Shown here: piece after piece, positions 1 through 42,292 of the stretch
How the letters are laid out: each line of letters starts with the position of its first letter
Position numbering within the stretch: position 1 is the first letter of the stretch
Sequence record: NC_041897.1
Origin: Escherichia phage K1ind1
Reading direction: 5' to 3' (one strand)
Length of the DNA: 42,292 nt
Made by a program: the position numbers and the translations under genes
Notes under the pieces: generated by a model
Databases searched by the model: none
The model's input: the letters and a program-made list of their open reading frames with translations, nothing else
What the model was told of the DNA's origin: nothing

Positions 1-1251
1 ATGAGTATTCAGCTATCCGCACCGCAGGCGCTGTTCCTGAATTGTGATAACAAATATAAGGCATATGTCGGCGGCTTCGGCAGCGGAAAGACATTTGTTG
101 GCTGCCTTGACCTGCTTACGTTTATGCTCAAGCATCCAGGTACGCGCCTGGGTTACTTCGGCCCGACATACCCGGCTATCCGTGACATCTTCTACCCGAC
201 ATTTGAGGAAGCCGCTAACCTGCTCGGCCTCGATGTGCTGGTTAAATCTGGCGACAAAGAAGTCGTGGTTACTTGCGGTAAGACGGTGCTCGGTACAGTT
301 ATCTGCCGTTCTATGGATAACCCAGGCTCGATAGTCGGCTTCAAAATCGCTGCTGCGGTCGTGGATGAGCTTGATGTATTGAGCCGTGAGAAAGCTGAGC
401 TGGCGTGGAACAAAATAGTCGCCCGTATGCGTCTGGTTATCCCCGGCGTAACTAACCACATCTCTGTCACCACGACACCGGAAGGGTTCAAGTTCGTCTA
501 CGCCAAGTTCAAAGAGAACCCGACGCCGAGTTACTCGATGGTGCAGGCTTCTACACACGAGAACGCGCGATTCCTGCCACCTGACTACATTAGTTCGCTG
601 ACCGAGACTTATCCGGCGCAGTTGATTAACGCGTATCTGAATGGTGAGTTCGTCAACCTTACCTCCGGCAGCGTGTATTACGCATATGACCGCCGTAAGC
701 ACCGCAGCAAAGAGGTAATTCAACCGGGCGACACGTTGTACATCGGGCAGGACTTCAACGTTACGAAGAACGCAAGCGCCGTGTATGTGCAACGTAAAGA
801 CGGCTGGCACGCGGTAGCAGAACTGAAAGGCCTGTTCGATACACCGGATACCGTGCGCGTAATTACTGAGAAGTGGAAGTCGCAAGGCCACCGCATCGTC
901 GTGTACCCGGACGCCAGCGGCAAGAACCGCAAGACCAACTCGGCGTCCATCTCTGACATCGCCCTACTCCAGCAGGCCGGTTTCGATGTACGGGCTAAAT
1001 CCGCCAACCCACCAGTTAAAGACCGTGTTTTAGCCGTGAATACCGCGCTGGAAAAAGGTAAGCTGTGGGTTAACGACCACTTATGCCCGGAGATAGCCAA
1101 GACGCTGGAGCAACAGGCGTACGACGACAACGGAGAGCCAGCTAAAGACGGCATCATTGACCATATGGCGGATGCGCTTGGCTATCCTGTAGTTTACGAG
1201 ATGCCGGTGGTTAAACCAGTAATCAACATCCCGGTGACTTTCGCACTTTAA
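1..1251 (+). CDS. terL: terminase large subunit
   Basis: 416 aa; N-terminal P-loop-like YVGGFGSGKT and Walker-B-like VVDELD; first gene of the morphogenesis block; ATG overlaps the inferred stop of the terS ORF across the window join. Confidence 0.8.
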   Translation: MSIQLSAPQALFLNCDNKYKAYVGGFGSGKTFVGCLDLLTFMLKHPGTRLGYFGPTYPAIRDIFYPTFEEAANLLGLDVLVKSGDKEVVVTCGKTVLGTVICRSMDNPGSIVGFKIAAAVVDELDVLSREKAELAWNKIVARMRLVIPGVTNHISVTTTPEGFKFVYAKFKENPTPSYSMVQASTHENARFLPPDYISSLTETYPAQLINAYLNGEFVNLTSGSVYYAYDRRKHRSKEVIQPGDTLYIGQDFNVTKNASAVYVQRKDGWHAVAELKGLFDTPDTVRVITEKWKSQGHRIVVYPDASGKNRKTNSASISDIALLQQAGFDVRAKSANPPVKDRVLAVNTALEKGKLWVNDHLCPEIAKTLEQQAYDDNGEPAKDGIIDHMADALGYPVVYEMPVVKPVINIPVTFAL

Positions 1252-1263
1252 GAGGATTATTCA

Positions 1264-2745
1264 ATGTTAACTATGAACGGTCAGAATCAGGGTGTTAAGA
1301 CAAAACACCGGGAATGGCTGCATCACTTCGATAAATGGCAGAAGGTGCGCCACGCACTGGAGGGTGACCTTATCCGCTATCTGCGAAACGTCGGGAAGAA
1401 CGAGCCGGACCCAACTTATGCAGCCCAGCGCCAGGAAGAATACGAGAACGGCGCTATCTGCTACAATTTCACCAAGCGTACCCTGTCGGGTATGGTTGGC
1501 TCGGTAATGCGAAAAGACCCGGAGCAGATTATTCCACGTGAACTGGAATACCTGTTACGCAATGCCGATGGCTCGGGTGTCGGCCTGTGGCAGCACGCGC
1601 AGGATACGCTGATGGAGATTGACTCGGTGGGTCGTGGCGGTTTACTGGTGGATGCGCCGGAGACAGCGGCAGCGACGGCAGCCGAACAGAACGCCGGATT
1701 ATTAAACCCGGTCATCGCATTCTATACCGCAGAGAACATCATCAACTGGCGACTCACTCGCGTAGGCTCTGTTAACCGCGTTACGATGGTAGTGCTGCGT
1801 GAGGTATGGGAATATTCAGAACCTGGAGCCGAGTTTGAAACCAAGTTTGGGGAACAATACCGCGTTCTCGACTTGATTGACGGGCGCTACCGTCAGCGCA
1901 TATACCGATTCGATGCGGAAGGCGGCGCGCAAGACGAAGTAATAGAAATCTTCCCGGAACTGGGCGAACAGTTGCGCGGTAAAATCCCGTTCACGTTCAT
2001 CGGGGCCAGCAACAACGACGCGACGGTTGATGACGCGCCTTTGCTGCCGTTAGCTGAGCTTAATATCGGGCATTTTCGCAACAGCGCAGACAATGAGGAA
2101 TCTAGCTTCGTTGTAGGCCAGCCCACTCTGTTCATCGCCCCCGGTGAGAACATGAGCATGGTGCAATGGAAAGAGGCCAACCCCCACGGCGTACGTATGG
2201 GTTCACGTTCGGGCCACAATATCGGCTACGGCGGCAACGCGTTTCTGGTCCAGGCGGGAGAGAATAACCTCGCCAAACAGAACATGTTGGATAAAGAGAA
2301 TCAGGCAATCCAGATTGGTGCACAGCTTATCACGCCTACGCAGCAAATCACCGCCGAATCCGCTCGCCTGCAACGTGCTGCCGATACGTCCGTAATGGCG
2401 ACCATTGCGCGTAACGTAAGCATGGCGTACACCGAAGCGTTGCGTTGGGTGGCTGCGATGCTGGGTCTACGCGAAGGAACGGAAATTGAGTTCAAGCTGA
2501 ATATGGAATTCTTCCTGCAACCAATGACCGCTCAGGACCGTGCGCAGTGGATGGCAGACATTAATGCCGGTTTACTACCGGCAACTGCTTACTACGCCGC
2601 GTTGCGTAAGGCTGGGGTAACTGACTGGACTGACGAGGAGATTACAACGGCTATTGAGGATGCACCTGTGCCGTTAGGCGCTGTTACTCAGGTAACTGGC
2701 GAGATTCCGCAGTCGGCGCAACAGCAGGATGCCACCCAGCAGTAA
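1264..2745 (+). CDS. portal protein
   Basis: 493 aa ORF immediately after terL; size, position and acidic C-terminus typical of portal proteins. Confidence 0.7.
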   Translation: MLTMNGQNQGVKTKHREWLHHFDKWQKVRHALEGDLIRYLRNVGKNEPDPTYAAQRQEEYENGAICYNFTKRTLSGMVGSVMRKDPEQIIPRELEYLLRNADGSGVGLWQHAQDTLMEIDSVGRGGLLVDAPETAAATAAEQNAGLLNPVIAFYTAENIINWRLTRVGSVNRVTMVVLREVWEYSEPGAEFETKFGEQYRVLDLIDGRYRQRIYRFDAEGGAQDEVIEIFPELGEQLRGKIPFTFIGASNNDATVDDAPLLPLAELNIGHFRNSADNEESSFVVGQPTLFIAPGENMSMVQWKEANPHGVRMGSRSGHNIGYGGNAFLVQAGENNLAKQNMLDKENQAIQIGAQLITPTQQITAESARLQRAADTSVMATIARNVSMAYTEALRWVAAMLGLREGTEIEFKLNMEFFLQPMTAQDRAQWMADINAGLLPATAYYAALRKAGVTDWTDEEITTAIEDAPVPLGAVTQVTGEIPQSAQQQDATQQ

Positions 2746-2755
2746 GTCCGCATAT

Positions 2756-2777
2756 AGCCCCGAAAGGGGCTTTCTTA
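2756..2777 (+). terminator. hairpin AGCCCC-GAAA-GGGGCT followed by interrupted T-run (possible partial terminator/RNA stabiliser)
   Basis: stem-loop read directly; same hairpin sequence recurs at 4325. Confidence 0.35.
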
Positions 2778-2781
2778 TAGT

Positions 2782-3858
2782 ATGCTATTAACTTTAGCGC
2801 CACAGGGTTTATCTATGAGCTTACTTACATCGCTAATCAGCCACCAGATATGGCTGCAACGCACCGCATCCGGCGAAGTGAAAGACCTCGCGCCGTTCAT
2901 TAAGGAAATGCGGGACGAAATCAAACGGCAGGTGCTGCTATTCGGTGACGACGGGCGTAGCACCGCGCGACTGAATAAACTGTTACGCGACCTGGAAGAA
3001 GCACTGGCAGGACTTACAGGTGACTGGCGAACAAAGCTGACAGAAGACCTTAAGGAACTGGCAGCGTATGAGGCGGAGTGGAACGTAAAAACGCTGACGA
3101 CTAACGTCAACGCGGAATTTGTTACACCTACCGCCGAACAGGTGTGGGCCGCTGCCGAGTTTCAGCCCTTATCGTTAAGCTACAAACCTGTTGATTTCAC
3201 TAAGCTGATGTCAGGCTGGGGTGAAACCGAAGTCGCGCGCCTGGTAACGGGTGTTAAGATGGGCTTTGTACAAGGTCAAACCACGCGGCAGATTGTTAAG
3301 AATGTTGTTGGTGCCGGTGGGCTAACTGACATATCTGAGCGCACCGCGGCTACCGTCATCCGCACCGCGCTGTCTCACGTGTCCAACGAAGCCCGTAACG
3401 AGACGTACCGCCAGAACGACGACATCATCGAGAAGTACGAGTGGGTGTCAACGCTTGACAGCCGCACCAGTACGATTTGCAGGGTCAGAGACGGAATGAC
3501 GTGGAGAATCGGTAAAGGTCCGATGCCCCCCGCCCATCCTAACTGTCGAAGTACCACGGCCCCTGTAATCAGTTCCGAGTTCGACTTCCTCGATAAAGGC
3601 GCAAAACGCGCGGCTAAAGGCGCATACGGCGGTACTCAGGTAAGCGCGGACACCACTTATTACGAGTTCCTGAAACAACAGCCTGCATGGTTTCAGGACC
3701 AGGCGCTCGGCCCTGTTCGCGGTAAGATTTTCCGTAACAGCGGTATATCGCCGGAAGAGTTTCGCGTAATATCTGTAGATGGTTTCGGGAATCCGCTCAC
3801 GCTTAAACAGATGGCGGAACTCGATAAACGTGTTGCTGATTATCTGAAAGGGGATTAA
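2782..3858 (+). CDS. head morphogenesis / minor head protein (Mu F / SPP1 gp7-like position)
   Basis: 358 aa ORF following portal; assignment by synteny and size, not by a recognised motif. Confidence 0.5.
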   Translation: MLLTLAPQGLSMSLLTSLISHQIWLQRTASGEVKDLAPFIKEMRDEIKRQVLLFGDDGRSTARLNKLLRDLEEALAGLTGDWRTKLTEDLKELAAYEAEWNVKTLTTNVNAEFVTPTAEQVWAAAEFQPLSLSYKPVDFTKLMSGWGETEVARLVTGVKMGFVQGQTTRQIVKNVVGAGGLTDISERTAATVIRTALSHVSNEARNETYRQNDDIIEKYEWVSTLDSRTSTICRVRDGMTWRIGKGPMPPAHPNCRSTTAPVISSEFDFLDKGAKRAAKGAYGGTQVSADTTYYEFLKQQPAWFQDQALGPVRGKIFRNSGISPEEFRVISVDGFGNPLTLKQMAELDKRVADYLKGD

Positions 3859-4319
3859 TGATGGGCTTTTTCAAAGTAACTGATGTACCGTCACGTCGCG
3901 TAGTCCAGTACGCCCGCGTGTCTGGCTCTGGTGAGAACGTGGTGTTTATTGATGATGAAAGTGTACTCGGTACACCCGAAGACGATATGCCGTTTGCAGA
4001 TAAAACCGGTATTGCGTTACCCGCGGCGGGCATGCTTTATGAAATTCCGTATCTGGCGGATGCAGGTGACGTGTATTTCTCGGTGCAACCGAAAGACACC
4101 GAGCTGGTCGACGGTAGCGCCACCATCACCGTCGAAGTTAAGGCGGGTAAAGCGCCGTGTGTACTGACCTGGTACAAAGACGGCAAGGAAGTGGTAAACG
4201 CCCCAGAAGAGGCTTTGTCTCTGACGGTTAATGCTGTCGGTGAATACTTCGTTAAAGTCACCGATGCCGATGGGGTAGAGGCCGTCAGTAAAGCGGCGAA
4301 GGTTACTAAGCCAGAATAA
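3858..4319 (+). CDS. Ig-like (Big_2-type) domain protein, possible capsid decoration
   Basis: 153 aa; C-terminal beta-rich segment with TWYKDGKEV motif typical of phage Ig-like domains; start overlaps upstream stop (TAATG). Confidence 0.5.
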   Translation: MMGFFKVTDVPSRRVVQYARVSGSGENVVFIDDESVLGTPEDDMPFADKTGIALPAAGMLYEIPYLADAGDVYFSVQPKDTELVDGSATITVEVKAGKAPCVLTWYKDGKEVVNAPEEALSLTVNAVGEYFVKVTDADGVEAVSKAAKVTKPE

Positions 4320-4323
4320 ACTG

Positions 4324-4345
4324 AAGCCCCGAAAGGGGCTTTTTA
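4324..4345 (+). terminator. rho-independent terminator
   Basis: AGCCCC-GAAA-GGGGCT hairpin followed by TTTTT. Confidence 0.6.
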
Positions 4346-4614
4346 GTGCCTGTGATTATTCCAGTTATTCCACTCAATTGTAAATGTTGGAATAAACTAT
4401 TCGAATAGTCGACTTTTCACCAAAAATGTGCTAAGCTCCACCTGAGCTTGTGAAGTATGAACAAGCGACCGCGGCGCGGCAGGTAACGGAGCCGGACGTT
4501 AAGTCCGAGTGTAGTTACGCTGACGCGTTCGGAAGGGCCATACTCTATTGCTTGTGTAAAAAGTAACTGGTTTACTGAGATTACGCCGTTTCTATGTTTA
4601 AATGATAAGTACTA

Positions 4615-4641
4615 GCGCCCCGCTTTAAGGCGGGGCTTTAC
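4615..4641 (+). terminator. terminator-like hairpin
   Basis: GCCCCGC-TTTAAG-GCGGGGC stem-loop followed by TTT; ends a 300-bp non-coding stretch. Confidence 0.45.
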
Positions 4642-4660
4642 TTATCGAGAAAGGGGAAAC

Positions 4661-5047
4661 ATGAATCTTAAAGCAACTGTCGTAGCGGGAGCATGTTTCA
4701 TCATCCTGACTTACGCACACGGCATCTACCAGTATCGCATCGGCTGGAACGAAGGCCGGGCCAATCTCGTTTCACAGCAACAGCAGAAAGCACAGGCTGA
4801 GTTAGCGAAGAAAACACAACGGCAGCAGCAGGATGAATCAAAGGCCGCGGCTGCTGACAGCGAAGGCAAGACGAAATCAGAGGTGATTACCCGTGAAGTC
4901 GTTAAGTACATTAAAACGCCTGGTCGCAGCGTGTGCACTTTTGACCCTGAGCGCGTGCAGCTCAAGTCCCGCGCCGTCGCAAACGCCAATTCCATCCCCG
5001 GATATGACGATGATGCAGCCGCCGTGCAAACTGGCCCCGCCAAGTAG
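4661..5047 (+). CDS. i-spanin (Rz-like)
   Basis: 128 aa; N-terminal transmembrane segment (VVAGACFIILTYAHGIY) then Q/A/K-rich coiled-coil; overlapped by a lipoprotein ORF in the +1 frame. Confidence 0.6.
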   Translation: MNLKATVVAGACFIILTYAHGIYQYRIGWNEGRANLVSQQQQKAQAELAKKTQRQQQDESKAAAADSEGKTKSEVITREVVKYIKTPGRSVCTFDPERVQLKSRAVANANSIPGYDDDAAAVQTGPAK

Positions 5048-5156
5048 CGACGCCGACGAGGATTTAGCTATCGACGTTCAGAATGCCGAATGTGTACGGC
5101 AACTGAGACTGAAAGTGTTCATGTTGCAGGATTACGTGAGGAATATTCTGGAATAG
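4893..5156 (+). CDS. o-spanin (Rz1-like) outer-membrane lipoprotein
   Basis: 87 aa; GTG start with GAGGTGA RBS; lipobox LLTLSAC followed by Pro-rich sequence; begins inside the Rz-like gene in +1 frame and extends past it. Confidence 0.6.
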   Translation: MKSLSTLKRLVAACALLTLSACSSSPAPSQTPIPSPDMTMMQPPCKLAPPSSDADEDLAIDVQNAECVRQLRLKVFMLQDYVRNILE

Positions 5157-5238
5157 TTGCCTTGCATGTTGGAATAATTTATTCTTGACATGTAAATCCG
5201 GGTGGCCCGGATTCCAACGTCCAGGGGACATACTGACT

Positions 5239-5940
5239 ATGAATCGTTTTTTACATTATCCGTTCCAGGAAGAAGCTGGGGCAGAAGATAAAGCCGGTGG
5301 CGGTGATGCGCCGAAAATGTTCACCGCGGAAGAAGTTCAGGCGCTGATTGAGAAAGAAGTTGCCGGGCTTAAGGCCAATCAGGAAGCATTACTGGCGGAG
5401 AAGAAAGAAGCCGCCCGTAAAGCAAGAGAGGCCGAAGAAGAACGGCAGCGCGCGCACCAGGAGGCGTTAAAAGCCGCTGGTAAGATGGACGAGTTCGAAA
5501 AGACGATTCGTAGCCAGTATGACCCGGTGTTAGCCGAGAAAGATGGTCGCATCTCTAAAATGGCAGAGCGCATCCTCGGTAGCGAACGTAAAGCGGTGTT
5601 AGGCTCTTTCGCAGGTGACTTTATTACCCCGGAAGCAGTGGACATTCTTGCACCGTTCGTTAAGACTGAGTTCGAAGGCGATGATGTGGTTACTAAGTTT
5701 GTCGGCGCAGATGGCAACGTAATCACGACTGACCCGGAACAGTTCCGCAAATACCTGCGCGAACACAAAGCGTTTTCGCATTTGATTAAAGCAAATGCAG
5801 CTTCCGGCGGCGGGGCTTCCGGTGGCAAAGGCGGCGGGGCCGCACCAGCGTTTAAAGACATGAGTGAAGCGGAGCGTTTAGCTCTGTATAAATCGAACCC
5901 TGCCGAATTTGAACGGCAACTTAAAGCCCTGAGGAAATAA
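5239..5940 (+). CDS. capsid scaffolding protein
   Basis: about 233 aa from ATG 5239; highly charged, A/E/K-rich coiled-coil; immediately upstream of major capsid gene; ORF-track start 5185 is a TTG inside a promoter-like region. Confidence 0.55.
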   Translation: MNRFLHYPFQEEAGAEDKAGGGDAPKMFTAEEVQALIEKEVAGLKANQEALLAEKKEAARKAREAEEERQRAHQEALKAAGKMDEFEKTIRSQYDPVLAEKDGRISKMAERILGSERKAVLGSFAGDFITPEAVDILAPFVKTEFEGDDVVTKFVGADGNVITTDPEQFRKYLREHKAFSHLIKANAASGGGASGGKGGGAAPAFKDMSEAERLALYKSNPAEFERQLKALRK

Positions 5941-5942
5941 TA

Positions 5943-6992
5943 ATGGCAATTACCACTATCGGCGATATCGTAACTGGCAACATCCCGGTCCTGGCGTCTT
6001 ATATGACCGAGGACCCGGTGGAAAAAACCGCGTTCTTCCAGTCCGGTATTCTGACCCCGACTCCGTACGCCGCAGAGATTGCTCGTGGTCCGTCCAACAT
6101 CGCCAACATTCCTTTCTGGAAAGCGATTGATACTTCTATCGAGCCTAATTACTCGAACGACGTATATCAGGACATCGCTACCCAGCGTAATGTGCAAACC
6201 GGTGAGATGATGGCCCGCGTTGCGTACCTGAACGAAGGTTTTGGCCAGGCGGACCTGACTGTCGAACTGACCAGCCAGAACCCGTTGCAATCTGTTGCCT
6301 CTCGTCTGGATAACTTCTGGCAGCGTCAGGCACAGCGCCGTCTGATTGCCACCGCCCTCGGCATCTACAACGACAACGTGTCCGCAACCGACGCGTACCA
6401 CGAACAGAACGACATGGTAATCGACGTGTCTGCAACTCTTGGCTTCGATTCCGGTGCGTTTATCGACGCCACCCAGACTATGGGTGACGCTCTGATGGGT
6501 AATGGTGGCGAAGTGCTGGGCGCAATCGCGATGCACAGCTTCGTATACGCACAGGCACGTAAGCAGCAGCTTATCGACTTCATCCGTGATGCCGACAACA
6601 ACACCATGTTTGCCACCTACCAGGGCTACCGCGTGATTGTTGACGACAGCATGACCGTAGTAGGTACTGGCTCCAGCCGTAAGTTCATCTCCATCATCTT
6701 CGGCAACGGCGCTATTGGTTATGGTGAAGGCAATCCGTCCAATCCGCTGGAATACGAGCGCGAAGCGTCCCGCGGCAACGGCGGTGGCGTCGAAACCTTG
6801 TGGACCCGTAAGACCTGGTTGCTGCATCCGCTGGGCTACAGCTTCACCAGCACAGTAATCACTGGTAACGGTACTGAAACCGTAGCCCGCTCTGCTTCCT
6901 GGCAGGACCTGGCGAACGCCTCCAACTGGAACCGCGTTGTTGACCGTAAGCATGTACCGATTGCCTTCCTGGTAACTGGTGTAGGTGCTTAA
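5943..6992 (+). CDS. major capsid protein
   Basis: 349 aa; follows scaffold; strong codon bias; followed by strong terminator. Confidence 0.7.
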   Translation: MAITTIGDIVTGNIPVLASYMTEDPVEKTAFFQSGILTPTPYAAEIARGPSNIANIPFWKAIDTSIEPNYSNDVYQDIATQRNVQTGEMMARVAYLNEGFGQADLTVELTSQNPLQSVASRLDNFWQRQAQRRLIATALGIYNDNVSATDAYHEQNDMVIDVSATLGFDSGAFIDATQTMGDALMGNGGEVLGAIAMHSFVYAQARKQQLIDFIRDADNNTMFATYQGYRVIVDDSMTVVGTGSSRKFISIIFGNGAIGYGEGNPSNPLEYEREASRGNGGGVETLWTRKTWLLHPLGYSFTSTVITGNGTETVARSASWQDLANASNWNRVVDRKHVPIAFLVTGVGA

Positions 6993-7007
6993 GGTTAAGT
7001 TATAATC

Positions 7008-7032
7008 GAGAGGGACTTCGGTCCCTCTTTTC
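7008..7032 (+). terminator. rho-independent terminator
   Basis: GAGGGAC-TTCG-GTCCCTC hairpin followed by TTTTCATTT. Confidence 0.65.
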
Positions 7033-7051
7033 ATTTACTAAGAGGTAAATT

Positions 7052-7306
7052 ATGGCTAAGACCGGAAAGGGCTTACCGCGCAGCCTTGAGAACACCGATT
7101 TCAGCAATGTTGTGCCAGAAGCAACAGCAGAAACCGCTGGGCTGGTTAAGAAAGGCGCTGCGGTAACGAACATCGGATCACAGACCGTTACTGGCGGAGA
7201 CGCCGCTGCCGTGGCTACGTCCGCGCAGACCGCGGTTAACGCAGTAGGCACTAAATTGAACGCACTTCTGGCGCAACTCCGCGCTGCTGGCGTAATTGAA
7301 TCGTAA
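7052..7306 (+). CDS. hypothetical head-associated protein
   Basis: 84 aa ORF with AAGAGG RBS; A/T/G-rich, low complexity. Confidence 0.45.
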   Translation: MAKTGKGLPRSLENTDFSNVVPEATAETAGLVKKGAAVTNIGSQTVTGGDAAAVATSAQTAVNAVGTKLNALLAQLRAAGVIES

Positions 7307-7318
7307 AGGAGATTTAGC

Positions 7319-7669
7319 ATGGTTGATGTAATCAAGCGTCGCACCACCGGTGTAACTGACGACGGTCCGGCTGACGGTCAACTGGAAATCGACATGGTGA
7401 ACATTTCACCTGCGTCTTTTTCTACCGCGCTGGCCGCCACTACGGCAGTAACCGCCGGGCAGACTATGACCCTGACCGTAGCCGTTACTGGTGGTCTGGC
7501 CCCGTACTCCTACCAGTGGTACAAAGATAACAACGCTATCGCTGGCGCAAACGCTGCTTCTTATGCGAAGGCGTCCACTACTACCGCAGATTCAGGCACG
7601 TATAAAGTGGTTGTTCACGATGTGTATGGTAATATTATCTCCAGCAGCACTGTAGCAACTGTGTCTTAA
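7319..7669 (+). CDS. Ig-like domain protein
   Basis: 116 aa; YQWYKDNNAIAG...SGTYKVVVHD motif pattern typical of bacterial Ig-like domains; AAGGAG RBS. Confidence 0.5.
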   Translation: MVDVIKRRTTGVTDDGPADGQLEIDMVNISPASFSTALAATTAVTAGQTMTLTVAVTGGLAPYSYQWYKDNNAIAGANAASYAKASTTTADSGTYKVVVHDVYGNIISSSTVATVS

Positions 7670-7674
7670 TACAA

Positions 7675-7690
7675 CGGCCCTTCGGGGCCG
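7675..7690 (+). other. stable UUCG-tetraloop hairpin without T-tract
   Basis: CGGCCC-TTCG-GGGCCG read directly; no downstream U-run, so more likely an RNA stabiliser than a terminator. Confidence 0.4.
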
Positions 7691-7705
7691 TAATAAGGAA
7701 AGGTC

Positions 7706-7885
7706 ATGGCAGATAATTATGTAATCCGCGAAAAGTACACCCACGTTGATATGGTTGATGGTCAGGTGATGCCCGTGCGCGGTGTTGTAGATGCGGATGA
7801 GCTTGTGGCAACGCAACCAGATAACGAAGAAGCGCACAACAACGGCGGTGGGACTAAACGTCGTCGCCGTAAGTCTGAGGAATAA
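7706..7885 (+). CDS. small hypothetical protein (59 aa, below ORF-track cutoff)
   Basis: ATG with AGGAAAGG RBS; fills the gap between flanking genes; highly charged C-terminus (KRRRRKSEE). Confidence 0.4.
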   Translation: MADNYVIREKYTHVDMVDGQVMPVRGVVDADELVATQPDNEEAHNNGGGTKRRRRKSEE

Positions 7886-7888
7886 TTT

Positions 7889-8401
7889 ATGCCGCTAATC
7901 GTGGAAACGGGTGAAATCGTCCCTAATGCCGACAGTTACATTAGCCTGGCTGACGCCCGCGCGTTAGCGGCTAATTATGGTCTTGAGTTACCTGTCGACG
8001 ATACCGCCGCAGAGGTGGCCCTGCGAAATGGTGCTACATACGTCGGCCTGTCTGAACCTCAGATGTGCGGTCGCCGTGTGTCAGCAGAGCAGTCGCTGGC
8101 GTACCCGCGCACAGGGGTGACTCTGAACGGCTTCCCTGTGGCGAACAATGTAATCCCTAAGCAGGTAATTCTCGCACAGGTAATCGCCGCGGTAACATAC
8201 GGCGCAGGCACAGAGGTGCGTGCCAACTCGGACGGGCGTTCAGTACAGACTGAGCGCGTAGAGGGCGCAGTAACCATCACCTATTTCAACAACGGCAGTT
8301 CTGGCGCTACTACATCAATCACCGCAGCCGATGATGCATTGCGCCCGCTTCTTTGCGGAGGCCTTAACAATGGCTTCTCGTTTAACGTGTACCGGGGTTA
8401 A
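7889..8401 (+). CDS. hypothetical structural protein (connector region)
   Basis: 170 aa; position between capsid and tail genes. Confidence 0.4.
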   Translation: MPLIVETGEIVPNADSYISLADARALAANYGLELPVDDTAAEVALRNGATYVGLSEPQMCGRRVSAEQSLAYPRTGVTLNGFPVANNVIPKQVILAQVIAAVTYGAGTEVRANSDGRSVQTERVEGAVTITYFNNGSSGATTSITAADDALRPLLCGGLNNGFSFNVYRG

Positions 8402-8403
8402 AA

Positions 8404-9018
8404 ATGGCGAAGACTAAAACAGAGATATTTACGCTAATCGGGTCTGAATTGCCGGATAACACAACCGGGCTAATCACCCCTGAGAAGTTACGCGGTGTTC
8501 TCACTCAAATGGCTGACCCGCCTATTTATGCCAACCCTGGCGTGAAAGAGGTTGAGGTGCTACGTGCGGCATCTACTGTCGTTCAGGCTCCGTCCGCGGT
8601 CGATACCGCGTTGCAACTAACCTTCGGTGCAGCGCAGGGTAGTGCCTCTGACCCTGTCATGATTAATGCCGCGGGTCTGGTAACTTTCAATACCGCGGGC
8701 AACTATGCCGTTCGCATTAAGCTACAGGCTGGGAGAACCGGAGCCAGCGGCACGTCTATCTTGTTGTCACGCATTCTGGTAAACGGCGCTCAGTACGGCT
8801 CGCCGGCAGCTACGAAACTGGTTAGCGCGGAAACTACCATCCCTATTGAATCCCGTGTAGTTATTAACCCAACCTCCGGACAAACATTTGCCGTTCAGAT
8901 TATGCGAGACAGCGCTGGGGCAAACTTCGGCGGCGTATATCCGCAGGCCGCAACAGTGACCGCATGGGGTACAGCACCTTCGGCATTACTGGTTATCTCG
9001 AGACTGGAGGCCGCGTAA
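8404..9018 (+). CDS. hypothetical structural protein
   Basis: 204 aa; stop overlaps next start (TAATG). Confidence 0.4.
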   Translation: MAKTKTEIFTLIGSELPDNTTGLITPEKLRGVLTQMADPPIYANPGVKEVEVLRAASTVVQAPSAVDTALQLTFGAAQGSASDPVMINAAGLVTFNTAGNYAVRIKLQAGRTGASGTSILLSRILVNGAQYGSPAATKLVSAETTIPIESRVVINPTSGQTFAVQIMRDSAGANFGGVYPQAATVTAWGTAPSALLVISRLEAA

Positions 9019-9377
9019 TGAGCACCGCCTTTAGTAAACGTATGCAGGGCGTGGGTACACGCCTGCTAGCCAAATTCGGCAGCACGGTATCTCTGGTTCG
9101 CGCTGGCTCGAAAGTGTGGGATGAAGTTCTCGGCGAATACATCTGGTCAGATGATGAAGTGCTGCCGCTGAAAGCCGTACCCGTTCCGGTTAACTCGGGC
9201 TTGGTTAACGGCACAACCATTCAGGCGGGAGACATGGTTGTTAAAGCGGATTGCAGTGTCGTGCCAAAAATGGAAGACAAGGTACAATTCGGCGGCGAGC
9301 AATGGTCTGTCGTAGCTATCGAGAAGAAGATGGTTAACGATGATGTCGTGGCGTATTTTATTCAGGTGAGAAAATGA
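9018..9377 (+). CDS. head-tail adaptor / head closure-like protein
   Basis: about 119 aa from ATG 9018; position in neck gene run; translationally coupled to flanking genes. Confidence 0.4.
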   Translation: MSTAFSKRMQGVGTRLLAKFGSTVSLVRAGSKVWDEVLGEYIWSDDEVLPLKAVPVPVNSGLVNGTTIQAGDMVVKADCSVVPKMEDKVQFGGEQWSVVAIEKKMVNDDVVAYFIQVRK

Positions 9378-9769
9378 GTTTCGCGCTTGATGTCTCTAAG
9401 TTCGTGGAAAAGGCGAAGAAGAACCCCGAGAAGGTGATGCGTCAGGTGTCTATCAAACTGTTTTCCGCTATCATAAAGGCAAGTCCGGTAGATACAGGTC
9501 GCTTTCGTATGAACTGGATGGCGTCTGGCGGCACTCCCGCTTCCGGAATTACAGACGCTACGGATAAATCAGGAAACACGGCAACCGGAAACGCTACAAG
9601 TTTCGTGCTTAAAGCTACAGACTGGCGCGAGTTCACGCTGACAAATAATCTGCCGTATGCACAACGGCTGGAGTATGGCTGGTCGCAACAGGCGCCACAA
9701 GGTATGGTAAGAACTAATATATCGCGTTTCCAGCAACTCATTAACGAAGAAGCCAACAAGGTGAAATGA
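9374..9769 (+). CDS. neck / tail-completion protein (HK97 gp10-like)
   Basis: 131 aa; size, position and LEYGWS-type motif reminiscent of HK97 gp10 family. Confidence 0.45.
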   Translation: MSFALDVSKFVEKAKKNPEKVMRQVSIKLFSAIIKASPVDTGRFRMNWMASGGTPASGITDATDKSGNTATGNATSFVLKATDWREFTLTNNLPYAQRLEYGWSQQAPQGMVRTNISRFQQLINEEANKVK

Positions 9770-10182
9770 TGGGCTACTTTGAGGACTTAACGAAAGCGTT
9801 TGATGCGCCGCTGGTAGCCTTCGGAACCGCCAACGGCATCAAGGTCGCGCTTGAAAATATCGACGCGCCGACGTCAACCGATACGCCGTATCTGGCAAGT
9901 TATATGTTGCTGGCGGATACGGAACAGGCGGATTTGTTCTTCACGGAACAACGCGCGGGTGTTTATCAGGTCGACATTAACTACGCATCGGTGAAAGGTA
10001 GCGCGCCGATCAATAAAATGGCAGACTTACTTAACACGGCGTTTAAAGCAGGTAAGTCATTTTCACGTAACGACATCTGCGCCGTTGTGAATGAGGTTAG
10101 CCTGGGGCCGCTGATTGTAGAAAACGGATGGGCCAAACGACCATTGTCAATTAACTTTATTGCATTCACCAAGAGGCTGTGA
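9766..10182 (+). CDS. tail terminator-like protein
   Basis: 138 aa; immediately upstream of major tail gene. Confidence 0.4.
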   Translation: MMGYFEDLTKAFDAPLVAFGTANGIKVALENIDAPTSTDTPYLASYMLLADTEQADLFFTEQRAGVYQVDINYASVKGSAPINKMADLLNTAFKAGKSFSRNDICAVVNEVSLGPLIVENGWAKRPLSINFIAFTKRL

Positions 10183-10184
10183 AT

Positions 10185-11351
10185 ATGGCTACAACTCCTT
10201 TTAAGGGCGCGAATACTGCGCAATTCTATGTGGCAGAAACTACCCCGGGCGTAACACCGACTAACCCGGTCTGGTCGCCATTGCGTAACACAGGTGGCGT
10301 TCCTGCCATTACCCGCGACACGCTGACCTCCAACGAACTGGACGGCAGCCGTGAAACTACGTCAATCCGCACCGGTAACAAGCAGGTTAGCGGAGAATAC
10401 GCTATTGAGCTTAGCTCGAAAAGCCAGGACGACTGGCTGGCGGGTGCTTTAGGCTCTACATGGCAATCCGGTAGTTCTCTGACCGGGCTATCAATTACCG
10501 TCGCGCCTGCAGGCAAGACCTTTACCCGTGCCGAAGGTAGCTTTATTTCTGACGGCGTTGAAGTGGGCGACCTGATTGCGTTTACCGACTTAACCGGTGA
10601 CAACGCAAAACCGTTTATCGTAACTGCAGTAGAGGCACTGGTAGTGACCGGGGCGGGTATCCAGCATACCCTGACCACAGAGACAGTAACTACCGCCGCT
10701 AAGACAGGGGATAAACTGGAAACGGGAAGCCAGTGCAAGACGTTCTCTATTCTCACCTGGTACAAAGGCCAGTGCGGCGGGACTGACGCGTACACACTAA
10801 CCAAAGGCGTGGAAGTTTCTGGTTTTACCATCGAACAGGCTGTTAACGCTATGGTAACTGGCAGCTTCCCGTTCATCGGTCGCAGTCAGGAGATTCTCAC
10901 CACGCAGCCGTCTGGTTCTGATTTCTCCTCTGTTACGTTTGGTGACGAGCCGTTCTCCTCGGTCGATGTTTCTGTGTTCGACGGTTCTACGCCGTTGCGT
11001 TGCGACAGCCTGACCATCACCAACGACAACAGCGCGTCCGCACAGTTCGAACTCGGCAACACTAACGTAGCGTTTGTGGAGCGTAGCCGAGCAGCTAACA
11101 CCTTCTCCATCTCCGGTAAGCTGTACGACATGGCGATGATTCAGAAGTTTATCAACGAGCAGCAGGTGGAGATTAACTCTATTCTGGCGGGGGTAAACGG
11201 GGCTATGTCTTTCAGCTTGAAACGTGCAGAACTTACCGCGGTTACACCTGAGATTGGCGGGCCTGAGTCAATCACTCAGTCCATCGAAGGCCAGGCTACT
11301 GGTAACCAGTACCAGTCGTCTATTGTTATTCAGCGCATCACCTACGCATAA
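10185..11351 (+). CDS. major tail protein
   Basis: about 388 aa from ATG 10185 (AAGAGG RBS); T/S/G-rich; precedes chaperone/tape-measure genes; followed by strong terminator. Confidence 0.55.
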   Translation: MATTPFKGANTAQFYVAETTPGVTPTNPVWSPLRNTGGVPAITRDTLTSNELDGSRETTSIRTGNKQVSGEYAIELSSKSQDDWLAGALGSTWQSGSSLTGLSITVAPAGKTFTRAEGSFISDGVEVGDLIAFTDLTGDNAKPFIVTAVEALVVTGAGIQHTLTTETVTTAAKTGDKLETGSQCKTFSILTWYKGQCGGTDAYTLTKGVEVSGFTIEQAVNAMVTGSFPFIGRSQEILTTQPSGSDFSSVTFGDEPFSSVDVSVFDGSTPLRCDSLTITNDNSASAQFELGNTNVAFVERSRAANTFSISGKLYDMAMIQKFINEQQVEINSILAGVNGAMSFSLKRAELTAVTPEIGGPESITQSIEGQATGNQYQSSIVIQRITYA

Positions 11352-11355
11352 AACT

Positions 11356-11380
11356 AAGGCCCCTTTCGGGGCCTTTTTCT
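11356..11380. terminator. bidirectional rho-independent terminator
   Basis: AGGCCCC-TTTC-GGGGCCT hairpin flanked by T-run on plus strand and TTAGTTTT on minus strand; separates major tail gene from convergent island. Confidence 0.6.
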
Positions 11381-11934
11381 TACAAACCTAATATTAAAGC
11401 AATACCTATAGCGTTCGATTTAACGTAACCCGGTATGATGTAGGTGTCATAATCTTTTACACCATCAATATCGTACAGGTAACCGCGGCTGTCCCCTTCA
11501 AACGTATGGCCGTCTCTGTGCAAGCGGACGATTCTCACATCATGCCCTGCGGCAACGATAGGGGCTACTTCGCTGGCGAACCCGCCATCAGACACCACAA
11601 AAACTTCGTCGCCGTCGGGCAAGTTTCCGGCAAGATACTTACCGAAATAATCATCACCGAATACCGGTTTAATGAATTGCTCGGAAATGGCAATCATGAG
11701 CTGACGCCGAGACAACCCGTTAAGGAAACCCTCTGGCTTTTCTTTCCGCGCCCGGTCGTCGTAGCCGTCGAGAAACTCGCGGTAAGCATCCTGGCCTAAC
11801 GCAGCCATAGCAATATTGAACATCGGATTCTTGAAACTGGCGACACCCTTCGCAAAGCCCATTTCTACCAGCGCCCTAGCAAGTGTGTCTTTCCCGCAGC
11901 CCGCAGGACCATTAAGAATAATTACCTTAGCCAT
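11380..11934 (-). CDS. P-loop nucleotide/polynucleotide kinase (dNMP-kinase-like)
   Basis: 184 aa; Walker A GPAGCGKDT near N-terminus; small alpha/beta kinase size; last gene of leftward island. Confidence 0.6.
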   Translation of the reverse strand: MAKVIILNGPAGCGKDTLARALVEMGFAKGVASFKNPMFNIAMAALGQDAYREFLDGYDDRARKEKPEGFLNGLSRRQLMIAISEQFIKPVFGDDYFGKYLAGNLPDGDEVFVVSDGGFASEVAPIVAAGHDVRIVRLHRDGHTFEGDSRGYLYDIDGVKDYDTYIIPGYVKSNAIGIALILGL

Positions 11935-12419
11935 TATTTATCACTCCCATGTGGTTTTAAGTGTGTAGAGTTCCCGTTACAGTCGTATTCAGTAACTGCG
12001 TGAGTGGTTATGCCGAGTTCGCGGAAATGCTTTATTACCGCTGGAGAGTCGTCGAATGCACACAAGATTCTCTCCGGCCCAATAGCACGCAACACCTCTT
12101 CTTTAATTACGATGTCTTTTCTGTTGTCGTGTTTGCTGCGCATGATTAACTGATAAAATTCGACGCGGTGGCGCTGCAACCACATTCTGGTTTCTTTTTC
12201 CGCGTCATCACTACGGCCTGTTAAGATAATAACGGCATAGCGACGATTAAGGGCGTTACACAGTTCGATGTTATCTTTAATGGGTGCATCGTCTTTGCAC
12301 GCCATGTTAAATGGTTTCCACGCCCAGGTTTCGCCGTAGTTATCTTTCGGCAGCAGGTGTAAACGATGAGTACCATCTGCCAATGTCCCGTCTAAATCGA
12401 AAATCACAATATCTTTCAT
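11934..12419 (-). CDS. HAD-superfamily phosphatase
   Basis: 161 aa; HAD motif I FDLDGTL, motif II ILTGR, motif IV FDDS; start overlaps upstream stop (ATGA). Confidence 0.65.
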   Translation of the reverse strand: MKDIVIFDLDGTLADGTHRLHLLPKDNYGETWAWKPFNMACKDDAPIKDNIELCNALNRRYAVIILTGRSDDAEKETRMWLQRHRVEFYQLIMRSKHDNRKDIVIKEEVLRAIGPERILCAFDDSPAVIKHFRELGITTHAVTEYDCNGNSTHLKPHGSDK

Positions 12420-13546
12420 CCAAGCATCTCCGGTGAAATAGTTAAACGTGCGACCTCGCCATATTCGGCGCTATAAGTAATTACGTTTGCACTGCGGCCC
12501 GACATCCACCCACCGCGGGAGGCATATGCATCTTTAGCCGCGAGAGTGCGGTGTTGCTCAACAATCATGTTACGGCTTTCTACAATCTTTTGGTGGTGCA
12601 GGTGACCCACGTGGGCGTAGCTGTAAACACTCTCGCCGAACGCTTTGCGGAACTTGGCGATCATAACCGGTTCGATAGCGTCGAATCGTGCTTTATGCCC
12701 ATGATGGAAGAACAGCGTCGTTTTGCCGTGTTGCACCATCTTGTAAACATCCGGCGACGTATCGACGAACACACGCGGCTCATTGTCGTACAGCGTACTA
12801 AACATCTCAGCTAACCAAATCATTCCGCTTTCGTCGTGGTTACCTTGCACAATAAGCAAGCGAACATTTTTATGCTTAACAAGGGCCATATCAACGACAC
12901 GGCGGACCATACGAATCATGTAGCGGACCAGTTTCTGATAGCGCGTGTCCGCATCGAGAACATGACCACTTGCCGGTGTAACGGCGTCCAGGCTATCGAA
13001 GTGCGCAAGGTCGCCGAGCAGATTAATAACTCCTGTTCCTGCATCCGGCGCTTTCTGAAACGCGGCATCGAACCAACGAGAGAACAGGTCTTCCGCGATT
13101 TTCATATCCCAGTCGTCGCCGCTCTCGTCAGCCCATGCCAGCATACCGAGGTGAAAATCAGATACCGTGTAAAGATTGAGTAGCTTGCCGTCGCGTTTGG
13201 CGCGTGCTGCTTTAACAGGGGCGACTGGCGTAATCTCTGATTTCATTCCTTCGATTACGGCTTTCATCAACTCGACCTGACGTTCAGCATCGGTGTCTGT
13301 CTTAACCCATTGCAACTTAGTGTTGCCGAACTCGTCCACCAGCGACGACGTTCCTTTAATCTTGTAGCCGTCCGGCACAAGGTGACTAACGTCGCGCCCG
13401 TGGCCTACGCCTTTCTTAGCCAGCTTCGCTTTACGGATACGGATAACGCGGTCAGAGATGCCGTATTTACGAGCTATATCGATATTCTTCATCCCGGCGT
13501 TCAATTCTTCCTGCAACTGTTCGTCGGTTATTTTCTTCTGGGCCAT
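12416..13546 (-). CDS. HTH domain fused to calcineurin-like metallophosphoesterase
   Basis: 376 aa; N-terminal HTH (NIDIARKYGISDRVIRIRKAKL); metallophosphoesterase motifs SDFHLG, GDLAHFD, GNHDE, HHGH, GHLHH; GAGGAAG RBS. Confidence 0.65.
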   Translation of the reverse strand: MAQKKITDEQLQEELNAGMKNIDIARKYGISDRVIRIRKAKLAKKGVGHGRDVSHLVPDGYKIKGTSSLVDEFGNTKLQWVKTDTDAERQVELMKAVIEGMKSEITPVAPVKAARAKRDGKLLNLYTVSDFHLGMLAWADESGDDWDMKIAEDLFSRWFDAAFQKAPDAGTGVINLLGDLAHFDSLDAVTPASGHVLDADTRYQKLVRYMIRMVRRVVDMALVKHKNVRLLIVQGNHDESGMIWLAEMFSTLYDNEPRVFVDTSPDVYKMVQHGKTTLFFHHGHKARFDAIEPVMIAKFRKAFGESVYSYAHVGHLHHQKIVESRNMIVEQHRTLAAKDAYASRGGWMSGRSANVITYSAEYGEVARLTISPEMLG

Positions 13547-13584
13547 ACTTACTTCCTCGTGTTTAGGATTTGTCCTATACTAGC

Positions 13585-13776
13585 TCACTTCTCGTTAACA
13601 TTCGAGTTGCACGCCCAGATTAAAATAAAGACCCACGGCAGCAGCGCCCAGCCAAGAAACAGATTAGCCATGAATATCGCTAACTTCGCTTTATGGTTAC
13701 GGAAGTACGCAACCAGGAAAGGCGCAAAATAAACGAGAAGTGCAAACAGAATTAAGGAAACTGGTAAACTTGACAT
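13585..13776 (-). CDS. small membrane protein, superinfection-immunity (Imm) family-like
   Basis: 63 aa from second ATG (GGAGG RBS); two hydrophobic helices flanking RNHKAKLAIF...GWALLPW, a pattern resembling the Imm superinfection family. Confidence 0.5.
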   Translation of the reverse strand: MSSLPVSLILFALLVYFAPFLVAYFRNHKAKLAIFMANLFLGWALLPWVFILIWACNSNVNEK

Positions 13777-13806
13777 TTTAAATCCCTCCATTGTTGGTGT
13801 AAGTGA

Positions 13807-13835
13807 ATAGTACCCTATTATATTGGGGTGTGCAA
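13807..13835 (-). promoter_or_regulatory. sigma70-like promoter TTGCAC-17-TACTAT with embedded AATAG-N4-CTATT palindrome (13806-13819)
   Basis: minus-strand reading CTTGCACACCCCAATATAATAGGGTACTATTCAC is nearly identical to the plus-strand cassette at 35342; lies about 30 nt upstream of the Imm-like gene. Confidence 0.5.
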
Positions 13836-13943
13836 GTAATGTGATAGAATAATTTTGCGCCTAGTGTCGCACACGAAAAGCGGATGGTTACCGTCTGGCG
13901 CATTTATCGTTAACCTGTAACCTCTTAACCAAAGGATTAAAGA

Positions 13944-14360
13944 ATGAAACTTTCTGATTTTTATTTCGAAGAGAAAGCACTGGCGGGCAAGAAGATGCCG
14001 ATTTTGCTGCCGAATGGTGAAGACTCCGGCGAGTGGCTTAATGTCGTAAATCCTGATGCGGATGCCGCCGTTAAAGCGGGGCGTGCTTTCATTATTGCGT
14101 ACCGCCGCGGGCTGGCACGTTTTGAAGAACTGGAAAAAGCTGCCAAAGACTCTGGTGATTATACTGAATATAATCTGGCGGTTAACGAACTGGCGGAAGA
14201 CCTAAACCGGCAACTCGCGGCAGAAGTCGTAAACGGCTGGAGCTTTGATGAGCCTTTCTCTAAGGAAGCGTTTAACAAATTGCTCGACCAGTTCAAAGCA
14301 TTAGGCACACAGGTAGCTGCGTTTCATAACGCTGAGCGCAAAGCATTACAGGAAAAGTAG
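13944..14360 (+). CDS. tail assembly chaperone (gpG-like)
   Basis: 138 aa acidic protein immediately upstream of tape measure; classic position. Confidence 0.55.
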   Translation: MKLSDFYFEEKALAGKKMPILLPNGEDSGEWLNVVNPDADAAVKAGRAFIIAYRRGLARFEELEKAAKDSGDYTEYNLAVNELAEDLNRQLAAEVVNGWSFDEPFSKEAFNKLLDQFKALGTQVAAFHNAERKALQEK

Positions 14361-14725
14361 ACGCGCTGTACAGGTTCGCCACCTACGAGTTCGTTGATAA
14401 GCATAAAATCAGAGAGTTTGATTCTATAGCCGACGGACATGAACAGGCGCTTATCGCGATGGGTGTAATCGATAAGAAAAAACGTGCAGCGCGACGGGGT
14501 GGGCCAGAATGCCCGCCCCTTTTTATATCCACCTTTGAGACGTATTGCGACATTAAGTTTACGCGACACGTGCGCGAGGACGCTGTAGTATTGTTTGCAA
14601 GAGAATCTGTTACGTGGCAAGACCTGAAAGCCTATCTCGATGTTATGCAAAAACAGCTTAGCCTGTTCGAGATAGACATTATCATGGGCTTAGAAGCAAT
14701 CTTTGAAGGTAGAAATCATGGCTGA
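13944..14725 (+). CDS. tail assembly chaperone frameshift fusion product (gpGT-like), inferred
   Basis: 0-frame ORF 13944-14360 joined to -1 frame 14336-14725; downstream ORF lacks its own RBS-ATG near the frame opening. Confidence 0.4.
14351..14357 (+). other. candidate -1 ribosomal slippery site GGAAAAG
   Basis: the -1 frame is open from 14336 to stop at 14725; A_AAA_G-type site 2 codons before the 0-frame stop. Confidence 0.4.
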
Positions 14726-16991
14726 TACCGCTAGCTTGATAGTACGAGTATCATCGACCGGCGTCGATAAAACCACATCACAACTGAACGGGCTTACCAA
14801 GGCGGCGGGGGCCGCCGCCGCCGCCGTTGTCAGTCTGGAAACCGCTAAGCAGGTGTTCAGCGCGCTGGTGGATTCCCAGCGAAACTTCGATAAGCTGAAC
14901 TCCGGCCTCATCACGATGACCGGGAGCGCCGAGAACGCGGCTAAGGCTTTCAGCGTCCTGCAACAGTTCGCAAAAGAGACCCCGTACGGTCTCAATCAGG
15001 CGGTAGAGGGGTTTACCAAGCTCGTTGCGCTCGGTCTGAACCCCAGCAAAGAGGCGTTAATCTCCTACGGCAACACCGCGGCGGCTATGGGTAAAGACCT
15101 TAATCAGATGATTGAGGCAGTTGCCGACGCCAGTACATTTGAATTTGAGCGCTTAAAAGAGTTCGGCATCAAGTCGTCGCAACAGGCAGATACAGTTTCG
15201 TTCACGTTCCGCGGCGTAACGACCACGGTTAAGAAGAACTCCGAAGAGATTCAGAAATACCTCCTGAATATCGGCAACACCGATTTTGCCGGGGCGATGG
15301 AGACGCGCTCTAAGACGCTAGACGGCCAGTTATCGAGCCTCGCCGACTCCTTCGACGGTCTTGTTCTTGCGGTGGCGCAGTCTGGTTTTGGCGACGCCGT
15401 AGGTGAGCAAGCGGCCACAGCGGAAGACGCTATCACGGCGCTTACCGACGCCATCGCGTCTAATGAGATAGCCGCCACGCTCCAGGATTGGGTGGCGCTG
15501 TTCAATGAGTCATTCAAGTTTATTTCCGACGCCTTGAATGACCTGGCATTCGATACCGAGGACAAATCCGTTGATATGTCTGACTCGCTGGGGACTATAC
15601 CGGATGCTATCCGTGAGTGGTTGCCAGACATCCAGCAGACATTTCACGAGGTTATTGCGTGGTTCCAGCGCATCGACGATTACGCTGTAGCGTTAGGGCA
15701 GACCCTTGCCGACGTGTTTGACCCGAGCAAAACGGCGGCGCTAACATTTAAAAACCTGACCGCAGAGGCCGACGCCGCGTACGCCGCTAGCATAAAACGC
15801 GCGGAGGCAGAATCACAGGCAATAACTGACCGCTCGAAACAGCGTAAGAAAGAAATTGAGGAACAGCGCAAGCAGTACGACGAGCGTAAGAAGCAAGAAA
15901 TTGACTTAGCCAGCCTTGTTAATAAAAAGGGCGGAACTGGTGGGGTGGGGACAACCGACGATAAAGCAGCAAAAGCCGCCGCCAAGAAAGCAGAGCAATT
16001 GCGGAATCAGGCGCAAGATTACCTCGACACTTTGGCCCGTCAGAACAACGACGAGTTAAAGGCTATCGACGCGCAGGAACAGCAGAAACTGGCTAAGGCA
16101 AAAGAGTTCTACAGCCAGGGCGCGTTGTCCCTGAAAGAATATGAACAAGCTAAAACAGCTATCGTCCTCGAAGCCGGGCAAAAACGACAAGATGAACTGG
16201 ATAAACGCCAGAAAGAAGCCCAGGAAAAGCAGCAGAAAGGTGACGACTTCATGGCTCAGATTATGGGTCAGAACGCTACTGAGCTTGAGCTTCTCGACAT
16301 CCAGGAACAGCAGAAACTGGCGGTAGCGGATAAGTACCGCGAGCAGGGTTTGATTAGCGAGAAGCAGTATCAGGCCGCTCTTAACGCCATCAACGAGCAA
16401 TACGCAACCAAACGTGCCGATGCAACGGCAACGGCCTTTGGTAACATGGCCTCAAACATCGGGTCTGCGTTGGGTGAGGCTTCTGGCGCGTACAAGGCAT
16501 TCGCTATCGTACAGGCCACTATCGCCACGTACACCGCAGCTATTGAGGCGTACAAGTCAACGGCAGCTATACCTGTAGTTGGCCCGTTCCTGGCCCCTGT
16601 AGCCGCTGCCGCTGCCGTTGGTGCAGGTATGGCGCAGGTTTCCGCTATCCGGTCCGCGCGTGAACAGGGTGGACAGTTATCCGCGGGGCAGGCTTCCACC
16701 ATCGCAGAACGCGGTAAACCAGAAGTTATTATGCCGGCTGGCGCATCTCGTGTTCGCACAGCACAGCAGATGAAAGAAATTATGGGGCAAAACGGGTCTT
16801 CTTCCGGCCCGTCTAATGTTACTATCGTAAACAACACGAGTTCTCAAATCGGCAACGTATCCACTGAGCAAGATGATGAAGGCCGTTTGCGAATCATCAT
16901 CGAGGAGCAGGTGGCTGCCTCTTTGCAGAACAGCAACAGCAAGATTAGCAAGGCCCGCAAAGCCACAAGAAATGCGCCGGGGTTTAAATAA
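14718..16991 (+). CDS. tail tape measure protein
   Basis: about 758 aa; long A/Q/E/K-rich coiled-coil, Gly/Ala-rich hydrophobic C-terminal segment; follows chaperone pair. Confidence 0.8.
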   Translation: MADTASLIVRVSSTGVDKTTSQLNGLTKAAGAAAAAVVSLETAKQVFSALVDSQRNFDKLNSGLITMTGSAENAAKAFSVLQQFAKETPYGLNQAVEGFTKLVALGLNPSKEALISYGNTAAAMGKDLNQMIEAVADASTFEFERLKEFGIKSSQQADTVSFTFRGVTTTVKKNSEEIQKYLLNIGNTDFAGAMETRSKTLDGQLSSLADSFDGLVLAVAQSGFGDAVGEQAATAEDAITALTDAIASNEIAATLQDWVALFNESFKFISDALNDLAFDTEDKSVDMSDSLGTIPDAIREWLPDIQQTFHEVIAWFQRIDDYAVALGQTLADVFDPSKTAALTFKNLTAEADAAYAASIKRAEAESQAITDRSKQRKKEIEEQRKQYDERKKQEIDLASLVNKKGGTGGVGTTDDKAAKAAAKKAEQLRNQAQDYLDTLARQNNDELKAIDAQEQQKLAKAKEFYSQGALSLKEYEQAKTAIVLEAGQKRQDELDKRQKEAQEKQQKGDDFMAQIMGQNATELELLDIQEQQKLAVADKYREQGLISEKQYQAALNAINEQYATKRADATATAFGNMASNIGSALGEASGAYKAFAIVQATIATYTAAIEAYKSTAAIPVVGPFLAPVAAAAAVGAGMAQVSAIRSAREQGGQLSAGQASTIAERGKPEVIMPAGASRVRTAQQMKEIMGQNGSSSGPSNVTIVNNTSSQIGNVSTEQDDEGRLRIIIEEQVAASLQNSNSKISKARKATRNAPGFK

Positions 16992-18391
16992 TGAGCGACT
17001 TATATTTCCCACGTAGCCTTAAGCCAATTGTATCGAAAGGCTACTCAATGACCAGACGTAACAACGTCTGGAGTGTAGATTTAGCCGGTGGCGGGGTGCG
17101 TCAGGGCCGTGACACGTATTACGACGTGTTCCCTGTTAGCGTAACCCTGATTACATCCGCAATGGGGCGACAGGCGTTTCTGTCGTTCCTCGAAAAAGTA
17201 GACGGCGGTGCGTCAAGTTTCTGGATGGCGCACGACTTCGGCATGGGCATCGAAGATTATCAGGTAACCATTACGTCCACCATCGCCGAGTCCACAGAAG
17301 ACGGCATTAACTGGACGATTACTTTCACGGCAACCGCCGAGAAATCACCGTTCCAGGACCTTGAGAACCAGTGCCTGATTAACAATCTTCCGGATTTGTA
17401 CGGCTGTTACGGGGATTGTCTGGGTAGTTTCCTGAAAATATACGCGAACTACGAGACGACGTTCCCGCGCATCTGGAGCAATGAAGGACCCGCAGGTTAT
17501 CCACCGATTAACCTTCTGGCGTCGACTCTTGATAGCCGCGTTGTGTATGACGGGCCACAGGTCTATTACATCAACCGCAACGGCAATCTTGTGCAGTCCG
17601 CCGCCAATGAATGGCCCCTTACGTTTATCGATGGTTCGGCAGTTGGGCGTGTGCCACCAGAGGTATCAGTAACTAACAGATTCCTATATTCAAGCAATTT
17701 CTCTTCGTCAAACTGGAACAAAGGTTTGGTGAGTGTATCAGTATCCGAAACAGGTGTTTTAACAGCCGCAGGCACGTACGACGTAACTGCTACCACCACA
17801 AGCGGTAACCACCTAATAAACCAGACTGTAGATGTTAGCGTTGGTGTTGGAGACATGGTTACTTTTAGTTTCTTCGCAAAAGCAAACGGATACAATTTCA
17901 TACGGATGTACGTGCGAGAACTTCCTACAGTATTAGGCTCAGCAGTTGTGGATTTGCGGGATGGTAGCATTTATTCCGGCCCAGGCGGTACAGATGTAAC
18001 CGACGTAGGCGGAGGGTGGTTCCGGATATCGGAGACAATCACCGCAACAGAAGATAAAACAATGAGCATACGGATGGACGCATGGATATATTCAGACGGA
18101 GTTACCGGGTCCTTTGCGGGGGATGGCGTTTCAGGGATTAAATTATCCGCGGCTACCGTAGAGGTAAACCAAAATACAACATCCCCGGTAATAACCGATG
18201 CCGTTGTTGCCACCCGCACGACAGCATCCGCGAAAGTAACCATGAACGGTGCAACAAGCATCGACATCGCCTATTCCGACGGCTCTGTGGTAAACGTTCC
18301 GTCTGTTGACGGTTACGCCTCCATACCCCAAGCGGATTCGGCGTGGGGTAGTAAATATATCACTCGTATTGATTTTAATGTGGATGGTTAA
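16991..18391 (+). CDS. minor tail protein (distal tail, lambda gpM-like position) with C-terminal extension
   Basis: 466 aa; translationally coupled to tape measure; first of the tail-tip gene run. Confidence 0.45.
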   Translation: MSDLYFPRSLKPIVSKGYSMTRRNNVWSVDLAGGGVRQGRDTYYDVFPVSVTLITSAMGRQAFLSFLEKVDGGASSFWMAHDFGMGIEDYQVTITSTIAESTEDGINWTITFTATAEKSPFQDLENQCLINNLPDLYGCYGDCLGSFLKIYANYETTFPRIWSNEGPAGYPPINLLASTLDSRVVYDGPQVYYINRNGNLVQSAANEWPLTFIDGSAVGRVPPEVSVTNRFLYSSNFSSSNWNKGLVSVSVSETGVLTAAGTYDVTATTTSGNHLINQTVDVSVGVGDMVTFSFFAKANGYNFIRMYVRELPTVLGSAVVDLRDGSIYSGPGGTDVTDVGGGWFRISETITATEDKTMSIRMDAWIYSDGVTGSFAGDGVSGIKLSAATVEVNQNTTSPVITDAVVATRTTASAKVTMNGATSIDIAYSDGSVVNVPSVDGYASIPQADSAWGSKYITRIDFNVDG

Positions 18392-18394
18392 CTT

Positions 18395-18910
18395 ATGAGT
18401 CAGGAATCAGTAGAAGCAGCCTATCGCCGTAAGCTGGCCTCAAATCCCGACGGCGAGATGGACTACATCACGTTGCAAATCAGTCACCCGTTGCTATCGA
18501 AGACGTACTATCTTGTGCGCGGGCTGCAGGAACTTACGGCAACACTGGAGACGGGCGAAACAATCACGTTCGAACCCACCCCGATGGAGGCGTCGGGGGC
18601 CGCTAACAACAGCGATATGGACCAGACGACGACGTTTACTTTACCGGATATTCTCAATCAACTGGATGATGAGATGGATAAAATCCCGATGAGTAACACC
18701 GAGTTACCGAAGTTCGTATTCCGCCGTTACGTCAGCACCGACCTGTCTTACCCAGCGGACGGCCCGGTCGTGTACGAGTTACAGGCTATCAACCAGGAGA
18801 AGGGCGAGTTCTCCGCAGATGTCGGTACACCTATGCTGAACCAACGAAGCACTGGTATACTGATGACACCTAAAGAGATACCGTTATTACGCGGCCTGTT
18901 GACCACATGA
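18395..18910 (+). CDS. minor tail protein (gpL-like position)
   Basis: 171 aa; synteny within tip gene run. Confidence 0.4.
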   Translation: MSQESVEAAYRRKLASNPDGEMDYITLQISHPLLSKTYYLVRGLQELTATLETGETITFEPTPMEASGAANNSDMDQTTTFTLPDILNQLDDEMDKIPMSNTELPKFVFRRYVSTDLSYPADGPVVYELQAINQEKGEFSADVGTPMLNQRSTGILMTPKEIPLLRGLLTT

Positions 18911-19272
18911 ATATTAACGACTACACGGGCATACCTTACGACTTTCGCAAACGCAATTGCTGGCATCACGTGCGCATTGTCCGCGCGGATGCAGGGTTAG
19001 AAACCCCTGCGTTCGACGTTACAAGCCCAACGGCAATTAACGAAGCGTTTGACGAAGGCCACCGTGACACGAAGGGGCTTACAAAAATTGATAAGCCTGA
19101 AAACTTCTGCGCGGTGCTTATGGGTTATCGCCGCGGGGGTCGTATCGTGTGGCATGCGGGAGTTTACTTCGACGGGATGGTTAGCCATTGCGAGCTTGCT
19201 TCTCGTCAGGTACGGCTTGACAGGCTGGCGGACCTCAGAGACACGTACACGGAGATTGAATTTTGGCGATAA
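18907..19272 (+). CDS. tail assembly protein with NlpC/P60-like fold (gpK-like)
   Basis: 121 aa; candidate catalytic Cys (RNCWHHV) and His (WHAGVY) in NlpC/P60 arrangement. Confidence 0.5.
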   Translation: MNINDYTGIPYDFRKRNCWHHVRIVRADAGLETPAFDVTSPTAINEAFDEGHRDTKGLTKIDKPENFCAVLMGYRRGGRIVWHAGVYFDGMVSHCELASRQVRLDRLADLRDTYTEIEFWR

Positions 19273-21818
19273 TCCTGCACTACACGCGAAACGCTGATGG
19301 CGCTTTCGACCGTACAAAACACGTCGGGACGCCGATGGAGTTTGTCGTTAACCGTATCCCGGACGGCGTGCCGGTGCGCGTCTACCTCGGCGAGATTGGC
19401 GATGATACTGATGTAACCGACGACTTCGATGCGCTTAAAGACGAAGACGCCGTGTACCACATTATTGAGGGAGCTGGTAGCGGGGCGCTTGGCGCCGTTA
19501 GTAAGGTGTTTGGTTTTATCCTTAAGCCAATCGCTAAGTTGTTCGGCCTGAACATGTCTGCAAACGCCAACTACACGGCGACTAATAACCAGACAACATC
19601 GCCAAATAATAGCCTTACCGACCGCTCAAACAAGCCGCGTCCTTACGAGCGCTCTTATGACATCTGCGGGACTGTACAGACAATCCCTAACGACCTTATG
19701 CAGACGTATAAGGCGTTCAACTCCACGGGTGCTTTGCTGGAGTATTCGTATTATGACGCTGGGCGCGGGCATCTGCATATCGAGGCTGATGGCGTCACAG
19801 AGGGCGACACCCTGATAAGCGACATCACAGGTTCCTCTGTTGCCATATACGCGCCGTATACGTCACCGAACAACACCACATCTCCGCAACTACAAATCGG
19901 CGACATCATTGACCAGAAACTCTATGTGACATACTCCAACGACGACGTTGACGGTATTGTACTAAAAGCGCCAAACGACATTGGGGCCAACCCAAGCGCT
20001 GATGGTACCGCAAAACGTATTTCAAACACCGGCTACATCTATGACCCGTCAGGGGACTCTGCTTTTTCTGAGTTTCTTAGCGTCGGTGATGTGGCAGTGC
20101 TGAGCAACTTTGACGTTGCTGATGTCACTAACCTGAACGGCTCGTTTGAGGTTTTATACGTTGACGACTTCGAAGTAAGATTAGCCGTAAACGGCGCGTC
20201 TAACTGGGCAGCGTTGACCAGCGGGCAAACGTACGCCCTAACAGAGCGTTCAGATACGTTTATCGGCCCTAGCAACACCTATGACGTATCCCTGACAGAC
20301 TGGTATTACATGGTGCGCGGAGAAGTTGACCGGGTGCTTGCTAACGTTGCCGGGCAGAACGGCCTCTACAAATACGACGGCGGCTATAACCGCACCAGCG
20401 TAACCGTAGAACTCCAGTACCAGATGATTGACTCTCAGCGTAACCCGTTGAGCGATATTTACACGGTACAGGCTACGATTACTGGTAATAGCACGGATTA
20501 CGTCGGCACGTCCATTTATGGGCAGTTGCCAACCGCATCGCGTTTCCGCGCCCGCATGCGCCGTATAACGAATTTCGATAAAGACTACAACGGCACGGTA
20601 AGTGACGAGATAACCTTCATCAACCTGTACGGTCAGTCTCTGGACACCACACCGCACTACGGCAACCGAACTACCGTACATTGCGCCCGTAAACAGACTC
20701 CGCGGGCTGCGAGTATAGACAACCCGGAACTGCGCATGATCGCTACCGAGATGTGCTACAAATACCTCGGCAATGGGGTATTCGATACAGTAATGTCGCC
20801 AAACACTCAGGCCGTGCAGTCGCTAATCAGACTGGCCCATGACCCGGCGGTAGGTAACTTAGAACTGACAACCGCAAACATGGACAAGTTACTCGCTGTG
20901 CAGGAAGAAATTGAGTCCTATTTCGGAAGTGAATTGGCAGGGCAGTTCTGCTACACGTTCGACGACTACGACACCACGATGCAGGACATCGTTCAGACTA
21001 TAGCGGAAGCCGTGTTCTGTACTGCGTACCGTAAAGGCGCGGATATCATGCTGCGATTCGACCGTCCGGTTGCGGGGCCTGAAATGGTGTTCACCCACCG
21101 CAGCAAAACTACCGGTACAGAGAAATGGACCCGCACGTTCAACGATTCGACAACCTACGATAGCCTGTCGTTCTCGTACATCGACCCGGATACTAATGTA
21201 CAGGAAACGATTTATATCCCGGAAGAACTCGGCGCAAATACTGAGGAATACGAATCTAAGGGCGTGCGCAATTATCAGCAAGCGTACTGGCTGGCGTGGC
21301 GTCGCTACCAGCGCAATGCGTTAAGTAAAGTTGTCGTAGAGTTCGAAGCTACCGAAGAGGGGGCACTCGCTACCCCGGGTGGCGTAATCAGCGTGGTTAA
21401 AGGCTCGCGTATCGCGCCTCAGGATGGTTATGTTGTTGCCGTTAATGGGCTTACGCTGACACTGTCTCAGCCCGTTACGTTTACCCCCGGAGACGACCAC
21501 TCCATCATCCTTAAGAAGCGAGACGGTTCGGTGCAGAGTATCTCTGTGGTCGAAGGAAGCCATGACCGTGAGGTGATTATGCTCTCCGCGCCGGAGGAAG
21601 CAATATACACCGGGAATAGCGCACTAAAAACTGAGTTTTCATTCGGCAACGAAGCAAGGCATAATGCTCAGAAGATAGTTGTTTCTTCAATCGACCCGGG
21701 CGACGACCGCACGGTCAAGATTACTGGTTACAACTATGACGACGAATTCTATAAATACGACGGCGTCGCGCCATACGGCAGCGGTTTCTCCGACGGATTC
21801 AGCAATGGTTTTAATTAA
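19263..21818 (+). CDS. tail tip / central tail fiber protein (gpJ-like, with gpI-like N-terminal segment)
   Basis: 851 aa; largest tip protein following M/L/K-like genes; start codon uncertain (TTG at 19263 or internal ATG at 19335). Confidence 0.55.
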   Translation: MAIILHYTRNADGAFDRTKHVGTPMEFVVNRIPDGVPVRVYLGEIGDDTDVTDDFDALKDEDAVYHIIEGAGSGALGAVSKVFGFILKPIAKLFGLNMSANANYTATNNQTTSPNNSLTDRSNKPRPYERSYDICGTVQTIPNDLMQTYKAFNSTGALLEYSYYDAGRGHLHIEADGVTEGDTLISDITGSSVAIYAPYTSPNNTTSPQLQIGDIIDQKLYVTYSNDDVDGIVLKAPNDIGANPSADGTAKRISNTGYIYDPSGDSAFSEFLSVGDVAVLSNFDVADVTNLNGSFEVLYVDDFEVRLAVNGASNWAALTSGQTYALTERSDTFIGPSNTYDVSLTDWYYMVRGEVDRVLANVAGQNGLYKYDGGYNRTSVTVELQYQMIDSQRNPLSDIYTVQATITGNSTDYVGTSIYGQLPTASRFRARMRRITNFDKDYNGTVSDEITFINLYGQSLDTTPHYGNRTTVHCARKQTPRAASIDNPELRMIATEMCYKYLGNGVFDTVMSPNTQAVQSLIRLAHDPAVGNLELTTANMDKLLAVQEEIESYFGSELAGQFCYTFDDYDTTMQDIVQTIAEAVFCTAYRKGADIMLRFDRPVAGPEMVFTHRSKTTGTEKWTRTFNDSTTYDSLSFSYIDPDTNVQETIYIPEELGANTEEYESKGVRNYQQAYWLAWRRYQRNALSKVVVEFEATEEGALATPGGVISVVKGSRIAPQDGYVVAVNGLTLTLSQPVTFTPGDDHSIILKKRDGSVQSISVVEGSHDREVIMLSAPEEAIYTGNSALKTEFSFGNEARHNAQKIVVSSIDPGDDRTVKITGYNYDDEFYKYDGVAPYGSGFSDGFSNGFN

Positions 21819-21830
21819 AGAGGACTCTAT

Positions 21831-23996
21831 ATGTCAAGCGGATGCGGTGACGTTTTAAGCCTGGCGGATTTACAAACTGCCAAGAAACACCAGATTTTCG
21901 AAGCCGAGGTTATCACCGGTAAATCCGGTGGGGTTGCTGGCGGTGCTGATATTGATTACGCGACAAACGCCGTTACGGGGCAGACACAGAAGACACTCCC
22001 TGCGGTTCTTAAAAGCATTGGTTTTGCCGTGGCTGATTTTAGTTTCGATTCTGGGGGTACTCTTGCATCCGGGGACGAGGACAAGATAGTGCTCTGGCCG
22101 TTGCCGGGGGGTGATGGTCAGTACTACTCCTGGACTGGTGCGTATCCTAAGATTGTTCCCGCATCCTCGTCCCCGACAACAGGATGGAAACTTATAGACG
22201 GCTCTGCATTACGAATCGACCTGTCAGAATTTAGTGGGGCTTCTCTGGTTGGGTACTCTTACGACGGTAGCCTAAGCACCACAAAAAGAACGGTTGCTGA
22301 TAAATTAGATGATATGGTCAGCCTGTGGGATTTTCATTGTGACTCATCCGGGGATGTAATTCAGCCTGGGGTTAGCGTTGACAGTCGTCAGTATCTGCAA
22401 GCAGCTATAGACTACCTTAACGCAAACGGCGGTGGAACACTACATATACCGGAAGGTACATGGTATCTGAATAGCGTTAGCACAGGACCTGTATCGGGTC
22501 ATAGTGGCCTAATACAATTGAAAAGCAATGTAAGTATTAAGCTAGACGGTACTATTAAAGTAGGGTCTGCTTTGGCCTCCTCGTCATTTCAGGTGTTTGT
22601 AGGATTTGATAATGGCGACCCCGCAAGCTCCGGTAATCTCAATAATTGCCATATTTACGGCAACGGTACGATAGACTTTGGTGGTTATGACTTTGGGGCG
22701 ACATCACAGTTACGCAACGGTATCGCTTTTGGTCGCAGCTACAACTGCTCAGTAACCGGTATTACTTTCCAGAACGGTGATGTTACTTGGGGTGTTACCC
22801 TTGGCTGGAATGGGTATGGGTCTGATTGCAAGGTATCTAACTGTAAGTTTATTAATTTGATACAGAGTGCTAACAACGCGGACCACAGTACCGTATATGT
22901 TAACTGTCCTTTCAGTGGTGTAGATAACTGCATATTCCGTGCGGTGAGTTCAAGGGCGCAAGTTATAGCGTGTTCAGTGGAGCTACACCAACATGATACC
23001 TGGTACAGAGATTCAATTATCTCCGGATACACACGCGGCTGTTATGTGGCTCTGCATGGGGCAGAATCCGCAGGAGCGGGTACATACCTGTACAATGCTG
23101 TTGTGTCAGGGGTAATTGGTGATATTTCCGGGCAAGCAGTAATTTTAGCCGCGGGTCCGGATTCAACAGCCACCACCCACATTAACGGTGTGTCTATCGA
23201 GAACTGTAGATTTACCGCCGGTAGTCAGGCGGGTATGTGCAGCTTCATAGACTTCTTCCAAGATAGTAACTCGAACTCTAGCCAGTACCTCATTAACCAT
23301 GTAACGGTTAAAGGGTGCAGCTTCATTGTAGACCGTAGCCGGTCTCTGTCTGCGGCAATAACCTTAAACGGTAGTATCCAGGGCATTATTTTTCAGAATA
23401 ATTTCTTTGATGTTAAGCAGGCAATGGTGTCGGAACTGCCTGATGGCCGTACCGTACAATTGGAGCGGTTCAACTGGGATAGCAGTAACATCATTGGCGA
23501 CGATAATACTGGAACCCGTACCGCATTAAATCTGTTTGAGACTCTTCGCGTTTCGAGTATGACAAGATGTAATATAAGTATTCATATGCGGCATCCAAGT
23601 TCGGAACTGTATAGCTTCATGTATTTCAGGCCGAATGCTACAACATTCAGCAACTGTACCTTTGAGGTATTGCCATATAATTGGTCTTGCACATCCGGTA
23701 ATCCTATATTTTTTGACAGTACAGGTGTCCCAGCGTCTGGAATGCGCGTCAGGTTTCCTAAACAAATTTCGTTCACATTGTCAGCCGGGAGTAACGCCCA
23801 ACGTGCAACGGGTGGTTCTTCGTACTCTTGGGTGGCCCGGGCGGACGCTCTTGACCGTCGCGGTATTTCTGGACAATTTGATGCCCCTTCATCGTATGCG
23901 GGATCGAGTAACGGGCAGTTGGTAGGTCTAGGCTGGCAGCTTGACGGCGTACAACATACGTATGACCATAACGTTCTTTTGCAAAGTTTTACCTGA
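21831..23996 (+). CDS. tailspike / tail fiber with right-handed beta-helix (depolymerase-like) domain
   Basis: 721 aa; N-terminal about 150-aa adaptor-like segment then G/N/S/T-rich repeats typical of beta-helix tailspikes; last morphogenesis gene. Confidence 0.55.
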   Translation: MSSGCGDVLSLADLQTAKKHQIFEAEVITGKSGGVAGGADIDYATNAVTGQTQKTLPAVLKSIGFAVADFSFDSGGTLASGDEDKIVLWPLPGGDGQYYSWTGAYPKIVPASSSPTTGWKLIDGSALRIDLSEFSGASLVGYSYDGSLSTTKRTVADKLDDMVSLWDFHCDSSGDVIQPGVSVDSRQYLQAAIDYLNANGGGTLHIPEGTWYLNSVSTGPVSGHSGLIQLKSNVSIKLDGTIKVGSALASSSFQVFVGFDNGDPASSGNLNNCHIYGNGTIDFGGYDFGATSQLRNGIAFGRSYNCSVTGITFQNGDVTWGVTLGWNGYGSDCKVSNCKFINLIQSANNADHSTVYVNCPFSGVDNCIFRAVSSRAQVIACSVELHQHDTWYRDSIISGYTRGCYVALHGAESAGAGTYLYNAVVSGVIGDISGQAVILAAGPDSTATTHINGVSIENCRFTAGSQAGMCSFIDFFQDSNSNSSQYLINHVTVKGCSFIVDRSRSLSAAITLNGSIQGIIFQNNFFDVKQAMVSELPDGRTVQLERFNWDSSNIIGDDNTGTRTALNLFETLRVSSMTRCNISIHMRHPSSELYSFMYFRPNATTFSNCTFEVLPYNWSCTSGNPIFFDSTGVPASGMRVRFPKQISFTLSAGSNAQRATGGSSYSWVARADALDRRGISGQFDAPSSYAGSSNGQLVGLGWQLDGVQHTYDHNVLLQSFT

Positions 23997-24007
23997 CAAA
24001 TAAAACT

Positions 24008-24032
24008 AAGGCCCCAAACGGGGCCTTTTCTC
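24008..24032. terminator. bidirectional rho-independent terminator
   Basis: AGGCCCC-AAAC-GGGGCCT hairpin with T-runs on both strands; separates convergent morphogenesis and replication blocks. Confidence 0.65.
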
Positions 24033-24235
24033 TACTCTTCTGATAACTTCTCCAGTACAAACGCCAGTTGTGCATTAGCGGCGTCTCTTTGCTGCCGTAG
24101 TCGTAGAACCTCTTCTTCTAGTTCCTTGATACGTTTTATTTCTCGCTTTAACTGCATAGCAAGAAGTTGCTCGCGGGCATTAAGAGCAGATTTTACCAAT
24201 TCGTTGCAGGCGTCAATATCAAACTCATTATTCAT
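24032..24235 (-). CDS. hypothetical coiled-coil protein
   Basis: 67 aa; heptad-like LxxLxxE pattern. Confidence 0.4.
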   Translation of the reverse strand: MNNEFDIDACNELVKSALNAREQLLAMQLKREIKRIKELEEEVLRLRQQRDAANAQLAFVLEKLSEE

Positions 24236-24417
24236 TTCTTACCTTCGCTTTTCTTGAAACTGCGCTTTATATCCGGCAGCGTGTAGCACCGTGATTTTTC
24301 GTATTTACCGTCCGAGCTTACCAAAACAAAGCTGTTGCCGTCTTTTGATATGTACTCGATGGCGAAAATATTAAATGAATGTACGCTGTATATTTCATCG
24401 CCAACATTAAGTTTCAT
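24232..24417 (-). CDS. hypothetical protein
   Basis: 61 aa; coupled to helicase gene (overlapping stop/start). Confidence 0.35.
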   Translation of the reverse strand: MKLNVGDEIYSVHSFNIFAIEYISKDGNSFVLVSSDGKYEKSRCYTLPDIKRSFKKSEGKK

Positions 24418-25838
24418 TTCTTACCTCGTCTCTTCATGTAATTAAGCAATTCTTCTTGCACAGATTTCTTTTCGTCAGTACGCGCGGCGACAACCTCGTC
24501 CAGCGTGTCTTTAGCAACGATGTGGTACAGGAACACCGGCCTCTCGTGTCCTGCCTGTTTCTGGCGGACCGGGCCTATTCGCTCGACAACCTGCAAATAG
24601 TGTTCAAGATTCCAGCCTTGCGAAATAAACGCCAGATGATGCCCGCCGTCCTGTAAATTCAAACCATGCCCGGCTGACGCAGGATGCACGCATAAGATTT
24701 CGATTTCCCCGCGGTTCCACGCTTCCATCTGCTTATTGCCCTTAGCGCCTTTGGCGAACGCCTGTGCTTGTGGGAATCGCTTAAGGATACGCTCAAGTTC
24801 GTGCTTAAACTGATAGGCTACCAGTAACGGTGCGCCCTGTAACTCCTCAACAATGGACTCAAGCGCATCCAGTTTCGTATCGTGCACTTTCTCCCAGTCT
24901 TTCGTTGCTTCGCCGTCTGGCCCGGATACATACACGGCACCGGATGCAATCTGCAGGCACTTCGACGTCTTCGCAGCAGCGTTAGCCGCTTCAACTTCCC
25001 CGCTCTCCAGTTCCGCGAATAACTTTTCCTCCATATCGATGTACGCCTGACGCGCCTTCTTCGGCAGGTCAATTTCCACTGGCACGATAATCGGCGCTTC
25101 GCAACCAAACCACTCGGCGGCGTCAATCGTGAGACTAATGTCTTTCATCTTCTGATGAATCTCATTATCCGCACCCGGTCGTGCGTGATACTCCCGCGCC
25201 ATCGCGGATTTCCCTTTCTGTACCGAGTTAAACCAGCGGTCTGTGAATGCCGTGTACGAAGAACCAAGGCGCTCGCCAGCGTCGATAAACCAGTTCTGCC
25301 CCCACAAGTCCTTGAGGCCGTTCGGCGACGGTGTGCCTGTCAGGTTAATGAAACGCTTAACCTTTCCGAACGCCACTTTGCTTAGCGCCTTAGCCCGTTT
25401 GCTTCCTCCAGAACGGCTACGGAAAGATTTCAGCTTCGTGCTCTCATCAGCAACGATAACCGTAAAAGGCCAGTCGTCTTTGCCGTAGTAGTCAATCAGC
25501 CACTCGATAACTTCGTAGTTTGTGCACACCACGTTAGCATCTGACTCCAGCGCCGCGATACGGCGCTTCTCTGAACCGGTTGCGTCTACGACACTCAGAC
25601 AGGGGAAGTTCCAACGTGCCTGTTCCGCGGGCCACGTACCTGACGCAACACGTAAAGGAGCCAGAATTAACACTCGGTCGTCGTCATTAAGTTGCCCATT
25701 ACGGAACAGCCGATTGAGAACCCACAACGTTGACCCCGACTTACCGCTGCCCATGCTCGCCCAGATATTGCAGCGATGGTGCCGCAGCATGAACGAAGTC
25801 ATGAGCTTCTGGTATTCGCGCCTTTGAAACTTACTCAT
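24414..25838 (-). CDS. superfamily-2 helicase (SNF2/DEAD-like)
   Basis: 474 aa; Walker A SMGSGKSGST, DExx box IVADESTK, motif VI-like QVVERIGPVRQKQ. Confidence 0.65.
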   Translation of the reverse strand: MSKFQRREYQKLMTSFMLRHHRCNIWASMGSGKSGSTLWVLNRLFRNGQLNDDDRVLILAPLRVASGTWPAEQARWNFPCLSVVDATGSEKRRIAALESDANVVCTNYEVIEWLIDYYGKDDWPFTVIVADESTKLKSFRSRSGGSKRAKALSKVAFGKVKRFINLTGTPSPNGLKDLWGQNWFIDAGERLGSSYTAFTDRWFNSVQKGKSAMAREYHARPGADNEIHQKMKDISLTIDAAEWFGCEAPIIVPVEIDLPKKARQAYIDMEEKLFAELESGEVEAANAAAKTSKCLQIASGAVYVSGPDGEATKDWEKVHDTKLDALESIVEELQGAPLLVAYQFKHELERILKRFPQAQAFAKGAKGNKQMEAWNRGEIEILCVHPASAGHGLNLQDGGHHLAFISQGWNLEHYLQVVERIGPVRQKQAGHERPVFLYHIVAKDTLDEVVAARTDEKKSVQEELLNYMKRRGKK

Positions 25839-26655
25839 TTACCGCCCCCATGAATGCCTTTATAAATTCAGCGGCTACTTGCGGGACGATGGCATTGCCA
25901 TAACCGCGCAATCGTCCCACTCTGGCGGGTATCCCATTAGCCAGCGGGAATGCGCCGGGTTCAACTGGCCTGAATTTTCCATCCCGGCATCCGAGCCAGT
26001 CAGTATCTGACCAGAAGCCGTGATGCGGATTGGTTGTGTTATTTTCAGACCCTGCTCCGTCGAGTAGTCCAGCCTGTCGAATGTCCTGTCCTTCCCGTCC
26101 TTGCGAATCACTGTCTCTCCGCTCCCCCTGTAGTCGTTCGCTGTCGGTGTAGGCCAATTGGTGCGCACCAAAGAAGAGCCGCTCTCTTTTGTGCGGTGCG
26201 CCGACGCTACAAGCTGGAAGTACGGCAAACCCGACGGCGTAGTCTTCTCTTTCCATGTGAATCTGTAAATCGCACATCCACGATTTTGCAATTGCTGGCG
26301 CAACCTGTTCCCCAAAGAGGACTGGAGGGCGGCACTCGCTGATGAGGTCGAGGAACACAGGTGCAAGGTGTCTAGGGTCGAACTGTCCGAGTTGCTTTCC
26401 CGCCGCGCTAAACGGTTGGCAAGGCGGGCTTCCCGTCCAGAGAGGCGCATCTTCCGGAACTCCCGCAAGTCTGAGCGCGAGAGGCCAGCCGCCGATACCC
26501 GCGAAAAAATGACACTGGGTGAACCCGTCAAGGTCTTCTGGCTTAACTTCGGTAATGCTTCTTTCATCTACAACTCCAAAAGGTATGTGACCCTGTTTTA
26601 TTAATTCACGCAGCCACGCGGCTGCACCTTTATCCCATTCGTTGTAATAGTTCAT
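25831..26655 (-). CDS. DNA (cytosine-5)-methyltransferase
   Basis: 274 aa; motif I FAGIGG, motif IV PCQPFS, ENV-like FGEQV, C-terminal motif X GNAIVPQV; short target-recognition region. Confidence 0.75.
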   Translation of the reverse strand: MNYYNEWDKGAAAWLRELIKQGHIPFGVVDERSITEVKPEDLDGFTQCHFFAGIGGWPLALRLAGVPEDAPLWTGSPPCQPFSAAGKQLGQFDPRHLAPVFLDLISECRPPVLFGEQVAPAIAKSWMCDLQIHMEREDYAVGFAVLPACSVGAPHKRERLFFGAHQLAYTDSERLQGERRDSDSQGREGQDIRQAGLLDGAGSENNTTNPHHGFWSDTDWLGCRDGKFRPVEPGAFPLANGIPARVGRLRGYGNAIVPQVAAEFIKAFMGAVNE

Positions 26656-26843
26656 TTCGCCACCAGAACTAACTCTTTACGCCCGAACGCCGTAACATTG
26701 CCCGTTACATCTTCGATAACCAGTTTACCGTTCGACTCGACGAACACCGTATCTACGGCAACAGGACGACGGGTCTTAACGTTGAAAATCATGTCGCCCG
26801 GTACGATGTCACGTGCTGGTTTGCGGTCGTATTCGTGTTTCAT
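26652..26843 (-). CDS. hypothetical protein
   Basis: 63 aa; coupled to methyltransferase gene. Confidence 0.4.
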   Translation of the reverse strand: MKHEYDRKPARDIVPGDMIFNVKTRRPVAVDTVFVESNGKLVIEDVTGNVTAFGRKELVLVAK

Positions 26844-26873
26844 TTCTCAATTCCTTATATTGTTGGTGTATGA

Positions 26874-27158
26874 CTAACTATAATAGTTCGCTATTAGGTC
26901 GTCAACCTGTTTAAACGAACCAACGACAAAAACATTTGCACCGCGTTTACGCATCCGCCCGTGCTCTCGTAGCTGGTGTGGGTCTGGCTTCGTGCTTTCG
27001 TCTTTCTTAACCTCAACGAACCAGATGATGCCGCCGGGGAGAATTACCAGCAGGTCGGGGGCGCCCACTCTATTTTCGTACGACAATTTGCGTACGAGGC
27101 CCCCCAGGGCCTCGAATCGCTCTTTTGCGTATTTCTGTACGCGGCCCTCTTTAGTCAT
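26874..27158 (-). CDS. VRR-NUC domain nuclease (PD-(D/E)xK)
   Basis: about 94 aa from ATG 27158; GAPDLLVI ... VEVKK motif arrangement typical of VRR-NUC. Confidence 0.55.
   Translation of the reverse strand: MTKEGRVQKYAKERFEALGGLVRKLSYENRVGAPDLLVILPGGIIWFVEVKKDESTKPDPHQLREHGRMRKRGANVFVVGSFKQVDDLIANYYS
26877..26905 (-). promoter_or_regulatory. sigma70-like promoter TTGACG-17-TATAGT with AATAG-N4-CTATT palindrome in spacer (26882-26895)
   Basis: read on minus strand; lies inside the last codons of the VRR-NUC gene; drives 26843 and downstream genes. Confidence 0.45.
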
Positions 27159-27307
27159 GAGCGCAGAACCCAAGTAAGGAAAGCCCCTCCGAGAACGGCA
27201 ACGCCCACAAACTTAAAGAACAGGCCGTAACAGAACATCGCGGCTATTCCCGCACCGAGTAACAGCGCGAGCATGGTTACTATTGACCTAAATACAAACA
27301 TCTTCAT
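27155..27307 (-). CDS. small hydrophobic membrane peptide (50 aa, below ORF-track cutoff)
   Basis: ATG with GGAGG RBS; single predicted TM helix; stop overlaps VRR-NUC start (ATGA). Confidence 0.3.
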   Translation of the reverse strand: MKMFVFRSIVTMLALLLGAGIAAMFCYGLFFKFVGVAVLGGAFLTWVLRS

Positions 27308-27389
27308 AACACGCACCCCTCCCGTTTTGTATGCTCAATACCGCAGCGCGGGCAGATTCGGCAGTCTTCTTCATAGAACCAGTAAATTT

Positions 27390-27521
27390 TCATTCCAGCA
27401 CCCACAGATAAATTGCAACTAACATACACAATACGGCGACCATCATGCCGTATTGCCCCTCATGACAGTAGACACCCGCGGCGAATCCCGCCAGTACCGC
27501 GATAATCAGTTTACTTAGCAT
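27390..27521 (-). CDS. small hydrophobic membrane peptide (43 aa, below ORF-track cutoff)
   Basis: ATG overlapping polymerase stop; hydrophobic throughout. Confidence 0.25.
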   Translation of the reverse strand: MLSKLIIAVLAGFAAGVYCHEGQYGMMVAVLCMLVAIYLWVLE

Positions 27522-29613
27522 AACGCTTCATCTCCGCACCTTCTGCTACAAGAGGGAACCCCTCAGCCCATTCCGGTAATTCGCACATCAACCGCTCAAG
27601 CTCTGCAACATTGTATTCTGGTAAATCTGGTGTCTCGCAGATAATCTCATCGTGTACGTGAAGCACAATCGGATAGCCGTTTGCTTCTACGTTAAGCAGC
27701 GCATTAGCCAACAAATCACGGCACAGCGCCTGAGTGCAGTTTTCCACGAGTTTACCGGAATATGTGTACTGGAAGCCCCACTGCCGTGTTAACTGGTTTT
27801 CGCCCTGGTACTTGATGCGGACGTTAGTGGACACCTTCCCGTCTTCGTCTGTCTCTTTCGACACGCTTAACCCGACACCTGGATAAGACATAACGCGGCC
27901 CGACGGCAACGTCATGCGCAACCACCAACCGGCGACTTTGTTGCCGTTGTTATCTGTCTCTACGTTACGCGAAAACTTAACGCCGCGAGGCCCTGCAGTG
28001 AACTCTTTACCTGGATTGCGGATAGCTGCCATAGCTGCGTCTTCAATATCCCGCCAGAAAGCTACTGTTTCAGGGTGAGACTCCCGCCACATACGCTTGA
28101 TGGCGTCGCATGTACGCCACACTTTCTTGTCCAGAATATATGATGGTCGGTCATCTTTTTCACCGGGACGTGGCGGTCTCTTGGCTTCCTGAATACGCGC
28201 CCACTCATACCCACGCGCGGTAGCGGCCCAGATGTGGTCGGGGAAAGTCCCGTCCATTGTTTTTGCCATATCAACAAGGTCAAGGCCGAGGTTCTTGGCG
28301 AACTGTACGAATGCGCCGACACCACCCGCGTAGCCAAGTCCCAGTTCGCATGCCTTACCAATCTGGCGTAAGTCTTTACGTTCTTTCTTAATGTAATCCG
28401 GCTCCATACCGAACATCTTACCCGCGGTTACGCAGTAAATATCCAGTCCGGCACGGAACGTATCTAGCGCGGTTTCTTCCCCCGCCAGCCACGCAAGCCC
28501 GCGGCCTTCGACGTTAGAGTAATCGGCAACGACAAACTTATGTCCAGTTTCCGGTATGATGCAGCTACGAACGGTAGATGCCGTTAGCTTGGCTACGTCA
28601 AATCGACGATGAGCGCGGCCCTTAAGTAACGCAGAAATTCCTTTATCCAGTTCATCATCGTGATAGTACCCGCGCGCGAGGTTCTGCGGCTGGAAGCCTT
28701 TACCTGCAAACCGTAACGTACGCTTAGCTCCACCATATTGTATGCAACCGCGACGGCGGTCGTCAGAAGAGCGGCCCAACAACAGCGGGTTATATTTCGT
28801 TGACGCGGTAGACGCGGCCCCGAGTCGCATCTCGATAATCGCGCTGGCGTCGTCCGGTAAATCGTCGTCAGCAAGCAGGTCGTTAAGCGTTGACTTCTGT
28901 GCGTTGTGAATACGGTGCGCCGGTGCGAGTTCACGCAGAATAGGAAGGAAGTCCTTTCCGGTAAGCGAGCCGCCGTATTTACGTTGGGCTTCTTCCTGTA
29001 ACTGCGCTTTGTGTTTCTCCACGGCTTCAATCGCGGCTTCCGCCAGTGCAACGTCAACCTTAAACCCGCGGTCGTTGATTAACTGGTCCAGTTCCAGCAC
29101 ACGGTCTTCGAACTCGGAGTTGCCCCAACGTGGCAGCTTATGGAACACTTCACGCATCGCGGTGATGTCGCTAACGGCGTACTTGATGAACAGCGCCCAC
29201 TCATCCGGGTGCGTTTCAGCAGTGTAGCGGCGGATTTTGTAGTTCTTCGGTGTCGGTTTAGAAAAACGCTGAATAAGCGCTTTGCCTCGTTTGTCTTTCG
29301 CGTTGTCTGCGGACACGCCAAGCACTTCGCACAATGCGTCGAGTGAACCCGGCAGCGCGTGACGAAACGCCCAAATCATCGTATCAATGGTGTTGCTTAC
29401 GGGAATATCAAAACCCCAGCAGTGCTTCATGATGAGTCTGTCGAACATTGAGCCGTTGTGCCACACCATCTTAATACGGCTGTTTGGTTTCACCAGACGG
29501 CGTAACGCGCGGTGCAAATCACCCGGCATGTCGCTGCCGTTGGTGCAATCCCATACCTGCACAGGCTCGTCGTCAAAAGCATACGCCGTGTGACACTTCA
29601 ATCGCATCGGCAT
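27511..29613 (-). CDS. DNA polymerase, family A, with 3'-5' proofreading exonuclease domain
   Basis: about 700 aa; exo motifs FDDEP, HNGSMFD, YAVSD; polymerase motif A DYSNVEGR, motif B RQIGKACELGLGYAGG, motif C HVHDE. Confidence 0.85.
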   Translation of the reverse strand: MPMRLKCHTAYAFDDEPVQVWDCTNGSDMPGDLHRALRRLVKPNSRIKMVWHNGSMFDRLIMKHCWGFDIPVSNTIDTMIWAFRHALPGSLDALCEVLGVSADNAKDKRGKALIQRFSKPTPKNYKIRRYTAETHPDEWALFIKYAVSDITAMREVFHKLPRWGNSEFEDRVLELDQLINDRGFKVDVALAEAAIEAVEKHKAQLQEEAQRKYGGSLTGKDFLPILRELAPAHRIHNAQKSTLNDLLADDDLPDDASAIIEMRLGAASTASTKYNPLLLGRSSDDRRRGCIQYGGAKRTLRFAGKGFQPQNLARGYYHDDELDKGISALLKGRAHRRFDVAKLTASTVRSCIIPETGHKFVVADYSNVEGRGLAWLAGEETALDTFRAGLDIYCVTAGKMFGMEPDYIKKERKDLRQIGKACELGLGYAGGVGAFVQFAKNLGLDLVDMAKTMDGTFPDHIWAATARGYEWARIQEAKRPPRPGEKDDRPSYILDKKVWRTCDAIKRMWRESHPETVAFWRDIEDAAMAAIRNPGKEFTAGPRGVKFSRNVETDNNGNKVAGWWLRMTLPSGRVMSYPGVGLSVSKETDEDGKVSTNVRIKYQGENQLTRQWGFQYTYSGKLVENCTQALCRDLLANALLNVEANGYPIVLHVHDEIICETPDLPEYNVAELERLMCELPEWAEGFPLVAEGAEMKRYAK

Positions 29614-30658
29614 CTTTCCACGCACGATTACCCGGGCGGCCTTCTACCAGTTTGTACCCTGGCACTTTCTTACCGGAATGCAATGCGGCGGACATCGCTT
29701 TCTCAACCTTGTCGATGTGCTGGCGCAACAGCGGCAACTTCTCATACTCAACTACGAGTTGCTCCGTCGTCAGTTCCAGCACAAAGTCGTCTTCAAGTTC
29801 TTCCGCCAGTACAGAATTAACCGTCTTTGTACGCGCGGCACACTGTTCAGAGAACCGGCACCACTGACAACCATCGACCGACGGCTTGAAGTCCGATGCT
29901 TTCAGGTTCTTCTTACCGCGGAAATACGCATCGAGCGCTAACAGTGCGCGTTTCTGCGCAAACTTAGCGAACAGTTCCAGGCCTTCAACAGAGATATCCC
30001 ACTCTGACGCACCGCCAGCATACGGCTGGAAGATGACCAGACGGACAACTGTGACGTTATAACGTCTCTTGAGTCGGCGATAAACACTGAGAGCGTAAAG
30101 CATAAGCTGCTTGTTTTCTTTCGCTTCGACACGGTGCCGTCCGGTTTTCAGGTCTCCGATAATGAGCATGTGCTCGTCTGTGTTCGCCAGTTCCTGAACG
30201 GCAACAAGGTCAGCAGTTCCGAATGTCTCAACGCCTTCGTAGCCTGGATGCAATACCTCAGTAAGATTTACCCGCATCTCCAGCTTTGCGTAAGTTGCAA
30301 CGTCGATAATCGCTTTGCAGTAGTCGGTGTACTTGCGCACCTGTTCAATCATGTCGGCGGTAATCAGTACCGAGCCTTTCATTGGGCTGATTAGCGCCTT
30401 AATCTGGCCTTTTCCTTCATCCAGTACATACGCGCCAACTTCACGCGCTAACGGCAGCGCGGTGCCTTTGATGTACTGGTTAAGGTGCATCTCAGCTATG
30501 GTGTGCATAGCTGTGCCTAATACCGCCGCTTTACCTGACGTGTTAGGAATATCTTTTTCACAGGCCAGTGATGCGGGGCAGGTTAACCACTTTTTAGCTC
30601 CAGACGGCGACAGTAAGGCGTGCACATCGTTATTGCCGCCGCGTTCTTTTAGAATCAT
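29573..30658 (-). CDS. Cas4/RecB-like PD-(D/E)xK exonuclease with Fe-S cysteine cluster
   Basis: 361 aa; N-terminal Cys (TCPASLAC), GDLKTG and QxxxY-like nuclease motifs, C-terminal CQWCRFSEQC. Confidence 0.65.
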   Translation of the reverse strand: MILKERGGNNDVHALLSPSGAKKWLTCPASLACEKDIPNTSGKAAVLGTAMHTIAEMHLNQYIKGTALPLAREVGAYVLDEGKGQIKALISPMKGSVLITADMIEQVRKYTDYCKAIIDVATYAKLEMRVNLTEVLHPGYEGVETFGTADLVAVQELANTDEHMLIIGDLKTGRHRVEAKENKQLMLYALSVYRRLKRRYNVTVVRLVIFQPYAGGASEWDISVEGLELFAKFAQKRALLALDAYFRGKKNLKASDFKPSVDGCQWCRFSEQCAARTKTVNSVLAEELEDDFVLELTTEQLVVEYEKLPLLRQHIDKVEKAMSAALHSGKKVPGYKLVEGRPGNRAWKDADAIEVSHGVCF

Positions 30659-31002
30659 CGTACCGCCTCCAAATACAAGTTTAATGCCTGTAACTGTCCT
30701 TCTGTGGGAATGAAAGAATCATCACGATGTAAGTCACTTAACTGTTGCAGCATCCCTGCGAACTTACGTCTTGCGTCAACTGACACCATGTGATGCTTTT
30801 CACTTTTGTATATTAATGTTTTTGGGTAATCCTCAAGCCTGCCGGACGATTTATTCACGCGGAGCGTCCGCTCTTCATGCGCAATGTGTATGTACTTTTT
30901 GCCATTTTGTAGCACAGTAGCTGCGCCACTGTTCTTTCTGCGGTCGCCGACGGTGTAAACCTTGTCACCGCTGCGCAAATTAAGCCACCATTTATCCGTC
31001 AT
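30655..31002 (-). CDS. hypothetical protein
   Basis: about 115 aa from ATG 31002 (ATGA overlap with upstream gene). Confidence 0.4.
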   Translation of the reverse strand: MTDKWWLNLRSGDKVYTVGDRRKNSGAATVLQNGKKYIHIAHEERTLRVNKSSGRLEDYPKTLIYKSEKHHMVSVDARRKFAGMLQQLSDLHRDDSFIPTEGQLQALNLYLEAVR

Positions 31003-31271
31003 ACCCTGTTCTCCCACTGGTCAATTAAATGTCGTGTCTTATGGTCGCAGTGCATAGCCCAGCCATACATCGACTCGAAGACGTAAAAGTCCGGTTTGGC
31101 GAAAGTCGTGCGCTTAATCTGCGACACGTGACGGCCTATGTCTTTAGGCCGTGGCACTTTGCCTAAGTACGCCATATCTTCCATCTGGTGTGCACCGGAC
31201 GGCGCACGCAATAACCATAGCGCCTCTGTGTTATCCCGCCGGTCAACGGCGCGGTATAGTTGGTAAATCAT
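30999..31271 (-). CDS. hypothetical protein
   Basis: 90 aa ORF in leftward operon. Confidence 0.4.
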   Translation of the reverse strand: MIYQLYRAVDRRDNTEALWLLRAPSGAHQMEDMAYLGKVPRPKDIGRHVSQIKRTTFAKPDFYVFESMYGWAMHCDHKTRHLIDQWENRV

Positions 31272-31314
31272 AATCCCGACCCTCAGTTAAAGCGGCCCGA
31301 AGGCCGCGGGATAA

Positions 31315-31833
31315 TTATTCTTCTTCGAAATACTTGTTCTTGATTGCCGTCAGGCGTTCCAGGTATTCGGCAAGGTCTTCGTCTTTAATCGCGGCAATCT
31401 TCATCTTCTTACCGGTGAACTCTTCCAGCAGTTCATCGGAATCATCGCACGCGGCGTCGCTCGGACCTTCGTTAATTGCATCGTCGATAGCCTGAATCTG
31501 GTCACGCAGAGACTGGTAATCTACTTCTTCCTTCTCTTCCGGTTCTGGCGTCGGTTCCTCTACTTTAGATTTACGCGGCTTGCGTTTCGGCTTCTCTTCT
31601 TCTGCTGGTTTAGTGTCGACGATGTCTTCACCTTCAACCGGGATTTCTTTCGCCTTCTCGACTTCTTCAAGTGCTTTAGCCAGTTCTTTTTTAACTGTCT
31701 CTACCCCAGTTACCGCGACGTCAACAGTCAATTCACCTACAGATTTGCTAGTCGGTTGTTTCACACTGTTTGCAGCAATCAGTTCGTGGGCGACTACGAA
31801 ACGTTCCAGTAATACCAAGAATTTCTCTAACAT
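31315..31833 (-). CDS. hypothetical acidic protein
   Basis: 172 aa; E/K/P-rich central linker, acidic C-terminus; first gene downstream of leftward promoter. Confidence 0.45.
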   Translation of the reverse strand: MLEKFLVLLERFVVAHELIAANSVKQPTSKSVGELTVDVAVTGVETVKKELAKALEEVEKAKEIPVEGEDIVDTKPAEEEKPKRKPRKSKVEEPTPEPEEKEEVDYQSLRDQIQAIDDAINEGPSDAACDDSDELLEEFTGKKMKIAAIKDEDLAEYLERLTAIKNKYFEEE

Positions 31834-31865
31834 TTGTTTCTCTCCTCTCGTTTGGTATGTGTTAA

Positions 31866-31894
31866 ATATAATAGCGAACTATTCACGTTGTCAA
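31866..31894 (-). promoter_or_regulatory. sigma70-like promoter TTGACA-17-TTATAT with AATAG-N4-CTATT palindrome in spacer (31870-31883)
   Basis: consensus -35 on minus strand (plus 31889-31894), -10 at plus 31866-31871; upstream of 31833 gene. Confidence 0.5.
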
Positions 31895-31914
31895 TGGGCT
31901 TTTCTAAAATAATT

Positions 31915-31928
31915 AATATGGTACTATT
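31915..31928 (+). promoter_or_regulatory. imperfect copy of the palindrome (AATAT-GGTA-CTATT) upstream of Cro-like gene
   Basis: 45 bp from the perfect copy at 31870; followed by AAGGAG RBS and ATG 31959. Confidence 0.4.
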
Positions 31929-31958
31929 CACATATCAACTGACTAAGGAGTAATTGAC

Positions 31959-32174
31959 ATGCAACCATCTGAACTAGGCATCCGTGTAGAACAGCGCCGT
32001 AAAGAACTCGGCATTTCCCAACGCCGTCTGGCTGTCCTGGCCGGTGTTTCCCAGGGCGCGATTAACCAGCTGGCACTCGGTGTAACTAAGGACGTCCGCC
32101 CAGCGACGCTGTTTAAACTGGCGGAAGTGCTGCAAGTAGATGCCAAGTGGCTGGCGTTCGGTGAAGGGGCTTAA
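31959..32174 (+). CDS. HTH XRE-family (Cro/CI-like) transcriptional regulator
   Basis: 71 aa; RRKELGISQRRLAVLAGVSQGAINQL helix-turn-helix; AAGGAG RBS; followed by terminator. Confidence 0.7.
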   Translation: MQPSELGIRVEQRRKELGISQRRLAVLAGVSQGAINQLALGVTKDVRPATLFKLAEVLQVDAKWLAFGEGA

Positions 32175-32190
32175 CGCCCCTTTCTTTTTG
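32164..32190 (+). terminator. rho-independent terminator
   Basis: GGGGC-TTAAC-GCCCC hairpin followed by TTTCTTTTT. Confidence 0.55.
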
Positions 32191-32191
32191 C

Positions 32192-34450
32192 CTATTCTAA
32201 ATCCTCCTCTGTCACTGTTAACAGTTCATTCGGTTCGTATATCGTCTTCGGTCTTAATCTGTCCCCCATCTTTTCAGGTATCCGGTATGTGCCTGGTATA
32301 ACTTCACCGTTAACATCGCACCCGAGCATCAACTCACCGTCTTTCAGCATCTTCTCAAGATGGTGGTTGGTGATGGCGTGGTCCCCCGAGTTCGCCACTA
32401 TCTGCCGTTGGGTAAAACCTCGTCCGGTGTCGTCGGACTGTTGCAGGTCTTCCAGCGCGGCGAGTATTGATTCCTTACGCCCTTCATCCTTCCCGCGTTT
32501 TACAGCATTCTTTACGTTTTCTTTACCTTCTTTAGTTAACCCTTCTTCCCGCTCCTTCTCCTCGTCAGTTTTGAACGGCTCGAAGCCCCACGGCATCAGC
32601 ACAAGCGCCTTGTGCGGCTCAGGCAGATCGAGGTTTACGATTGTGCCGTATTCCTCTGTGCTACCGAGGAACTCAACCGCACGGTATTCTTTCGGAGGCG
32701 GGGCTTCACGGAACTGTACCGACTCCAGAACCATGCCAACCGTTTTCTGTTGAGGCCCATGCTTAAATTTCGAGTGGTATACGTTTATCTGGCGGTCGGT
32801 AGCGCGCTCAATTGTCAGCTCCACATCAACACCTGCATACAGCGCCCCGCTACCACGGGCTTTCTTTCCACCCTTAGGCGTATGGTGGACGACACCCACA
32901 GCGGCTTTAGTCGCATCACGTACTTCTTTCAGGATGGCGATAACTTTACCCATACCGATTGCCGTTGATGAGCTGTTCTCGTCGAACTTATCAATCGTCA
33001 GGGCCAGCGTCTGGTTGAGGGTATCGAACGCGACCATACCAATAGGCTCGTCCCCTGCAGCTTCACGCATCCTGCGGATTAGCGCGGGGATTTTTTTATC
33101 ACCATGCGCGGCGAGCACCTCACCCATATCAATGACATGTACGTAATCTTTACCTTCCTCGCCGTATTTAGCCGCGAGCGCGTCAATACGTGTGCGTGTA
33201 GCTGCGCCTCCCTCACCGTCGATATAGAAATGGTGGCAACGCTGGGTATCCGCCCCGGCAAACCGGTATCCGGCGGCGCTCAGGTACATCATCCCCAGCG
33301 TATAGAACGATTTGTACGTACCAGATTCCCCGACAATATCCCAGATGCAATCAGACGGCATGTACCCTTCAACGACGAAATCGGCCTTTACCGGTTCTGG
33401 TAACTCGTCCTCCTCTGAGTCCTCGTCGTCTTCCAGGTCATCCAGGCTGCATGAGACAGATTCACGCGCGCCCCAGCCGATAGCCTCGGCCACTTCACTG
33501 AACGGCAGTCCGGTCGCATCACACGCGTATTTCCACACTTCTTTCGGGGGCATTCCTTCGGTCGCGGCAATGTCGGTGTCGTGAATCATGGTTACGTTCG
33601 GCGCTTCGTATCCCTCGCGCGGGAAACATAACAGGAAGTCGTCCGGGCGTGGTGTCGGGTCGCTGTAGTTTTCTGCGTGTTCTGGCGTAGCTGGCATCTT
33701 AAGGCCACGCGGCGTCATGATGCCGCCGTACTCGAATGCCAGTGCTTCAAACGCATCTGTAAACGCGGTGCGCAGTTCTTCCGGTATCTGGTAATCAGAT
33801 GCGCTGCTGATGTCAACGGCTGGGACGCCTTCCAGTAACTCATCAGGGTCAATCAGGTCGTTGCGGCGCGACCAGATAACGGTAGCGCCGACAGGAGGCA
33901 AGTACATCGGCTGCGAAAGAGTGAACCCGCTGCGGTCGGCGCCCATGCCTTTGAAGAAGTGCTCCAGCAATCCATGACGAACACGAATGATGTCACCGCC
34001 CTCAACCGTTCGGGCCAGCGGCATGACGACGCGAAAGCGCGGGGCTTCGTCTGTGTGTGATGCCGTGGTATAGAGGCACATCGCCCGCCGGCTGCGCTTA
34101 ACCAGGCGCACAGCTTCCTGATACTCTTCCAGGGTTGCACTGTCAAAGTCCAGGTACGCCAGCGACGATTTGCTTACAGACGCGTCGCAGCGATAGAAAA
34201 AGCCTTTACGCGCTTGCTTAAAGTCACCTGTTTCCGGGTCTTTTACGGTGCTGTGCGTAGAGTCGCACGCAGCGGTGATGTAACCAGGCGCGGTCTTCGG
34301 GTTAATTCCGTCACGGACAGCATCAAGCGGCTGGATTAAATCTTTCAGGTCGTCCAGCGTTGCCGTGTGTGTGGTTCTGACGTTTATATCCTTTTTCTCG
34401 GCCCGCGCGTTGCGACGAGACCACGAGTAGGATAAAATTACATCGGACAT
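32192..34450 (-). CDS. DNA primase / replicative helicase-like protein (primase N-terminal region plus RecA-like ATPase)
   Basis: 752 aa; central Walker A GESGTYKS with downstream Walker B-like hydrophobic-DE; largest replication protein. Confidence 0.6.
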   Translation of the reverse strand: MSDVILSYSWSRRNARAEKKDINVRTTHTATLDDLKDLIQPLDAVRDGINPKTAPGYITAACDSTHSTVKDPETGDFKQARKGFFYRCDASVSKSSLAYLDFDSATLEEYQEAVRLVKRSRRAMCLYTTASHTDEAPRFRVVMPLARTVEGGDIIRVRHGLLEHFFKGMGADRSGFTLSQPMYLPPVGATVIWSRRNDLIDPDELLEGVPAVDISSASDYQIPEELRTAFTDAFEALAFEYGGIMTPRGLKMPATPEHAENYSDPTPRPDDFLLCFPREGYEAPNVTMIHDTDIAATEGMPPKEVWKYACDATGLPFSEVAEAIGWGARESVSCSLDDLEDDEDSEEDELPEPVKADFVVEGYMPSDCIWDIVGESGTYKSFYTLGMMYLSAAGYRFAGADTQRCHHFYIDGEGGAATRTRIDALAAKYGEEGKDYVHVIDMGEVLAAHGDKKIPALIRRMREAAGDEPIGMVAFDTLNQTLALTIDKFDENSSSTAIGMGKVIAILKEVRDATKAAVGVVHHTPKGGKKARGSGALYAGVDVELTIERATDRQINVYHSKFKHGPQQKTVGMVLESVQFREAPPPKEYRAVEFLGSTEEYGTIVNLDLPEPHKALVLMPWGFEPFKTDEEKEREEGLTKEGKENVKNAVKRGKDEGRKESILAALEDLQQSDDTGRGFTQRQIVANSGDHAITNHHLEKMLKDGELMLGCDVNGEVIPGTYRIPEKMGDRLRPKTIYEPNELLTVTEEDLE

Positions 34451-34508
34451 GTTATATTTCCTTCAGCAAGTAATTTAGCCTCGGCGTTCACCGCGTCGGG
34501 GCTTTCTT

Positions 34509-34742
34509 TTATTCCAGGTCTTCTAAAGTAGCGGTCATTCCGCGAACTTCGGCAACAGCACTATATTTCCCGCCAACATTTTTCACGACACCAGATTTAA
34601 CCAGTACCTTCAACGACCCTTCAATAATGGCGGAACTATAGTACCTAAAATAACTACGGCGCAAGTCCATAACGCTGCACGACCCTTTTTTACGGGTTAA
34701 TGAAACGACTGCCGTAAATACGCGGGACTGGAACTCGGTCAT
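34509..34742 (-). CDS. hypothetical protein
   Basis: 77 aa; coupled downstream of AlpA-like gene. Confidence 0.35.
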   Translation of the reverse strand: MTEFQSRVFTAVVSLTRKKGSCSVMDLRRSYFRYYSSAIIEGSLKVLVKSGVVKNVGGKYSAVAEVRGMTATLEDLE

Positions 34743-34909
34743 TTTACATTCTCCTTAATCCACGCTTCCACTTTCTCCGGGTCGAAAGTACCCGGCTGCC
34801 GGCGGCCCATAATACGGATACAACAATCCGGGAACTTCCCACTCTTTAACCAGTTATTCAGCGTGCGACGGGTAACCCCAATACGCTCGGCTACTTCATT
34901 CTGTGTCAT
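34739..34909 (-). CDS. AlpA/excisionase-family HTH DNA-binding protein
   Basis: about 56 aa from ATG 34909; MTQNEVAERIGVTRRTLNNWLKSGKFP ... EKVEAWI pattern typical of AlpA-like regulators. Confidence 0.5.
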   Translation of the reverse strand: MTQNEVAERIGVTRRTLNNWLKSGKFPDCCIRIMGRRQPGTFDPEKVEAWIKENVK

Positions 34910-34941
34910 TCTCAAACCCCCATTATCAGTTAACGAAACCA

Positions 34942-34970
34942 AGTATACATTGCGAATAATGGGAAATCAA
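34942..34970 (-). promoter_or_regulatory. sigma70-like promoter TTGATT-17-TATACT
   Basis: read on minus strand about 30 nt upstream of AlpA-like ATG. Confidence 0.4.
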
Positions 34971-35343
34971 ACATAATCGCACCTATTGACATTATGGAAA
35001 TCTTCGTTTAAGGTGCTTCTGTATCTTAGTTACTTTGATTCTTGTTCACCTTGTAAAACCCGCCGAAAACGAGCGCCCAACGCGAAGTGTTAGGCGGCAG
35101 TTTACTGAACATTCGAATTATCGTAACTTTCCTTCCTAAGTATCTCCGGTTGCCATGGGCAAGCTCTATTCCCATCGGCGGAATATATCTTAAGTATCTG
35201 ATTTTCTTAAAGTGCCGTAGATTCGCAACCGTAAAAATGTAACGATTATTGGGCAGGCTTAGGGCCTGCCCTTTAGTTACCAAGTAATAAGAATAAAGGC
35301 ACAACCCTACCTGAAGAATCACAACGGCAACGTAACTAATCTC

Positions 35344-35372
35344 TTGCACACCCCAACATAATAGGATACTAT
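35344..35372 (+). promoter_or_regulatory. sigma70-like promoter TTGCAC-17-TACTAT with AATAG-N4-CTATT palindrome (35360-35373)
   Basis: conserved cassette CTTGCACACCCCAACATAATAGGATACTATTCAC; GAGGAG RBS and ATG 35407 downstream. Confidence 0.5.
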
Positions 35373-35406
35373 TCACTTATCGAAACGAGACAGAGGAGTG
35401 AGGGTT

Positions 35407-35589
35407 ATGTTTAAGAATGGTCAGTTGGTGAAAACAAAGCGCAGCCGGCAACACGTAATAGTTACCAAAGACGAGGATGAATATGGTGTTGTCGCCGTAT
35501 TTAGCCTTATACGGAGGAAACATGGTTATGTTCGTCACGATAATTTAGAACTCATCGGCAACAATTTTAAATTCAAAGGGGCGAAGTGA
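35407..35589 (+). CDS. hypothetical early protein
   Basis: 60 aa from ATG 35407; first gene after promoter. Confidence 0.4.
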   Translation: MFKNGQLVKTKRSRQHVIVTKDEDEYGVVAVFSLIRRKHGYVRHDNLELIGNNFKFKGAK

Positions 35590-35777
35590 TGGGAGAATTA
35601 ATTTACGACGTATACGTCGACGGGGTCATAACAGAGACAACAAGTAATAAAGATTACGCAATAAAGCGGTATGTGTATTATGCCGCAGTGGTAGGAAGGA
35701 TGGTAGAAGTGCGGGAGCAAACGGCATCGAATCATGATGCTTGTGCCGACGACTCTGAGGGAGGTCGCCGTGAATAA
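35589..35777 (+). CDS. hypothetical early protein
   Basis: 62 aa; ATG overlaps upstream stop (GTGATG). Confidence 0.35.
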   Translation: MGELIYDVYVDGVITETTSNKDYAIKRYVYYAAVVGRMVEVREQTASNHDACADDSEGGRRE

Positions 35778-35812
35778 GTTTATTTTATCGCCGCTTATGT
35801 GGAGCACGAGTT

Positions 35813-36007
35813 ATGGGGGTTGATATGAGCCCGTATAACGAATTCCGCTTACGCCGTCTGGTTGGGGGTATGCGCGCCGCCGAGTTCGGTGTTGAATGCC
35901 GGGAAAAGGAGGAATACACCCCCTGGAAGTCGTGGCATTTGGCTCATGCCAAGTATTGTGAGTACAAGTTAAACAGTTTCCTTAAGCACCACGGAGTTGA
36001 GTTATGA
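35813..36007 (+). CDS. hypothetical early protein
   Basis: 64 aa ORF. Confidence 0.35.
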   Translation: MGVDMSPYNEFRLRRLVGGMRAAEFGVECREKEEYTPWKSWHLAHAKYCEYKLNSFLKHHGVEL

Positions 36008-36192
36008 GTAATTACGATGCTACTAAATTCGACCATGCGTTTTTGATTAACAAGTTCTATGAGCGTTATCCGCTATCCGAGTTTAAAACAGATTCTGAAC
36101 GCGCCGATGCTCTGGGCTATTTTATGGCGGGTGCCGAGTTGCAGCGACTGGGCGCGTTCATCGAGTACTGGGAAGAAGACGAGGAGTATTGA
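36004..36192 (+). CDS. hypothetical early protein
   Basis: 62 aa; ATGA overlap. Confidence 0.4.
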   Translation: MSNYDATKFDHAFLINKFYERYPLSEFKTDSERADALGYFMAGAELQRLGAFIEYWEEDEEY

Positions 36193-36195
36193 GTT

Positions 36196-36339
36196 ATGAG
36201 AGAAGCATTCGAACGGTGGGCCGTCGTCGAGGGCCTGCCGGTTAACAAGGGTTCAAAGAAAGAGTACCTGAACGTTAAGACCCGTCTTGCGTGGCGGGCG
36301 TGGAAAGCTGGCGTGCAATCTGTGATGAATAAGGGGTGA
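36196..36339 (+). CDS. small hypothetical protein (47 aa, below ORF-track cutoff)
   Basis: ATG with GAGGAG RBS; fills gap between flanking ORFs. Confidence 0.35.
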   Translation: MREAFERWAVVEGLPVNKGSKKEYLNVKTRLAWRAWKAGVQSVMNKG

Positions 36340-36342
36340 TTT

Positions 36343-36537
36343 ATGGGTGAGTGGATTAAGTGTAGTGAGCGGATGCCGAACGAAGAAGATGTTTTGGTTT
36401 ATTGTTCAGATACAAAAGAGCAGATGGTGGGGTTTCACAAAGGTAAAGGGCTATTTCAATTCTTTTACATGAATGGTGTTGAGGGGGTATGTGAACCAAC
36501 ACACTGGATGCCGTTACCCGAGCCGCCAGAAGTGTGA
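36343..36537 (+). CDS. DUF551-like protein
   Basis: 64 aa; WIKCSERMP ... WMPLPEPP pattern characteristic of the phage-associated DUF551 family. Confidence 0.5.
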   Translation: MGEWIKCSERMPNEEDVLVYCSDTKEQMVGFHKGKGLFQFFYMNGVEGVCEPTHWMPLPEPPEV

Positions 36538-36671
36538 TGTTCAATAGTTTGGGATTTTATTGAGTGACTTACGCTGCTACACAGCAGCGTACAACTTTAA
36601 CTTAGTGTCGTCAAAAGGCGACACTTTCATCAAACGCAACAATCGAAGCGACTATTGCAGGAGATGCAACA

Positions 36672-36845
36672 ATGATTACTAAAGAACAGGCTGAACGACT
36701 AATAACGTTAATCGACACGATGATTGACGTAAAAACCGATTTAGCAACGGCAACAGAGGAATCCGCTACCTGGTCGCTTGAAGAAAGAGAAGCAGAAGCG
36801 GAAAGGGAGTTACTTGCGTTCATCGACTCTATAACACACCAATAA
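36672..36845 (+). CDS. small hypothetical protein (57 aa, below ORF-track cutoff)
   Basis: ATG with AGGAG RBS; competes with a low-complexity antisense ORF. Confidence 0.3.
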   Translation: MITKEQAERLITLIDTMIDVKTDLATATEESATWSLEEREAEAERELLAFIDSITHQ

Positions 36846-36852
36846 AATTTAC

Positions 36853-36881
36853 TTGCACACTAAGATAGAATAGGCTACTAT
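36853..36881 (+). promoter_or_regulatory. sigma70-like promoter TTGCAC-17-TACTAT with AATAG-N4-CTATT palindrome (36869-36882)
   Basis: second plus-strand copy of conserved cassette; GAGGAGAG RBS and ATG 36913 downstream. Confidence 0.5.
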
Positions 36882-36912
36882 TCATTTACACAAACGAGAG
36901 GAGAGACGGAAG

Positions 36913-37128
36913 ATGTTTAATGCAGTGGCGAGATGTTTTCACGCAATTTTCGGTGCTCCGCAAGAAGTATGCACCAAGCATAAATTTGTACTGTCTTGCG
37001 TGGTAGGGGATGAGTTTGATGGGTTCGATAAACTGTTGGTTTGCGACCATTGTGGGCAAGAAGCCATTAAGCACGCAAACGGTAAATTCGAACTAATTAG
37101 CGAGGAAGGGGACGGTGATGGTGAGTAA
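36913..37128 (+). CDS. small Cys-containing protein, zinc-ribbon-like
   Basis: 71 aa; C-x-x-C-like pair CDHCG plus upstream Cys; acidic tail. Confidence 0.4.
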   Translation: MFNAVARCFHAIFGAPQEVCTKHKFVLSCVVGDEFDGFDKLLVCDHCGQEAIKHANGKFELISEEGDGDGE

Positions 37129-37630
37129 CAAAAACGAAGTATTCGAGCACCTGATTGACCAGCTACGGCATCAGGTAAATAACAACCGGTGCGAAGACCT
37201 GGCGCATGAGGTGCAGATTAAGGAGTTGCGGGAAGACAACATTAAGAAATCTGAGCACATATCGCACCTGACCGGGCAAGTTAAGGAGTTGCGTCTGGCA
37301 TTGGCCGAGGCTACTGGTGACGTGGAGGCATACAAACTTATCCGCAAAGGTGCGTACGGTTCGGAGCAATCTGGTTGCCGAAAAGAAGATACGCAGGAAT
37401 GTGACCACAATTGGATTATCGCTCCAGGATTGTTTATTGCCGAAGGCCACAAGGACAACGTGCCCGGTAGCCTGTTTTGCTGCGAATGCGGCAAGCGTGA
37501 GTGGGACGGACTTGAGTATGGGGCAACAGCCTGTACACAGGAGTGCAAACACAGTTTCTATTATGTAATAACAGATGGCTCCGCGCCGTTCGGTACGAAA
37601 GTATGTAAAACGTGTGGGGAATACTTCTGA
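37115..37630 (+). CDS. hypothetical protein with coiled-coil N-terminus and Cys-rich C-terminus
   Basis: 171 aa; CCECG and CKTCG pairs. Confidence 0.45.
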   Translation: MMVSNKNEVFEHLIDQLRHQVNNNRCEDLAHEVQIKELREDNIKKSEHISHLTGQVKELRLALAEATGDVEAYKLIRKGAYGSEQSGCRKEDTQECDHNWIIAPGLFIAEGHKDNVPGSLFCCECGKREWDGLEYGATACTQECKHSFYYVITDGSAPFGTKVCKTCGEYF

Positions 37631-37833
37631 TGACCAGCATCTTATTTATCTGGGTACTGTCGGCGGGCCAGATGCAACTAGCGGCATCGGAAACGTTTTA
37701 TTCGATGGAGGCGTGCCAGTCAGCGGCACGCGCCGCAGAGAACGCGCACTTTCTGTTTCAGGGTGACAAGCCCAACGATTCAGAGGTACGCGCTATCTGC
37801 TCACCTAAGCGACTTGGTAAACAGGAGAAATAA
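37630..37833 (+). CDS. small protein with N-terminal signal/TM segment
   Basis: 67 aa from ATG 37630 (ATGA overlap); MTSILFIWVLSAG hydrophobic N-terminus. Confidence 0.4.
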   Translation: MTSILFIWVLSAGQMQLAASETFYSMEACQSAARAAENAHFLFQGDKPNDSEVRAICSPKRLGKQEK

Positions 37834-38126
37834 TGTCGTTAGCAACTGACATCCTGAAACGAAGCGGCCTTGCGCCGCTGTCGCCGAGAGCGAATACGCG
37901 TATACACAAGCGCCGCCGTAATGCACTGTACCCCGAGATTCAGGCCAGACGCAAAGCGGTACGCGCCTGCGGATTCCAGAACGGGAAGGCTGTGAATCTC
38001 GGTGAGTTTAAAACACAGGAACGCGCAGCAATCGCTAATCGGCTATTTAATTACTGGAAATCGCTTGGATACGATGATATTCCGACGAAACCACAGAGAC
38101 GACAATACATCTGGCGCCATAAATAA
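37833..38126 (+). CDS. hypothetical basic protein
   Basis: 97 aa; R/K-rich. Confidence 0.4.
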   Translation: MSLATDILKRSGLAPLSPRANTRIHKRRRNALYPEIQARRKAVRACGFQNGKAVNLGEFKTQERAAIANRLFNYWKSLGYDDIPTKPQRRQYIWRHK

Positions 38127-38156
38127 ACCGTTATTAAGATAATTCCTAACCGTGCT

Positions 38157-38196
38157 ATCCTCCAGTTACTGCATACTTAATACGCACCTGGAGGAT
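38157..38196 (+). promoter_or_regulatory. hairpin sequestering the holin Shine-Dalgarno
   Basis: 9-bp stem ATCCTCCAG / CTGGAGGAT with 22-nt loop; 3' arm contains GGAGGA RBS located 6 nt before TTG start at 38202. Confidence 0.4.
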
Positions 38197-38201
38197 TCAT
38201 C

Positions 38202-38510
38202 TTGGATAAATTTACTGAAACAGTGACGGGGTGGCTTCTCGCCGCCGCACTGGTCGGTGGATTGGTCGGGCTAAGACAACATAAAAAGTCTATATCCGGG
38301 CCGATTGACGGACTGGTATTTCTTCTCACCGGCTTCGCGTGTGCTATTTTCGGTGCACCTCTTGCCGCTCAATGGTTCGGTATTACCGGTGAGCGTGAGA
38401 TAGCTGGCCTCGGATTCATCATTGCCATTCTCTGGATGCCTATCTATTCCCGCCTTTCTGGCATCGTATCGGGTGGCGATATTGCCCGCCCAGGAGGACC
38501 GCATGACTGA
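38202..38510 (+). CDS. holin-like membrane protein
   Basis: 102 aa; TTG start; three predicted TM segments; immediately upstream of endolysin. Confidence 0.5.
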   Translation: MDKFTETVTGWLLAAALVGGLVGLRQHKKSISGPIDGLVFLLTGFACAIFGAPLAAQWFGITGEREIAGLGFIIAILWMPIYSRLSGIVSGGDIARPGGPHD

Positions 38511-38775
38511 GCTATTCTGGTTTGTCACAATGCTTTCAATGGGCGCTTCGTCCCTGTTCAACGTGTATAATGAACGCGTGGACGACGGGCTGTTCGGGCG
38601 TGTTCTCTATATCCTGACTGCTATCGTCTGTGCCGCCGGATGTATTCACCTGTTACAGGGCAGCATGTCGCCTACGCTGCCTGAGACATTAATCACATTA
38701 GTCGCGCTGCGCCAGATTCGCCAGGCGTGGCTGTCATACGGAGGACATAAGCGTGTCTCGAAATATTTCAGATAA
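38503..38775 (+). CDS. second holin/antiholin-like membrane protein
   Basis: 90 aa from ATG 38503 (GGAGGA RBS); two to three hydrophobic helices; overlaps endolysin start. Confidence 0.4.
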   Translation: MTELFWFVTMLSMGASSLFNVYNERVDDGLFGRVLYILTAIVCAAGCIHLLQGSMSPTLPETLITLVALRQIRQAWLSYGGHKRVSKYFR

Positions 38776-39238
38776 TGGATTGCATTTCTGTGCCGCGTTC
38801 GAGGGATTCCGCGGAACTGCGTATCGCGCTACGCCGAACGAGAAGTACCTGACTATTGGTTATGGTCACTACGGGCCAGACGTAACACCAGGTAAGACCA
38901 TCACACCAGGACAGGGCTTGCTGTTACTGAATCGCGATATGGCTAAGGCTGTAGCTGCTGTTGACGCAGCAGCACACCATTCGCTTACACAGGCACAGTT
39001 CGATGCGGTGTGTGACCTGGTCTATAACGTGGGGGCTGGCGTGATTTCGGCTACTACCGGTACAGGTAAGGCACTGCGCTCCGGTGATATCGCGACGTTA
39101 CGGGCTAAGCTGGCGCTGTTCATCAACCAGAACGGCAAACCACTACTTGGCCTGCGTCGCCGTACAGCCGGGCGTCTGGCGCTGTTCGACGGTAAACCGT
39201 GGCAAGAGGCTGAGGCTATCGGTAGGGCGGTTAAATGA
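38753..39238 (+). CDS. endolysin, GH24 lysozyme (T4/lambda R-like)
   Basis: 161 aa; catalytic-region pattern HFCAAFEGFRGTAYRA ... IGYGHY typical of phage lysozymes. Confidence 0.75.
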   Translation: MSRNISDNGLHFCAAFEGFRGTAYRATPNEKYLTIGYGHYGPDVTPGKTITPGQGLLLLNRDMAKAVAAVDAAAHHSLTQAQFDAVCDLVYNVGAGVISATTGTGKALRSGDIATLRAKLALFINQNGKPLLGLRRRTAGRLALFDGKPWQEAEAIGRAVK

Positions 39239-39367
39239 TGGACGAATACGAAGGCGTTTAGTAAACTTACATCCACGCTGTTTGTGCCTGCATACTAAGC
39301 CCCGGTAAACCCGAAGCAGCAGCCCAAGCGGTGGAGACTGCGTAGGGTTCAGGGGCTTATGCCCGAA

Positions 39368-39396
39368 ACCCGGACCGCGAATCCGGGTTTTATTTT
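39368..39396 (+). terminator. rho-independent terminator
   Basis: ACCCGGA-CCGCGAA-TCCGGGT hairpin followed by TTTTATTTT. Confidence 0.6.
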
Positions 39397-39402
39397 ACCA
39401 AT

Positions 39403-39430
39403 TGACACCTGAGACTAATCCGACGATACT
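39403..39430 (+). promoter_or_regulatory. sigma70-like promoter TTGACA-16-GATACT
   Basis: consensus -35 hexamer read directly; followed 40 nt later by strong terminator. Confidence 0.45.
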
Positions 39431-39469
39431 TAAATCACCTCCTGTTCCATCCCTCTGCTCTCCAGTTTT

Positions 39470-39503
39470 ATCCCGGCCCTTACCCAGCCGGGATTTTTTT
39501 TAT
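39470..39503 (+). terminator. strong rho-independent terminator
   Basis: ATCCCGGC-loop-GCCGGGAT hairpin followed by T8. Confidence 0.65.
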
Positions 39504-39523
39504 CTGTTTTCTGTAATGACTAG

Positions 39524-39552
39524 TTGACTATTACCTTAGACCCTATTATATT
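39524..39552 (+). promoter_or_regulatory. sigma70-like promoter TTGACT-17-TATATT
   Basis: near-consensus hexamers; about 30 nt upstream of ATG 39586. Confidence 0.5.
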
Positions 39553-39585
39553 TACTCCATCGACAACGAGAACGGAGTAGAGAAA

Positions 39586-39735
39586 ATGAAAATCACAGAC
39601 ATCGAAGCATTCAAAGACGCACAACTGATGGCACGCATCGCCGTTAGTAACCTGAGCAACAGCATTCCAGCGGACGCGTTCTGGTTCGCTGCGATGCAGA
39701 CACTTAAAGCAGCTTATGCAGGAGAGAAGAAATGA
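39586..39735 (+). CDS. small hypothetical protein (49 aa)
   Basis: ATG with GGAGTAGAG RBS; below ORF-track cutoff. Confidence 0.3.
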   Translation: MKITDIEAFKDAQLMARIAVSNLSNSIPADAFWFAAMQTLKAAYAGEKK

Positions 39736-39893
39736 GCGAACAAGGCCCAGTAAGCCAGCCGTTACGAGTAGGCCGTAAAGTCAGTCACACCCCGTTCCCG
39801 ACACGCGAGGAACTGATGAAACGTAACAGTTTCCCCGGCCCGGACAAGAACAAGTATCTCAATCGCATGTGGGGAGAGTGTAAAAATGACTGA
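39732..39893 (+). CDS. small hypothetical protein (53 aa)
   Basis: ATGA-coupled to flanking ORFs. Confidence 0.3.
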   Translation: MSEQGPVSQPLRVGRKVSHTPFPTREELMKRNSFPGPDKNKYLNRMWGECKND

Positions 39894-40131
39894 CCGTGAA
39901 TACGAAAAGATGATGGTTGAGGCCGTTAACGGCGGCGCAGACATTAGCCATGTGATGTACGTCCTGAATACTAAAATCGCTGTAGCTGAGCAAATGGTTG
40001 AGTCGCTTTATGAGACGCGCCGTGAACTGATTAACCGCTTCAACCTGAACAAGTGCGAACATGAGTTCGACTACAATCCGAAGGATATGTGCGGGCAGTG
40101 TATTAAATGCGGGGTACAGCGTCATGCCTAA
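39886..40131 (+). CDS. small zinc-ribbon-like protein
   Basis: 81 aa; C-terminal CEHEFDY ... CGQCIKCG. Confidence 0.4.
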   Translation: MTDREYEKMMVEAVNGGADISHVMYVLNTKIAVAEQMVESLYETRRELINRFNLNKCEHEFDYNPKDMCGQCIKCGVQRHA

Positions 40132-40372
40132 AATCACAATCGCATCGCTCGAGCGCCGTATTCTGGTGCTTGAGTCGGAGAAACAGACGCTAGGCGGGCA
40201 ACTGTCGATTAACGGTGAGTACCAGTTAGCCGCATTTAAGGTTCTTCTCATGTTGTTGAGAGGAGAAGAGGAAAAGATGAACGCCTGCGAGCATGATTAC
40301 CGCCTGCATTTAGTTGATGGGGTGCATCGAGCCACGTGCATTAAATGTGGTAAAGCGTATGGAGTCGCCTAA
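40124..40372 (+). CDS. small zinc-ribbon-like protein (paralog of previous)
   Basis: about 82 aa from ATG 40124; C-terminal CEHDYRL ... CIKCG mirrors the preceding gene. Confidence 0.4.
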   Translation: MPKITIASLERRILVLESEKQTLGGQLSINGEYQLAAFKVLLMLLRGEEEKMNACEHDYRLHLVDGVHRATCIKCGKAYGVA

Positions 40373-40541
40373 ACCAGTAGTCATTGACGGCGTCCTGTGG
40401 AAACCTTACTCGGTTAACCACATCGACGCCGACGGGAAGAAGTTCAGCTTCTACATTTTTGCAATTAGCCGGGAACACGCCGCTTGTGTGGTCGACGACA
40501 TACGAGAAACGGCGTGGCTCGGTGATGAGATAGTGGGGTGA
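40359..40541 (+). CDS. hypothetical protein
   Basis: about 60 aa from ATG 40359. Confidence 0.35.
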   Translation: MESPKPVVIDGVLWKPYSVNHIDADGKKFSFYIFAISREHAACVVDDIRETAWLGDEIVG

Positions 40542-40545
40542 GAGT

Positions 40546-40776
40546 ATGTTTCATGAATTAAAGATATTACCTGAGCATTTTGAGCCTGTTTTAGCAGGCG
40601 TTAAGTTGGCGGAACTTCGATTAAACGACCGTAACTTTAAAGTGGACGATACTTTGTGTCTGAGAGAATACGAAAACGGTGGGTACACAGGCCGTATCGT
40701 TTACCGCCGCGTTATTCATGTTGCGGACGTAGGGGCTTACCTACCAGGGTATGTACTATTAAGTATGGAGGATTGA
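40546..40776 (+). CDS. DUF3850 / ASCH (PUA-like) domain protein
   Basis: 76 aa; ELKILPEHFEPVLAGVK..ELRLNDRNFKVDDTLCLRE pattern typical of this phage-associated family. Confidence 0.45.
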   Translation: MFHELKILPEHFEPVLAGVKLAELRLNDRNFKVDDTLCLREYENGGYTGRIVYRRVIHVADVGAYLPGYVLLSMED

Positions 40777-40778
40777 TT

Positions 40779-40862
40779 ATGAGTCTCGAGGTTGTTATCG
40801 GTCTTGTAGCGGCAAGCTATTTTATCGGCGTATTGATTGGGTTTATGTGGGGCCGTAAATAA
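40779..40862 (+). CDS. very small hydrophobic peptide (27 aa), tentative
   Basis: ATG with GGAGGA RBS; single hydrophobic helix; the longer ORF-track version starts inside the upstream gene. Confidence 0.25.
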   Translation: MSLEVVIGLVAASYFIGVLIGFMWGRK

Positions 40863-41143
40863 TGGCACGTACTGTCGCCGCGAGATTCACAGACATTGAA
40901 TCCGCTATTGAAGAAGCCGTTTACAGTAAGTTCTGCAACCCTTCTGCGGTTCATAACTACGGTATTATCATGCGGTACGGTAAGTTTGAAATTCGCAGGG
41001 TGCGCAGCAGTCGCCCGCAAGAGTTTTTATGGACCACAGAAAGCCTTGTCCCTAGATGCCACATCTACACAAGCGGTGCTCATACAGTTTTCGTAGACCT
41101 GGACAAGAAAGATATTACAGTTACTAAGGGAGAGATTAATTGA
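40862..41143 (+). CDS. hypothetical protein
   Basis: 93 aa ORF. Confidence 0.4.
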   Translation: MARTVAARFTDIESAIEEAVYSKFCNPSAVHNYGIIMRYGKFEIRRVRSSRPQEFLWTTESLVPRCHIYTSGAHTVFVDLDKKDITVTKGEIN

Positions 41144-41376
41144 TTACCAGCATTCCGAACCTGATTAAAGAATTTGGCACGATGGCGGAGACATGCCGAC
41201 AAACCGGCATCAACGAAATGACGATTGCGAAGTACAGCAAAGACGTAGATTGTGAACGCCATGTAATTTATAACAATCGTCTGATGACGCACGTTAAGAC
41301 AAGCCCGGTGTTATTCACGCGCCGGGGTATTACTAAAACAGAGCAACGTATTGCTAAAGAGGATAGTGGGGAATGA
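41140..41376 (+). CDS. hypothetical protein, possible HTH
   Basis: 78 aa from TTG (GGGAGAG RBS) or 64 aa from ATG 41182; ETCRQTGINEMTIAKY segment is HTH-like. Confidence 0.35.
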   Translation: MITSIPNLIKEFGTMAETCRQTGINEMTIAKYSKDVDCERHVIYNNRLMTHVKTSPVLFTRRGITKTEQRIAKEDSGE

Positions 41377-41531
41377 TTAGTATTCTGGAGTTCATCGACA
41401 ACCAAGTTTGGTACGAGCCAGAGTTAAATAAGTATTCAGTTAATGGGAAAATATTTCGGCGCAAAGGCCAGGCAGAGCGTTACGCAGCTAAACTATACCG
41501 TCAGCTTGTCAAGGATGGTTTCTTCAAATGA
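41373..41531 (+). CDS. small hypothetical protein (52 aa)
   Basis: ATGA-coupled; below ORF-track cutoff. Confidence 0.3.
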   Translation: MISILEFIDNQVWYEPELNKYSVNGKIFRRKGQAERYAAKLYRQLVKDGFFK

Positions 41532-41632
41532 GACTACTAATCATCCCTAACGCCTGGGCCATTCCCGTAGCTAACGACCATTACGGCGGCGACGGTAAAA
41601 GAGCACCACGCCACGGCCTATACAACTGATAC

Positions 41633-41656
41633 AAGCCCTCTACCGAGGGCTTTTCT
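41633..41656 (+). terminator. rho-independent terminator
   Basis: AGCCCTC-TACC-GAGGGCT hairpin followed by TTTT. Confidence 0.55.
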
Positions 41657-41750
41657 GTACATCCTGCCCAATCACCTTATATAATCCATTTAGACGCGTA
41701 GGGCGCGTCTGGTGCGCTCTGATGGTCAGACGCATATGCAAGGGGATTAT

Positions 41751-42292
41751 ATGAAGCTGAAACTCAAGCAGCCATCGCCAGAGGTGGTGCAAGCTGCACA
41801 TGAAGAAGCTGTTAGCGCAAACCGCCGACGTAAACGACCGCGCGGTAAACAGAGCCTTTATCAATCGTCCCGTAATTCCGCAGCGTTGTGGGACCCGGAC
41901 TATTGCGACGCGTTAATCGAGTTCTTCGACCGCACGTCATGGGAACTGGTGCCTACATCTAAGGGTGACGAACGCCCACTGATTCAGGATAAACCGCCGT
42001 CACTGGCCCGCTTTGCCTTACACATCGGCGTCACTATCCCTATTATTAAGCTATGGCTGCGTGAGATTCCAGCATTCGCAGAAGCCTGGGAGACCGCACA
42101 GGCACTGGAAGAGGCATACTTCACTGAGACCGGGGCCGCGGGCATCTCGGCTACATTTGCTGCCGCTAAGCTGAGCCTCGGCAAAGAGAAACCAGTTGAA
42201 TCCACCGAAGAAACGGTACCGACCGAGATTATTTTTAGTGTTGCAGAGCCTGTAGGTAAAATTGTAACAACGAATATGGGTGAGGTAGAGGA
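41751..42292 (+). CDS. terS: terminase small subunit (3' end runs off the window; closes onto position 1-4 if the molecule is circular)
   Basis: ORF open to the window edge with AAGGGGA RBS; position directly upstream of terL; at least 180 codons; the ORF was absent from the track because no stop lies inside the window. Confidence 0.55.
   Translation, partial: MKLKLKQPSPEVVQAAHEEAVSANRRRKRPRGKQSLYQSSRNSAALWDPDYCDALIEFFDRTSWELVPTSKGDERPLIQDKPPSLARFALHIGVTIPIIKLWLREIPAFAEAWETAQALEEAYFTETGAAGISATFAAAKLSLGKEKPVESTEETVPTEIIFSVAEPVGKIVTTNMGEVE

Follow-up and report, generated by a model that had tools for sequence, protein, structure and literature searches.

Conserved promoter-overlapping dyads in Escherichia phage K1ind1 are candidate operators of a Cro-like protein

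The window analysed here, a stretch of 42,292 nucleotides from Escherichia phage K1ind1 (NC_041897.1), belongs to a Kagunavirus (Guernseyvirinae) and is ~98% identical to phage P AB-2017 over positions 30000-36000. Its control region contains a divergent promoter pair flanked by two dyads (31870 and 31915) and adjoining a gene for a 71-aa HTH_3 protein; the gene divergent from it encodes a 172-aa protein of PHROG 3127, and a hairpin at the far end of the HTH_3 gene separates the latter from a convergent helicase-primase gene. The dyads follow the pattern AATAG-N4-CTATT, and 7/7 sites that we consider here overlap promoter-like -35/-10 elements facing a gene start 29-53 nt off. Promoters are predictions from a consensus scan combined with conservation, and most fall into two forms. 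Class A, which takes in 13806 (minus strand) as well as 35360 and 36869 (plus strand), reads TTGCAC-N10-dyad and has its -10 TACTAT within the dyad. In class B, represented by the minus-strand sites 26882 and 31870, TTGACR-N4/5-dyad runs straight into ATAGT or ATATT. The features on which the argument draws are the following.

13806..13819, leftward: exact dyad AATAGTACCCTATT in a predicted class-A promoter (-35 TTGCAC 13835..13830; -10 TACTAT 13812..13807, inside the dyad), facing a unit that starts with a superinfection-immunity-like gene (ATG 13776, GGAGGG ribosome-binding site) and continues with phosphoesterase-like, HAD/PNKP-phosphatase-like and weakly AAA-like (184 aa) genes.
26882..26895, leftward: exact dyad AATAGTTCGCTATT in a predicted class-B promoter (-35 TTGACG 26905..26900; -10 TATAGT 26882..26877), facing a 63-aa gene, a C5-methylase-like gene and a SNF2-type helicase gene.
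31870..31883, leftward: exact dyad AATAGCGAACTATT in a predicted class-B promoter (-35 TTGACA 31894..31889; -10 TATATT 31870..31865), facing the 172-aa gene, a DUF2800/PD-(D/E)XK nuclease gene and a DNA polymerase A gene.
31915..31928, rightward: imperfect dyad AATATGGTACTATT in the predicted promoter of the HTH_3 gene (TG 31919-31920; TACTAT 31922-31927).
31959..32174, plus strand: HTH_3 (Cro/XRE-type) gene, 71 aa, monocistronic, bounded by a dyad-bearing promoter of its own and by a terminator.
32163..32183, plus strand: terminator-like hairpin GAAGGGGC..GCCCCTTT with a T-run, overlapping the last HTH_3 codons.
34739..34909, minus strand: gene for an HTH_17 protein, likely ATG 34909, 56 aa, the rival candidate binder.
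35360..35373, rightward: exact dyad AATAGGATACTATT in a predicted class-A promoter (-35 TTGCAC 35344-35349; -10 TACTAT 35367-35372), facing a series of small genes, the first with ATG 35407.
36869..36882, rightward: exact dyad AATAGGCTACTATT in a predicted class-A promoter (-35 TTGCAC 36853-36858; -10 TACTAT 36876-36881), facing the gene 36913..37128 and subsequent genes toward the lysis cassette.
39519..39532, rightward: one-mismatch dyad ACTAGTTGACTATT that lies over the -35 in a predicted promoter (-35 TTGACT 39524-39529; -10 TATATT 39547-39552).

A sequence-only reading of this DNA had listed five perfect copies of the palindrome and one imperfect copy, had noted that two of the perfect copies are reverse complements, and had proposed a count against shuffled sequence. 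All five perfect copies are present (starting at 13806, 26882, 31870, 35360 and 36869), the copies at 31870 and 26882 are indeed exact reverse complements of each other, and the imperfect copy at 31915-31928 is a one-mismatch match. The count gave five exact copies in the window against 0.06 expected from 100 dinucleotide-preserving shuffles, with 0/100 reaching five, and when every 5- or 6-bp inverted repeat with a spacer of 0-8 was counted without bias, AATAG-N4-CTATT came first among the palindromes of the window, only the terminator stem GCCCC-N4-GGGGC being comparable. A chance origin of the motif is ruled out by the shuffles and the ranking together. Allowing a single mismatch adds five matches (2776, 4404, 20909, 31915 and 39519), with about one match of at most one mismatch expected in the window. 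The copy at 39519-39532, the seventh site, was added by the present analysis and is conserved in relatives; those at 4404 and 20909 do not persist as palindromes in Jerseyviruses and were therefore read as chance, and that at 2776 overlaps a start codon. A role as RNA hairpins was rejected from the sequence, since transcription is predicted to start downstream of the dyads, and a stem formed by them would have just five AT-rich pairs. Neither known RNA families nor tRNAs were found in the window, and a GGAATA-type late motif was not significantly enriched in it.

The geometry of the sites relative to the predicted promoters is more varied than the first reading had supposed, with its dyad held at a fixed position in the spacer or -10 region of sigma70-like promoters. 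The overlap itself is real, but the dyad occurs in three registers: it spans -19..-6 in class A, -25..-12 in class B and -40..-27 at 39519, where it lies over the -35 of a TTGACT-N17-TATATT promoter. These three registers indicate that the dyad is separable from the RNA polymerase recognition sequence. Spacers of the predicted promoters measure 17-18 bp, and the class-B sites at 26882 and 31870 are two of the best promoter-like sites that the consensus scan found in 24000-42292. The copy at 26882 is not strictly intergenic and falls within the last codons of an upstream ORF. The promoter at 31915 is of the extended -10 kind (T-15 G-14 n TACTAT) without a -35 element, and the mismatched T of its left half-site is the T of the extended -10 TG motif. 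The 39519 site lies directly past the terminator of the lysis genes and faces a small gene starting at 39586, its promoter leading toward the packaging and structural genes.

Selective conservation of the half-sites is one line of evidence that the dyads are operators. In orthologous alignments assembled with no preselection for the motif (23-34 Kagunavirus sequences per site), 8 of 1750 cells in the ten half-site bases deviate (0.46%), against 7.1% in the central four bases and 6.5-7.6% in the 10-nt flanks of the same alignments. Both half-sites at 31870 are invariant in 34/34 Kagunavirus sequences, and the stretch that separates its -35 from the dyad is variable, both in its bases and in being 4 or 5 nt long; at 36869 the spacer upstream of the dyad is variable in relatives and the dyad constant; at 39519 the dyad is nearly invariant in 23 Kagunavirus sequences beside a variable neighbouring spacer. 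The mismatched T at 31915 is likewise kept, in each of the 34 Kagunavirus sequences aligned and also in a single relative that is more diverged. The comparison loci were all retrieved via the HTH_3 gene or the promoter sequence, so that the set holds no HTH_3-less genome as a control, and when viral contigs were scanned with the class-A promoter pattern, most of those found had already been obtained by way of HTH_3.

The protein encoded beside the divergent promoters had been called Cro-like, and that label is borne out by both sequence and predicted fold. It matches Pfam HTH_3 (E 1.1e-12), its best sequence match among solved structures is phage 434 Cro (E 1.7e-7, residues 6-68), and it shares ~43% identity with HK633 Cro, the same protein as 434 Cro. 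The AlphaFold2 model has five helices (H5-17, 21-28, 32-39, 48-57 and 62-66; pLDDT 78), and its top Foldseek match is again 434 Cro (2cro, TM 0.73-0.79). The recognition helix VSQGAINQLALG is constant in variants down to about 75% identity, with the exception of one G-to-S variant, at the equivalent of 434 residue 29, which retains the same dyads. An outgroup for this helix was sought in two ways: a protein word-index search returned Kagunavirus-like contigs only, and a back-translated scan for VSQGAINQLA across 100,044 species genomes found no prophage, its one match being a spurious one in an unrelated 441-aa Pseudomonas gene.

Comparison across genera shows that the motif itself has diverged within this phage group. 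In 606 kb of Kagunavirus sequence scanned, AATAG-N4-CTATT occurs 148 times and TATTA-N6-TAATA twice; in 285 kb of Jerseyvirus sequence the counts are 43 and 0; in 146 kb of Cornellvirus-like sequence they are 0 and 9. The Cornellvirus-like dyads also occupy promoter-like positions, some of them orthologous, and the change from TAATAG to TATTAG in one half-site is mirrored in the other. Such a symmetric change of both half-sites points to a phage-encoded dimeric binder. Since Jerseyviruses and Cornellviruses are both Salmonella phages with different dyads, the motif appears to follow phage lineage and not host. All three genera have an HTH_3 orthologue, and its residue 27 (434 numbering) is S, S and T in Kagunavirus, Jerseyvirus and Cornellvirus, the sole residue of the helix to parallel the grouping of the motifs. 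At residues 29 and 33, which are base-reading positions in 434, Jerseyvirus instead resembles Cornellvirus, whose dyad differs, so that a simple helix-to-base code fails to explain the split.

Taken together, the selective conservation, the three registers, the mirrored change and the homology to 434 Cro lend in silico support to the proposal that the dyads are operators for a dimeric HTH regulator, and we consider it probable that this regulator is the phage's own 71-aa HTH_3 protein, acting in a phage without CI. The identity of the binder, its dimeric binding, repression and timing are what we infer from these observations. After DNA entry, host sigma70 RNA polymerase would start at the seven promoters, that of the HTH_3 gene included. 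As the HTH_3 protein builds up, it would bind each dyad as a dimer, placing one recognition helix on each AATAG half-site and leaving the central 4 bp without contact, as in 434. Because the dyad covers the -10, the spacer to the -10, or the -35, occupancy would be expected to block RNA polymerase, and the replication, nucleotide-metabolism, superinfection-immunity and small early genes would be turned down. The HTH_3 promoter bears what may be a conserved weaker operator (AATAT), whose deviating T would be needed for the extended -10 TG, and such an operator would confine autorepression to higher protein levels. A model of pure early shut-off would be too simple, given that the 39519 site lies on a promoter directed toward packaging and structural genes.

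The alternative that fares best replaces the binder: the HTH_17 protein, or another small phage protein, could recognise the dyads as a repressor, as a MerR-style activator or as a Q/AlpA-style antiterminator that loads onto RNA polymerase and passes the many intrinsic terminators toward the late genes. Distribution gives this some footing, because the HTH_17 proteins of Kagunavirus and Jerseyvirus, genera that have the AATAG core in common, are 80% identical and Cornellvirus, which has the other dyad, lacks the protein, and because the HTH_3 recognition helix differs between the first two genera (SQGAINQ and SQSLITH) despite their common core. Related phages are also reported to have 13-23 predicted intrinsic terminators, and the AlpA antiterminator and lambda Q, too, load at short elements that a small number of promoters have between their -35 and -10, in a genome rich in terminators, as here (PMC7969949); those elements, however, are not dyads, the AlpA site being the non-palindromic GGGACG-N5-GGTA (PMC7969949) and the sites here perfect dyads. 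The HTH_17 protein (56-67 aa) had itself been described as AlpA-like and put forward as a candidate binder. That suggestion is now disfavoured, as the protein matches HTH_17 and gives neither a Phage_AlpA hit at E <= 0.01 nor a sequence match to a solved structure at E < 0.4. At 56 aa it is almost wholly HTH domain, presumably without AlpA's RNA-exit-channel segment and without the dimerising coiled coil of MerR. MerR-type promoters have spacers of 19-20 bp, unlike those predicted here, and class-A dyads cover the -10 itself, which argues against a spacer-binding HTH_17; the sites thus differ from MerR-type spacer operators in spacer length, in dyad position and in the small size of the protein. 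The gene's own putative promoter (TTGATT-N17-TATACT, 34970..34942) carries no dyad. In one Kagunavirus contig (L025) other genes replace HTH_17 and six exact dyads remain, so that dyads and HTH_17 do not co-occur as in an AlpA/Q-type system, and in Cornellviruses, which have no HTH_17, a related dyad nonetheless occupies promoter-like positions, in some cases orthologous ones. We regard this family of alternatives as unlikely.

A second alternative dispenses with a regulator altogether. The motif would then belong to the promoter consensus itself, one specific to the phage and read directly by RNA polymerase as a TACTAT -10 with a conserved spacer, and its dyad symmetry would be incidental. 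The same sequence element has in fact been published under such a label: a PHIRE analysis found the same 20-mer (tgAATAGTa-ccTATTat-T) seven times in the Kagunavirus fBC-Eco01 and assigned it to phage RNA polymerase promoters, with no discussion of dyad symmetry, operators or a Cro-like protein (PMC9825357). Class A offers a basis for this reading, as its right half-site is largely the -10 hexamer and a G at -14 lies in its centre, and the promoters have a leader in common, as copies of a single cassette might. However, the 14 largest of the long ORFs that were scanned (349 aa or more) gave no match to an RNA polymerase family, and no RNA polymerase gene occurs in the closest relative's annotation; the 416-aa ORF at 1..1251 was outside the scan, and its counterpart in that relative is annotated as a terminase. 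That no polymerase gene was found calls the published label into question. Nor would a promoter consensus account for the occurrence of the dyad in three registers relative to the hexamers or for the symmetric change of both half-sites in Cornellvirus. The class-B left half-site lies in the spacer at -25..-21 and is invariant where adjacent spacer bases vary, and sigma70 does not read the promoter spacer base-specifically; at 39519 the left half-site is invariant even though its place is upstream of the -35. This explanation is very unlikely. That the phage exploits sites for a host transcription factor is scarcely credible: Kagunaviruses of E. coli and Jerseyviruses of Salmonella have the same motif in hosts with most regulators in common, and AT-rich promoter-region dyads are typical of many enterobacterial regulators, but Jerseyviruses and Cornellviruses, both in Salmonella enterica, differ completely (AATAG dyad 43 vs 0, TATTA dyad 0 vs 9), and of the consensus sequences of classical E. 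coli operators that we considered, none is known to match the motif.

Operators of the HTH_3 protein, the reading that we favour, find their closest parallel in phage 434. The Cro of 434 has the same length as the window protein (71 aa), can be aligned with it from end to end and is its best match in sequence and fold; the 434 OR/OL operators (ACAA-N6-TTGT) are likewise 14 bp with conserved outer bases and a variable centre; and in both phages the operators overlap promoter elements and the gene adjoins a divergent promoter pair. Gln28 of 434 Cro is conserved in the window protein, and the dyad here begins with A; in the 434 complex, Gln28 reads the outer adenine. A second homologue, in Hafnia phage Meifeng, has 14-bp dyad operators with variable centres, as in 434. 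The five-helix HTH_3 (lambda-repressor-like) fold, the short dyads (within the 14-18 bp of such operators) with a loose centre and the overlap with predicted promoters, including that of the gene itself, are what a Cro/CI-type regulator would be expected to display. The differences from 434 are nonetheless considerable: the half-site is AATAG here and ACAA there, the control region has two dyads where 434 has three adjacent operators, five further operators would be spread over the genome on separate promoters, and the window lacks a CI partner, an integrase and a lysogeny module. With CI and integrase absent from the closest relative's annotation and only two control-region dyads, the locus does not have the makeup of a lambdoid immunity region. 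Two papers on the genus report no lysogeny genes, and the genus literature describes the phages as strictly virulent.

Functionally, the logic that we infer resembles that of lambda and P22 Cro, small repressors made early that lower early PL/PR transcription and their own, although lambda Cro has a different fold. In lambdoid phages Cro is half of a bistable switch, whereas here it would be a one-way timer or homeostat. The controller (C) proteins of restriction-modification systems are a further comparison, being small stand-alone HTH_3 proteins that autoregulate through dyads (C.AhdI and C.BclI, Foldseek ranks 7-11), and one putatively regulated unit of the window includes a cytosine-methylase-like gene. 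Their sequence similarity is weaker than that of 434 Cro, however, none appearing at E <= 0.01 in the sequence search, and no nuclease partner gene was identified in the window. C-boxes are paired sites near the -35 that activate and then repress one operon.

Most likely, then, judging from sequence and predicted structure, this is a repressor-operator switch of a familiar kind, conceptually expected and not new in kind, that has not yet been described for this phage group; our literature search found no experimental binding, expression or gene-regulation study of Kagunavirus or Jerseyvirus promoters. A bolder extension, which we consider doubtful, would make the Cro-like protein the master regulator of a strictly virulent subfamily with split operator classes, AATAG-N4-CTATT in Kagunavirus and Jerseyvirus and TATTA-N6-TAATA in Cornellvirus. 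If it were true, a resident infection could silence early promoters in an incoming relative whose operators belong to its own class and leave those of the other class active, so that immunity groups would exist among phages that do not lysogenise. Few E. coli and Salmonella phages are isolated for therapy and biocontrol as often as those of the genera Kagunavirus and Jerseyvirus, and the present outcome, seven predicted promoters with their candidate operators and a named 71-aa candidate regulator, could be relevant to phage engineering, for example to inserting a payload without breaking early control. The promoter-operator pairs could also serve as compact, orthogonal repressible parts, with the Cornellvirus dyad providing a natural specificity variant.

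The 14-bp palindrome AATAG-N4-CTATT (the dyad) is the top-ranked inverted repeat of the window in a count of all those with 5- or 6-bp arms and a 0-8 bp spacer, and the sole comparable one is a terminator stem. Five exact copies are present where the sequence-only reading had placed them, and the shuffled-sequence comparison it had proposed gives an expectation of 0.06, with none of 100 shuffles reaching five. As described there, the 31870 and 26882 copies are mutually reverse-complementary, and the imperfect copy at 31915 is among five further matches obtained when one mismatch is allowed.

Of region 30000-36000, 86% aligns with Escherichia phage P AB-2017, at ~98% identity, and the region also matches, at 80-95%, hundreds of genomes from Kagunavirus and Jerseyvirus (Guernseyvirinae); the genus papers describe lytic siphoviruses in which lysogeny genes are absent. 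The annotation of the closest relative, combined with Pfam scans, gives the following layout.

1 to ~24000, + strand: structural genes
11380-13791, - strand: four-gene leftward island
24032-31833, leftward: replication and nucleotide-metabolism genes
31959-32174, rightward: single helix-turn-helix (HTH) gene standing alone
32192-34909, leftward: helicase-primase operon
35407 to end, rightward: small, lysis and packaging genes

Taken in the orientation of the gene closest to each, the sites lie on predicted promoters in three arrangements. The overlap of dyad and promoter claimed from sequence alone is seen at all seven.

13806 (-), 35360 (+), 36869 (+): class A, TTGCAC-N10-AATAGGnTACTATT-CA
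26882 (-), 31870 (-): class B, TTGACR-N4/5-dyad, then directly ATAGT or ATATT
39519: third arrangement, a one-mismatch copy new in this analysis, ACTAGTTGACTATT over the -35 of TTGACT-N17-TATATT

The dyad occupies -19 to -6 in class A, with the -10 hexamer TACTAT inside it, and -25 to -12 in class B, where its final base is the first base of the -10; at 39519 it spans -40 to -27. The two class B sites are among the best promoter-like sites in a consensus scan of 24000-42292. The imperfect site at 31915 has no -35 element; in its AATAT-GG-TACTAT, the T at -15 and the G at -14 make an extended -10, so the mismatch in the left half-site is the TG motif's own T. A start codon lies 29-53 nt downstream of every site, and AACGAGAGGAG-like ribosome-binding regions are common to most leaders.

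Conservation was assessed in 50 IMG/VR loci retrieved via the HTH protein, plus several complete genomes. Exact dyads number 148 per 606 kb scanned in Kagunavirus and 43 per 285 kb in Jerseyvirus. When orthologous promoter regions were aligned without motif preselection, with 23-34 sequences at each site, 8 of the 1750 cells in the ten half-site columns (0.46%) departed from the majority, as against 7.1% of cells in the four central columns and 6.5-7.6% in the ten flanking bases on each side, invariant promoter hexamers included. At 31870 neither half-site varies in any of the 34 sequences; the centre between them has six different forms, and the bases separating the dyad from the -35 differ in sequence and length. 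At 39519 the left half-site, upstream of the -35, is invariant while neighbouring bases vary. All 34 aligned sequences retain the imperfect AATAT at 31915, as does, together with TGn-TACTAT, a relative with only 77% protein identity. The half-sites, constant while centre and flanks drift, are thus under selection in their own right, in spacer positions not read by sigma70.

The motif divides by genus. In Jerseyvirus every site is extended by one further outer pair, T-AATAG..CTATT-A. AATAG-N4-CTATT has no occurrence in 146 kb of Cornellvirus-like sequence (VSiP, St162 and four further contigs), and the same sequence holds nine exact copies of TATTA-N6-TAATA in promoter-like positions, orthologous ones among them, as in TTGCAA-N6-TATTAGTGTCGTAATA-T. 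The half-site change is from TAATAG to TATTAG, mirrored by CTATTA to CTAATA.

Our favoured binder is the 71-aa Cro-like product of 31959-32174 (+), which matches HTH_3 in Pfam (E 1.1e-12). Against all solved proteins its best match is phage 434 Cro, also of 71 aa (residues 6-68, E 1.7e-7), and 434 Cro is likewise the top Foldseek match (TM 0.73-0.79) of its five-helix AlphaFold2 model (pLDDT 78). It shares ~43% identity with the Cro (that of 434) encoded by phage HK633, whose control region has classical 14-bp operators, and Hafnia phage Meifeng has a second homologue, which adjoins 14-bp dyads ACAG-N6-CTGT; the window dyad therefore has the geometry of the closest characterised relatives. The gene forms a self-contained unit of dyad-bearing promoter, gene and terminator, back to back with a second dyad-bearing promoter, and orthologues occur in all three genera. 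Its helix-turn-helix VSQGAINQLALG is constant in 14 Kagunavirus variants and in diverged ones (75-85% identity), bar one G-to-S variant in which the dyads are unaltered.

The rival that the product of 34739-34909 (-) binds the dyads is still alive. This protein had been labelled AlpA-like; it matches HTH_17, not the AlpA family, and has no meaningful solved-structure match. Its distribution, in Kagunavirus and Jerseyvirus only, runs parallel to the motif split, and the HTH_3 recognition helix changes from SQGAINQ in Kagunavirus to SQSLITH in Jerseyvirus under one core dyad. Moreover, positions 29 and 33, which read bases in 434, group Jerseyvirus with Cornellvirus, and residue 27 alone (S, S and T in Kagunavirus, Jerseyvirus and Cornellvirus) matches the motif grouping. 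However, HTH_17 is missing from both complete Cornellvirus-like genomes, and in Kagunavirus contig L025 two unrelated ORFs replace it, yet six exact dyads are kept. The protein is scarcely more than an HTH domain, and the 17-18 bp spacers of the window promoters are unlike those of MerR-type promoters. AlpA itself was compared because its binding element likewise sits in a promoter spacer, but that element is not a dyad (PMC7969949). A host factor is argued against by the fact that Jerseyviruses and Cornellviruses differ in dyad despite a common host, Salmonella enterica; the motif therefore tracks phage lineage, and this favours a binder that is phage-encoded and twofold-symmetric.

We propose that the Cro-like protein and its dyads work like 434 Cro and its operators, with which fold, dyad geometry and promoter overlap agree; CI, a lysogeny module and the tripartite OR of the lambdoid immunity switch are all absent. 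On entry, host RNA polymerase would fire all seven predicted promoters; the Cro-like protein would build up, bind the dyads as a dimer and occlude the -10, spacer or -35, turning the regulated units down. Its own extended -10 promoter would be repressed last, because the 31915 operator is imperfect. Binding, dimerisation, the direction of regulation and timing are all inferences. The 39519 promoter directs transcription toward packaging genes, a misfit with a simple early/late split, and the protein may be a global damper more than a strict timer. In Kagunavirus fBC-Eco01, PHIRE recovered the sequence element seven times, and the authors labelled the sites as phage RNA polymerase promoters; it is thus on record, and that paper does not connect it to dyad symmetry, operators or a Cro-like protein (PMC9825357). 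No RNA polymerase gene was found in the window's large ORFs or the relative's annotation, and our literature search found no experimental work on regulation in the Guernseyvirinae subfamily. The dyad system is a genuine and well-conserved feature, useful in a heavily used phage group, although its principle is unsurprising.

Dyad-free promoter-like sites also exist, including the putative helicase-primase operon promoter (34970..34942) and two conserved regions upstream of capsid and tail genes; the latter two could drive late expression. At 5140-5200, upstream of scaffold and capsid genes, a dyad-free element conserved in all three genera (GGAATATTCTGGAATAGTTGCCTT-N7-TGGAATAATTTATTCTTGACA, then a CCGGGTGGCCCGG hairpin) may be a late promoter or a regulatory region; a simple count gives no enrichment of GGAATAWTT in the window. 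An extended -10-like element at 13838-13856, TGATAGAATAATTTTGCG, points toward the tail-chaperone gene (13944) and stands back to back with the 13806 promoter; its conservation reaches to Cornellviruses. In seven related contigs there is one further exact dyad, without a -35 (L006 14595, L009 5998, L021 14663, L025 14662, L027 14567, L028 14750, L034 13351), whose equivalent is absent from the window; two direct repeats of GGTGTAACAGGT precede it in most and a GCTGCT..AGCAGC hairpin follows in all seven. At 4389-4400, CTATTCGAATAG comprises both half-sites inside-out and adjoins the intergenic one-mismatch match at 4404, ahead of the spanin genes; it is probably chance, because it is not conserved in Jerseyviruses.

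At 29449-29584 the window lacks ~1.4-1.5 kb present in P AB-2017 and another relative, either by natural deletion or by an assembly fault. Absent are the C-terminal end of a DUF2800/PD-(D/E)XK nuclease gene, an HNH gene, the beginning of the DNA polymerase A gene, a gene annotated as DUF2815-family at the syntenic Jerseyvirus position, and an eighth dyad-bearing class B promoter (TTGACAcctgAATAGTTAGCTATTATAGTT) found in most relatives; the two ORFs on either side have a 53-nt overlap in the window. Between the HTH_17 operon and the 35360 promoter, ~400 bp (34943-35343) without an annotated gene in the closest relative match no Rfam family and hold terminator-like hairpins on both strands (35251-35271, +; 35096-35074, -). 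A 120-aa ORF at 30655-31017, within a ~340-bp segment that P AB-2017 lacks, weakly matches a phage ProQ C-terminal-like domain, under Pfam's cut-off.

Follow-up and report, generated by a model that had tools for sequence, protein, structure and literature searches.

A conserved structured element behind a predicted promoter in the early control region of a Kagunavirus

Genes and promoters at the locus

The window, i.e. the whole stretch of 42,292 nucleotides analysed here (Escherichia phage K1ind1, NC_041897.1), represents the genome of a virulent Kagunavirus (Guernseyvirinae). Its largest intergenic gap, which extends over 497 bp from position 34910 to 35406, separates a leftward operon from the rightward early genes. 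The first gene of this operon encodes an HTH_17 (AlpA/excisionase-like) protein (34739-34909, minus strand; Pfam HTH_17, E 2e-7) and is followed by a gene for a 77-aa protein and by that of the primase-helicase (32192-34450), which matches AAA_25, a RepA-like family. As in T7, a family-A DNA polymerase is encoded by the phage in addition to the primase-helicase. On the opposite side, an SD sequence GAGGAG followed by an ATG at 35407 (35393-35409, plus strand) marks the start of the first rightward early gene (35407-35589, plus strand), for which homologous CDS are annotated in relatives. An earlier note, made from the letters alone, had described a non-coding region of about 460 bp at 34943-35406 as the largest intergenic stretch of the genome. 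The gap is indeed non-coding, albeit slightly larger, since annotated relatives begin the HTH gene (a CDS of 171 nt) at ATG 34909, its true start, and not at TTG 34942. Its rank is borne out by the annotated genome KY295898 (99.6% identical to the window), in which this gap of 497 bp is the largest, compared to 357, 346 and 341 bp. The gap is best read as the early control region of this virulent phage.

In the literature on Guernseyvirinae we found no paper describing an origin, an ncRNA or a promoter map. One Kagunavirus RNA-seq paper reports genes only, and a paper on phage genome reduction was discarded as a source on the subfamily as it concerns a Skatevirus. We would like to note that the GC-skew minimum at about 35 kb is uninformative with regard to an origin because gene orientation switches there.

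Three sigma-70-type promoters are predicted within the gap from consensus and conservation. The leftward promoter P_L (34942-34970, minus strand) was found by a promoter scan and consists of TTGATT (-35, 34965-34970) and TATACT (-10, 34942-34947) separated by a 17-nt spacer, both hexamers falling into columns which are invariant among 20 relatives. Back-to-back with it lies the rightward promoter P1 (34986-35014, plus strand), composed of TTGACA (34986-34991), a 17-nt spacer and TAAGGT (35009-35014), with a predicted transcription start at about 35021. In alignments of 20 to 38 relatives CACCTATTGAC and TAAG.T are invariant. The consensus promoter scan did not list P1 because its -10 hexamer matches the consensus at just three of six positions. 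The third promoter, P2 (35344-35372, plus strand; TTGCAC, 17-nt spacer, TACTAT), is likewise conserved. A second copy of it with two mismatches is present at 13807-13835 (minus strand) ahead of a superinfection-immunity gene, and more copies are found at related loci. It is preceded by a conserved spacer (35303-35343, plus strand) which contains GAAUCACAACGGCAACGUAACUA and is 98% identical even to K1H, where the upstream element is unrelated. A minus-strand scan match at 35210 to 35182, considered as an RNA I-like antisense promoter, was rejected as it is not conserved in relatives. The leftward promoter for the AlpA-like/primase operon and the rightward early promoter cassette had both been recognised in the earlier note, which also rightly called it a divergent control region separating the replication operon from the early genes. 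The invariant third promoter, P1, had escaped it.

On the minus strand, the gap contains an ORF of 116 aa with a GTG start (35026-35376), which the earlier note had described as low-complexity and overlapping the promoter. It is absent or truncated in most relatives, which supports its being spurious. One might nevertheless assume that the gap encodes a small protein, either this one or the product of a micro-ORF, given that the ORF exists, that some records annotate CDS in the gap and that a 12-codon frame from ATG 35155 to TAA 35191 holds in the K, J and E types of the region with some third-position changes. Yet, no ORF of at least 30 aa keeps its position or frame among relatives, 1-nt indels are frequent and the annotated CDS vary from record to record. 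The 12-codon frame, in turn, has no SD sequence; its first codon is CTG or TTG in most relatives, and K1H lacks the frame. We give next to no credence to this explanation.

The structured element between P1 and P2

Comparison with relatives places P_L and P1 back-to-back and an apparently untranslated structured element 3' of P1, with P2 preceding the first early gene. This element, a candidate leader or ncRNA, comprises about 280 nt (35021-35302, plus strand), and its length is constant at 282 to 292 nt across all K, J and E-type relatives. Stretches of 265 to 323 nt folded around it yield a z-score of -3.0. Hundreds of related phages of E. coli and Salmonella preserve the folded shape, the element being found across two genera in at least 293 records. 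It is unannotated; in about 450 deposited genomes the region either carries no annotation or has been assigned spurious CDS. A search of the whole window and six related loci against Rfam 15 produced zero matches at the gathering threshold, the best sub-threshold matches covering the terminal hairpin only. Neither plasmids nor E. coli genomes contain the element; the sole match there concerns the P2 edge on a phage-looking record of 44 kb. The horsemountain and dunkel records start or end within the element, but their break points differ, and no evidence was found that a physical genome end lies inside it.

The 5' part of the element, domain I (35028-35128, plus strand), is predicted to fold into a long hairpin made up of the helices AGUUAC/GUAACU, UGAUUC/GAAUUA, UGUUCA/UGAACA and GUAAA/UUUAC, with a conserved CCUU bulge and a hypervariable apical hairpin, which in the window reads CCGCC...GGCGG. 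Folding of the single sequence gives a z-score of -4.6. Although domain I is just 48-66% identical to that of Salmonella Jerseyviruses, a covariance model seeded exclusively from Jerseyvirus sequences recovers it in the window at full length (E 2e-4). In the alignment 96.3% of the cells are paired, compared to 25-47% if the pairing partners are slid, and double compensatory changes are present at 18 of the 40 pairs. Compensatory changes also appear in a plain MAFFT alignment and indicate that it is the pairing rather than the sequence which is conserved. The covariation score amounts to 0.317 versus 0.127 in shuffles, with none of 500 shuffles reaching 0.317, yet it derives from few deep lineages in an alignment (A4) fitted to the model, and related sequences can exceed this shuffle control even if no structure exists. 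G.U cells outnumber A.C cells by 77 to 13, which favours the P1-sense strand. At least five unrelated apical hairpins hold the same stem position, and at one position of the domain three different pair types occur within Kagunavirus alone. A terminator-like hairpin on the minus strand (35096 to 35074) is specific to the apical variant of the window and has nothing to terminate; it was rejected.

These data bear on the possibility that the gap holds just ordinary promoters, a terminator and spacer DNA, and that relatedness, together with recombination among mosaic phages, has produced the apparent structure as a by-product. The small number of deep lineages behind the covariation, together with the capacity of relatedness alone to beat the shuffle control, is in line with it, and the high identity of the 3' domain described below could reflect recent lateral transfer. 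The slid-partner control, however, preserves relatedness and still cuts pairing from 96% to 25-47%. Furthermore, independent apical versions keep the stem, the length of the element does not vary, and a non-coding stretch surpasses its flanking genes in conservation across both genera. We consider such a by-product very improbable.

Domain I is followed by the unpaired linker motif UCCUAAGUAUCU (35134-35145, plus strand), which occupies invariant columns in relatives and has a pyrimidine tract directly 5' of it. A related linker motif, UUAGUAUCU, is carried by K1H. The subsequent segment (35149-35182, plus strand), tentatively designated domain II, may form either GUUGCC/GGCGG enclosing UGGG/CCCA or a hairpin UUGCC-AUG-GGCAA. 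Since group-wise RNAalifold solutions differ between groups and only one-sided changes from G-C to G.U are seen, its modelled structure must be regarded as weakly supported. Next to it, a small hairpin UUAAG/CUUAA with the loop UAUCUGAUUUU (35188-35210, plus strand) carries the motif (A/U)CUGA(U/A), which is common to nearly all versions of the element. It is present in the K/J, E, K1H, C and 22664BS2 versions as well as in a cassette at 4.4 kb (see below), while type D reads ACUGU.

The 3' part, domain III (35212-35302, plus strand), is a long irregular hairpin with the predicted helices GUGCC/GGCAC, AUUC/GAAU and GUAAC/GUUAC and an apical stem GGGCAGGC/GCCUGCCC (35251-35271) followed by UUUAGUU; its fold has a z-score of -3.6. 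Conservation of the locus peaks in this domain, the identity to Jerseyviruses amounting to 86-98% compared to 80-90% for the HTH gene. With a single compensatory pair, covariation of domain III is not measurable because the sequence is so invariant within type. Replacements of the E type and the K1H type, however, fold alike, with z-scores of -4.7 and -4.5, respectively, and the covariance model R2 yields weak matches to E-type modules at the expected sites. In minimum free energy folds the 5' strand of domain III may instead pair with a 3' partner in the spacer ahead of P2 (GAAUC, ACGGCA), which in K1H-type phages is the sole closing partner of this strand.

The apical stem of domain III is the strong hairpin which the earlier note had placed at 35253-35274. 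It is present, but its coordinates were 2-3 nt off: the hairpin occupies 35251-35271, reads GGGCAGGC-TTAGG-GCCTGCCC and is followed by TTTAGTTACC. It comprises nine pairs, seven of them G-C, its tail is broken after three U, and it passes the terminator scan; in the scan of 34400-36000 five terminator-like hairpins were found versus 1.9 in shuffles (about 2.6-fold). The 9-bp direct repeat reported at 35146 and 35190 exists as well, although the first of these positions was off by nine: TAAGTATCT is found at 35137-35145 and 35191-35199 and can be lengthened to 12 nt if one mismatch is allowed (TCCTAAGTATCT and TCTTAAGTATCT, spacing 54). Copy 1 coincides with the unpaired linker, whereas copy 2 (35188-35199 in its extended form) contributes to stem and loop of the small hairpin, and both lie in conserved segments. 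Taken by themselves, hairpin and repeat are within chance expectation and not significant, a circumstance which also suits the by-product explanation; for a 9-mer repeat in 460 nt we estimate about 0.4 occurrences by chance. That they are nonetheless real follows from the location of the arms and of both copies in invariant or nearly invariant columns among 20 to 38 relatives. What had gone unseen is that both are parts of one conserved structured element of about 280 nt.

The GC-rich tip of domain III together with UUUAGUU looks like a leaky intrinsic terminator, if one may judge from its letters. No U tract follows the corresponding hairpin of the E type (GCACUUGCC..GGCAAGCGC, then UUACCUGA) or of the K1H type (GGGUGGGC..GCCCACCC, then ACUGCG). 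Hence, termination at this site cannot be the universally conserved function. The lower helices around the hairpin are conserved, and the sequence 3' of it is as conserved as the hairpin itself.

Inverted matches between the two long hairpins were also encountered. The 5' domain of K1H gives the better fit to the model of domain III if its opposite strand is read (37 bits), which is odd for a function at the RNA level, and the minus strand of domain I of the window shows a weak, boundary-exact match to the same model, with a compensated closing helix. While these covariance-model matches are suggestive of domain I being an inverted copy of domain III, the helix architectures of the two domains differ and a plain alignment of the modules presumed to be inverted reaches no significance (z 1.8-2.1). 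Both matches, and the nearly invariant primary sequence of domain III as protein recognition would predict it, may be cited in favour of an element that acts as DNA. According to this idea, palindromes and repeats (GTWAC, GTATCT/AGATAC, GATTC/GAATC) would be binding or loading sites, either double-stranded operators for HTH proteins or extruded single-stranded hairpins for the primase-helicase, as in IncQ ssiA/ssiB, with transcription being incidental. GTWAC occurs five times in 308 nt (35029-35336) compared to a genome average of one per 306 nt, and the helicase domain belongs to the RepA-like AAA_25 family. But apart from the insignificance of the plain comparison, compensatory changes in domain I speak for conserved pairing instead of conserved sequence, G.U pairs are biased towards the plus strand, there is no iteron array, and the conserved promoter in front of every version would be left unexplained. 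An element acting as DNA appears quite improbable to us.

Exchangeable versions and further cassettes

Both domains of the element exist in several versions, namely K/J, K1H, C and D in the case of the 5' domain and K/J, E, K1H and 22664BS2 in the case of the 3' domain. These versions are mutually unrelated and swappable, and they are always preceded by a promoter. The equivalent of P1 reads TTGACA..TAAAAT upstream of the K1H version, TTGACT-17-TAAGCT upstream of type C and ..TATAAT upstream of type D. Natural chimeras combine K with K1H (L028), J with E, C with K1H and D with K/J, and tandem K/J and E modules are observed as well. In type C, G.U pairs are also found on the sense strand. The type of the element is uncoupled from that of the helicase-primase: a helicase of 30% identity is associated with the type C element, while helicases of 64-100% identity occur together with the K/J type. 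Phages exchange the modules with one another as self-contained units.

A second cassette of the same kind, consisting of promoter, structured RNA and terminator, precedes the late genes (4411-4645, plus strand). Its predicted promoter reads TCGACT-17-TAAGCT (4411-4439, plus strand). The subsequent structured RNA of about 170 nt (plus strand) is homologous to the type C 5' domain, as seen from their alignment, and in other Kagunaviruses this type C domain is located at the P1 position of the early control region. A terminator, GCCCCGC-TTTAAG-GCGGGGC followed by TTTACTTATC (4617-4646, plus strand), was detected by the terminator scan. The next gene, at 4661, has no promoter of its own, and the operon upstream of the cassette is closed by a separate terminator at 4324-4341. 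Covariance model R2 matches the cassette with 27 bits (E 2e-4), and its fold has a z-score of -3.0. In 179 phage records it is 94-99% conserved and essentially unannotated, while there are Jerseyvirus records which do not match it. A third gap (39239-39585) is made up of terminator, promoter and small-RNA-like units, among them a small promoter-to-terminator unit with the motif AUCACCUCCU at 39402-39499. It is therefore with cassettes of this kind that the genome punctuates its long rightward gene block.

The order of promoter, structured RNA and GC-rich hairpin with a U-rich tail would also befit a stand-alone gene of a trans-acting sRNA, from which P1 and the domain III terminator would generate a stable RNA of about 260 nt. 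Its unpaired UUCCUUCCUAAGUAUCU, UAUCUGAUUUU or the 5' strand of domain III might pair with host or phage mRNAs, or the RNA might act as a decoy for a host factor, e.g. in the evasion of defence. Consistent with this are the invariant single-stranded motifs, which include a pyrimidine-rich tract resembling an anti-SD sequence, as well as the swappable versions, which suggest diversifying selection, and the unit at 39402-39499, according to which the genome may encode sRNAs. However, a search for a complementary target of the linker in the phage genome returned the linker itself only, the U tail is poor and missing from the E and K1H versions, and conservation runs unbroken beyond the hairpin. 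Altogether, an independent sRNA gene seems unlikely.

Control of transcription or origin of replication

In our view, the observations are best accounted for by a P1-driven cassette whose structured leader or ncRNA acts in cis at the level of RNA and transcription, a reading to which we assign a probability of roughly 0.4. Host RNA polymerase starting from P1 at about 35021 would transcribe the element, and the RNA would fold into the 5' domain I, a short middle part with single-stranded UCCUAAGUAUCU and CUGAU, and the 3' domain III. Termination at 35272-35280 would yield a structured RNA of about 260 nt. How much transcription from P1 continues into the early genes would be set by the cassette, through leaky termination or through RNA-mediated read-through of the terminator, while P2 would supply early transcripts independently of read-through. 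The cassette at 4411-4645 may serve the late genes likewise, leader and terminator there being presumably the only route into the downstream operon. The reading is favoured by the orientation of the cassettes at 4411-4645 and 39239-39585, which is sense with respect to the downstream genes. The presence of P2, on the other hand, renders read-through from P1 dispensable for early-gene expression and counts against it. An antiterminator protein, such as a Q-like one with a qut site, or a contact to RNA polymerase would be hypothetical components, which likewise counts against it. The suggestion of a regulatory switch made in the earlier note is plausible as far as it goes, its probable substance, a promoter-driven structured RNA element, having remained unrecognised there.

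Known phage systems offer parallels to such a cassette. In lambda, the promoter PR' is followed by an untranslated leader of about 200 nt, the 6S RNA, and by the intrinsic terminator tR' in front of a long gene block, which is expressed upon antitermination by Q. The cassette at 4411-4645, where a promoterless gene follows, has exactly this layout; P1, element and hairpin at 34986-35280 conform to it loosely, the arrangement being realised in part there as P2 follows the element. Extended conserved structure is not known of the lambda 6S RNA, in contrast to the structure described here, which is conserved with covariation. The put RNAs of HK022, of about 70 nt with two stem-loops, act in cis to mediate processive antitermination. 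Like the elements studied here they are structured RNAs just 3' of phage promoters, present in more than one copy per genome and in the sense of the operon, and their function depends on RNA folding, as may by analogy hold true for the Kagunavirus cassettes. Unlike these, with 200-290 nt and long irregular hairpins, they are short, and no sequence similarity exists between the two.

Going one step further, one may tentatively conceive of a superfamily of modular promoter-proximal structured RNAs in Guernseyvirinae, which would act in cis on host RNA polymerase, or whose early copy would double as a transcript-primed origin. Its members would share a plan of variable 5' hairpin domain, conserved (A/U)CUGA...UGCCG junction and long 3' hairpin and would occupy two or more loci in each genome, preceding the early genes at one of them and the late genes at another. 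RNA-mediated read-through resembling that by put would then provide a virulent phage lacking its own RNA polymerase with its temporal programme. That such a superfamily would be previously undescribed is possible, though we put it forward with due reserve.

The main rival of the RNA cassette is a transcript-dependent origin of replication of the kind known from Ceduoviruses such as the lactococcal prolate phage c2, which strikes us as somewhat doubtful. The untranslated structured transcript from P1, or an R-loop formed by it, would prime or open the DNA, on which the DNA polymerase I and the primase-helicase of the phage would then act. In agreement with this assumption, the element adjoins the replication operon and lies in the largest non-coding gap, with gene blocks of divergent orientation on its two sides. 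Promoter-driven origins are exemplified by the RNA II primer of ColE1, for which folding matters, and by the primary origin of T7; a promoter-driven untranslated RNA could explain the position of the element beside replication genes, and the set of polymerase-I-type DNA polymerase and primase-helicase genes corresponds to that of T7. Dissimilar to these systems, neither a conserved RNA I-like antisense promoter nor an AT-rich region after the promoters is found here.

In c2, the origin is a non-coding stretch between the early promoters PE1 and PE2, and PE1 gives rise to PE1-T, a transcript that is non-coding and considered essential (PMC7150918). Origin function was demonstrated by plasmid replication, for which host functions alone suffice; three origin types exist that are dissimilar to one another, with a conservation of more than 90% within type, and chimeric origins were reported to be non-functional (PMC7150918). 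The resemblance in layout is close. In both cases a non-coding stretch without ORF or ribosome binding site lies between divergent blocks, the first two early promoters, which are predicted ones in our phage, are about 330 nt apart (329 nt from the -10 of P1 to the -35 of P2 versus 332 nt from the -10 of EP1 to the -35 of EP2, as derived from the GenBank annotation of c2), and several unlike sequence types are conserved within type. An untranslated transcript, predicted here, is a further common trait. Sequence or structural homology, however, does not exist, and the transcript region of c2 folds unremarkably (z -0.17 compared to -3.0 here), which reduces the resemblance to one of layout only. 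Origin function, which has been demonstrated for c2, would be putative here, and our phage, unlike c2, possesses its own polymerase and primase-helicase.

Further observations speak against an origin. While the c2 types are indivisible, the 5' and 3' domains of the present element recombine freely and their chimeras are common in nature. The late region (4411-4645) harbours a related cassette whose 5' domain replaces domain I in other phages, so that the origin reading would imply two origins. The type of the element is, as described above, not coupled to that of the helicase. The earlier note had proposed the region as a candidate origin, to be checked by DnaA-box analysis; we found a single box with one mismatch (34951-34959) and no cluster, the density corresponding to chance (36 boxes genome-wide versus 31 expected). 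An AT-rich unwinding element is also missing, as the lowest GC content in a 60-nt window, 0.33, is located at the promoters and no extended AT tract is present. Iterons, tandem repeats or clustered repeats were found nowhere in the genome, the gap containing only the two-copy 12-nt repeat; the absence of an iteron-type origin elsewhere may in turn be taken as a point in favour of an origin at this site. P4-type iterons were considered separately, but the octamer TGTTCACC, with a single occurrence in the region and three scattered elsewhere, is attributable to chance.

Whichever way it acts, the element very likely belongs to the essential machinery of these phages, given its conservation above that of neighbouring genes, its covariation and its conserved promoter. 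With its coordinates, a structure model and the module swaps that occur in nature, the question of its function is directly testable. Kagunaviruses and Jerseyviruses are among the most often isolated phages of E. coli and Salmonella and are used in therapy, in biocontrol and as chassis in synthetic biology. As a transcript-dependent origin, the element would carry the c2 mechanism over to phages of Gram-negative bacteria and define the cis element for engineering or rebooting these genomes. Should it instead be an RNA controlling read-through, as we prefer to assume, it would constitute a rare case of RNA-based transcription control in a virulent phage.

The divergent control region and its promoters

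The window is the genome of a Kagunavirus (subfamily Guernseyvirinae) whose control region is 99.6% identical to that of E. coli phage P AB-2017 (KY295898). A total of 447 phage records, chiefly of E. coli Kagunaviruses and of Jerseyviruses from Salmonella, contain related sequence, and 293 of them cover at least 80% of the interval 34943-35406 that an earlier note had proposed as origin and/or regulatory switch. The gap itself separates a leftward operon, comprising an AlpA/excisionase-like HTH_17 gene (34739-34909), a 77-aa gene (34509-34742) and a 752-aa primase-helicase (32192-34450) whose helicase domain belongs to the RepA-like AAA_25 family, from small rightward early genes starting at 35407. 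With 497 bp in the annotated twin genome it is indeed the largest intergenic stretch (runners-up: 357, 346 and 341 bp). Gene names vary: the 77-aa gene is called ‘UvsX-like’ or ‘replication protein’ depending on the record, and in SE-W112 ‘terminase small subunit’ stands for the HTH gene, ‘DNA repair protein RAD51’ for the primase-helicase. A Cro/CI-type HTH_3 gene (31959-32174, plus strand, 71 aa, E 1e-12), annotated as a DicA-like repressor in KY295898, adjoins the primase-helicase gene at its 3' end; it runs opposite to the surrounding leftward genes and is carried by a phage considered strictly virulent.

All features listed in the earlier note were found, their coordinates being slightly off. 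The leftward promoter P_L (TTGATT-17-TATACT, 34970 to 34942) was recovered by promoter scan, and the rightward promoter cassette TTGCAC-17-TACTAT, here designated P2, was confirmed at 35344-35372. The hairpin GGGCAGGC-TTAGG-GCCTGCCC is located at 35251-35271 and followed by TTTAGTTACC. The direct repeat TAAGTATCT is present at 35137-35145 and 35191-35199, the position 35146 assigned to its first copy being wrong, and lengthens to 12 nt with one mismatch. Each alone, hairpin and 9-mer repeat do not exceed chance expectation; we judge both to be real because they fall into invariant or nearly invariant columns of 20 to 38 relatives.

Overlooked in that note was a third promoter, P1, which points rightward 15 bp behind P_L and consists of TTGACA (34986-34991), a 17-nt spacer and TAAGGT (35009-35014). 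Its -35 hexamer is a perfect consensus; in the -10 hexamer the critical T and A and the last T are retained, yet only three of six positions agree with the consensus, which is why the consensus scan skipped it. CACCTATTGAC and TAAG.T of P1 are invariant across all aligned relatives. Phages with unrelated downstream sequence (versions K1H, C and D) harbour an equivalent promoter at this position, namely TTGACA..TAAAAT in K1H, TTGACT-17-TAAGCT in type C and a -10 hexamer TATAAT in type D. These equivalents ahead of unrelated versions are the strongest argument for P1 as a predicted promoter. A P2-type copy, TTGCACACCCCAATATAATAGGGTACTAT (13807-13835, minus strand, 2 mismatches), with the same initial transcribed TTCACTTA, is situated in another divergent gap, where it is predicted to drive a superinfection-immunity gene (Imm_superinfect, 13585-13791) together with one for a metallophosphatase. 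More P2 copies are present in related loci, 1-1.8 kb downstream of P2.

Coding capacity and fold of the stretch between P1 and P2

The element between P1 and P2 (~35021-35302) measures 282-292 nt in all Kagunavirus (K), Jerseyvirus (J) and E-type relatives. Comparison across relatives reveals no conserved ORF in it, and 1-nt indels are frequent. The minus-strand ORF of 116 aa remarked on earlier does exist in the window and is absent or truncated in most relatives. That the element serves to encode a small protein appears extremely unlikely.

Public records call conflicting ‘hypothetical protein’ CDS within this non-coding element, those annotated there disagreeing between records (annotation problems, the gene labels mentioned above included, at L002 1645-1860, L004 1591-1737, L009 1472-2542, L015 1482-1874 and L003 1285-1455, in the coordinates of the fetched loci). 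A 12-codon frame, MGKLYSHRRNIS (35155-35193), and the TAA that closes it are preserved among K, J and E-type relatives, with several third-position changes; the frame has CTG or TTG as first codon in the majority of relatives, lacks a Shine-Dalgarno sequence, is missing from K1H and is, as judged from these features, probably untranslated. Of two Jerseyvirus genome records, that of horsemountain (MT074482) ends and that of dunkel (MT074432) begins inside the element, at positions equivalent to ~35225 and ~35185. Since the break points differ, this probably reflects arbitrary opening of a circular assembly; the fetched pieces of both showed no terminal repeat.

Stretches of ~265-323 nt around the element fold distinctly more stably than their shuffles, with z = -3.0 for the plus and -2.2 for the minus strand. 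One and the same architecture emerges from folds of single sequences and from group-wise consensus folds: a long hairpin on the plus strand (domain I, 35028-35128), a linker holding the first repeat copy, a poorly defined middle part (domain II), a small hairpin with the second repeat copy within stem and loop (35188-35210), and a long irregular hairpin (domain III, 35212-35302) whose tip is the hairpin reported earlier.

Domain I of the window shares only 48-66% identity with that of six Jerseyviruses. Nevertheless, a covariance model seeded only with 18 Jerseyvirus and E-type sequences (alignment A3, hand-checked structure) recovers the window and all K-type copies at full length (E 2e-4 to 2e-7). 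In the model-derived alignment, 96.3% of the pair cells hold standard pairs, compared to 25-47% when the 3' partners are slid by 1-3 columns. Both-sided changes occur in 18 of 40 pairs, and the covariation score of 0.317 (shuffles: 0.127) is reached by none of 500 shuffles, with the caveats that fitting to the model underlies this alignment (A4) and that a handful of deep lineages supplies the events. Examples are the compensation UGAUUC/GAAUUA (K) versus UUAAGUUU/AAACUUAA (J), the paired insertion GUUCA/UGAAC versus GUUUCA/UGAAAC, and a single helix in four variants (GUAAA/UUUAC, GUAAG/CUUAC, GUAAU/AUUAC, GUGAG/CUUAC). The apical hairpin keeps its stem throughout at least five unrelated sequences, and part of the compensations is visible already in a plain MAFFT alignment. 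As G.U outnumbers A.C (77 versus 13 cells), the plus strand would pair in 96.3% and the minus strand in 91.0%; this excess, coming from about five positions, lends modest support to the P1-sense strand. An RNA of this sense might also act in trans as an sRNA, which we consider rather doubtful.

Module exchange and further cassettes

Conservation across the locus peaks in domain III. Identity between the window and Jerseyviruses over 35193-35342 amounts to 86-98% for those having that stretch and to 70% for two lacking part of the spacer; the HTH gene reaches 80-90% and the helicase 34-76%. Its near-invariance within type renders covariation unmeasurable (one compensatory pair). In E-type Jerseyviruses and K1H-type Kagunaviruses the interior is swapped for unalignable sequence forming a like long hairpin closed by UGCC/GGCA (z = -3.6, -4.7 and -4.5 for K/J, E and K1H); phage 22664BS2 carries another version with a UUCG-capped tip. 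R2, the covariance model of domain III, matches E-type modules weakly, yet exactly at the expected sites. The window-type hairpin passes a terminator scan; the E-type and K1H-type replacements have no U-rich tail, so the hairpin is not a universally conserved terminator. A region made up of promoters plus a terminator and nothing more is most improbable.

Four 5' domain versions (K/J, K1H, C, D) are mutually unrelated, and 5' and 3' domains combine in numerous ways (K+K1H, J+E, C+K1H, D+K/J). The junction signature (A/U)CUGA(U/A), then UGCCG(U/A)A, is common to nearly all versions (ACUGU in type D), and P2 or a P2-like promoter follows downstream. Element type is uncoupled from the replication genes: helicases 64-100% identical go with K/J, those 82-87% identical with K, K1H, C or D, and type C accompanies a 30%-identical helicase. 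In Ent1- and dunkel-type Jerseyviruses two domain III modules, K/J type then E type, stand in tandem (L012 1880-2070; L082 140-330), the second joined to what remains of a P2 -35 hexamer. Within the ~1-kb annotated ‘intergenic’ region of Ent1, a homologue of the first early gene has been left unannotated (ATGTTTAAAAGGGGTCAG.., L012 ~2047).

The 308 nt from 35029 to 35336 contain five copies of the motif GTWAC (35029, 35123, 35239, 35276, 35332) versus one per 306 nt genome-wide, itself an enrichment (138 observed, 93 expected). Four of these copies pair as GUUAC/GUAAC, giving one helix in domain I and one in domain III; Jerseyviruses have a third copy close to the 5' end, with which an alternative 5' hairpin can form. 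The K1H 5' domain (L020 1731-1831) matches R2 with 37 bits (rough E 1e-6) on the opposite strand, not in sense, and may be an inverted module. The GTWAC enrichment, this opposite-strand match and the near-invariance of domain III hint at a hairpin or binding-site element acting as DNA; the match is, however, not borne out by plain alignment of the K1H 5' domain with domain III, which is not significant, and we regard such an element as very unlikely.

R2 has a second match at 4574-4667 (27 bits, E 2e-4), in the 341-bp gap 4320-4660 of a long rightward block. This gap, 94-99% identical in 179 phage records and essentially unannotated, contains, in this order, a terminator at 4324-4341 for the morphogenesis genes upstream, the promoter TCGACT-17-TAAGCT (4411-4439), ~170 nt of structured sequence (z = -3.0) and a scan-positive terminator GCCCCGC-TTTAAG-GCGGGGC followed by TTTACTTATC (4617-4646). 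The gene 4661-5047 starts ~15 nt beyond the terminator tail and has no promoter of its own. The structured sequence is a clear homologue of the type C 5' domain, which occupies the P1 position in other Kagunaviruses; compensatory changes and sense-strand G.U pairs are seen here too. A third gap (39239-39585, 347 bp), after the endolysin gene, comprises a GC-rich structured stretch with a canonical terminator CCCGGA..TCCGGG, then TTTTATTTT (~39370-39397), a promoter TTGACA-17-GATACT (39402-39430), a ~65-nt promoter-to-terminator unit ending in CCCGGC..GCCGGG and a T run (~39471-39499), and a further promoter TTGACT-17-TATATT (39524-39552). The ~65-nt unit contains AUCACCUCCU, a sequence identical to the anti-Shine-Dalgarno end of 16S rRNA, and looks like a small sRNA gene. 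From the 4.4-kb cassette and these units it follows that promoter/structured-RNA/terminator cassettes punctuate the rightward transcription of the genome; the P1-P2 element is one of this set.

A possible replication origin or a proposed transcriptional cassette

Iterons are found neither in the gap nor elsewhere in the genome, and the region shows no DnaA-box cluster and no extended AT-rich tract. A P4-like octamer proved a chance singleton, and the cumulative GC-skew minimum at ~35 kb coincides with the flip in gene orientation. In c2-like lactococcal phages, divergent gene blocks are separated by a gap whose non-coding sequence, flanked by the first two early promoters, is the origin; the non-coding transcript from PE1 is regarded as essential, and three mutually unrelated origin types occur (PMC7150918). 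By analogy, a transcript-dependent origin might lie between P1 and P2. The layout fits remarkably well (332 nt from the annotated EP1 -10 to the EP2 -35 in c2, 329 nt from P1 to P2 here). The phage also possesses a T7-like replication gene set. We rank this reading second, as possible though unlikely, because natural 5'/3' chimeras are common, a homologous cassette is present in the late region and the c2 transcript region is not unusually folded (z = -0.17).

Conserved promoters, conserved pairing, absence of coding capacity, modular exchange and a second cassette are established. The element matches no Rfam family and was not found in E. coli genomes or plasmids, and our literature search turned up no article on Guernseyvirinae promoters, ncRNAs or origin. 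Promoter-proximal structured untranslated RNAs of phage control regions are known as a kind (c2 PE1-T, lambda 6S/tR', HK022 put); this family of elements, built modularly from two domains and represented at two loci in each genome, appears to be undescribed. The most likely mechanism, to which we assign a probability of roughly 0.4, is a P1-driven structured RNA cassette acting in cis at the level of RNA or transcription. P1 would transcribe the structured untranslated RNA, leaky termination at the tip of domain III would yield an RNA of ~260 nt, and the cassette would set read-through into the early genes, while P2 would provide early transcription independent of read-through. The 4.4-kb cassette may play the equivalent role for the late genes.

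Follow-up and report, generated by a model that had tools for sequence, protein, structure and literature searches.

Operators of phage 434 are 14 bp long. Controller (C) proteins of restriction-modification systems bind palindromic boxes that overlap the promoters of their own genes and are autoregulated, and the C-boxes are paired sites that give activation followed by repression. The phage group Guernseyvirinae, to which Kagunavirus belongs, is regarded as virulent. In T4-type phages, mobile regulatory cassettes known as PeSL have been described (PMC2839356; PMC4122927). In the Kagunavirus fBC-Eco01, a motif found with PHIRE at seven sites was attributed to a phage-encoded RNA polymerase (PMC9825357), and for Golestan (Kagunavirus) 7 PHIRE promoters are listed (PMC7203180). 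The literature found on promoters and transcriptomes of Jerseyvirinae, Kagunavirus, Ent1, MB78 and K1ind phages holds PHIRE and BPROM predictions only.

The window analysed here is the whole 42,292-nt stretch of record NC_041897.1 (Escherichia phage K1ind1), a K1ind/K1G-like E. coli siphophage of Kagunavirus (Guernseyvirinae). The closest record is K1ind2, with 94.8% identity across 84% of the window's right half. The layout of the large gene blocks is taken from the annotated relatives Ent1, Bas72 and SETP3, and that of the island operon from Pfam and relatives' annotations:

1–24 kb, rightward: structural genes
11380–13791, (-) strand: leftward island that breaks up the structural gene block, an operon under cassette 3 (see below)
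24–35 kb, leftward: replication genes
35.4–42.3 kb, rightward: small-gene and lysis clusters

The arrangement in the window resembles that of phage 434 in several respects. The candidate regulator is, like 434 Cro, a 71-aa single-domain HTH_3 protein, with 40–43% identity to it and a modelled structure of the same fold. A 14-bp dyad overlaps the promoters, as in 434, and next to the regulator gene is a divergent control region that holds two putative operators, of which the one in the gene's own promoter is predicted to be the weaker. Unlike in the 434/lambdoid switch, no CI partner was found, the divergent gene encoding a 172-aa acidic protein in which no HTH domain was found, and in place of the tripartite OR1-3 array of lambdoid OR/OL there is one operator per promoter, over at least six promoters genome-wide. 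In contrast to lambdoid phages, no integrase is present in the annotations of relatives. The half-site is AATAG here and ACAA in 434.

As with PeSL, near-identical early-promoter units are repeated within the genome and edge hypervariable small-gene regions. Unlike PeSL, the cassettes have no hairpin and their leaders are unstructured (a terminator lies about 70 nt upstream of cassette 1 only), there are only 3–4 copies, and these carry a palindromic operator. The small XRE-fold model also matches the structures of the controller proteins C.AhdI and C.BclI, to which the 71-aa protein has weak sequence similarity (E 0.09–0.7); unlike R-M controller genes, the HTH gene is not adjacent to the methyltransferase gene (25831–26655). 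The PHIRE and BPROM predictions concern the motif described here, at matching genomic positions (TGAATAGTACCCTATTATAT and similar), either without a mechanism or with the motif credited to a non-existent phage RNA polymerase. The symmetry of the dyad goes unmentioned in all of these reports, as do its register classes, its connection with the HTH gene and its variants in other lineages.

The reading favoured here, with a probability of about 0.6, is that these are sigma-70 promoters with an embedded operator for a Cro-like protein, by which accessory, island and replication operons would be co-repressed. Most likely this is a switch of an ordinary kind, the Cro type, reused by a virulent phage, and one that is undescribed for this phage group. 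Kagunaviruses and Jerseyviruses are often isolated for phage therapy and food biocontrol. If the reading is true, one small protein and a 14-bp site would coordinate accessory, island and replication genes in phages without their own polymerase, the published label of phage RNAP promoters (PMC9825357) would be corrected, and annotators would gain a simple motif for locating real promoters. Engineering would gain a repressor and operator that form a compact orthogonal pair and come with natural variants of specificity.

Promoter cassettes and the palindrome AATAG-N4-CTATT

The preliminary description reported three near-identical cassettes of about 40 bp and took them for promoters. Their existence is confirmed, with positions and sequence agreeing within a few nt, and the features are as follows:

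35343–35379, (+) strand: cassette 1, with -35 TTGCAC at 35344–35349, a 17-nt spacer and -10 TACTAT at 35367–35372
35360–35373, (+) strand: putative operator of cassette 1, AATAGGATACTATT, from the palindrome search; predicted +1 near 35379
35380–35406, (+) strand: leader of cassette 1, unstructured and A/C-rich, carrying AAACGAGAC and the SD GGAG
35407, (+) strand: ATG start codon behind cassette 1, the protein beginning MFKNGQLV
36852–36888, (+) strand: cassette 2, with -35 at 36853–36858, -10 at 36876–36881 and ATG at 36913
36869–36882, (+) strand: putative operator of cassette 2, AATAGGCTACTATT; predicted +1 near 36888
13800–13836, (-) strand: cassette 3, with -35 at 13835–13830, -10 at 13812–13807 and ATG at 13776
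13819–13806, (-) strand: putative operator of cassette 3, in the leftward island promoter; predicted +1 near 13800
13842–13850, (+) strand: extended -10 promoter TGaTAGAAT, adjoining cassette 3, divergent from it and directed at the tail genes (13944 onward)

The gene behind cassette 3 has a further in-frame ATG at 13791, and cassette 2 starts 8 nt past the stop of the upstream gene. The pattern CTTGCACAC-N6-A-N-AATAGG-N-TACTATTCA is present in three copies, at 35343(+), 36852(+) and 13836(-), with 0 expected by chance. As the 33-nt degenerate pattern CTTGCACACN6ANAATAGGNTACTATTCA it has exactly three matches in the window, still three when three mismatches are permitted, and 0 in 100 dinucleotide shuffles. 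Cassettes 1 and 3 are identical at 35/37 positions, and cassettes 2 and 3 share 83% identity across 47 nt. A fourth, partial relative, TAATATGGTACTATTCACATATC, lies at 31914–31936(+) and is 87% identical to cassette 1 across 23 nt.

Each cassette has the form TTGCAC-17-TACTAT and so shows the sigma-70 layout of TTGNNN and TANNNT with a gap of 17 ± 1 nt; the -10 is 31–34 nt from the ATG in all three. The hexamers agree with the sigma-70 consensus at only 8/12 positions, and for this reason a generic sigma-70 promoter scan does not call the cassettes and their absence from it is not informative against them. The promoter reading gains support from relatives, in many of which the -35/-10 geometry is kept at orthologous sites. 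All three cassettes are retained at such sites in dozens of relatives (cassette 1 in about 39 unique ones), and in the SETP3 record BPROM promoters are annotated at the orthologous island site and at the SSB site. The logo of this promoter type, called class A below (n = 64 unique sites), reads CTTGCACAC..A.ATAATAGG.TACTATTCA. A search of 5,426 E. coli genomes with the island cassette gave no match, which indicates that the cassette is not host- or prophage-derived. The three cassettes are best explained as paralogous copies of one sigma-70-type promoter together with its initial transcribed region.

Alternative -10 elements (TATAAT, CATAAT and TAGAAT, 8 nt upstream of TACTAT) were rejected, being 7 nt from TTGCAC and without a conserved -35 17 nt upstream. 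A promoter on the opposite strand inside the class A cassettes was ruled out, as there is no -35.

The core of the cassette, unnoticed in the preliminary description, is a 14-bp dyad, AATAG-N4-CTATT, that overlaps the -10. In a repeat search, part of the cassette matched 31865–31886, and its downstream half recurred at 31914–31936(+). Exact copies of the dyad number five in the window (at 13806, 26882, 31870, 35360 and 36869) against 0.06 expected, and copies with at most one mismatch number 10 against 0.96 expected. All five exact palindromes fall inside -35/-10 pairs, in two arrangements. In class A, 10 nt separate the -35 from the palindrome, whose right arm lies within the -10 hexamer; in class B, the gap is 4–5 nt and the palindrome fills the spacer of a near-consensus promoter. 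The class B promoters are:

31865–31894, (-) strand: TTGACA-18-TATATT, with an exact operator copy at 31870–31883 in the spacer; the leader holds AAACGAGAG
26877–26905, (-) strand: TTGACG-17-TATAGT, with an exact operator copy at 26882–26895 in the spacer; the predicted transcript begins ACACCAACAAT

The promoter at 31894 drives the gene of the 172-aa acidic protein and replication genes leftward, and that at 26905 overlaps the final codons of ORF 26874–27173. The palindrome is thus present not only in the cassettes, and also in promoters with very different hexamers, namely those at 26905 and 31894 and that of the HTH gene itself. Its behaviour is that of an operator and not of a promoter element. 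An outer symmetry at the leftward promoter 34970, CATT-N6-AATG, comprises 4+4 bp only and was judged to be due to chance.

The label given in the fBC-Eco01 paper, promoters of a phage-encoded RNA polymerase, rests on seven copies of tgAATAGTa-ccTATTat-T found there with PHIRE (PMC9825357), and appears extremely improbable for the cassettes. No ORF with an RNA polymerase domain was found in the window by a Pfam/PHROGs scan of every ORF of at least 349 aa except the 416-aa ORF 1–1251, and the sole ORF of more than 800 aa encodes a conserved tail protein. RNA polymerase is likewise not annotated in Ent1, Bas72, SETP3 and phiEap-2, and the motif is palindromic, with TTGNNN hexamers alongside at sigma-70 spacing. 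In position and size, ORF 1–1251 agrees with the gene that encodes a terminase-family protein in relatives.

The dyad in related phages

A scan of IMG/VR with TTGCAC-N10-AATAG-N4-CTATT returned 109 sites, about 95 of them in Kagunavirus-like contigs of 40–45 kb. The sites represent the three orthologous classes and an additional class D, which precedes small genes running leftward amid the head genes. A second set of 80 loci was fetched via the HTH protein and not via the motif. The HTH protein search itself recovered close relatives only (at least 75% identity), and the diversity came from a locus search. In an unbiased count of perfect 5-Nx-5 palindromes, AATAG-N4-CTATT ranked first or tied first in every HTH-fetched Kagunavirus and Jerseyvirus locus.

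Among 211 exact palindromes in 50 related sequences, 130 have a TTGACA-like hexamer 4–5 nt upstream and 76 have the hexamer 9–11 nt upstream, so that 206/211 are in either register; in the island promoters of Jerseyviruses the distance is 7 nt, which makes a third register. If the palindrome were a fixed contact of the polymerase, one register would be expected, and the several registers seen favour an independent DNA-binding protein. In an unbiased alignment of 44 unique sequences of the divergent region, and in the class logos, the arms are invariant and N4 is variable, and this invariance of the arms extends over Kagunaviruses and Jerseyviruses. Other dyads stand at equivalent promoter positions in lineages whose HTH protein has diverged: L150 and L155 have TTAGC-N2-GCTAA, and L135 has AATAC-N4-GTATT. 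In all three, a one-mismatch copy of the lineage's own dyad is found in the promoter of the HTH gene. Counting against the operator reading, the motif in the phiEap-2 lineage is mixed and degenerate.

These comparisons bear on the view that the cassettes are plain duplicated sigma-70 promoters without an operator, in which the symmetry would be a by-product of AT-rich, two-strand -10-like hexamers and recent duplication. Such hexamers do occur within CTATTAT and its complement, TATAAT lies on the opposite strand at 26882, and a divergent extended -10 promoter is present beside cassette 3. The 35/37 identity of cassettes 1 and 3 includes non-functional spacer positions and points to recent duplication or gene conversion. 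Against this stands the left arm AATAG: it falls within the spacer, a stretch that sigma-70 does not contact base-specifically, and yet it is invariant in two genera, in contrast to the variable N4 and -35. Nor does this view accommodate the several registers that the palindrome takes relative to the -35, or the lineages that have swapped in a different palindrome at the same place, and on the opposite strand of class A the symmetric position lacks a TAnnnT, and a -35 is absent too. Plain promoters without an operator are unlikely, and the operator reading is retained below.

A candidate Cro-like binder

The gene considered to encode the binder is found in the same divergent region as the class B promoter at 31894, with these features:

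31914–31936, (+) strand: promoter of the HTH gene, a half-cassette with the extended -10 TGgTACTAT (31919–27) and without the TTGCAC -35
31915–31928, (+) strand: one-mismatch operator copy AATATGGTACTATT within the HTH gene promoter
31959–32174, (+) strand: gene of the 71-aa HTH_3 (XRE/Cro) protein, the candidate operator-binding repressor

The HTH gene promoter lies 31 nt ahead of the ATG and has the TTCAC discriminator of the cassettes; within it, GTACTATT is invariant in 44 unique relatives. The operator copies at 31870–31883 and 31915–31928 are both inside the 125-bp gap upstream of the HTH gene, and synteny of the HTH_3 gene with this divergent pair holds in every lineage. In the product of the divergent gene (31315–31833; the 172-aa acidic protein), neither an HTH nor any Pfam domain was detected. 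The 71-aa protein matches Pfam HTH_3 (1.1e-12), and its top PDB sequence match is 434 Cro (E 1.7e-7), also of 71 aa. The AF2 model has five helices (pLDDT 79), and a Foldseek search with it retrieved 2cro/3cro with TM 0.73–0.81, at the identity given above. The 71-aa protein is the candidate that would bind the AATAG-N4-CTATT dyads.

The covariation of dyad and HTH protein among lineages is suggestive and not clean, since Kagunaviruses and Jerseyviruses have the same operator arms and yet most positions of the recognition helix differ between them (SQGAINQ vs SQSLITH). This discrepancy is one argument for the alternative that the operator is real and is bound by another factor, such as the HTH_17/AlpA-like protein (34739–34942), another small early protein or a host factor. 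The HTH_17 gene is nearby and conserved, its product being 80% identical between Kagunaviruses and Jerseyviruses, in which the operator arms agree. AlpA/Xis-type proteins usually bind direct repeats, not 14-bp dyads. A homologue of HTH_17 was not detected in the whole genome of phiEap-2, nor within 10 kb of the HTH_3 gene in L135, L137, L150 and L155, and these lineages still keep promoter-embedded palindromes; on these grounds the HTH_17 protein is disfavoured as the binder. The HTH_3 gene, on the other hand, adjoins the divergent operator pair in every lineage and has a degenerate copy in its own promoter. For a host factor, the absence of the cassette from the 5,426 E. coli genomes gives no sign of a host regulon site. 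Binding by a factor other than the HTH_3 protein is considered unlikely.

Proposed regulon and switch, and the leaders

The genes and promoters around the putative operators include the following:

11356–11375, both strands: bidirectional terminator closing the island operon (terminator scan)
25831–26655: methyltransferase gene, downstream of the operator-bearing promoter at 26905
35407–39238, (+) strand: genes past cassettes 1 and 2, encoding small proteins of unknown function, DUF551, DUF7438, holin and endolysin
38202–38510, (+) strand: holin
38753–39238, (+) strand: endolysin
39524–39552, (+) strand: comparison promoter TTGACT-17-TATATT, with the right half-site CCCTATTATATT only

The island encodes an Imm-type superinfection immunity protein, a metallophosphoesterase, a PNKP-type HAD phosphatase and a P-loop kinase-like protein. 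In the divergent tail promoter beside cassette 3, TG-n-TAGAAT is invariant and n variable in more than 20 relatives, with equivalents in phiEap-2 and Ent1. The promoter at 39524 precedes small genes running into the packaging and structural genes and is a candidate for a non-repressed late promoter.

The genes behind the cassettes vary among relatives. At 32 unique sites the 36852-type cassette is conserved together with leader and SD, and about 19 unrelated first ORFs follow it; the island cassette stands ahead of at least three different first genes, and the class D cassette of relatives stands ahead of six different small leftward genes among the head genes. The cassettes might then be chiefly PeSL-type mobile regulatory units, with recombination shuffling the accessory genes and regulation being secondary. 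This leaves unexplained the dyad itself and its presence in the non-paralogous promoters of conserved replication genes, and it is compatible with the operator explanation rather than an alternative to it; as the chief role of the cassettes, mobility is very unlikely.

Co-regulation of the island with the rightward small-gene operons, as proposed in the preliminary description, is a reasonable inference from the common cassette, while the limits set there, early genes plus island, are too narrow. To judge from the distribution of the dyad, the regulon would extend past these to the replication operons and to the regulator's own gene.

Given the repeat, symmetry, promoter context, conservation, variable register and lineage-specific replacement that were found computationally, a switch may be proposed in which the HTH protein would be the binder and its binding would repress, with the following timing. 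Upon infection, host RNA polymerase would fire all operator-bearing promoters. The Cro-like protein would build up and bind the operators as a dimer, thereby blocking RNA polymerase, so that the accessory operons, the anti-superinfection/RNA-repair island and the replication operons would go off together. The promoter of the Cro-like gene, having the weaker operator, would be shut off last, and promoters with a half-site only, for example that at 39524, would stay on for the late genes. At the weak (8/12) class A promoters, the bound protein could in principle activate and not repress. Lysis genes lie downstream of cassette 2 and a simple scan called no terminator between, an arrangement that fits poorly with simple early shut-off unless there is read-through or another promoter.

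A broader version of the Cro-like switch is possible but doubtful: one 434-Cro-like protein without CI would be the master timer of virulent Guernseyvirinae, repressing every early and middle promoter through single dispersed operators and perhaps activating late transcription of the tail genes from the island operator, and the cassette would be a portable co-regulated unit for accessory-gene swaps. Between the centre of the island operator and the start predicted for the divergent extended -10 tail promoter, further downstream, are about 44.5 nt.

The conserved leader behind the cassettes had been suggested to be a post-transcriptional control element, and this gains no support here. Folding of four leaders against shuffled sequences gave z = +1.8, -0.1, +1.2 and +0.9, three of the four being worse than shuffled, and an Rfam search of the whole window matched no family. 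The leaders are A/C-rich, unstructured 5'UTRs in which conserved words from the predicted +1 are followed by a Shine-Dalgarno site, and their appearance is that of 5'UTRs acquired together with the promoter and not of a structured control element; the words might still serve as the target of a sequence-specific RNA-binding factor. Window-wide, the 9-mer leader word with one mismatch allowed is not enriched (13 vs 9.9 expected). The word AAACGAGAG is exact at 36892(+) and 31853(-) and has one mismatch at 35383(+), where it reads AAACGAGAC. The sharing of part of the leader with the transcript of the 26877 promoter, pointed out earlier, holds exactly: the 11-mer ACACCAACAAT is found at 13800–13790(-) and 26869–26859(-) only, and begins at the predicted +1 both times.

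Promoters with a putative operator, in a coding sequence and in relatives

Window 26874-26905, minus strand: 26905 promoter within the 3' end of an ORF; -35, predicted operator and -10 all inside ORF 26874-27173
Related loci L085 (31251) and L084 (32156): additional class B promoter (predicted operator within the spacer), upstream of the Gp2.5-like SSB gene, without equivalent in the window
Related contigs L150 and L155 (9896, 14523, 16413 and others) and L135 (2396, 2461, 5428): promoter-embedded variant dyads

The last ~10 codons of the ORF upstream of the 26905 promoter (..VDDLIANYYS*) encode its -35, predicted operator and -10. By position, this ORF is the counterpart of the relatives' gene annotated as Holliday-junction resolvase. 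The segment is dual coding, specifying a protein C-terminus and a putatively regulated internal promoter, and this arrangement is also kept in Jerseyviruses.

In relatives, the 5'UTR of the SSB gene carries a conserved hairpin, GGCCGGGCAGCTTCCCGG, alongside the additional operator promoter; at the corresponding window position the palindrome is absent, both as an exact and as a one-mismatch copy. More distant HTH-bearing phage contigs of ~40 kb have TTAGC-N2-GCTAA and AATAC-N4-GTATT dyads embedded in promoters of unchanged architecture. These dyads would be natural specificity variants of the putative regulator-operator pair.

Divergent promoter and leader beside cassette 3

Window 13842-13905, plus strand: extended -10 promoter TGaTAGAAT and leader, back to back with cassette 3 (the promoter of the leftward island)

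TG-n-TAGAAT is fixed in more than 20 relatives, n itself being variable, and counterparts of the promoter are present in phiEap-2 and Ent1. The centre of the predicted island operator lies ~44.5 nt upstream of the predicted start of this promoter. The leader that follows contains a conserved GCGCC...GGCGC and folds into an outer stem and two hairpins, with compensatory changes at three pairs (6 sequences). It had no match in Rfam, and may be a leader RNA element belonging to the tail operon.

Terminators and non-coding gaps

Window 4315-4344, 11348-11377 and 24000-24029: bidirectional terminator ATAAAACTAAGGCCCC-N4-GGGGCCTTTT, three copies, at module boundaries
Window 35096-35074 (minus) and 35251-35271 (plus): opposing terminators in the 400-nt non-coding gap 34943-35342, upstream of cassette 1
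Window 35314-35332: conserved non-coding AAGAATCACAACGGCAACG, same gap
Window 39402-39500, plus strand: TTGACA-17-GATACT and intrinsic terminator, inside the 350-nt gap from the endolysin gene to the 39524 promoter

The three copies of the bidirectional terminator are near-identical, so terminators, too, are reused as cassettes. Upstream of cassette 1, AAGAATCACAACGGCAACG is strongly conserved and reads TGtGATTCT on the minus strand, a possible leftward extended -10 promoter of the primase-helicase operon. Past the endolysin gene, TTGACA-17-GATACT is followed after ~40 nt by a strong intrinsic terminator (a cccggccc...gggccggg-like stem, then T8), and the predicted product of this unit would be a non-coding transcript of ~60-70 nt. 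The T-run of this terminator and its flanks are kept in the Jerseyvirus Ent1.

Follow-up and report, generated by a model that had tools for sequence, protein, structure and literature searches.

The lysis cassette of Escherichia phage K1ind1 opens with a holin-like gene whose Shine-Dalgarno (SD) sequence lies in one arm of a hairpin, which raises the question of whether this hairpin slows translation of every holin mRNA or silences only transcripts of a particular origin. For a phage, the timing of lysis is central to fitness, and it depends on when the holin is made and at what rate. The initial annotation of the locus had proposed that SD sequestration, together with a weak TTG start codon, delays or throttles holin translation. 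We examined the hairpin, its neighborhood and its relatives in other phages; positions are those of the window, that is, the whole 42,292-nt stretch that was analyzed (NC_041897.1).

Genomic setting of the lysis cassette

Between positions 37800 and 38800, the window shares 99.4% identity with Escherichia phage K1G (Kagunavirus, Guernseyvirinae), and about 140 phage records are related to it. The first gene of the cassette (38202-38510, + strand, 102 aa) matches phrog_2359 “holin” (E = 2.4e-32), and its homolog in phage Shashou (86% identical) has three predicted TMDs. It is followed, with an 8-nt overlap, by a second holin-like gene (38503-38775, + strand, 90 aa; phrog_2508, E = 3.9e-35) that has an ATG start and an AGGAGG SD, by an endolysin gene with a GTG start (38753-39238, + strand; PF00959 Phage_lysozyme, E = 1.1e-27), and by an intrinsic terminator that closes the cassette (39366-39397, + strand; AAACCCGGA-N7-TCCGGGTTT then TATTTTA), with a folding energy of -12.3 kcal/mol and a T-rich tail. 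Pfam and NCBIfam contain no family for the holin-like proteins and none, even at E = 10, for the 97-aa protein encoded upstream, and a search of genome contigs for prophage homologs of the holin gave no match. The PHROG match and the neighboring lysis genes suggest that 38202-38510 encodes a holin-like protein, and we treat it as putative.

The TTG assigned as the start codon of this gene (38202-38204, + strand) is preceded by no other start codon since the in-frame stop at 38124, and K1G and Shashou are annotated with the same start; all Kagunavirus-type sequences examined, with 23 distinct leader haplotypes, have it. In an alignment with distant homologs (about 36-51% identical), it falls on the initiator ATG of their M-D-K N terminus; Dhillonvirus and KW1E-like phages have ATG at the homologous codon, Jerseyvirus has GTG.

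On the K1G map, the minus-strand replication genes give way to a series of small + strand ORFs, after which comes the cassette, itself followed by a terminator/promoter array (39366-39552) and the terminase gene. The small-ORF region reads toward the holin and, judging by its position, is probably early. An upstream promoter-like repeated element (36852-36899, + strand) combines TTGCAC-17-TACTAT with a palindromic AATAGGCTACTATTCA box; the box of these repeats occurs in 5 copies compared with 0.24 expected, and promoter-like repeats with the AATAGGNTACTATTCA box are found at 35343 and 36852. Transcripts started at these two sites are the likely source of RNA that would enter the holin gene by read-through, and we found no canonical + strand terminator between the 36852 element and 38157. 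To judge from the K1G annotation, these phages probably rely on the RNA polymerase of the host.

A stable and conserved hairpin over the Shine-Dalgarno sequence

The stem is exactly as initially annotated: the 5′ arm ATCCTCCAG (38157-38165, + strand) is the perfect reverse complement of the 3′ arm CTGGAGGAT (38188-38196, + strand), giving 9 bp around a 22-nt loop (38166-38187, + strand) that contains a small inner helix (TGC 38170-38172 with GCA 38184-38186). The 5′ arm mimics an anti-SD with its CCUCC, and the SD itself, GGAGGA (38190-38195), is inside the 3′ arm and separated from the TTG by 6 nt, again in agreement with the initial annotation. The folding energy, on which that annotation had made its proposal depend, is that of a stable structure, namely -16.7 kcal/mol for the 61-nt segment around the hairpin (z = -2.9; 2 of 200 shuffles are equally stable) and -14.2 kcal/mol for the isolated hairpin, which is retained on folding in 161-nt and longer contexts. 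If the RNA includes the 5′ arm, the SD is paired with a probability of 0.98-1.0, and the mean pairing probability of the holin SD, 0.88, ranks second among the 47 annotated K1G genes. Opening the SD arm is predicted to cost ~12 kcal/mol when the 5′ end of the RNA is at or before 38157, compared with 1.4-5 kcal/mol when it is at 38166-38170. In short RNAs devoid of the 5′ arm, a weaker alternative pairing of GGAGG with CUUCU (38235-38240) is predicted, which leaves the SD partly paired, with a probability of about 0.8 for some 3′ ends.

Perfect 9-bp inverted repeats with a loop of 3-40 nt number 8 in the window, compared with 6.7 +/- 2.9 in dinucleotide shuffles. Given this chance frequency, the repeat by itself is no evidence, and we therefore examined placement, rank and conservation instead. 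What exceeds chance is the placement of the hairpin, as measured by the SD occlusion rank, and its conservation, not the stem as such. Rfam 15 contains no family matching the region, the only signals being two chance hits on the minus strand, whose 13.5 and 12.4 bits stayed below the gathering scores (44 and 50), and a search of the window for other copies of the conserved block or of its half-sites returned nothing beyond 9-11-mer chance matches. We also considered a pseudoknot between the loop and the coding region (UUACUG 38166-38171 with CAGUGA 38221-38226) and set it aside, as CAGUGA takes part in a local hairpin as well and A38222T disrupts it in 3 of 33 distinct flank sequences.

Conservation at the nucleotide level extends over a block of ~85 nt (38142-38225, + strand) that covers the candidate promoter described below, the hairpin, the ribosome-binding site (RBS), the TTG and the first 8 codons, synonymous sites included. 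Across 37 distinct Kagunavirus sequences, pairwise diversity is 0.005-0.06 in this block (0.01-0.03 in the loop), whereas the holin body and the endolysin show 0.15-0.3 and the adjacent upstream sequence 0.16. The block is kept with either upstream neighbor, be it the 97-aa ORF of the window or, in other relatives, an HslV-like peptidase gene that has been inserted.

The few changes that do affect the stem are mostly compatible with RNA pairing. Among 15 distinct aligned relatives, the 5′ arm is invariant except for A38164G in two of them (PK1 and EcoPhCCP1), which converts a pair into a G.U wobble. A U.C mismatch just inside the stem has been repaired by two routes, U to G in three sequences and C to A in two, giving a helix of 11 or 13 bp with folding energies of -17.7 to -21.1 kcal/mol. 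In a lineage of Salmonella phages (L009), 6 loop changes are found and none in the 9-nt arms, some of them extending the stem to 13 bp. Salmonella phage VT223 carries T38196C, which places an A.C at the closing pair; this phage has also lost the upstream TG, and its holin-1 ORF is truncated (a 49-aa annotated CDS). Covariation within the genus, assessed with RNAalifold and pair counting on the 15 distinct sequences, is not significant and does not exceed that of shuffles, as the stem hardly varies (9 of its 13 pairs are constant). The stem variants, which are RNA-compatible or strengthen the stem, are suggestive without amounting to statistically significant covariation.

A candidate promoter in the 5′ arm and recurrence of the layout

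Overlapping the 5′ arm, we noticed in the sequence a candidate extended -10 sigma-70 promoter, TGcTATCCT (38153-38161, + strand), with a predicted start at about 38167-38169. At the position homologous to the -10 boxes of the relatives described below, the window reads cgTGcTATCCTccag, with an extended -10 of the form TGnTATCCT. T38153, G38154 and the TATCCT are conserved, with VT223 as the exception, while the “n” at 38155 (C or G) is among the few common polymorphisms of the block. As a promoter, the element is weak: the -10 matches 4 of 6 positions and has no good -35 (TTAAGA at 16 nt, 8 of 12 in total), and a consensus promoter and terminator scan of the window called nothing at 38100-38200. 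Its motif class, TGnTATnnT, is not enriched in the window (13 seen compared with 16.7 expected); on each strand, there is about one extended -10-like site in every 1.1 kb (about 0.0009 per nt). The motif at 38153-38161, which was noticed post hoc, has on its own a p of about 0.01. We regard both the promoter activity of 38153-38161 and its start position as candidates inferred from sequence. A start near 38168 would give a 34-nt leader without the anti-SD arm. In relatives with the HslV-type neighbor, a further promoter-like site (TTGACC-16-GATTAT) lies about 80 nt upstream and would yield hairpin-containing transcripts. Our search of the literature on transcription starts in Kagunavirus, Guernseyvirinae and Dhillonvirus found only software-predicted promoters and terminators.

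Searches with tblastn and profiles turned up homologs of the holin, roughly 28-50% identical, in Dhillonvirus and, among others, in a KW1E-like and an Ounavirinae-like group. The leaders of the distant lineages no longer align, and the promoter/hairpin/start-codon layout still recurs in them. The Dhillonvirus leader reads gcgTGaTATAGTCCCAGTGAG-N6-CTTACTGGGACT TTTTTT ATG, with TGaTATAGT overlapping AGTCCCAGTGAG; the L091-type leader is the same except for a compensating C/G insertion, its TATAGT being likewise preceded by TG. In the KW1E type, the arrangement is TTGACC-17-TACTAT TCCCCGGA-N7-TTCGGGGA TTTTTTTT ATG with a U-tract of T8, and in the L095 type it is TTGACC-18-TAACAT CCCCAAA-N7-TTTGGGG (ATCCCCAAA..TTTGGGGAT), where the stem changes are compensatory relative to KW1E. 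The Jerseyvirus leader, which precedes a GTG start, is TG(t/c)TAATCTCCGAAGGT-N6-ACTTTCGGAGATT TTTTAT TGTG, with TG(t/c)TAATCT overlapping AATCTCCGAAGGT; here too, the “n” of the extended -10 is the variable base.

In three lineages (KW1E, L095 and L091), a blind consensus scan of these leaders called a sigma-70 promoter with a -10 that ends on the first hairpin base; in a fourth, Dhillonvirus, the extended -10 was missed by the -35 rule of the scan. The same scan found the equivalent hairpins terminator-like in Dhillonvirus, KW1E, L095, L091 and Jerseyvirus. In the six lineages compared (the Kagunavirus of the window, Dhillonvirus, L091, KW1E, L095 and Jerseyvirus), the -10 ends 32-41 nt ahead of the start codon, and a start 6-8 nt after the -10 falls within or just past the 5′ arm. 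Opening the TIR in the other lineages is predicted to cost 13-21 kcal/mol in long RNAs, compared with 2-9 kcal/mol in RNAs that begin at such a position. The Ounavirinae-like loci and L097 differ, in that their terminator hairpin is further upstream and the SD is free.

The window hairpin thus resembles the terminators of Dhillonvirus, KW1E-like phages and Jerseyvirus in its position, which leaves 5-9 nt between the 3′ arm and the start codon, in the SD-like purines of the 3′ arm, in the -10 box at the 5′ arm, and in the homologous holin gene with its M-D-K N terminus. It differs from them by its 22-nt loop and by the lack of a U-tract, owing to which it fails the criteria for a terminator, and whereas the window combines a canonical strong SD with UUG, the relatives combine a weak SD, a U-tract and AUG. 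The presence of the nested promoter/hairpin/start-codon layout in five other lineages points to selective silencing of read-through RNA rather than to a general brake.

A proposed lock on read-through transcripts, and its alternatives

Based on these observations, we propose that the hairpin acts as a translational lock on read-through transcripts, with a promoter nested in the 5′ arm, following the logic of phage T4 gene e, a reading to which we give about an even chance of being right. In this model, read-through RNA coming from the upstream + strand genes would carry both arms, the anti-SD AUCCUCCAG would pair with CUGGAGGAU, and GGAGGA would be buried; the buried SD, combined with the weak UUG start, would prevent holin synthesis from such RNA. 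The own transcripts of the lysis cassette would begin at about 38167-38169 from the TGcTATCCT promoter, and the loop (38166-38187) would become the 5′ leader of the holin mRNA. Since the candidate promoter overlaps the 5′ arm, these RNAs would not carry the anti-SD arm, and their RBS would be much more accessible. In the sister genera, the equivalent hairpin may in addition terminate read-through, while in Kagunavirus, where the U-tract is gone, the translational lock alone would be left, with a strong SD and a weak UUG. The weakness of the -10, which the scan did not call, the commonness of its motif class, the lack of significant covariation within the genus, the residual SD pairing in short RNAs and the promoter-like site upstream of the hairpin in HslV-type relatives all count against this model.

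A broader proposal, which we hold more tentatively and rate at somewhat below an even chance, is that a three-in-one module precedes the lysis cassette, with a sigma-70 promoter in the 5′ arm, the SD in the 3′ arm and, in most lineages, a terminator touching the start codon, so as to insulate the holin from early read-through both transcriptionally and translationally, Kagunavirus having a derived form without the terminator function. Such a module would be common to at least five enterobacterial siphovirus lineages (Kagunavirus, Jerseyvirus, Dhillonvirus, KW1E-like and L095-like), and holin genes as well as phages dependent on host RNA polymerase would thereby come under the principle of T4 gene e.

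That SD sequestration is a known means of controlling lysis genes is borne out by T4 gene e and by the lambda S stem-loop (PMC3014915; bioRxiv 10.1101/2025.05.14.654169). In T4, genes e, soc, 49 and I-TevI have an RBS-sequestering hairpin whose 5′ strand is encoded by DNA that also holds a promoter, and for e a penalty of about 100-fold has been reported (PMC3014915). The likeness to gene e is that a lysis gene is guarded, that the SD is in a helix on long read-through transcripts (here by prediction), that a promoter element (here a candidate) lies in the DNA of the 5′ strand, so that own transcripts would not carry this strand and would be translatable, that the layout is conserved among relatives, and that a large penalty is predicted, in the present case about 7-10 kcal/mol. 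In contrast to the T4 late promoter TATAAATA, which needs gp55/gp33, the candidate here is a host sigma-70 extended -10, and the temporal switch is therefore not accounted for; that a plain sigma-70 promoter does not explain late timing counts against the lock. Further differences are that the protected gene is holin-like rather than an endolysin gene, that its start codon is UUG, that the hairpin of the sister lineages also resembles an intrinsic terminator, and that the lock here is a prediction from sequence and folding.

In lambda S, a stem-loop at nt -21 to -7 covers a GGGGG SD (bioRxiv 10.1101/2025.05.14.654169, citing Chang et al., Blasi et al.). The window shares with it a stem-loop immediately 5′ of the holin start that covers the SD, but its stem is longer and more stable, with the 22-nt loop, and whereas lambda splits initiation between two AUGs (Met1 for the antiholin, Met3 for the holin), a single UUG is found here. 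We rejected a dual start of the lambda S type, as the next in-frame start is a GTG at codon 8 (38223) with no SD upstream. The promoter-coupled terminators of Fletcher et al., in which the terminator stem acts as a -35 and the -10 is downstream of the T-tract, likewise overlap a promoter and a hairpin in one short intergenic segment between tandem genes; we rejected this model for the window, where the geometry is reversed and the -10 is upstream of or within the 5′ arm (bioRxiv 10.64898/2026.08.19.745784). Most likely, then, the feature is a further case of the already known translational-lock kind, in the form of a promoter/hairpin/start-codon module conserved across several phage genera.

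If the nested model is correct, K1G-like Kagunavirus and relatives, which are widely used therapeutic-candidate coliphages, would prevent premature lysis with a few dozen nucleotides in which a promoter, an anti-SD lock and, in the sister genera, a terminator are united. It would also account for the unusually conserved non-coding block, which is in addition a recombination junction between lysis modules, provide a testable and portable insulator design for synthetic biology, and call for caution with annotation pipelines that label such hairpins as plain terminators.

The reading put forward in the initial annotation stands in part. The stable, conserved hairpin over a strong SD and the TTG start are real, whereas a simple throttle on the gene’s own mRNA is not established, as the 5′ arm overlaps the candidate extended -10. 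According to that reading, all holin mRNA would carry the full hairpin, with no internal promoter, and SD sequestration and the UUG would slow synthesis and make lysis later; this would be an ordinary case of RBS occlusion, and we judge it rather unlikely. The rate of holin translation is known to set lysis timing, with the SD stem-loop of lambda S as a precedent (bioRxiv 10.1101/2025.05.14.654169). In its favor are also the conservation of the TTG, the weak and unproven character of the internal promoter, and the promoter-like site that HslV-type relatives have upstream of the entire hairpin. However, an occlusion of ~12 kcal/mol plus UUG predicts very low holin expression if present on every transcript, and a holin is expected to be required in large numbers. 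Nor does such a brake explain the conserved TG-n-TATCCT in which only the “n” varies, or the -10 box abutting the 5′ arm in five other lineages, and in several of these lineages, whose hairpin is a complete terminator reaching up to the start codon, the gene would be almost unexpressible without an internal start.

It is improbable, in our view, that the repeat is incidental or vestigial, i.e., a by-product of a -10-like or anti-SD-like TATCCTCC and the SD GGAGGA, or the remnant of a decayed terminator, with no regulatory role in Kagunavirus. The chance rate of 9-bp inverted repeats and the lack of significant covariation would be expected under this explanation, the whole block including the loop is conserved, so that conservation of the arms need not mean pairing, and the U-tract of Dhillonvirus, KW1E and Jerseyvirus is absent from the window. 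Yet only one of the 47 genes surpasses the holin gene in SD occlusion, the CCAG/CTGG half of the stem is conserved although it lies outside both the -10 and the SD core, the variants either keep the pairing as G.U or lengthen the helix inward in two independent ways, and the architecture persists in lineages whose leaders cannot be aligned. Still less probable is a primarily transcriptional element, an intrinsic terminator or attenuator that would separate upstream transcription from the cassette, possibly with a phage antiterminator as at lambda pR′-tR′, and for which SD occlusion would be secondary. Lambdoid late operons share the order promoter, terminator, holin, and the equivalent hairpin is called a terminator in Dhillonvirus, KW1E-like, L095 and Jerseyvirus, with a stem of 8-13 bp, a loop of 3-7 nt and T6-T8. 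In the window, however, the 22-nt loop and the tail UCAUCUUG (TCATCTTG) fail the criteria, and the scan made no call; moreover, the -10 boxes overlap the 5′ arm or lie 0-1 nt from it, which places a start 6-8 nt downstream inside the arm, so that the terminator could not form on those transcripts.

We consider it very improbable that the repeat is a DNA-level operator, in which the two 9-bp half-sites, 31 bp apart center to center, would bind a dimeric phage or host regulator of the lysis promoter. The inverted repeat has no mismatch and its position is conserved and probably regulatory, a small second repeat of this kind adjoins it, and the phage has palindromic boxes at other promoter-like sites. 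Against such a role, A38164G breaks the DNA symmetry and keeps the RNA pairing, other variants lengthen the repeat inward as a continuous helix, the short-loop hairpins with U-tracts of the relatives are RNA-like, and the half-site has no other copy in the window.

The second small inverted repeat, TTA(A/G)GA-TAAT-TCCTAA (38133-38148), lies just upstream of the candidate -10 and is conserved, although imperfect in the window; it is possibly a regulator site or a small RNA hairpin. A similar motif, AGGATAAATCC, is found upstream of the Jerseyvirus holin.

Possible alternative pairings at the start of the holin gene

Among relatives, the synonymous sites of holin codons 1-8 (38202-38225) are nearly invariant (diversity 0.005), and a local hairpin, UUACUG-AAA-CAGUGA (38212-38226), lies within this early coding region. 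Its UUACUG is a second copy of that found in the loop (38166-71) of the large hairpin whose 3′ arm carries the Shine-Dalgarno sequence, so that alternative pairings are possible. For RNAs lacking the 5′ arm of the large hairpin, folding predicted a G.U-rich alternative helix, in which GGAGG (38190-38194) would pair with CUUCU (38235-38240) in the coding region; the partner positions of this helix differ between relatives.

The leader block and its upstream neighbours

Directly upstream of the holin leader, we found an ORF (37833-38126) encoding a 97-aa basic protein that belongs to phrog_9632, a family with no assigned function. The stretch GKAVNLGEFKTQERAAIANRLF of this protein may recall AP2-type DNA-binding domains, a likeness that found no support from Pfam or NCBIfam, neither of which gave a match. 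In many relatives (loci L005, L006, L041, L042, L101 and L103), the 97-aa ORF is separated from the leader by an additional HslV-like peptidase gene of ~440 bp. Whichever of the two genes is the immediate neighbor, the conserved block of the leader begins directly after it (junction 38126-38131), and the block therefore acts as a module junction. The taxonomy line of one of these relatives, vB_EcoM_SHAK7693 (L042, OR594180.1), reads Autographiviridae/Kayfunavirus, yet its lysis region is Kagunavirus-like, and the record is probably mislabelled.

A small conserved inverted repeat, TTA(A/G)GA-TAAT-TCCTAA (38133-38148), is located directly upstream of the candidate extended -10; in the window, an A.C pair makes it imperfect. 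The Jerseyvirus holin (L105-L116) is preceded by a similar motif, AGGATAAATCC, and the repeat at 38133-38148 may be a regulator site.

Lysis modules are mosaic in the Salmonella phages LSPA1 and PK1 (L009/L102) and VT223 (L103). In LSPA1 and PK1, a Kagunavirus-type leader and holin directly follow the N-terminal portion of a holin of the Jerseyvirus type, and VT223 displays a truncated Kagunavirus-type holin ORF (annotated as a 49-aa CDS) upstream of its own Jerseyvirus-type holin.

Promoter-like elements and terminators elsewhere in the genome

A 48-nt promoter-like element, TTGCAC-17-TACTAT, is repeated on the + strand at 35343-35390 and 36852-36899. Each copy contains the palindromic box AATAGGNTACTATTCA, which recurs at 13804-13819 (-), 31870-31885 (+) and 31915-31930 (+), giving five copies in the window against 0.24 expected. 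The box agrees with the "phage promoter" consensus that was found for fBC-Eco01 using PHIRE (PMC9825357), and probably serves as an operator for promoters that we infer to be early.

Downstream of the endolysin gene, terminators and promoters alternate in an array (39366-39552) comprising a terminator, AAACCCGGA..TCCGGGTTT followed by TATTTTA, a promoter, TTGACA-17-GATACT (39402), a second terminator, ATCCCGGC..GCCGGGAT followed by T8 (39470-39502), and a second promoter, TTGACT-17-TATATT (39524).

Follow-up and report, generated by a model that had tools for sequence, protein, structure and literature searches.

A candidate small-RNA gene, with its own promoter and a shared terminator, downstream of the endolysin gene of a Kagunavirus genome

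A short transcription unit downstream of the endolysin gene, made up of a promoter (P1), a pyrimidine-rich tract and an intrinsic terminator (T2), may well encode a small RNA of the Hfq type, about 65 nt long, whose C/U-rich 5' region would be unpaired; we put the probability of this reading at about one half. Judged from sequence comparison, the element is best described as real, conserved and unannotated as an RNA gene: a candidate phage sRNA with a promoter of its own and a terminator that it shares with the upstream operon. The database records that we inspected mark at most T2, annotated as a terminator in those of phages Ent1 and Schulenburg, or the following promoter, P2, annotated as such in that of phage Jersey; none marks P1 or an RNA gene. 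A small regulatory RNA had been the fallback in a preliminary description of this region, and it stands up, as does the anatomy given there. The idea preferred there, a late switch of the lambda pR'-tR' type worked by a Q-like antiterminator, fares less well: its defining features were looked for and not found, and the resemblance is one of geometry alone.

The P1-T2 unit and its setting

The window, by which we mean the whole 42,292-nucleotide stretch of DNA analysed, begins inside terL. Structural genes lie on the + strand up to about 24 kb; the replication genes, at about 24.4-35.4 kb, are on the - strand; the + strand then resumes with a group of small genes and with the lysis cassette, in which holins precede endolysin. 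Around the P1-T2 unit the closest phage is Escherichia phage K1G, at 99.8% identity, and 443 phage records match, mostly of Kagunavirus (Escherichia) and Jerseyvirus (Salmonella), both in the Guernseyvirinae; the window is a Kagunavirus genome of that subfamily. No integrase or lysogeny genes are found in annotated relatives of this phage group (annotations of Bas76 and Ent1), and a tRNA/tmRNA search of the window returned none. The features on which the argument turns are these:

38753-39238, + strand: endolysin gene, last of the lysis cassette (annotated as endolysin in K1G and relatives)
39239-39401, + strand: variable insert of 163 bp between endolysin and P1, a structured segment with its own terminator T1 (BLAST, fold, inverted repeat)
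39402-39430, + strand: promoter P1, TTGACA-17-GATACT (pattern scan, conservation in relatives)
39437-39501, + strand: predicted small RNA of about 65 nt, from a start placed about 7 nt after the -10 hexamer to the U-run (promoter geometry, fold)
39437-39469, + strand: pyrimidine-rich 5' region of that RNA, predicted unpaired (composition, folds)
39470-39501, + strand: intrinsic terminator T2, with 8-bp stem, 9-nt loop and U8 (fold, inverted repeat, annotation in relatives)
39524-39552, + strand: promoter P2, TTGACT-17-TATATT (pattern scan; hexamers invariant across genera)
39559-39588, + strand: P2 leader, with Shine-Dalgarno (SD) sequence GGAG at 39574-39577 and ATG at 39586 (27 nt identical between genera)
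39586-41629, + strand: P2 operon of small ORFs (PHROGs and Pfam scans)
41633-41685, + strand: second terminator-promoter junction, upstream of terS (scan, fold z = -3.7, 438 phage records)

The -35 hexamer of P1 occupies 39402-39407 and its -10 hexamer 39425-39430, 17 nt apart; the preliminary description had both hexamers right, but its start (39403) and its spacer (16 nt) were each off by one. Promoter-like matches of a generic kind are not enriched in the window (7, against 7.7 expected), whereas the strict form TTGACA-N17-NATANT occurs once in the 42 kb, at P1, against an expectation of 0.03; comparison with the lambda sequence shows that pL has the same hexamers and spacing. To follow P1 among relatives we anchored the search on the terminator-proximal part alone, which gathered 56 unique sequences. 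A promoter of the form TTGAC(A/G)-spacer-(G/C)ATACT lies no more than 70 nt upstream in 55 of them, with a -35 of TTGACA in 54 (TTGACG in one), a -10 of GATACT in 54 (CATACT in one) and a spacer of 17 nt in 54 (16 nt in one), while the spacer itself takes 25 different sequences. The lone exception (L017) has its P1 displaced 100 nt upstream by an element with 13-bp inverted-repeat ends, the only insert between P1 and T2 anywhere in the set. Fixed hexamers and spacing around freely varying sequence are the signature of selection for promoter activity, and P1 is, on this comparative evidence, under selection for promoter function.

T2 consists of the arms ATCCCGGC (39470-39477) and GCCGGGAT (39487-39494) enclosing a loop of 9 nt, and of a run of eight T at 39494-39501 that is the sole run of at least eight T on either strand of the window; the GC-rich hairpin and T8 reported earlier for 39470-39503 are thus present, with the hairpin spanning 39470-39494. 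The hairpin has a predicted energy of -13.8 kcal/mol (z = -3.3; none of 200 shuffles was equally good), and the U-run behind it measures 7-15 nt in all relatives. Its loop bears on two further points: at 9 nt it exceeds the limit of 8 in a simple terminator scan, which therefore missed T2, and since it also exceeds that of the strongest terminators, readthrough could be substantial. In a consensus fold of 12 Kagunavirus and Jerseyvirus sequences the stem shows one compensatory pair (C:G to U:A) and one G:U variant, a thin covariation signal which supports a terminator but not specifically an sRNA; stems of other sequence occupy the same position in more distant lineages.

In most relatives, including Ent1, Jersey, SP-101, PS1, ER1, PBSE191 and many IMG/VR loci, the endolysin stop codon directly abuts P1, so that in the typical genome T2 would also end the lysis operon. 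The window departs from this arrangement by its 163-bp insert (fold -57.7 kcal/mol, z = -2.3), whose terminator T1 has a stem at 39366-39374/39382-39390 followed by TTATTTT. All or part of the insert is common to K1G, Schulenburg (L002) and four IMG/VR relatives; most relatives lack it, and inserts of other kinds occupy the same point between endolysin and P1 in others. The unit had been described as following the endolysin terminator. That terminator exists, as T1, but as part of an insert missing from most relatives, where the lysis operon is ended by T2 instead.

Downstream, P2 was confirmed exactly where it had been proposed, with TTGACT at 39524-39529 and TATATT at 39547-39552 separated by 17 nt; it is a near-consensus promoter 22 bp past the T-run of T2. 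Because an independent promoter stands directly past the terminator, the downstream genes have no need of readthrough. Given P2, P1 would be unnecessary for expressing them, a point that we count for the small-RNA reading. The P2 operon encodes a NinH-like protein (below the Pfam cut-off), a DUF3850/ASCH-like protein and others without assigned function; to judge from these scans its genes are small nin-like ORFs and not structural or late genes. It is separated from the packaging genes by the second junction, in which a terminator at 41633-41650 (hairpin AAGCCCUC/GAGGGCUU) is followed by the promoter TGTACA-18-TATAAT at 41656-41685, ahead of the terS ATG at 41752. A possible SD-sequestering hairpin in the P2 leader (TACTCC/GGAGTA) was discarded: Jerseyvirus does not keep its left arm, and this arm probably precedes the P2 start site.

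The predicted RNA and its conservation

With its start put at about 39437 by promoter geometry and its end at about 39500, the predicted transcript is 63-65 nt long and reads ACCUCCUGUUCCAUCCCUCUGCUCUCCAGUUUU, then the hairpin, then U8. Its 5' region of 33 nt contains 14 C, 13 U, 3 A and 3 G, hence 27 pyrimidines, arranged as CCUCCU, an invariant core CAUCCCUCU, and CUCUCC, with AGUUUU at the end just before the hairpin. This region is predicted to be unpaired in every lineage, by single-sequence and consensus folds alike; in the consensus fold of the 12 Kagunavirus and Jerseyvirus sequences the terminator helix stands alone, and the 5' 36 alignment columns are unpaired. Directly 5' of the hairpin there is a U-rich stretch, AGUUUUAU in Kagunavirus, UUUAU or UUCAU in Jerseyvirus and CUUUG in distant relatives. 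Hfq-dependent enterobacterial sRNAs carry a 3' module of U-rich stretch, GC hairpin and long U tail, and the 3' end predicted here would resemble it. Two other traits by which such sRNAs are recognized are present as well: a promoter of its own together with a Rho-independent terminator that has a tail of at least seven U, and a conserved single-stranded seed, CAUCCCUCU being both invariant between genera and unpaired.

Conservation of the region has sharp borders. When the intergenic region was compared by BLAST with about 50 related IMG/VR loci, similarity set in precisely with the first base of the P1 -35 hexamer (39402), a border seen in about 30 relatives, and continued to the ATG at 39586. 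The block from P1 to this ATG is conserved in the 443 phage records, while the first gene after the ATG is mosaic, with at least five alternatives among relatives. Of 2.9 million IMG/VR contigs, 40 contain the exact composite: 37 are genomes of 40-45 kb, and three are shorter pieces from the same group. Conservation of the composite spans both genera and reaches beyond them.

Comparison of the window with Ent1, which belongs to the other genus, provides a yardstick: the endolysin DNA is 72% identical, its third positions at conserved amino acids are 52% identical, and the non-coding block is 77% identical. The two agree fully in the hexamers of P1 and P2, in both arms of the stem, in the T-run with the ATCT behind it, in 27 nt of the P2 leader and in CATCCCTCT, a stretch that does not differ between Kagunavirus and Jerseyvirus. 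The identity of the block and the invariance of CATCCCTCT, set against the 52% synonymous yardstick, indicate constraint on the transcribed tract itself and not on promoter and terminator alone. Such a tract could also have its role in the DNA itself, or in the lysis mRNA as its 3' UTR.

The same layout recurs where similarity of the block is no longer detectable. In 11 more distant loci, with endolysins 69-81% identical, a -35-like TTGGAC lies within the last endolysin codons and a -10 (TATATT, TATAGT, TATACT or TAGGAT) 3-6 nt past the endolysin stop, at a spacing of 17 nt in six loci and a less canonical 19 nt in five. A non-coding segment comes next, giving predicted RNAs of 48-335 nt, and is closed in 9 of the 11 by a C-rich tract (AAAUUCCAYSCAGCCAGCYUUU). 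All 11 then have a GC hairpin of different stem sequence with a U-run (U8-10 in ten, U5 in L044), followed directly by ATCT in ten, and all have a P2-like promoter (-35 TTGCAT or TTGCAA) with a conserved leader. The shortest version (L043), of about 48 nt, closely parallels that of the window.

We propose that host sigma-70 RNA polymerase would start constitutively at P1, at about 39437, and stop at the T2 hairpin and U8, so releasing an RNA of about 65 nt. The RNA would probably act in trans, its CCUCCU, CAUCCCUCU and CUCUCC motifs pairing with ribosome-binding regions, rich in purines, on mRNAs of the host or the phage. In most relatives T2 would have a second role, ending the lysis-operon transcript, and P2 would then restart transcription independently for the next operon. 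This second role of T2 would give the RNA the build of a 3'-end sRNA that has a promoter to itself but shares its terminator.

The search for targets within the phage was negative. A whole-genome duplex scan gave nothing that stood out: apart from itself, the RNA found its best partner in 11 complementary nt within the helicase gene, and by our estimate chance would supply about 0.5 such matches; a search of the phage genome for the complement of the conserved core, allowing up to two mismatches, gave no further sites beyond chance expectation. The start region at 39586 ranks 33rd of 301 for duplex energy. Among 47 homologous start regions of the window and Ent1 no target had the same pairing register in both genera; a neck gene at 9018, marginal as a candidate, was rejected because the part of the RNA with which it pairs is not the same in the two.

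Other identities for the transcript were considered in turn. It is not the product of a moron, a cassette of promoter, gene and terminator, as the predicted 65 nt contain no start codon with an SD sequence; a micro-ORF of 6-7 codons on the minus strand was set aside, there being no plausible transcription of it; and the likeness of the hairpin to type I-E CRISPR repeats is, by eye, superficial and in the wrong orientation. In neither the window nor 10 related loci does any Rfam family reach its gathering score. Two models alone gave even weak matches, RF02278 (25.3 bits against a gathering score of 50, the best of the sub-threshold matches) and mmgR/suhB, RF00519 (12.8 against 41). A search of 5,426 E. 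coli genomes for a host homologue or mimic of the RNA produced no match.

Alternative accounts of the block

An unlikely but serious alternative is that the block is a terminator-insulator with tandem promoters: T2 would end the lysis operon and shield P2, P1 would serve as an auxiliary promoter by way of readthrough, and the RNA would be a by-product without function. This fits the abutting of the endolysin stop on the block in most relatives, which makes T2 the lysis-operon terminator, and the second junction before terS, which shows that such terminator-promoter arrangements are used repeatedly in this genome; it would account for the failure of the phage scans to find a target, and the 9-nt loop of T2 suggests the leak that it needs. 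An auxiliary promoter would, however, serve better 3' of the terminator. Nor does a by-product explain why the hexamers and spacing of P1 are kept in 55 of the 56 unique sequences, why constraint on the transcribed tract, in which CATCCCTCT is invariant, so far exceeds that at synonymous sites, or why distant relatives retain a promoter before the same terminator although the sequence between them differs.

We think it improbable that the pyrimidine tract acts in cis, whether by setting the stability of the lysis mRNA or, in readthrough RNA, by pairing with the GGAGUAGAG SD region and so silencing the first P2 gene unless transcription starts at P2. In minimum-energy folds from P1 to the ATG the tract does bind the SD/AUG region, both in the window and, with greater strength, in Ent1 (z = -3.8), and tract and SD region are both highly conserved; but the fold of the window is no better than that of shuffled sequences (z = -0.7), the modest rank of the 39586 start region for duplex energy offers no encouragement, and the register of pairing differs between genera. 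The distant relatives, moreover, keep the layout with a C-rich tract that by eye is not complementary to the leader, and the conservation of P1 is left unexplained.

We likewise give little credence to regulated readthrough, in which transcripts from P1 would halt at T2 unless a phage factor (Q-like, N-like or RNA-binding) modified the polymerase or masked the hairpin, boosting the downstream genes late in infection. The geometry is that of lambda pR'-tR', a constitutive-looking promoter with an intrinsic terminator no more than 40 nt further on, and, judged by sequence, P1 and T2 supply the pairing of promoter and terminator that would yield a short RNA. Short pR' transcripts can, besides, double as sRNAs, as StxS does (PMC7547250). 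Beyond this the likeness ends. The gene immediately upstream of the unit is endolysin, not Q; no antiterminator family (Q, N or other) was recognized by PHROGs among 19 small + strand ORFs and one spurious antisense ORF, nor by Pfam among 10 of those 19, and neither the careful annotation of Bas76 nor that of Ent1 includes such a gene, so that the earlier suggestion to look for a Q-like protein had no issue. A conceivable factor of a new kind, though not one that can be called Q-like, is an unclassified protein of 171 aa encoded upstream of the lysis genes (37115-37630), which begins with a coiled coil and is Cys-rich at its C-terminus; it has no sequence match in PDB, and its AlphaFold model is of low confidence (pLDDT 64, pTM 0.28). 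The leader, too, is of the wrong kind: by inspection no -10-like pause hexamer (TAnnnT-type, in the first ~25 nt) is conserved in ACCTCCTGTTCCATCCCTCTGCTC or its Jerseyvirus counterpart GCTCCTGCTTATTCATCCCTCT; there is no boxA/boxB, nut, put or double stem-loop, the leader being unpaired in single-sequence and consensus folds; and, being G-poor, it cannot pair with the stem as an alternative antiterminator helix. Late-gene control by the unit, as first proposed, is also at odds with gene order, for the lysis cassette lies upstream, P2 follows directly past T2, and the downstream operon is one of small nin-like genes closed by a further terminator-promoter pair before terS.

A transcription-primed replication origin of the T7 type at this site was dismissed: the extremes of cumulative GC skew fall at about 24 and 35 kb, where gene orientation switches, and no switch is seen at 39.5 kb, though this is a weak test.

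Relation to known small RNAs

A close parallel to the small-RNA gene proposed here is found in host bacteria. DapZ and MicL are enterobacterial 3'-end sRNAs, each with its own promoter and a terminator shared with an mRNA; the phage unit is like them in having, in most relatives, a promoter at or after the end of the upstream gene and a shared terminator, and its predicted RNA in having a single-stranded seed, U-rich stretch, GC hairpin and long U tail. It differs in being phage-encoded, and in that T1 uncouples it from the endolysin mRNA in the window. RF02278, a toxic sRNA of Betaproteobacteria known for its C/U-rich anti-SD motifs, and RF00519 likewise combine C/U-rich motifs of the CCUCC type with an intrinsic terminator. 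In those families, however, the motifs lie in hairpin loops, whereas in the phage RNA they are in the predicted unpaired 5' region, and with scores so far below gathering the predicted RNA is, as far as covariance models can tell, a member of neither.

Work on phage regulatory RNAs has concentrated on temperate phages, and strictly lytic ones have received far less attention. Among the RNAs of temperate phages, the 6S RNA of lambda pR'-tR' and StxS (PMC7547250) are like the proposed RNA in arising from a constitutive sigma-70 promoter with an intrinsic terminator close by, as a short RNA near the lysis genes; StxS, the short pR' RNA of Stx phages, binds Hfq and acts in trans (PMC7547250). The P1-T2 unit is unlike them in having no Q gene, pause element or dependence on readthrough (P2 follows), in lying downstream and not upstream of the lysis genes, and in sequence, which shows no similarity; the present group, unlike the phages carrying those RNAs, has no integrase or lysogeny genes in its annotated relatives. 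Phage sRNAs that act in trans, such as PreS of lambda, work on host or phage mRNAs during lytic growth (bioRxiv 10.1101/2024.10.31.621285; PMC12197685). PreS and the sRNAs collected in PMC12197685 have their own promoter and terminator, as predicted for the RNA described here, but bear no relation to it in sequence or position. That review deals almost entirely with temperate phages and prophages, with exceptions such as Pseudomonas phage PAK_P4, and includes no Jersey-like phages.

For the phage group itself the literature offers in-silico lists of promoters and terminators only; the single Kagunavirus RNA-seq study used standard libraries and gene-level counts, which hold no start-site or small-RNA data.

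It is possible, if speculative, that an abundant RNA of about 65 nt, made throughout the Guernseyvirinae (more than 400 sequenced genomes, no lysogeny genes) from a promoter of pL strength and carrying three anti-Shine-Dalgarno-like motifs, acts globally in host takeover, either by blocking ribosome-binding sites that are rich in purines or by titrating away a host factor with affinity for C/U-rich RNA, such as Hfq, Rho or ribosomal protein S1. Were this so, the longer structured RNA modules found in the same slot in distant relatives would make the position after endolysin a dedicated locus for non-coding RNA. If real, the RNA would be a simple, strongly expressed sRNA conserved across phages of Escherichia, Salmonella and Raoultella that are under development for therapy and food safety. 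It would be easy to test, since a single promoter mutation would remove it. Apart from any function of the RNA, the exact position of the P1-T2-P2-leader block between mosaic segments makes it a useful landmark for module exchange and for the placement of payload genes.

Elements inserted around P1

Extra sequence separates the endolysin gene from the promoter P1 in K1ind1, and related IMG/VR phage loci (L numbers) carry other elements at this locus:

39239-39401: 163-bp insert between the endolysin gene and P1, comprising a long imperfect hairpin and its own terminator
L008 4490-4610, L019 4540-4655, L038 3400-3515, L027 4560-4665 and L044 3740-3860: module of about 110-120 nt
L017 4683-4785: 100-nt insertion exactly between the P1 -10 and the pyrimidine tract
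L010 4484-4573: hydrophobic 29-codon ORF (MTEIDFILLSIGVGAVVGAFWGAIDAFRKG) between the endolysin gene and P1

The imperfect hairpin of the 163-bp insert spans about 39289-39362, its terminator lies at 39366-39390, followed by TTATTTT, and the fold energy of the whole is -57.7 kcal/mol (z = -2.3). The insert is confined to some relatives: it is present in K1G, L002 (Schulenburg), L007, L017 and L031, and partly in L013; its terminator portion is seen again, in different contexts, in L020, L027, L028 and L038. A second small RNA is one possibility for the insert, a mobile 3'UTR module another.

In several Kagunavirus contigs the 110-120-nt module, whose core is CGCGGACCTGTAACAAGGTCGGGCC..GTGCGGTAACGCGTGCCGGAG, precedes P1; in one distant relative it is found between the promoter that straddles the endolysin stop and the terminator. 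One helix of the L044 copy shows apparently compensatory changes (GAGGG...CCCTC vs GTAG...CTAC); the module has no match in Rfam and is possibly a structured phage RNA not described before. Inverted repeats of 13 bp (TTAGGCGAGTAGT / ACTACTCGCCTAA) form the ends of the L017 insertion, which resembles a miniature inverted-repeat element; the predicted RNA would gain a 5' hairpin from it. In L010, the TGA stop of the short ORF overlaps the P1 -35 (GGTTGACA).

In three distant relatives (L037, L042, L047) 220-335 nt of non-coding DNA separate the promoter at the endolysin stop from the shared terminator, a slot reaching up to about 350 nt past the stop. Motifs recur within it, GGAACTTACCCGACAATGAGTTTC and AGGAGGTGGTCCCTATCTCCCGCTGC for example, which points to RNAs that would be longer and modular at the locus equivalent to P1-T2 (T2 being the terminator of the predicted RNA).

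Junctions downstream

The leader of the second promoter, P2 (39559-39588), includes 27 nt that are identical between genera, and at least five unrelated genes alternate as the first gene, beginning at ATG 39586; breakpoints of recombination thus fall exactly at the start codon, and the conserved block may be a shared linker for module exchange. A further junction precedes terS:

41633-41711: second terminator-promoter junction

Here a hairpin, AAGCCCUC-UACC-GAGGGCUU, is followed by the promoter TGTACA-18-TATAAT and, 3' of this, by a perfect 8-bp hairpin in the terS leader (AGACGCGT-AGG-GCGCGTCT, about 41693-41711). Matches to the region of this junction occur in 438 phage records.

Protein genes and a complementary site

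40546-40776, + strand: 76-aa DUF3850/ASCH-like protein (PHROG 986, labelled 'RNA-binding protein')
37115-37630, + strand: 171-aa protein, coiled coil at the N-terminus, Cys-rich region at the C-terminus

The 76-aa protein, encoded in the P2-driven operon, is a possible partner of an RNA element; nothing was found linking the two. In the helicase gene (about 24986-25015, - strand), 11 nt (AACTGGAGAGC) are perfectly complementary to the 3' portion of the single-stranded region in the predicted RNA; by chance the K1ind1 genome would contain about 0.5 such complements.

The 171-aa protein has more than 1,100 homologues (112-276 aa among the matches listed), one of which is named 'tolA-binding protein' by one source. 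Its coiled coil varies in length and its AlphaFold model is of low confidence; C87, C121 and C124 are invariant, and C95, C143, C163 and C166 are at least 90% conserved.

Follow-up and report, generated by a model that had tools for sequence, protein, structure and literature searches.

The 42,292-nt record NC_041897.1 of Escherichia phage K1ind1, which was analyzed over its whole length and is referred to here as the window, ends within an open reading frame. From the ATG at 41751 the frame is open on the plus strand through the last base, 42292, and contains 180 complete codons followed by the bases GA. Is this gene truncated because sequence is missing, or is it an intact gene that was cut when a circular map was opened? 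An earlier note had opted for the latter: the frame was considered to be terS, its stop codon to be formed by joining GA to the ATGA at positions 1-4 (GAA TGA), overlapping the ATG of terL, and the window to be a whole, circularly permuted genome opened at terL. The reading of the frame is exact, both on translation and on in silico joining of 42292 to 1, which yields ...GGT GAG GTA GAG GAA TGA. In the joined gene, codon 181 is GAA, the product comprises 181 aa, and the stop codon TGA at bases 2-4 overlaps the terL start codon ATG at 1-3. The region around the join has the following features.

41751..42292, plus strand, ending at bases 1-4: terS (small terminase), codons 1-180 and two bases of codon 181, assigned by translation, PHROG 3064 and the annotated 546-nt genes of relatives.
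1..4, plus strand: ATGA overlap, in which A1 finishes codon 181 of terS, terS stops with TGA (2-4) and terL starts with ATG (1-3); seen on joining and conserved in relatives.
1..1251, plus strand: terL (large terminase, 416 aa), with an ATPase N-domain and an RNaseH-like nuclease C-domain, assigned by Pfam, PHROG 2 and others.
1264-2745: portal gene, the next gene after terL, assigned by PHROG 145 (2.2e-148).

At an arbitrary join, an in-frame stop codon falls on an ATGA with a chance of about 1 in 12, and to that extent the closure could be a coincidence, with further sequence lying between 42292 and 1. The ATGA pattern by itself is weak evidence, and the comparison with relatives is decisive for the closure. 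With a 1400-nt query composed of the last 700 and the first 700 bases, the join was covered by a single ungapped alignment in each of 41 phage records from GenBank (86-99% identity). Escherichia phages G AB-2017 and ULINTec2 (L001 and L002) agree with the window at 60 of the 60 positions surrounding the join, and Ro145clw and Salmonella phage L223 do so nearly throughout; in all four phages a 546-nt terS CDS (181 aa) is annotated that overlaps a 1251-nt terL by 4 nt. The 4-nt overlap is thus conserved in L001-L004, and it is conserved in phage Shashou as well. Furthermore, six metagenomic contigs from IMG/VR, 24-45 kb long, contain a 32-nt string spanning the junction as an exact and internal match, and all relatives of the window's own terminase type (type A, see below) that were compared have a TerS of 181 aa with the constant end ...NMGEVEE. 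Sequence inserted between 42292 and 1, which was named in the earlier note, together with fixed ends elsewhere, as what would speak against its reading, is present in none of the 41 ungapped alignments, and a direct repeat of 8-399 nt is absent from the ends of the window. An incomplete genome that closes on ATGA by coincidence is refuted by these comparisons, and its probability is practically zero. Judged from the alignments, the window is a complete genome with a circular map, and nothing is missing between 42292 and 1. This part of the earlier claim, a whole genome opened at terL, was borne out by the contiguous junction in the 41 records and the six contigs.

The cut through terS is an ordinary consequence of opening a circular phage assembly at the next gene, terL. 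It matters for annotation, because a linear view would call terS truncated or miss it, whereas the circular map contains the whole gene. In replicating or concatemeric DNA, the 181-aa terS would run straight into terL.

The closest relatives explain where the record was opened. In positions 1-25000, 100% of which align, the window is 97.0% identical to Escherichia phage K1ind2, and in positions 24000-42292, with 84% aligned, the identity is 94.8%; by this similarity the window is a complete genome of a Kagunavirus (an E. coli siphovirus of the Guernseyvirinae, K1ind/K1G group). The records of K1G, K1H, K1ind2, K1ind3 and fTaEco/fKuEco have the same final base as the window, and K1ind2, K1ind3, K1G and K1H (Kagunavirus, GenBank GU196277-GU196281) share with it the gene order and the origin at the terL ATG. 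The opening at this ATG is a shared convention of the depositors, not biology. Nor is the splitting of terS over the origin new, as it is already annotated in the record of the sister phage K1ind2, which is declared circular and in which the terS CDS (42185..42765 joined to 1..4) ends at base 4, as in the window. The product of this CDS is named "hypothetical protein" in GenBank and "terminase" in RefSeq. K1ind2 differs from the window in a 194-aa terS that begins at an upstream in-frame GTG, and in small indels elsewhere in the genome. In four further E. coli 4s Kagunavirus-like phages, Shashou, Sciku, Schulenberg and Snoke, the terS-terL junction has 87% DNA identity to the window; Shashou has the same ATGA overlap and a TerL that is 97.8% identical to that of the window. 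Unlike the window, these four records were opened just upstream of terS, so that the gene is unsplit.

The two proteins encoded on either side of the join were characterized by profile, sequence and structure comparisons. TerL matched the Pfam families Terminase_6N (PF03237; 3.7e-21, 76.2 bits versus a cut-off of 22) and Terminase_6C (PF17289; 6.5e-11, 42.9 bits versus a cut-off of 22.6), and a Walker A motif, G24GFGSGKT31, was read in the translation. The same pair of domains is found in gp2 of P22, and a secondary match to Terminase_3 occurs as in SPP1 and Sf6. Neither of the families that are both matched by HK97 gp2, TerL_ATPase (PF03354) and TerL_nuclease (PF20441), was detected in TerL at E<=0.01, and the GpA families, which are matched by lambda gpA, gave no match. 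BLASTP and phmmer comparisons of TerL with the TerLs of HK97, lambda, P22, Sf6 and SPP1 revealed nothing significant, and a direct sequence search against PDB chains yielded nothing. As no reference TerL was similar in pairwise comparison, the classification is based on Pfam profiles only. By these profiles, TerL is a motor-nuclease of the Terminase_6 (T4/P22) type, a membership that also occurs outside headful phages.

TerS matched PHROG 3064, "terminase" (head and packaging), with 7e-72. It had no Pfam match at E<=0.01, and neither direct sequence searches nor profile searches against PDB chains retrieved anything. The family is narrow, with 25 clusters in 5.8 billion proteins, essentially all of them from this phage group, and therefore an AF2 model built from 21 sequences reached a pLDDT of only 60.7, with residues 143-180 (pLDDT 30-44) predicted to be disordered. 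When this low-confidence model was compared by Foldseek with 350,542 PDB chains, the top five were all P22 gp3 (3P9A), with a probability of 0.89-0.97, E values of 0.02-0.07, about 120 aligned columns and 21% identity, but a TM score of only 0.31-0.39. In hhalign, the TerS alignment was collinear with the single P22 gp3 sequence over 106 columns at a non-significant E value of 0.33, the profile being shallow (Neff 1.7), while the single Sf6 gp1 sequence gave a marginal and likewise non-significant E value of 0.024 over 47 columns. The Shashou record itself notes an HHpred probability of 99% to P22 gp3 for its TerS. The model thus suggests that TerS is a P22-gp3-like small terminase, the best fold match being weak but specific. 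The assignment of the frame as terS in the earlier note agrees with the PHROG match, with the position directly upstream of, and overlapping with, a Terminase_6N/6C TerL, and with the weak fold match.

P22 is the closest well-known counterpart of this arrangement. Its terS-terL pair (gene 3/gene 2) heads the late operon, as proposed below for the window, and P22 packages by the headful pac mode; gp2 has the same Terminase_6N and 6C architecture as the TerL of the window, and gp3 is the best fold match of the TerS. In addition, terS also spans the record origin in the P22 reference record. There are also differences: pairwise sequence identity between P22 and the window is undetectable, genes 3 and 2 of P22 share 23 nt instead of an ATGA, the pac site of P22 has been mapped inside gene 3, and P22 is a temperate podovirus whereas the phage studied here is a virulent siphovirus. 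The headful phage Sf6 has the same annotated 4-nt overlap between genes 1 and 2 (1..423, 420..1832) as the window. However, the TerL of Sf6 belongs mainly to Terminase_3, unlike that of the window, and Sf6 gp1 has only marginal profile similarity to the TerS of the window.

Upstream of terS, a 219-nt non-coding stretch contains several candidate signals.

41633..41656, plus strand: putative terminator-like hairpin AAGCCCTC-TACC-GAGGGCTT with a T-rich run behind it, which would close the preceding gene block; based on folding and compensatory changes.
41656..41685, plus strand: putative sigma-70-like promoter TGTACA-18-TATAAT upstream of terS, matching the consensus at 10/12 positions.
41740..41746, plus strand: AAGGGGA, a Shine-Dalgarno-like motif separated by 4 nt from the terS ATG at 41751, proposed from the sequence.

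The stem of the hairpin is preserved in L223 via compensatory changes (GCCCGC...GCGGGC); a scan for terminator patterns near terS flagged no site, so that the hairpin is proposed from folding and these changes only. The promoter-like site is largely conserved across the relatives and is the probable start of a late or structural transcription unit. Because this putative terminator-promoter pair precedes it, terS is apparently the first gene of a late operon, which would be headed by terS, terL and the portal gene. Two conserved hairpins, GACGCGTAGGGCGCGTC and GCGCTCTGATGGTCAGACGC, lie in the predicted 5' UTR of terS, and the leader from 41633 to 41750 has a fold z-score of -2.9. These leader hairpins may serve regulation or, possibly, be part of pac.

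The start codon of terS has been called in two ways. An in-frame GTG at 41712 (and also an ATG at 41736) upstream of the ATG at 41751 permits a 194-aa TerS, which is used for K1ind2, for Shashou and in many metagenome gene calls. The 13-codon extension (41712-41750 of the window) is far more variable than the coding N-terminus, overlaps the leader hairpins and lacks a Shine-Dalgarno motif. Because such a motif precedes 41751 and the extension varies much more, the ATG at 41751, giving 181 aa, appears to be the likelier start of terS than the GTG at 41712.

A further Shine-Dalgarno-like motif is located within the 3' end of terS.

42282..42286, plus strand: GAGGT, a Shine-Dalgarno-like motif of terL that lies 7 nt ahead of its start codon at 1 and still within terS; proposed from the sequence.

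In the Shashou record, a ribosome-binding site is annotated at the equivalent position. An ATGA overlap together with a ribosome-binding site embedded in the upstream gene is the classical arrangement for translational coupling. Ribosomes that finish terS would thus be able to restart on terL via the ATGA overlap and the GAGG site. Overlaps of this kind occur elsewhere in the window: 4-nt ATGA/GTGA start-stop overlaps chain the genes 8964-9377/9374-9769/9766-10182/10179-11351, and others were found at 18395-18910/18907-19272 and 41140-41376/41373-41531, as well as at several sites on the minus strand. In a genome as compact as this one, with its many 4-nt overlaps, the terS/terL overlap is typical rather than special.

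How the DNA is packaged, and hence whether the virion DNA has fixed ends, is a separate question, because a cos genome or a genome with direct terminal repeats (DTR) that has been re-opened at terL would look identical to the window. The earlier claim that the genome is circularly permuted is accordingly not a valid deduction from the closure; it gains its support from end data on relatives. PhageTerm assigned Shashou, Sciku, Schulenberg and Snoke to headful/pac packaging (PMC6776780, PMC6753286, PMC6763661, PMC6776784), redundant, random and permuted ends were reported for the Jerseyvirus SeF1 (PMC9409062), and the termini of the Kagunavirus fBC-Eco01 were not found (PMC9825357). Among the papers searched for experimentally mapped ends in Jersey-like or K1G-like phages, none with restriction or Bal31 data was found. 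By analogy with the relatives, and with further indirect support from the P22 gp2 domain pair of TerL and the weak P22 gp3 fold match of TerS, headful packaging from a pac site, with terminally redundant and circularly permuted virion DNA, is most likely for K1ind1. Circle-closing assemblies opened at arbitrary points, as they occur in this group, would follow from such DNA. A pac site was sought via suppressed synonymous variation in terS of 16 sequences; only a mild trough was present at codons 13-28 (41787-41834; diversity of 0.43 versus about 0.7 elsewhere), which is not statistically established, and no site could be named. As the place of an embedded cis element, for instance pac, these codons are a weak candidate.

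Virion DNA with fixed cohesive ends elsewhere on a complete circular map, that is, non-permuted DNA as generated by an HK97-like 3' cos mechanism, has been suggested indirectly by a neighbour-joining tree in the description of phage JSSK01, in which the TerLs of all 'K1glikevirus' members cluster with the 3' cos terminases of HK97 (PMC11641727), and the closure of an assembly cannot by itself separate cos from pac. However, the TerL of the window lacks PF03354 and PF20441, has instead the domain pair of P22 gp2, and retrieved nothing with HK97 gp2 in BLASTP and phmmer; moreover, headful packaging or random ends were reported for five relatives and no termini for a sixth, and TerS resembles P22 gp3, albeit in a weak fold match. 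We therefore regard fixed cohesive ends as improbable. An HK97-like 3' cos class for K1G-like TerLs (PMC11641727) is supported neither by the Pfam content nor by the PhageTerm results for the relatives. This is a small conflict in the literature, in which the terminase of the group looks P22/T4-type, in line with the headful calls of PhageTerm, and not HK97-type cos. Similarly, exact direct terminal repeats in the style of T7 or T5 could have been collapsed by the assembler, with the true ends elsewhere; collapsed repeats also yield circular-looking assemblies, and the window has no terminal repeat, as would be expected after a collapse. Yet PhageTerm detects such repeats as coverage steps, and headful/pac packaging or permuted ends were called in the relatives; moreover, a terS/terL pair in which TerS is P22-gp3-like is typical of pac phages. 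We regard collapsed repeats, too, as improbable. Taken together, the results make it very probable that the window is a complete Kagunavirus genome opened at terL, with terS and terL joined by an ATGA overlap at the head of a late operon, a P22-gp3-like TerS, and headful packaging. Within this combined explanation, the frame, the closure, the conserved overlap and the family assignments are shown by the present comparisons, whereas we infer the translational coupling, the function of the promoter and the terminator, and the packaging mode, the last from the relatives.

The comparison of relatives also revealed that the origin of the record falls into a mosaic part of the packaging module. Across the relatives compared, each 20-residue block of the TerS core, residues 1-143 (ending in ...FAAAKLGL), shows 85-100% identity; the core is presumably responsible for DNA/pac recognition and oligomerization. 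In contrast to this core, the last residues, about 38 in number, are present in at least three unrelated forms, each of which was found only with its own type of TerL, and these types cross genus borders.

42179..42292, plus strand: variable C-terminal tail of TerS, residues ~144-181, predicted to be disordered and co-inherited with the TerL type; based on the comparison of relatives and pLDDT.
Type A: tail ...EIIFSVAEPVGKIVTTNMGEVEE, TerL of 416 aa, 4-nt ATGA overlap; the window, G AB-2017, ULINTec2, Ro145clw, L223 and Shashou.
Type B: tail ...RDEPISEVTIKVVSGER, TerL of 423 aa (~54% identical), GTG start and 11-nt overlap; SETP3, demigod and phiWAO78-1.
Type C: tail ...SEPIEIRFVKAVKPGGE, TerL of 411 aa (39% identical), TAATG; Kagunavirus BCH953P1.

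Types A and B differ most in the TerS tail (0-25% identity) and in TerL residues 1-120 (23-47%), whereas most of the C-terminal half of TerL is 63-80% identical. In several relatives, the DNA similarity to the window ends at ~42173-42178 and resumes at ~619-720. Because similarity breaks at about 42178 and resumes only at ~619-720, the record origin lies inside a mosaic cassette that consists of the TerS tail and the N-domain of TerL. This agrees with the accepted view, drawn from P22, lambda and T4, that small terminases dock with their C-terminal tails on the large subunit. On balance, we lean towards the view that the tail and the TerL N-domain form an exchangeable or co-evolving docking cassette, in which a Guernseyvirinae core has been fused to at least three tails, each specific for a TerL type. 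If so, the tail would serve as a docking peptide, co-evolving or co-transferred with the motor, and the Guernseyvirinae would be a natural swap experiment in which the TerS-TerL interface could be mapped. The swapping of the tail and TerL as a unit offers a modest lead on how small terminases recruit their motor.

A different alteration of the packaging module was observed in the Salmonella phage demigod (Jerseyvirus; L014:2079-2863). Directly after terL, on the opposite strand, a 'Hef-like homing endonuclease' is annotated that occupies the place of the portal gene of the window, and it looks like the insertion of a mobile endonuclease into the packaging module.
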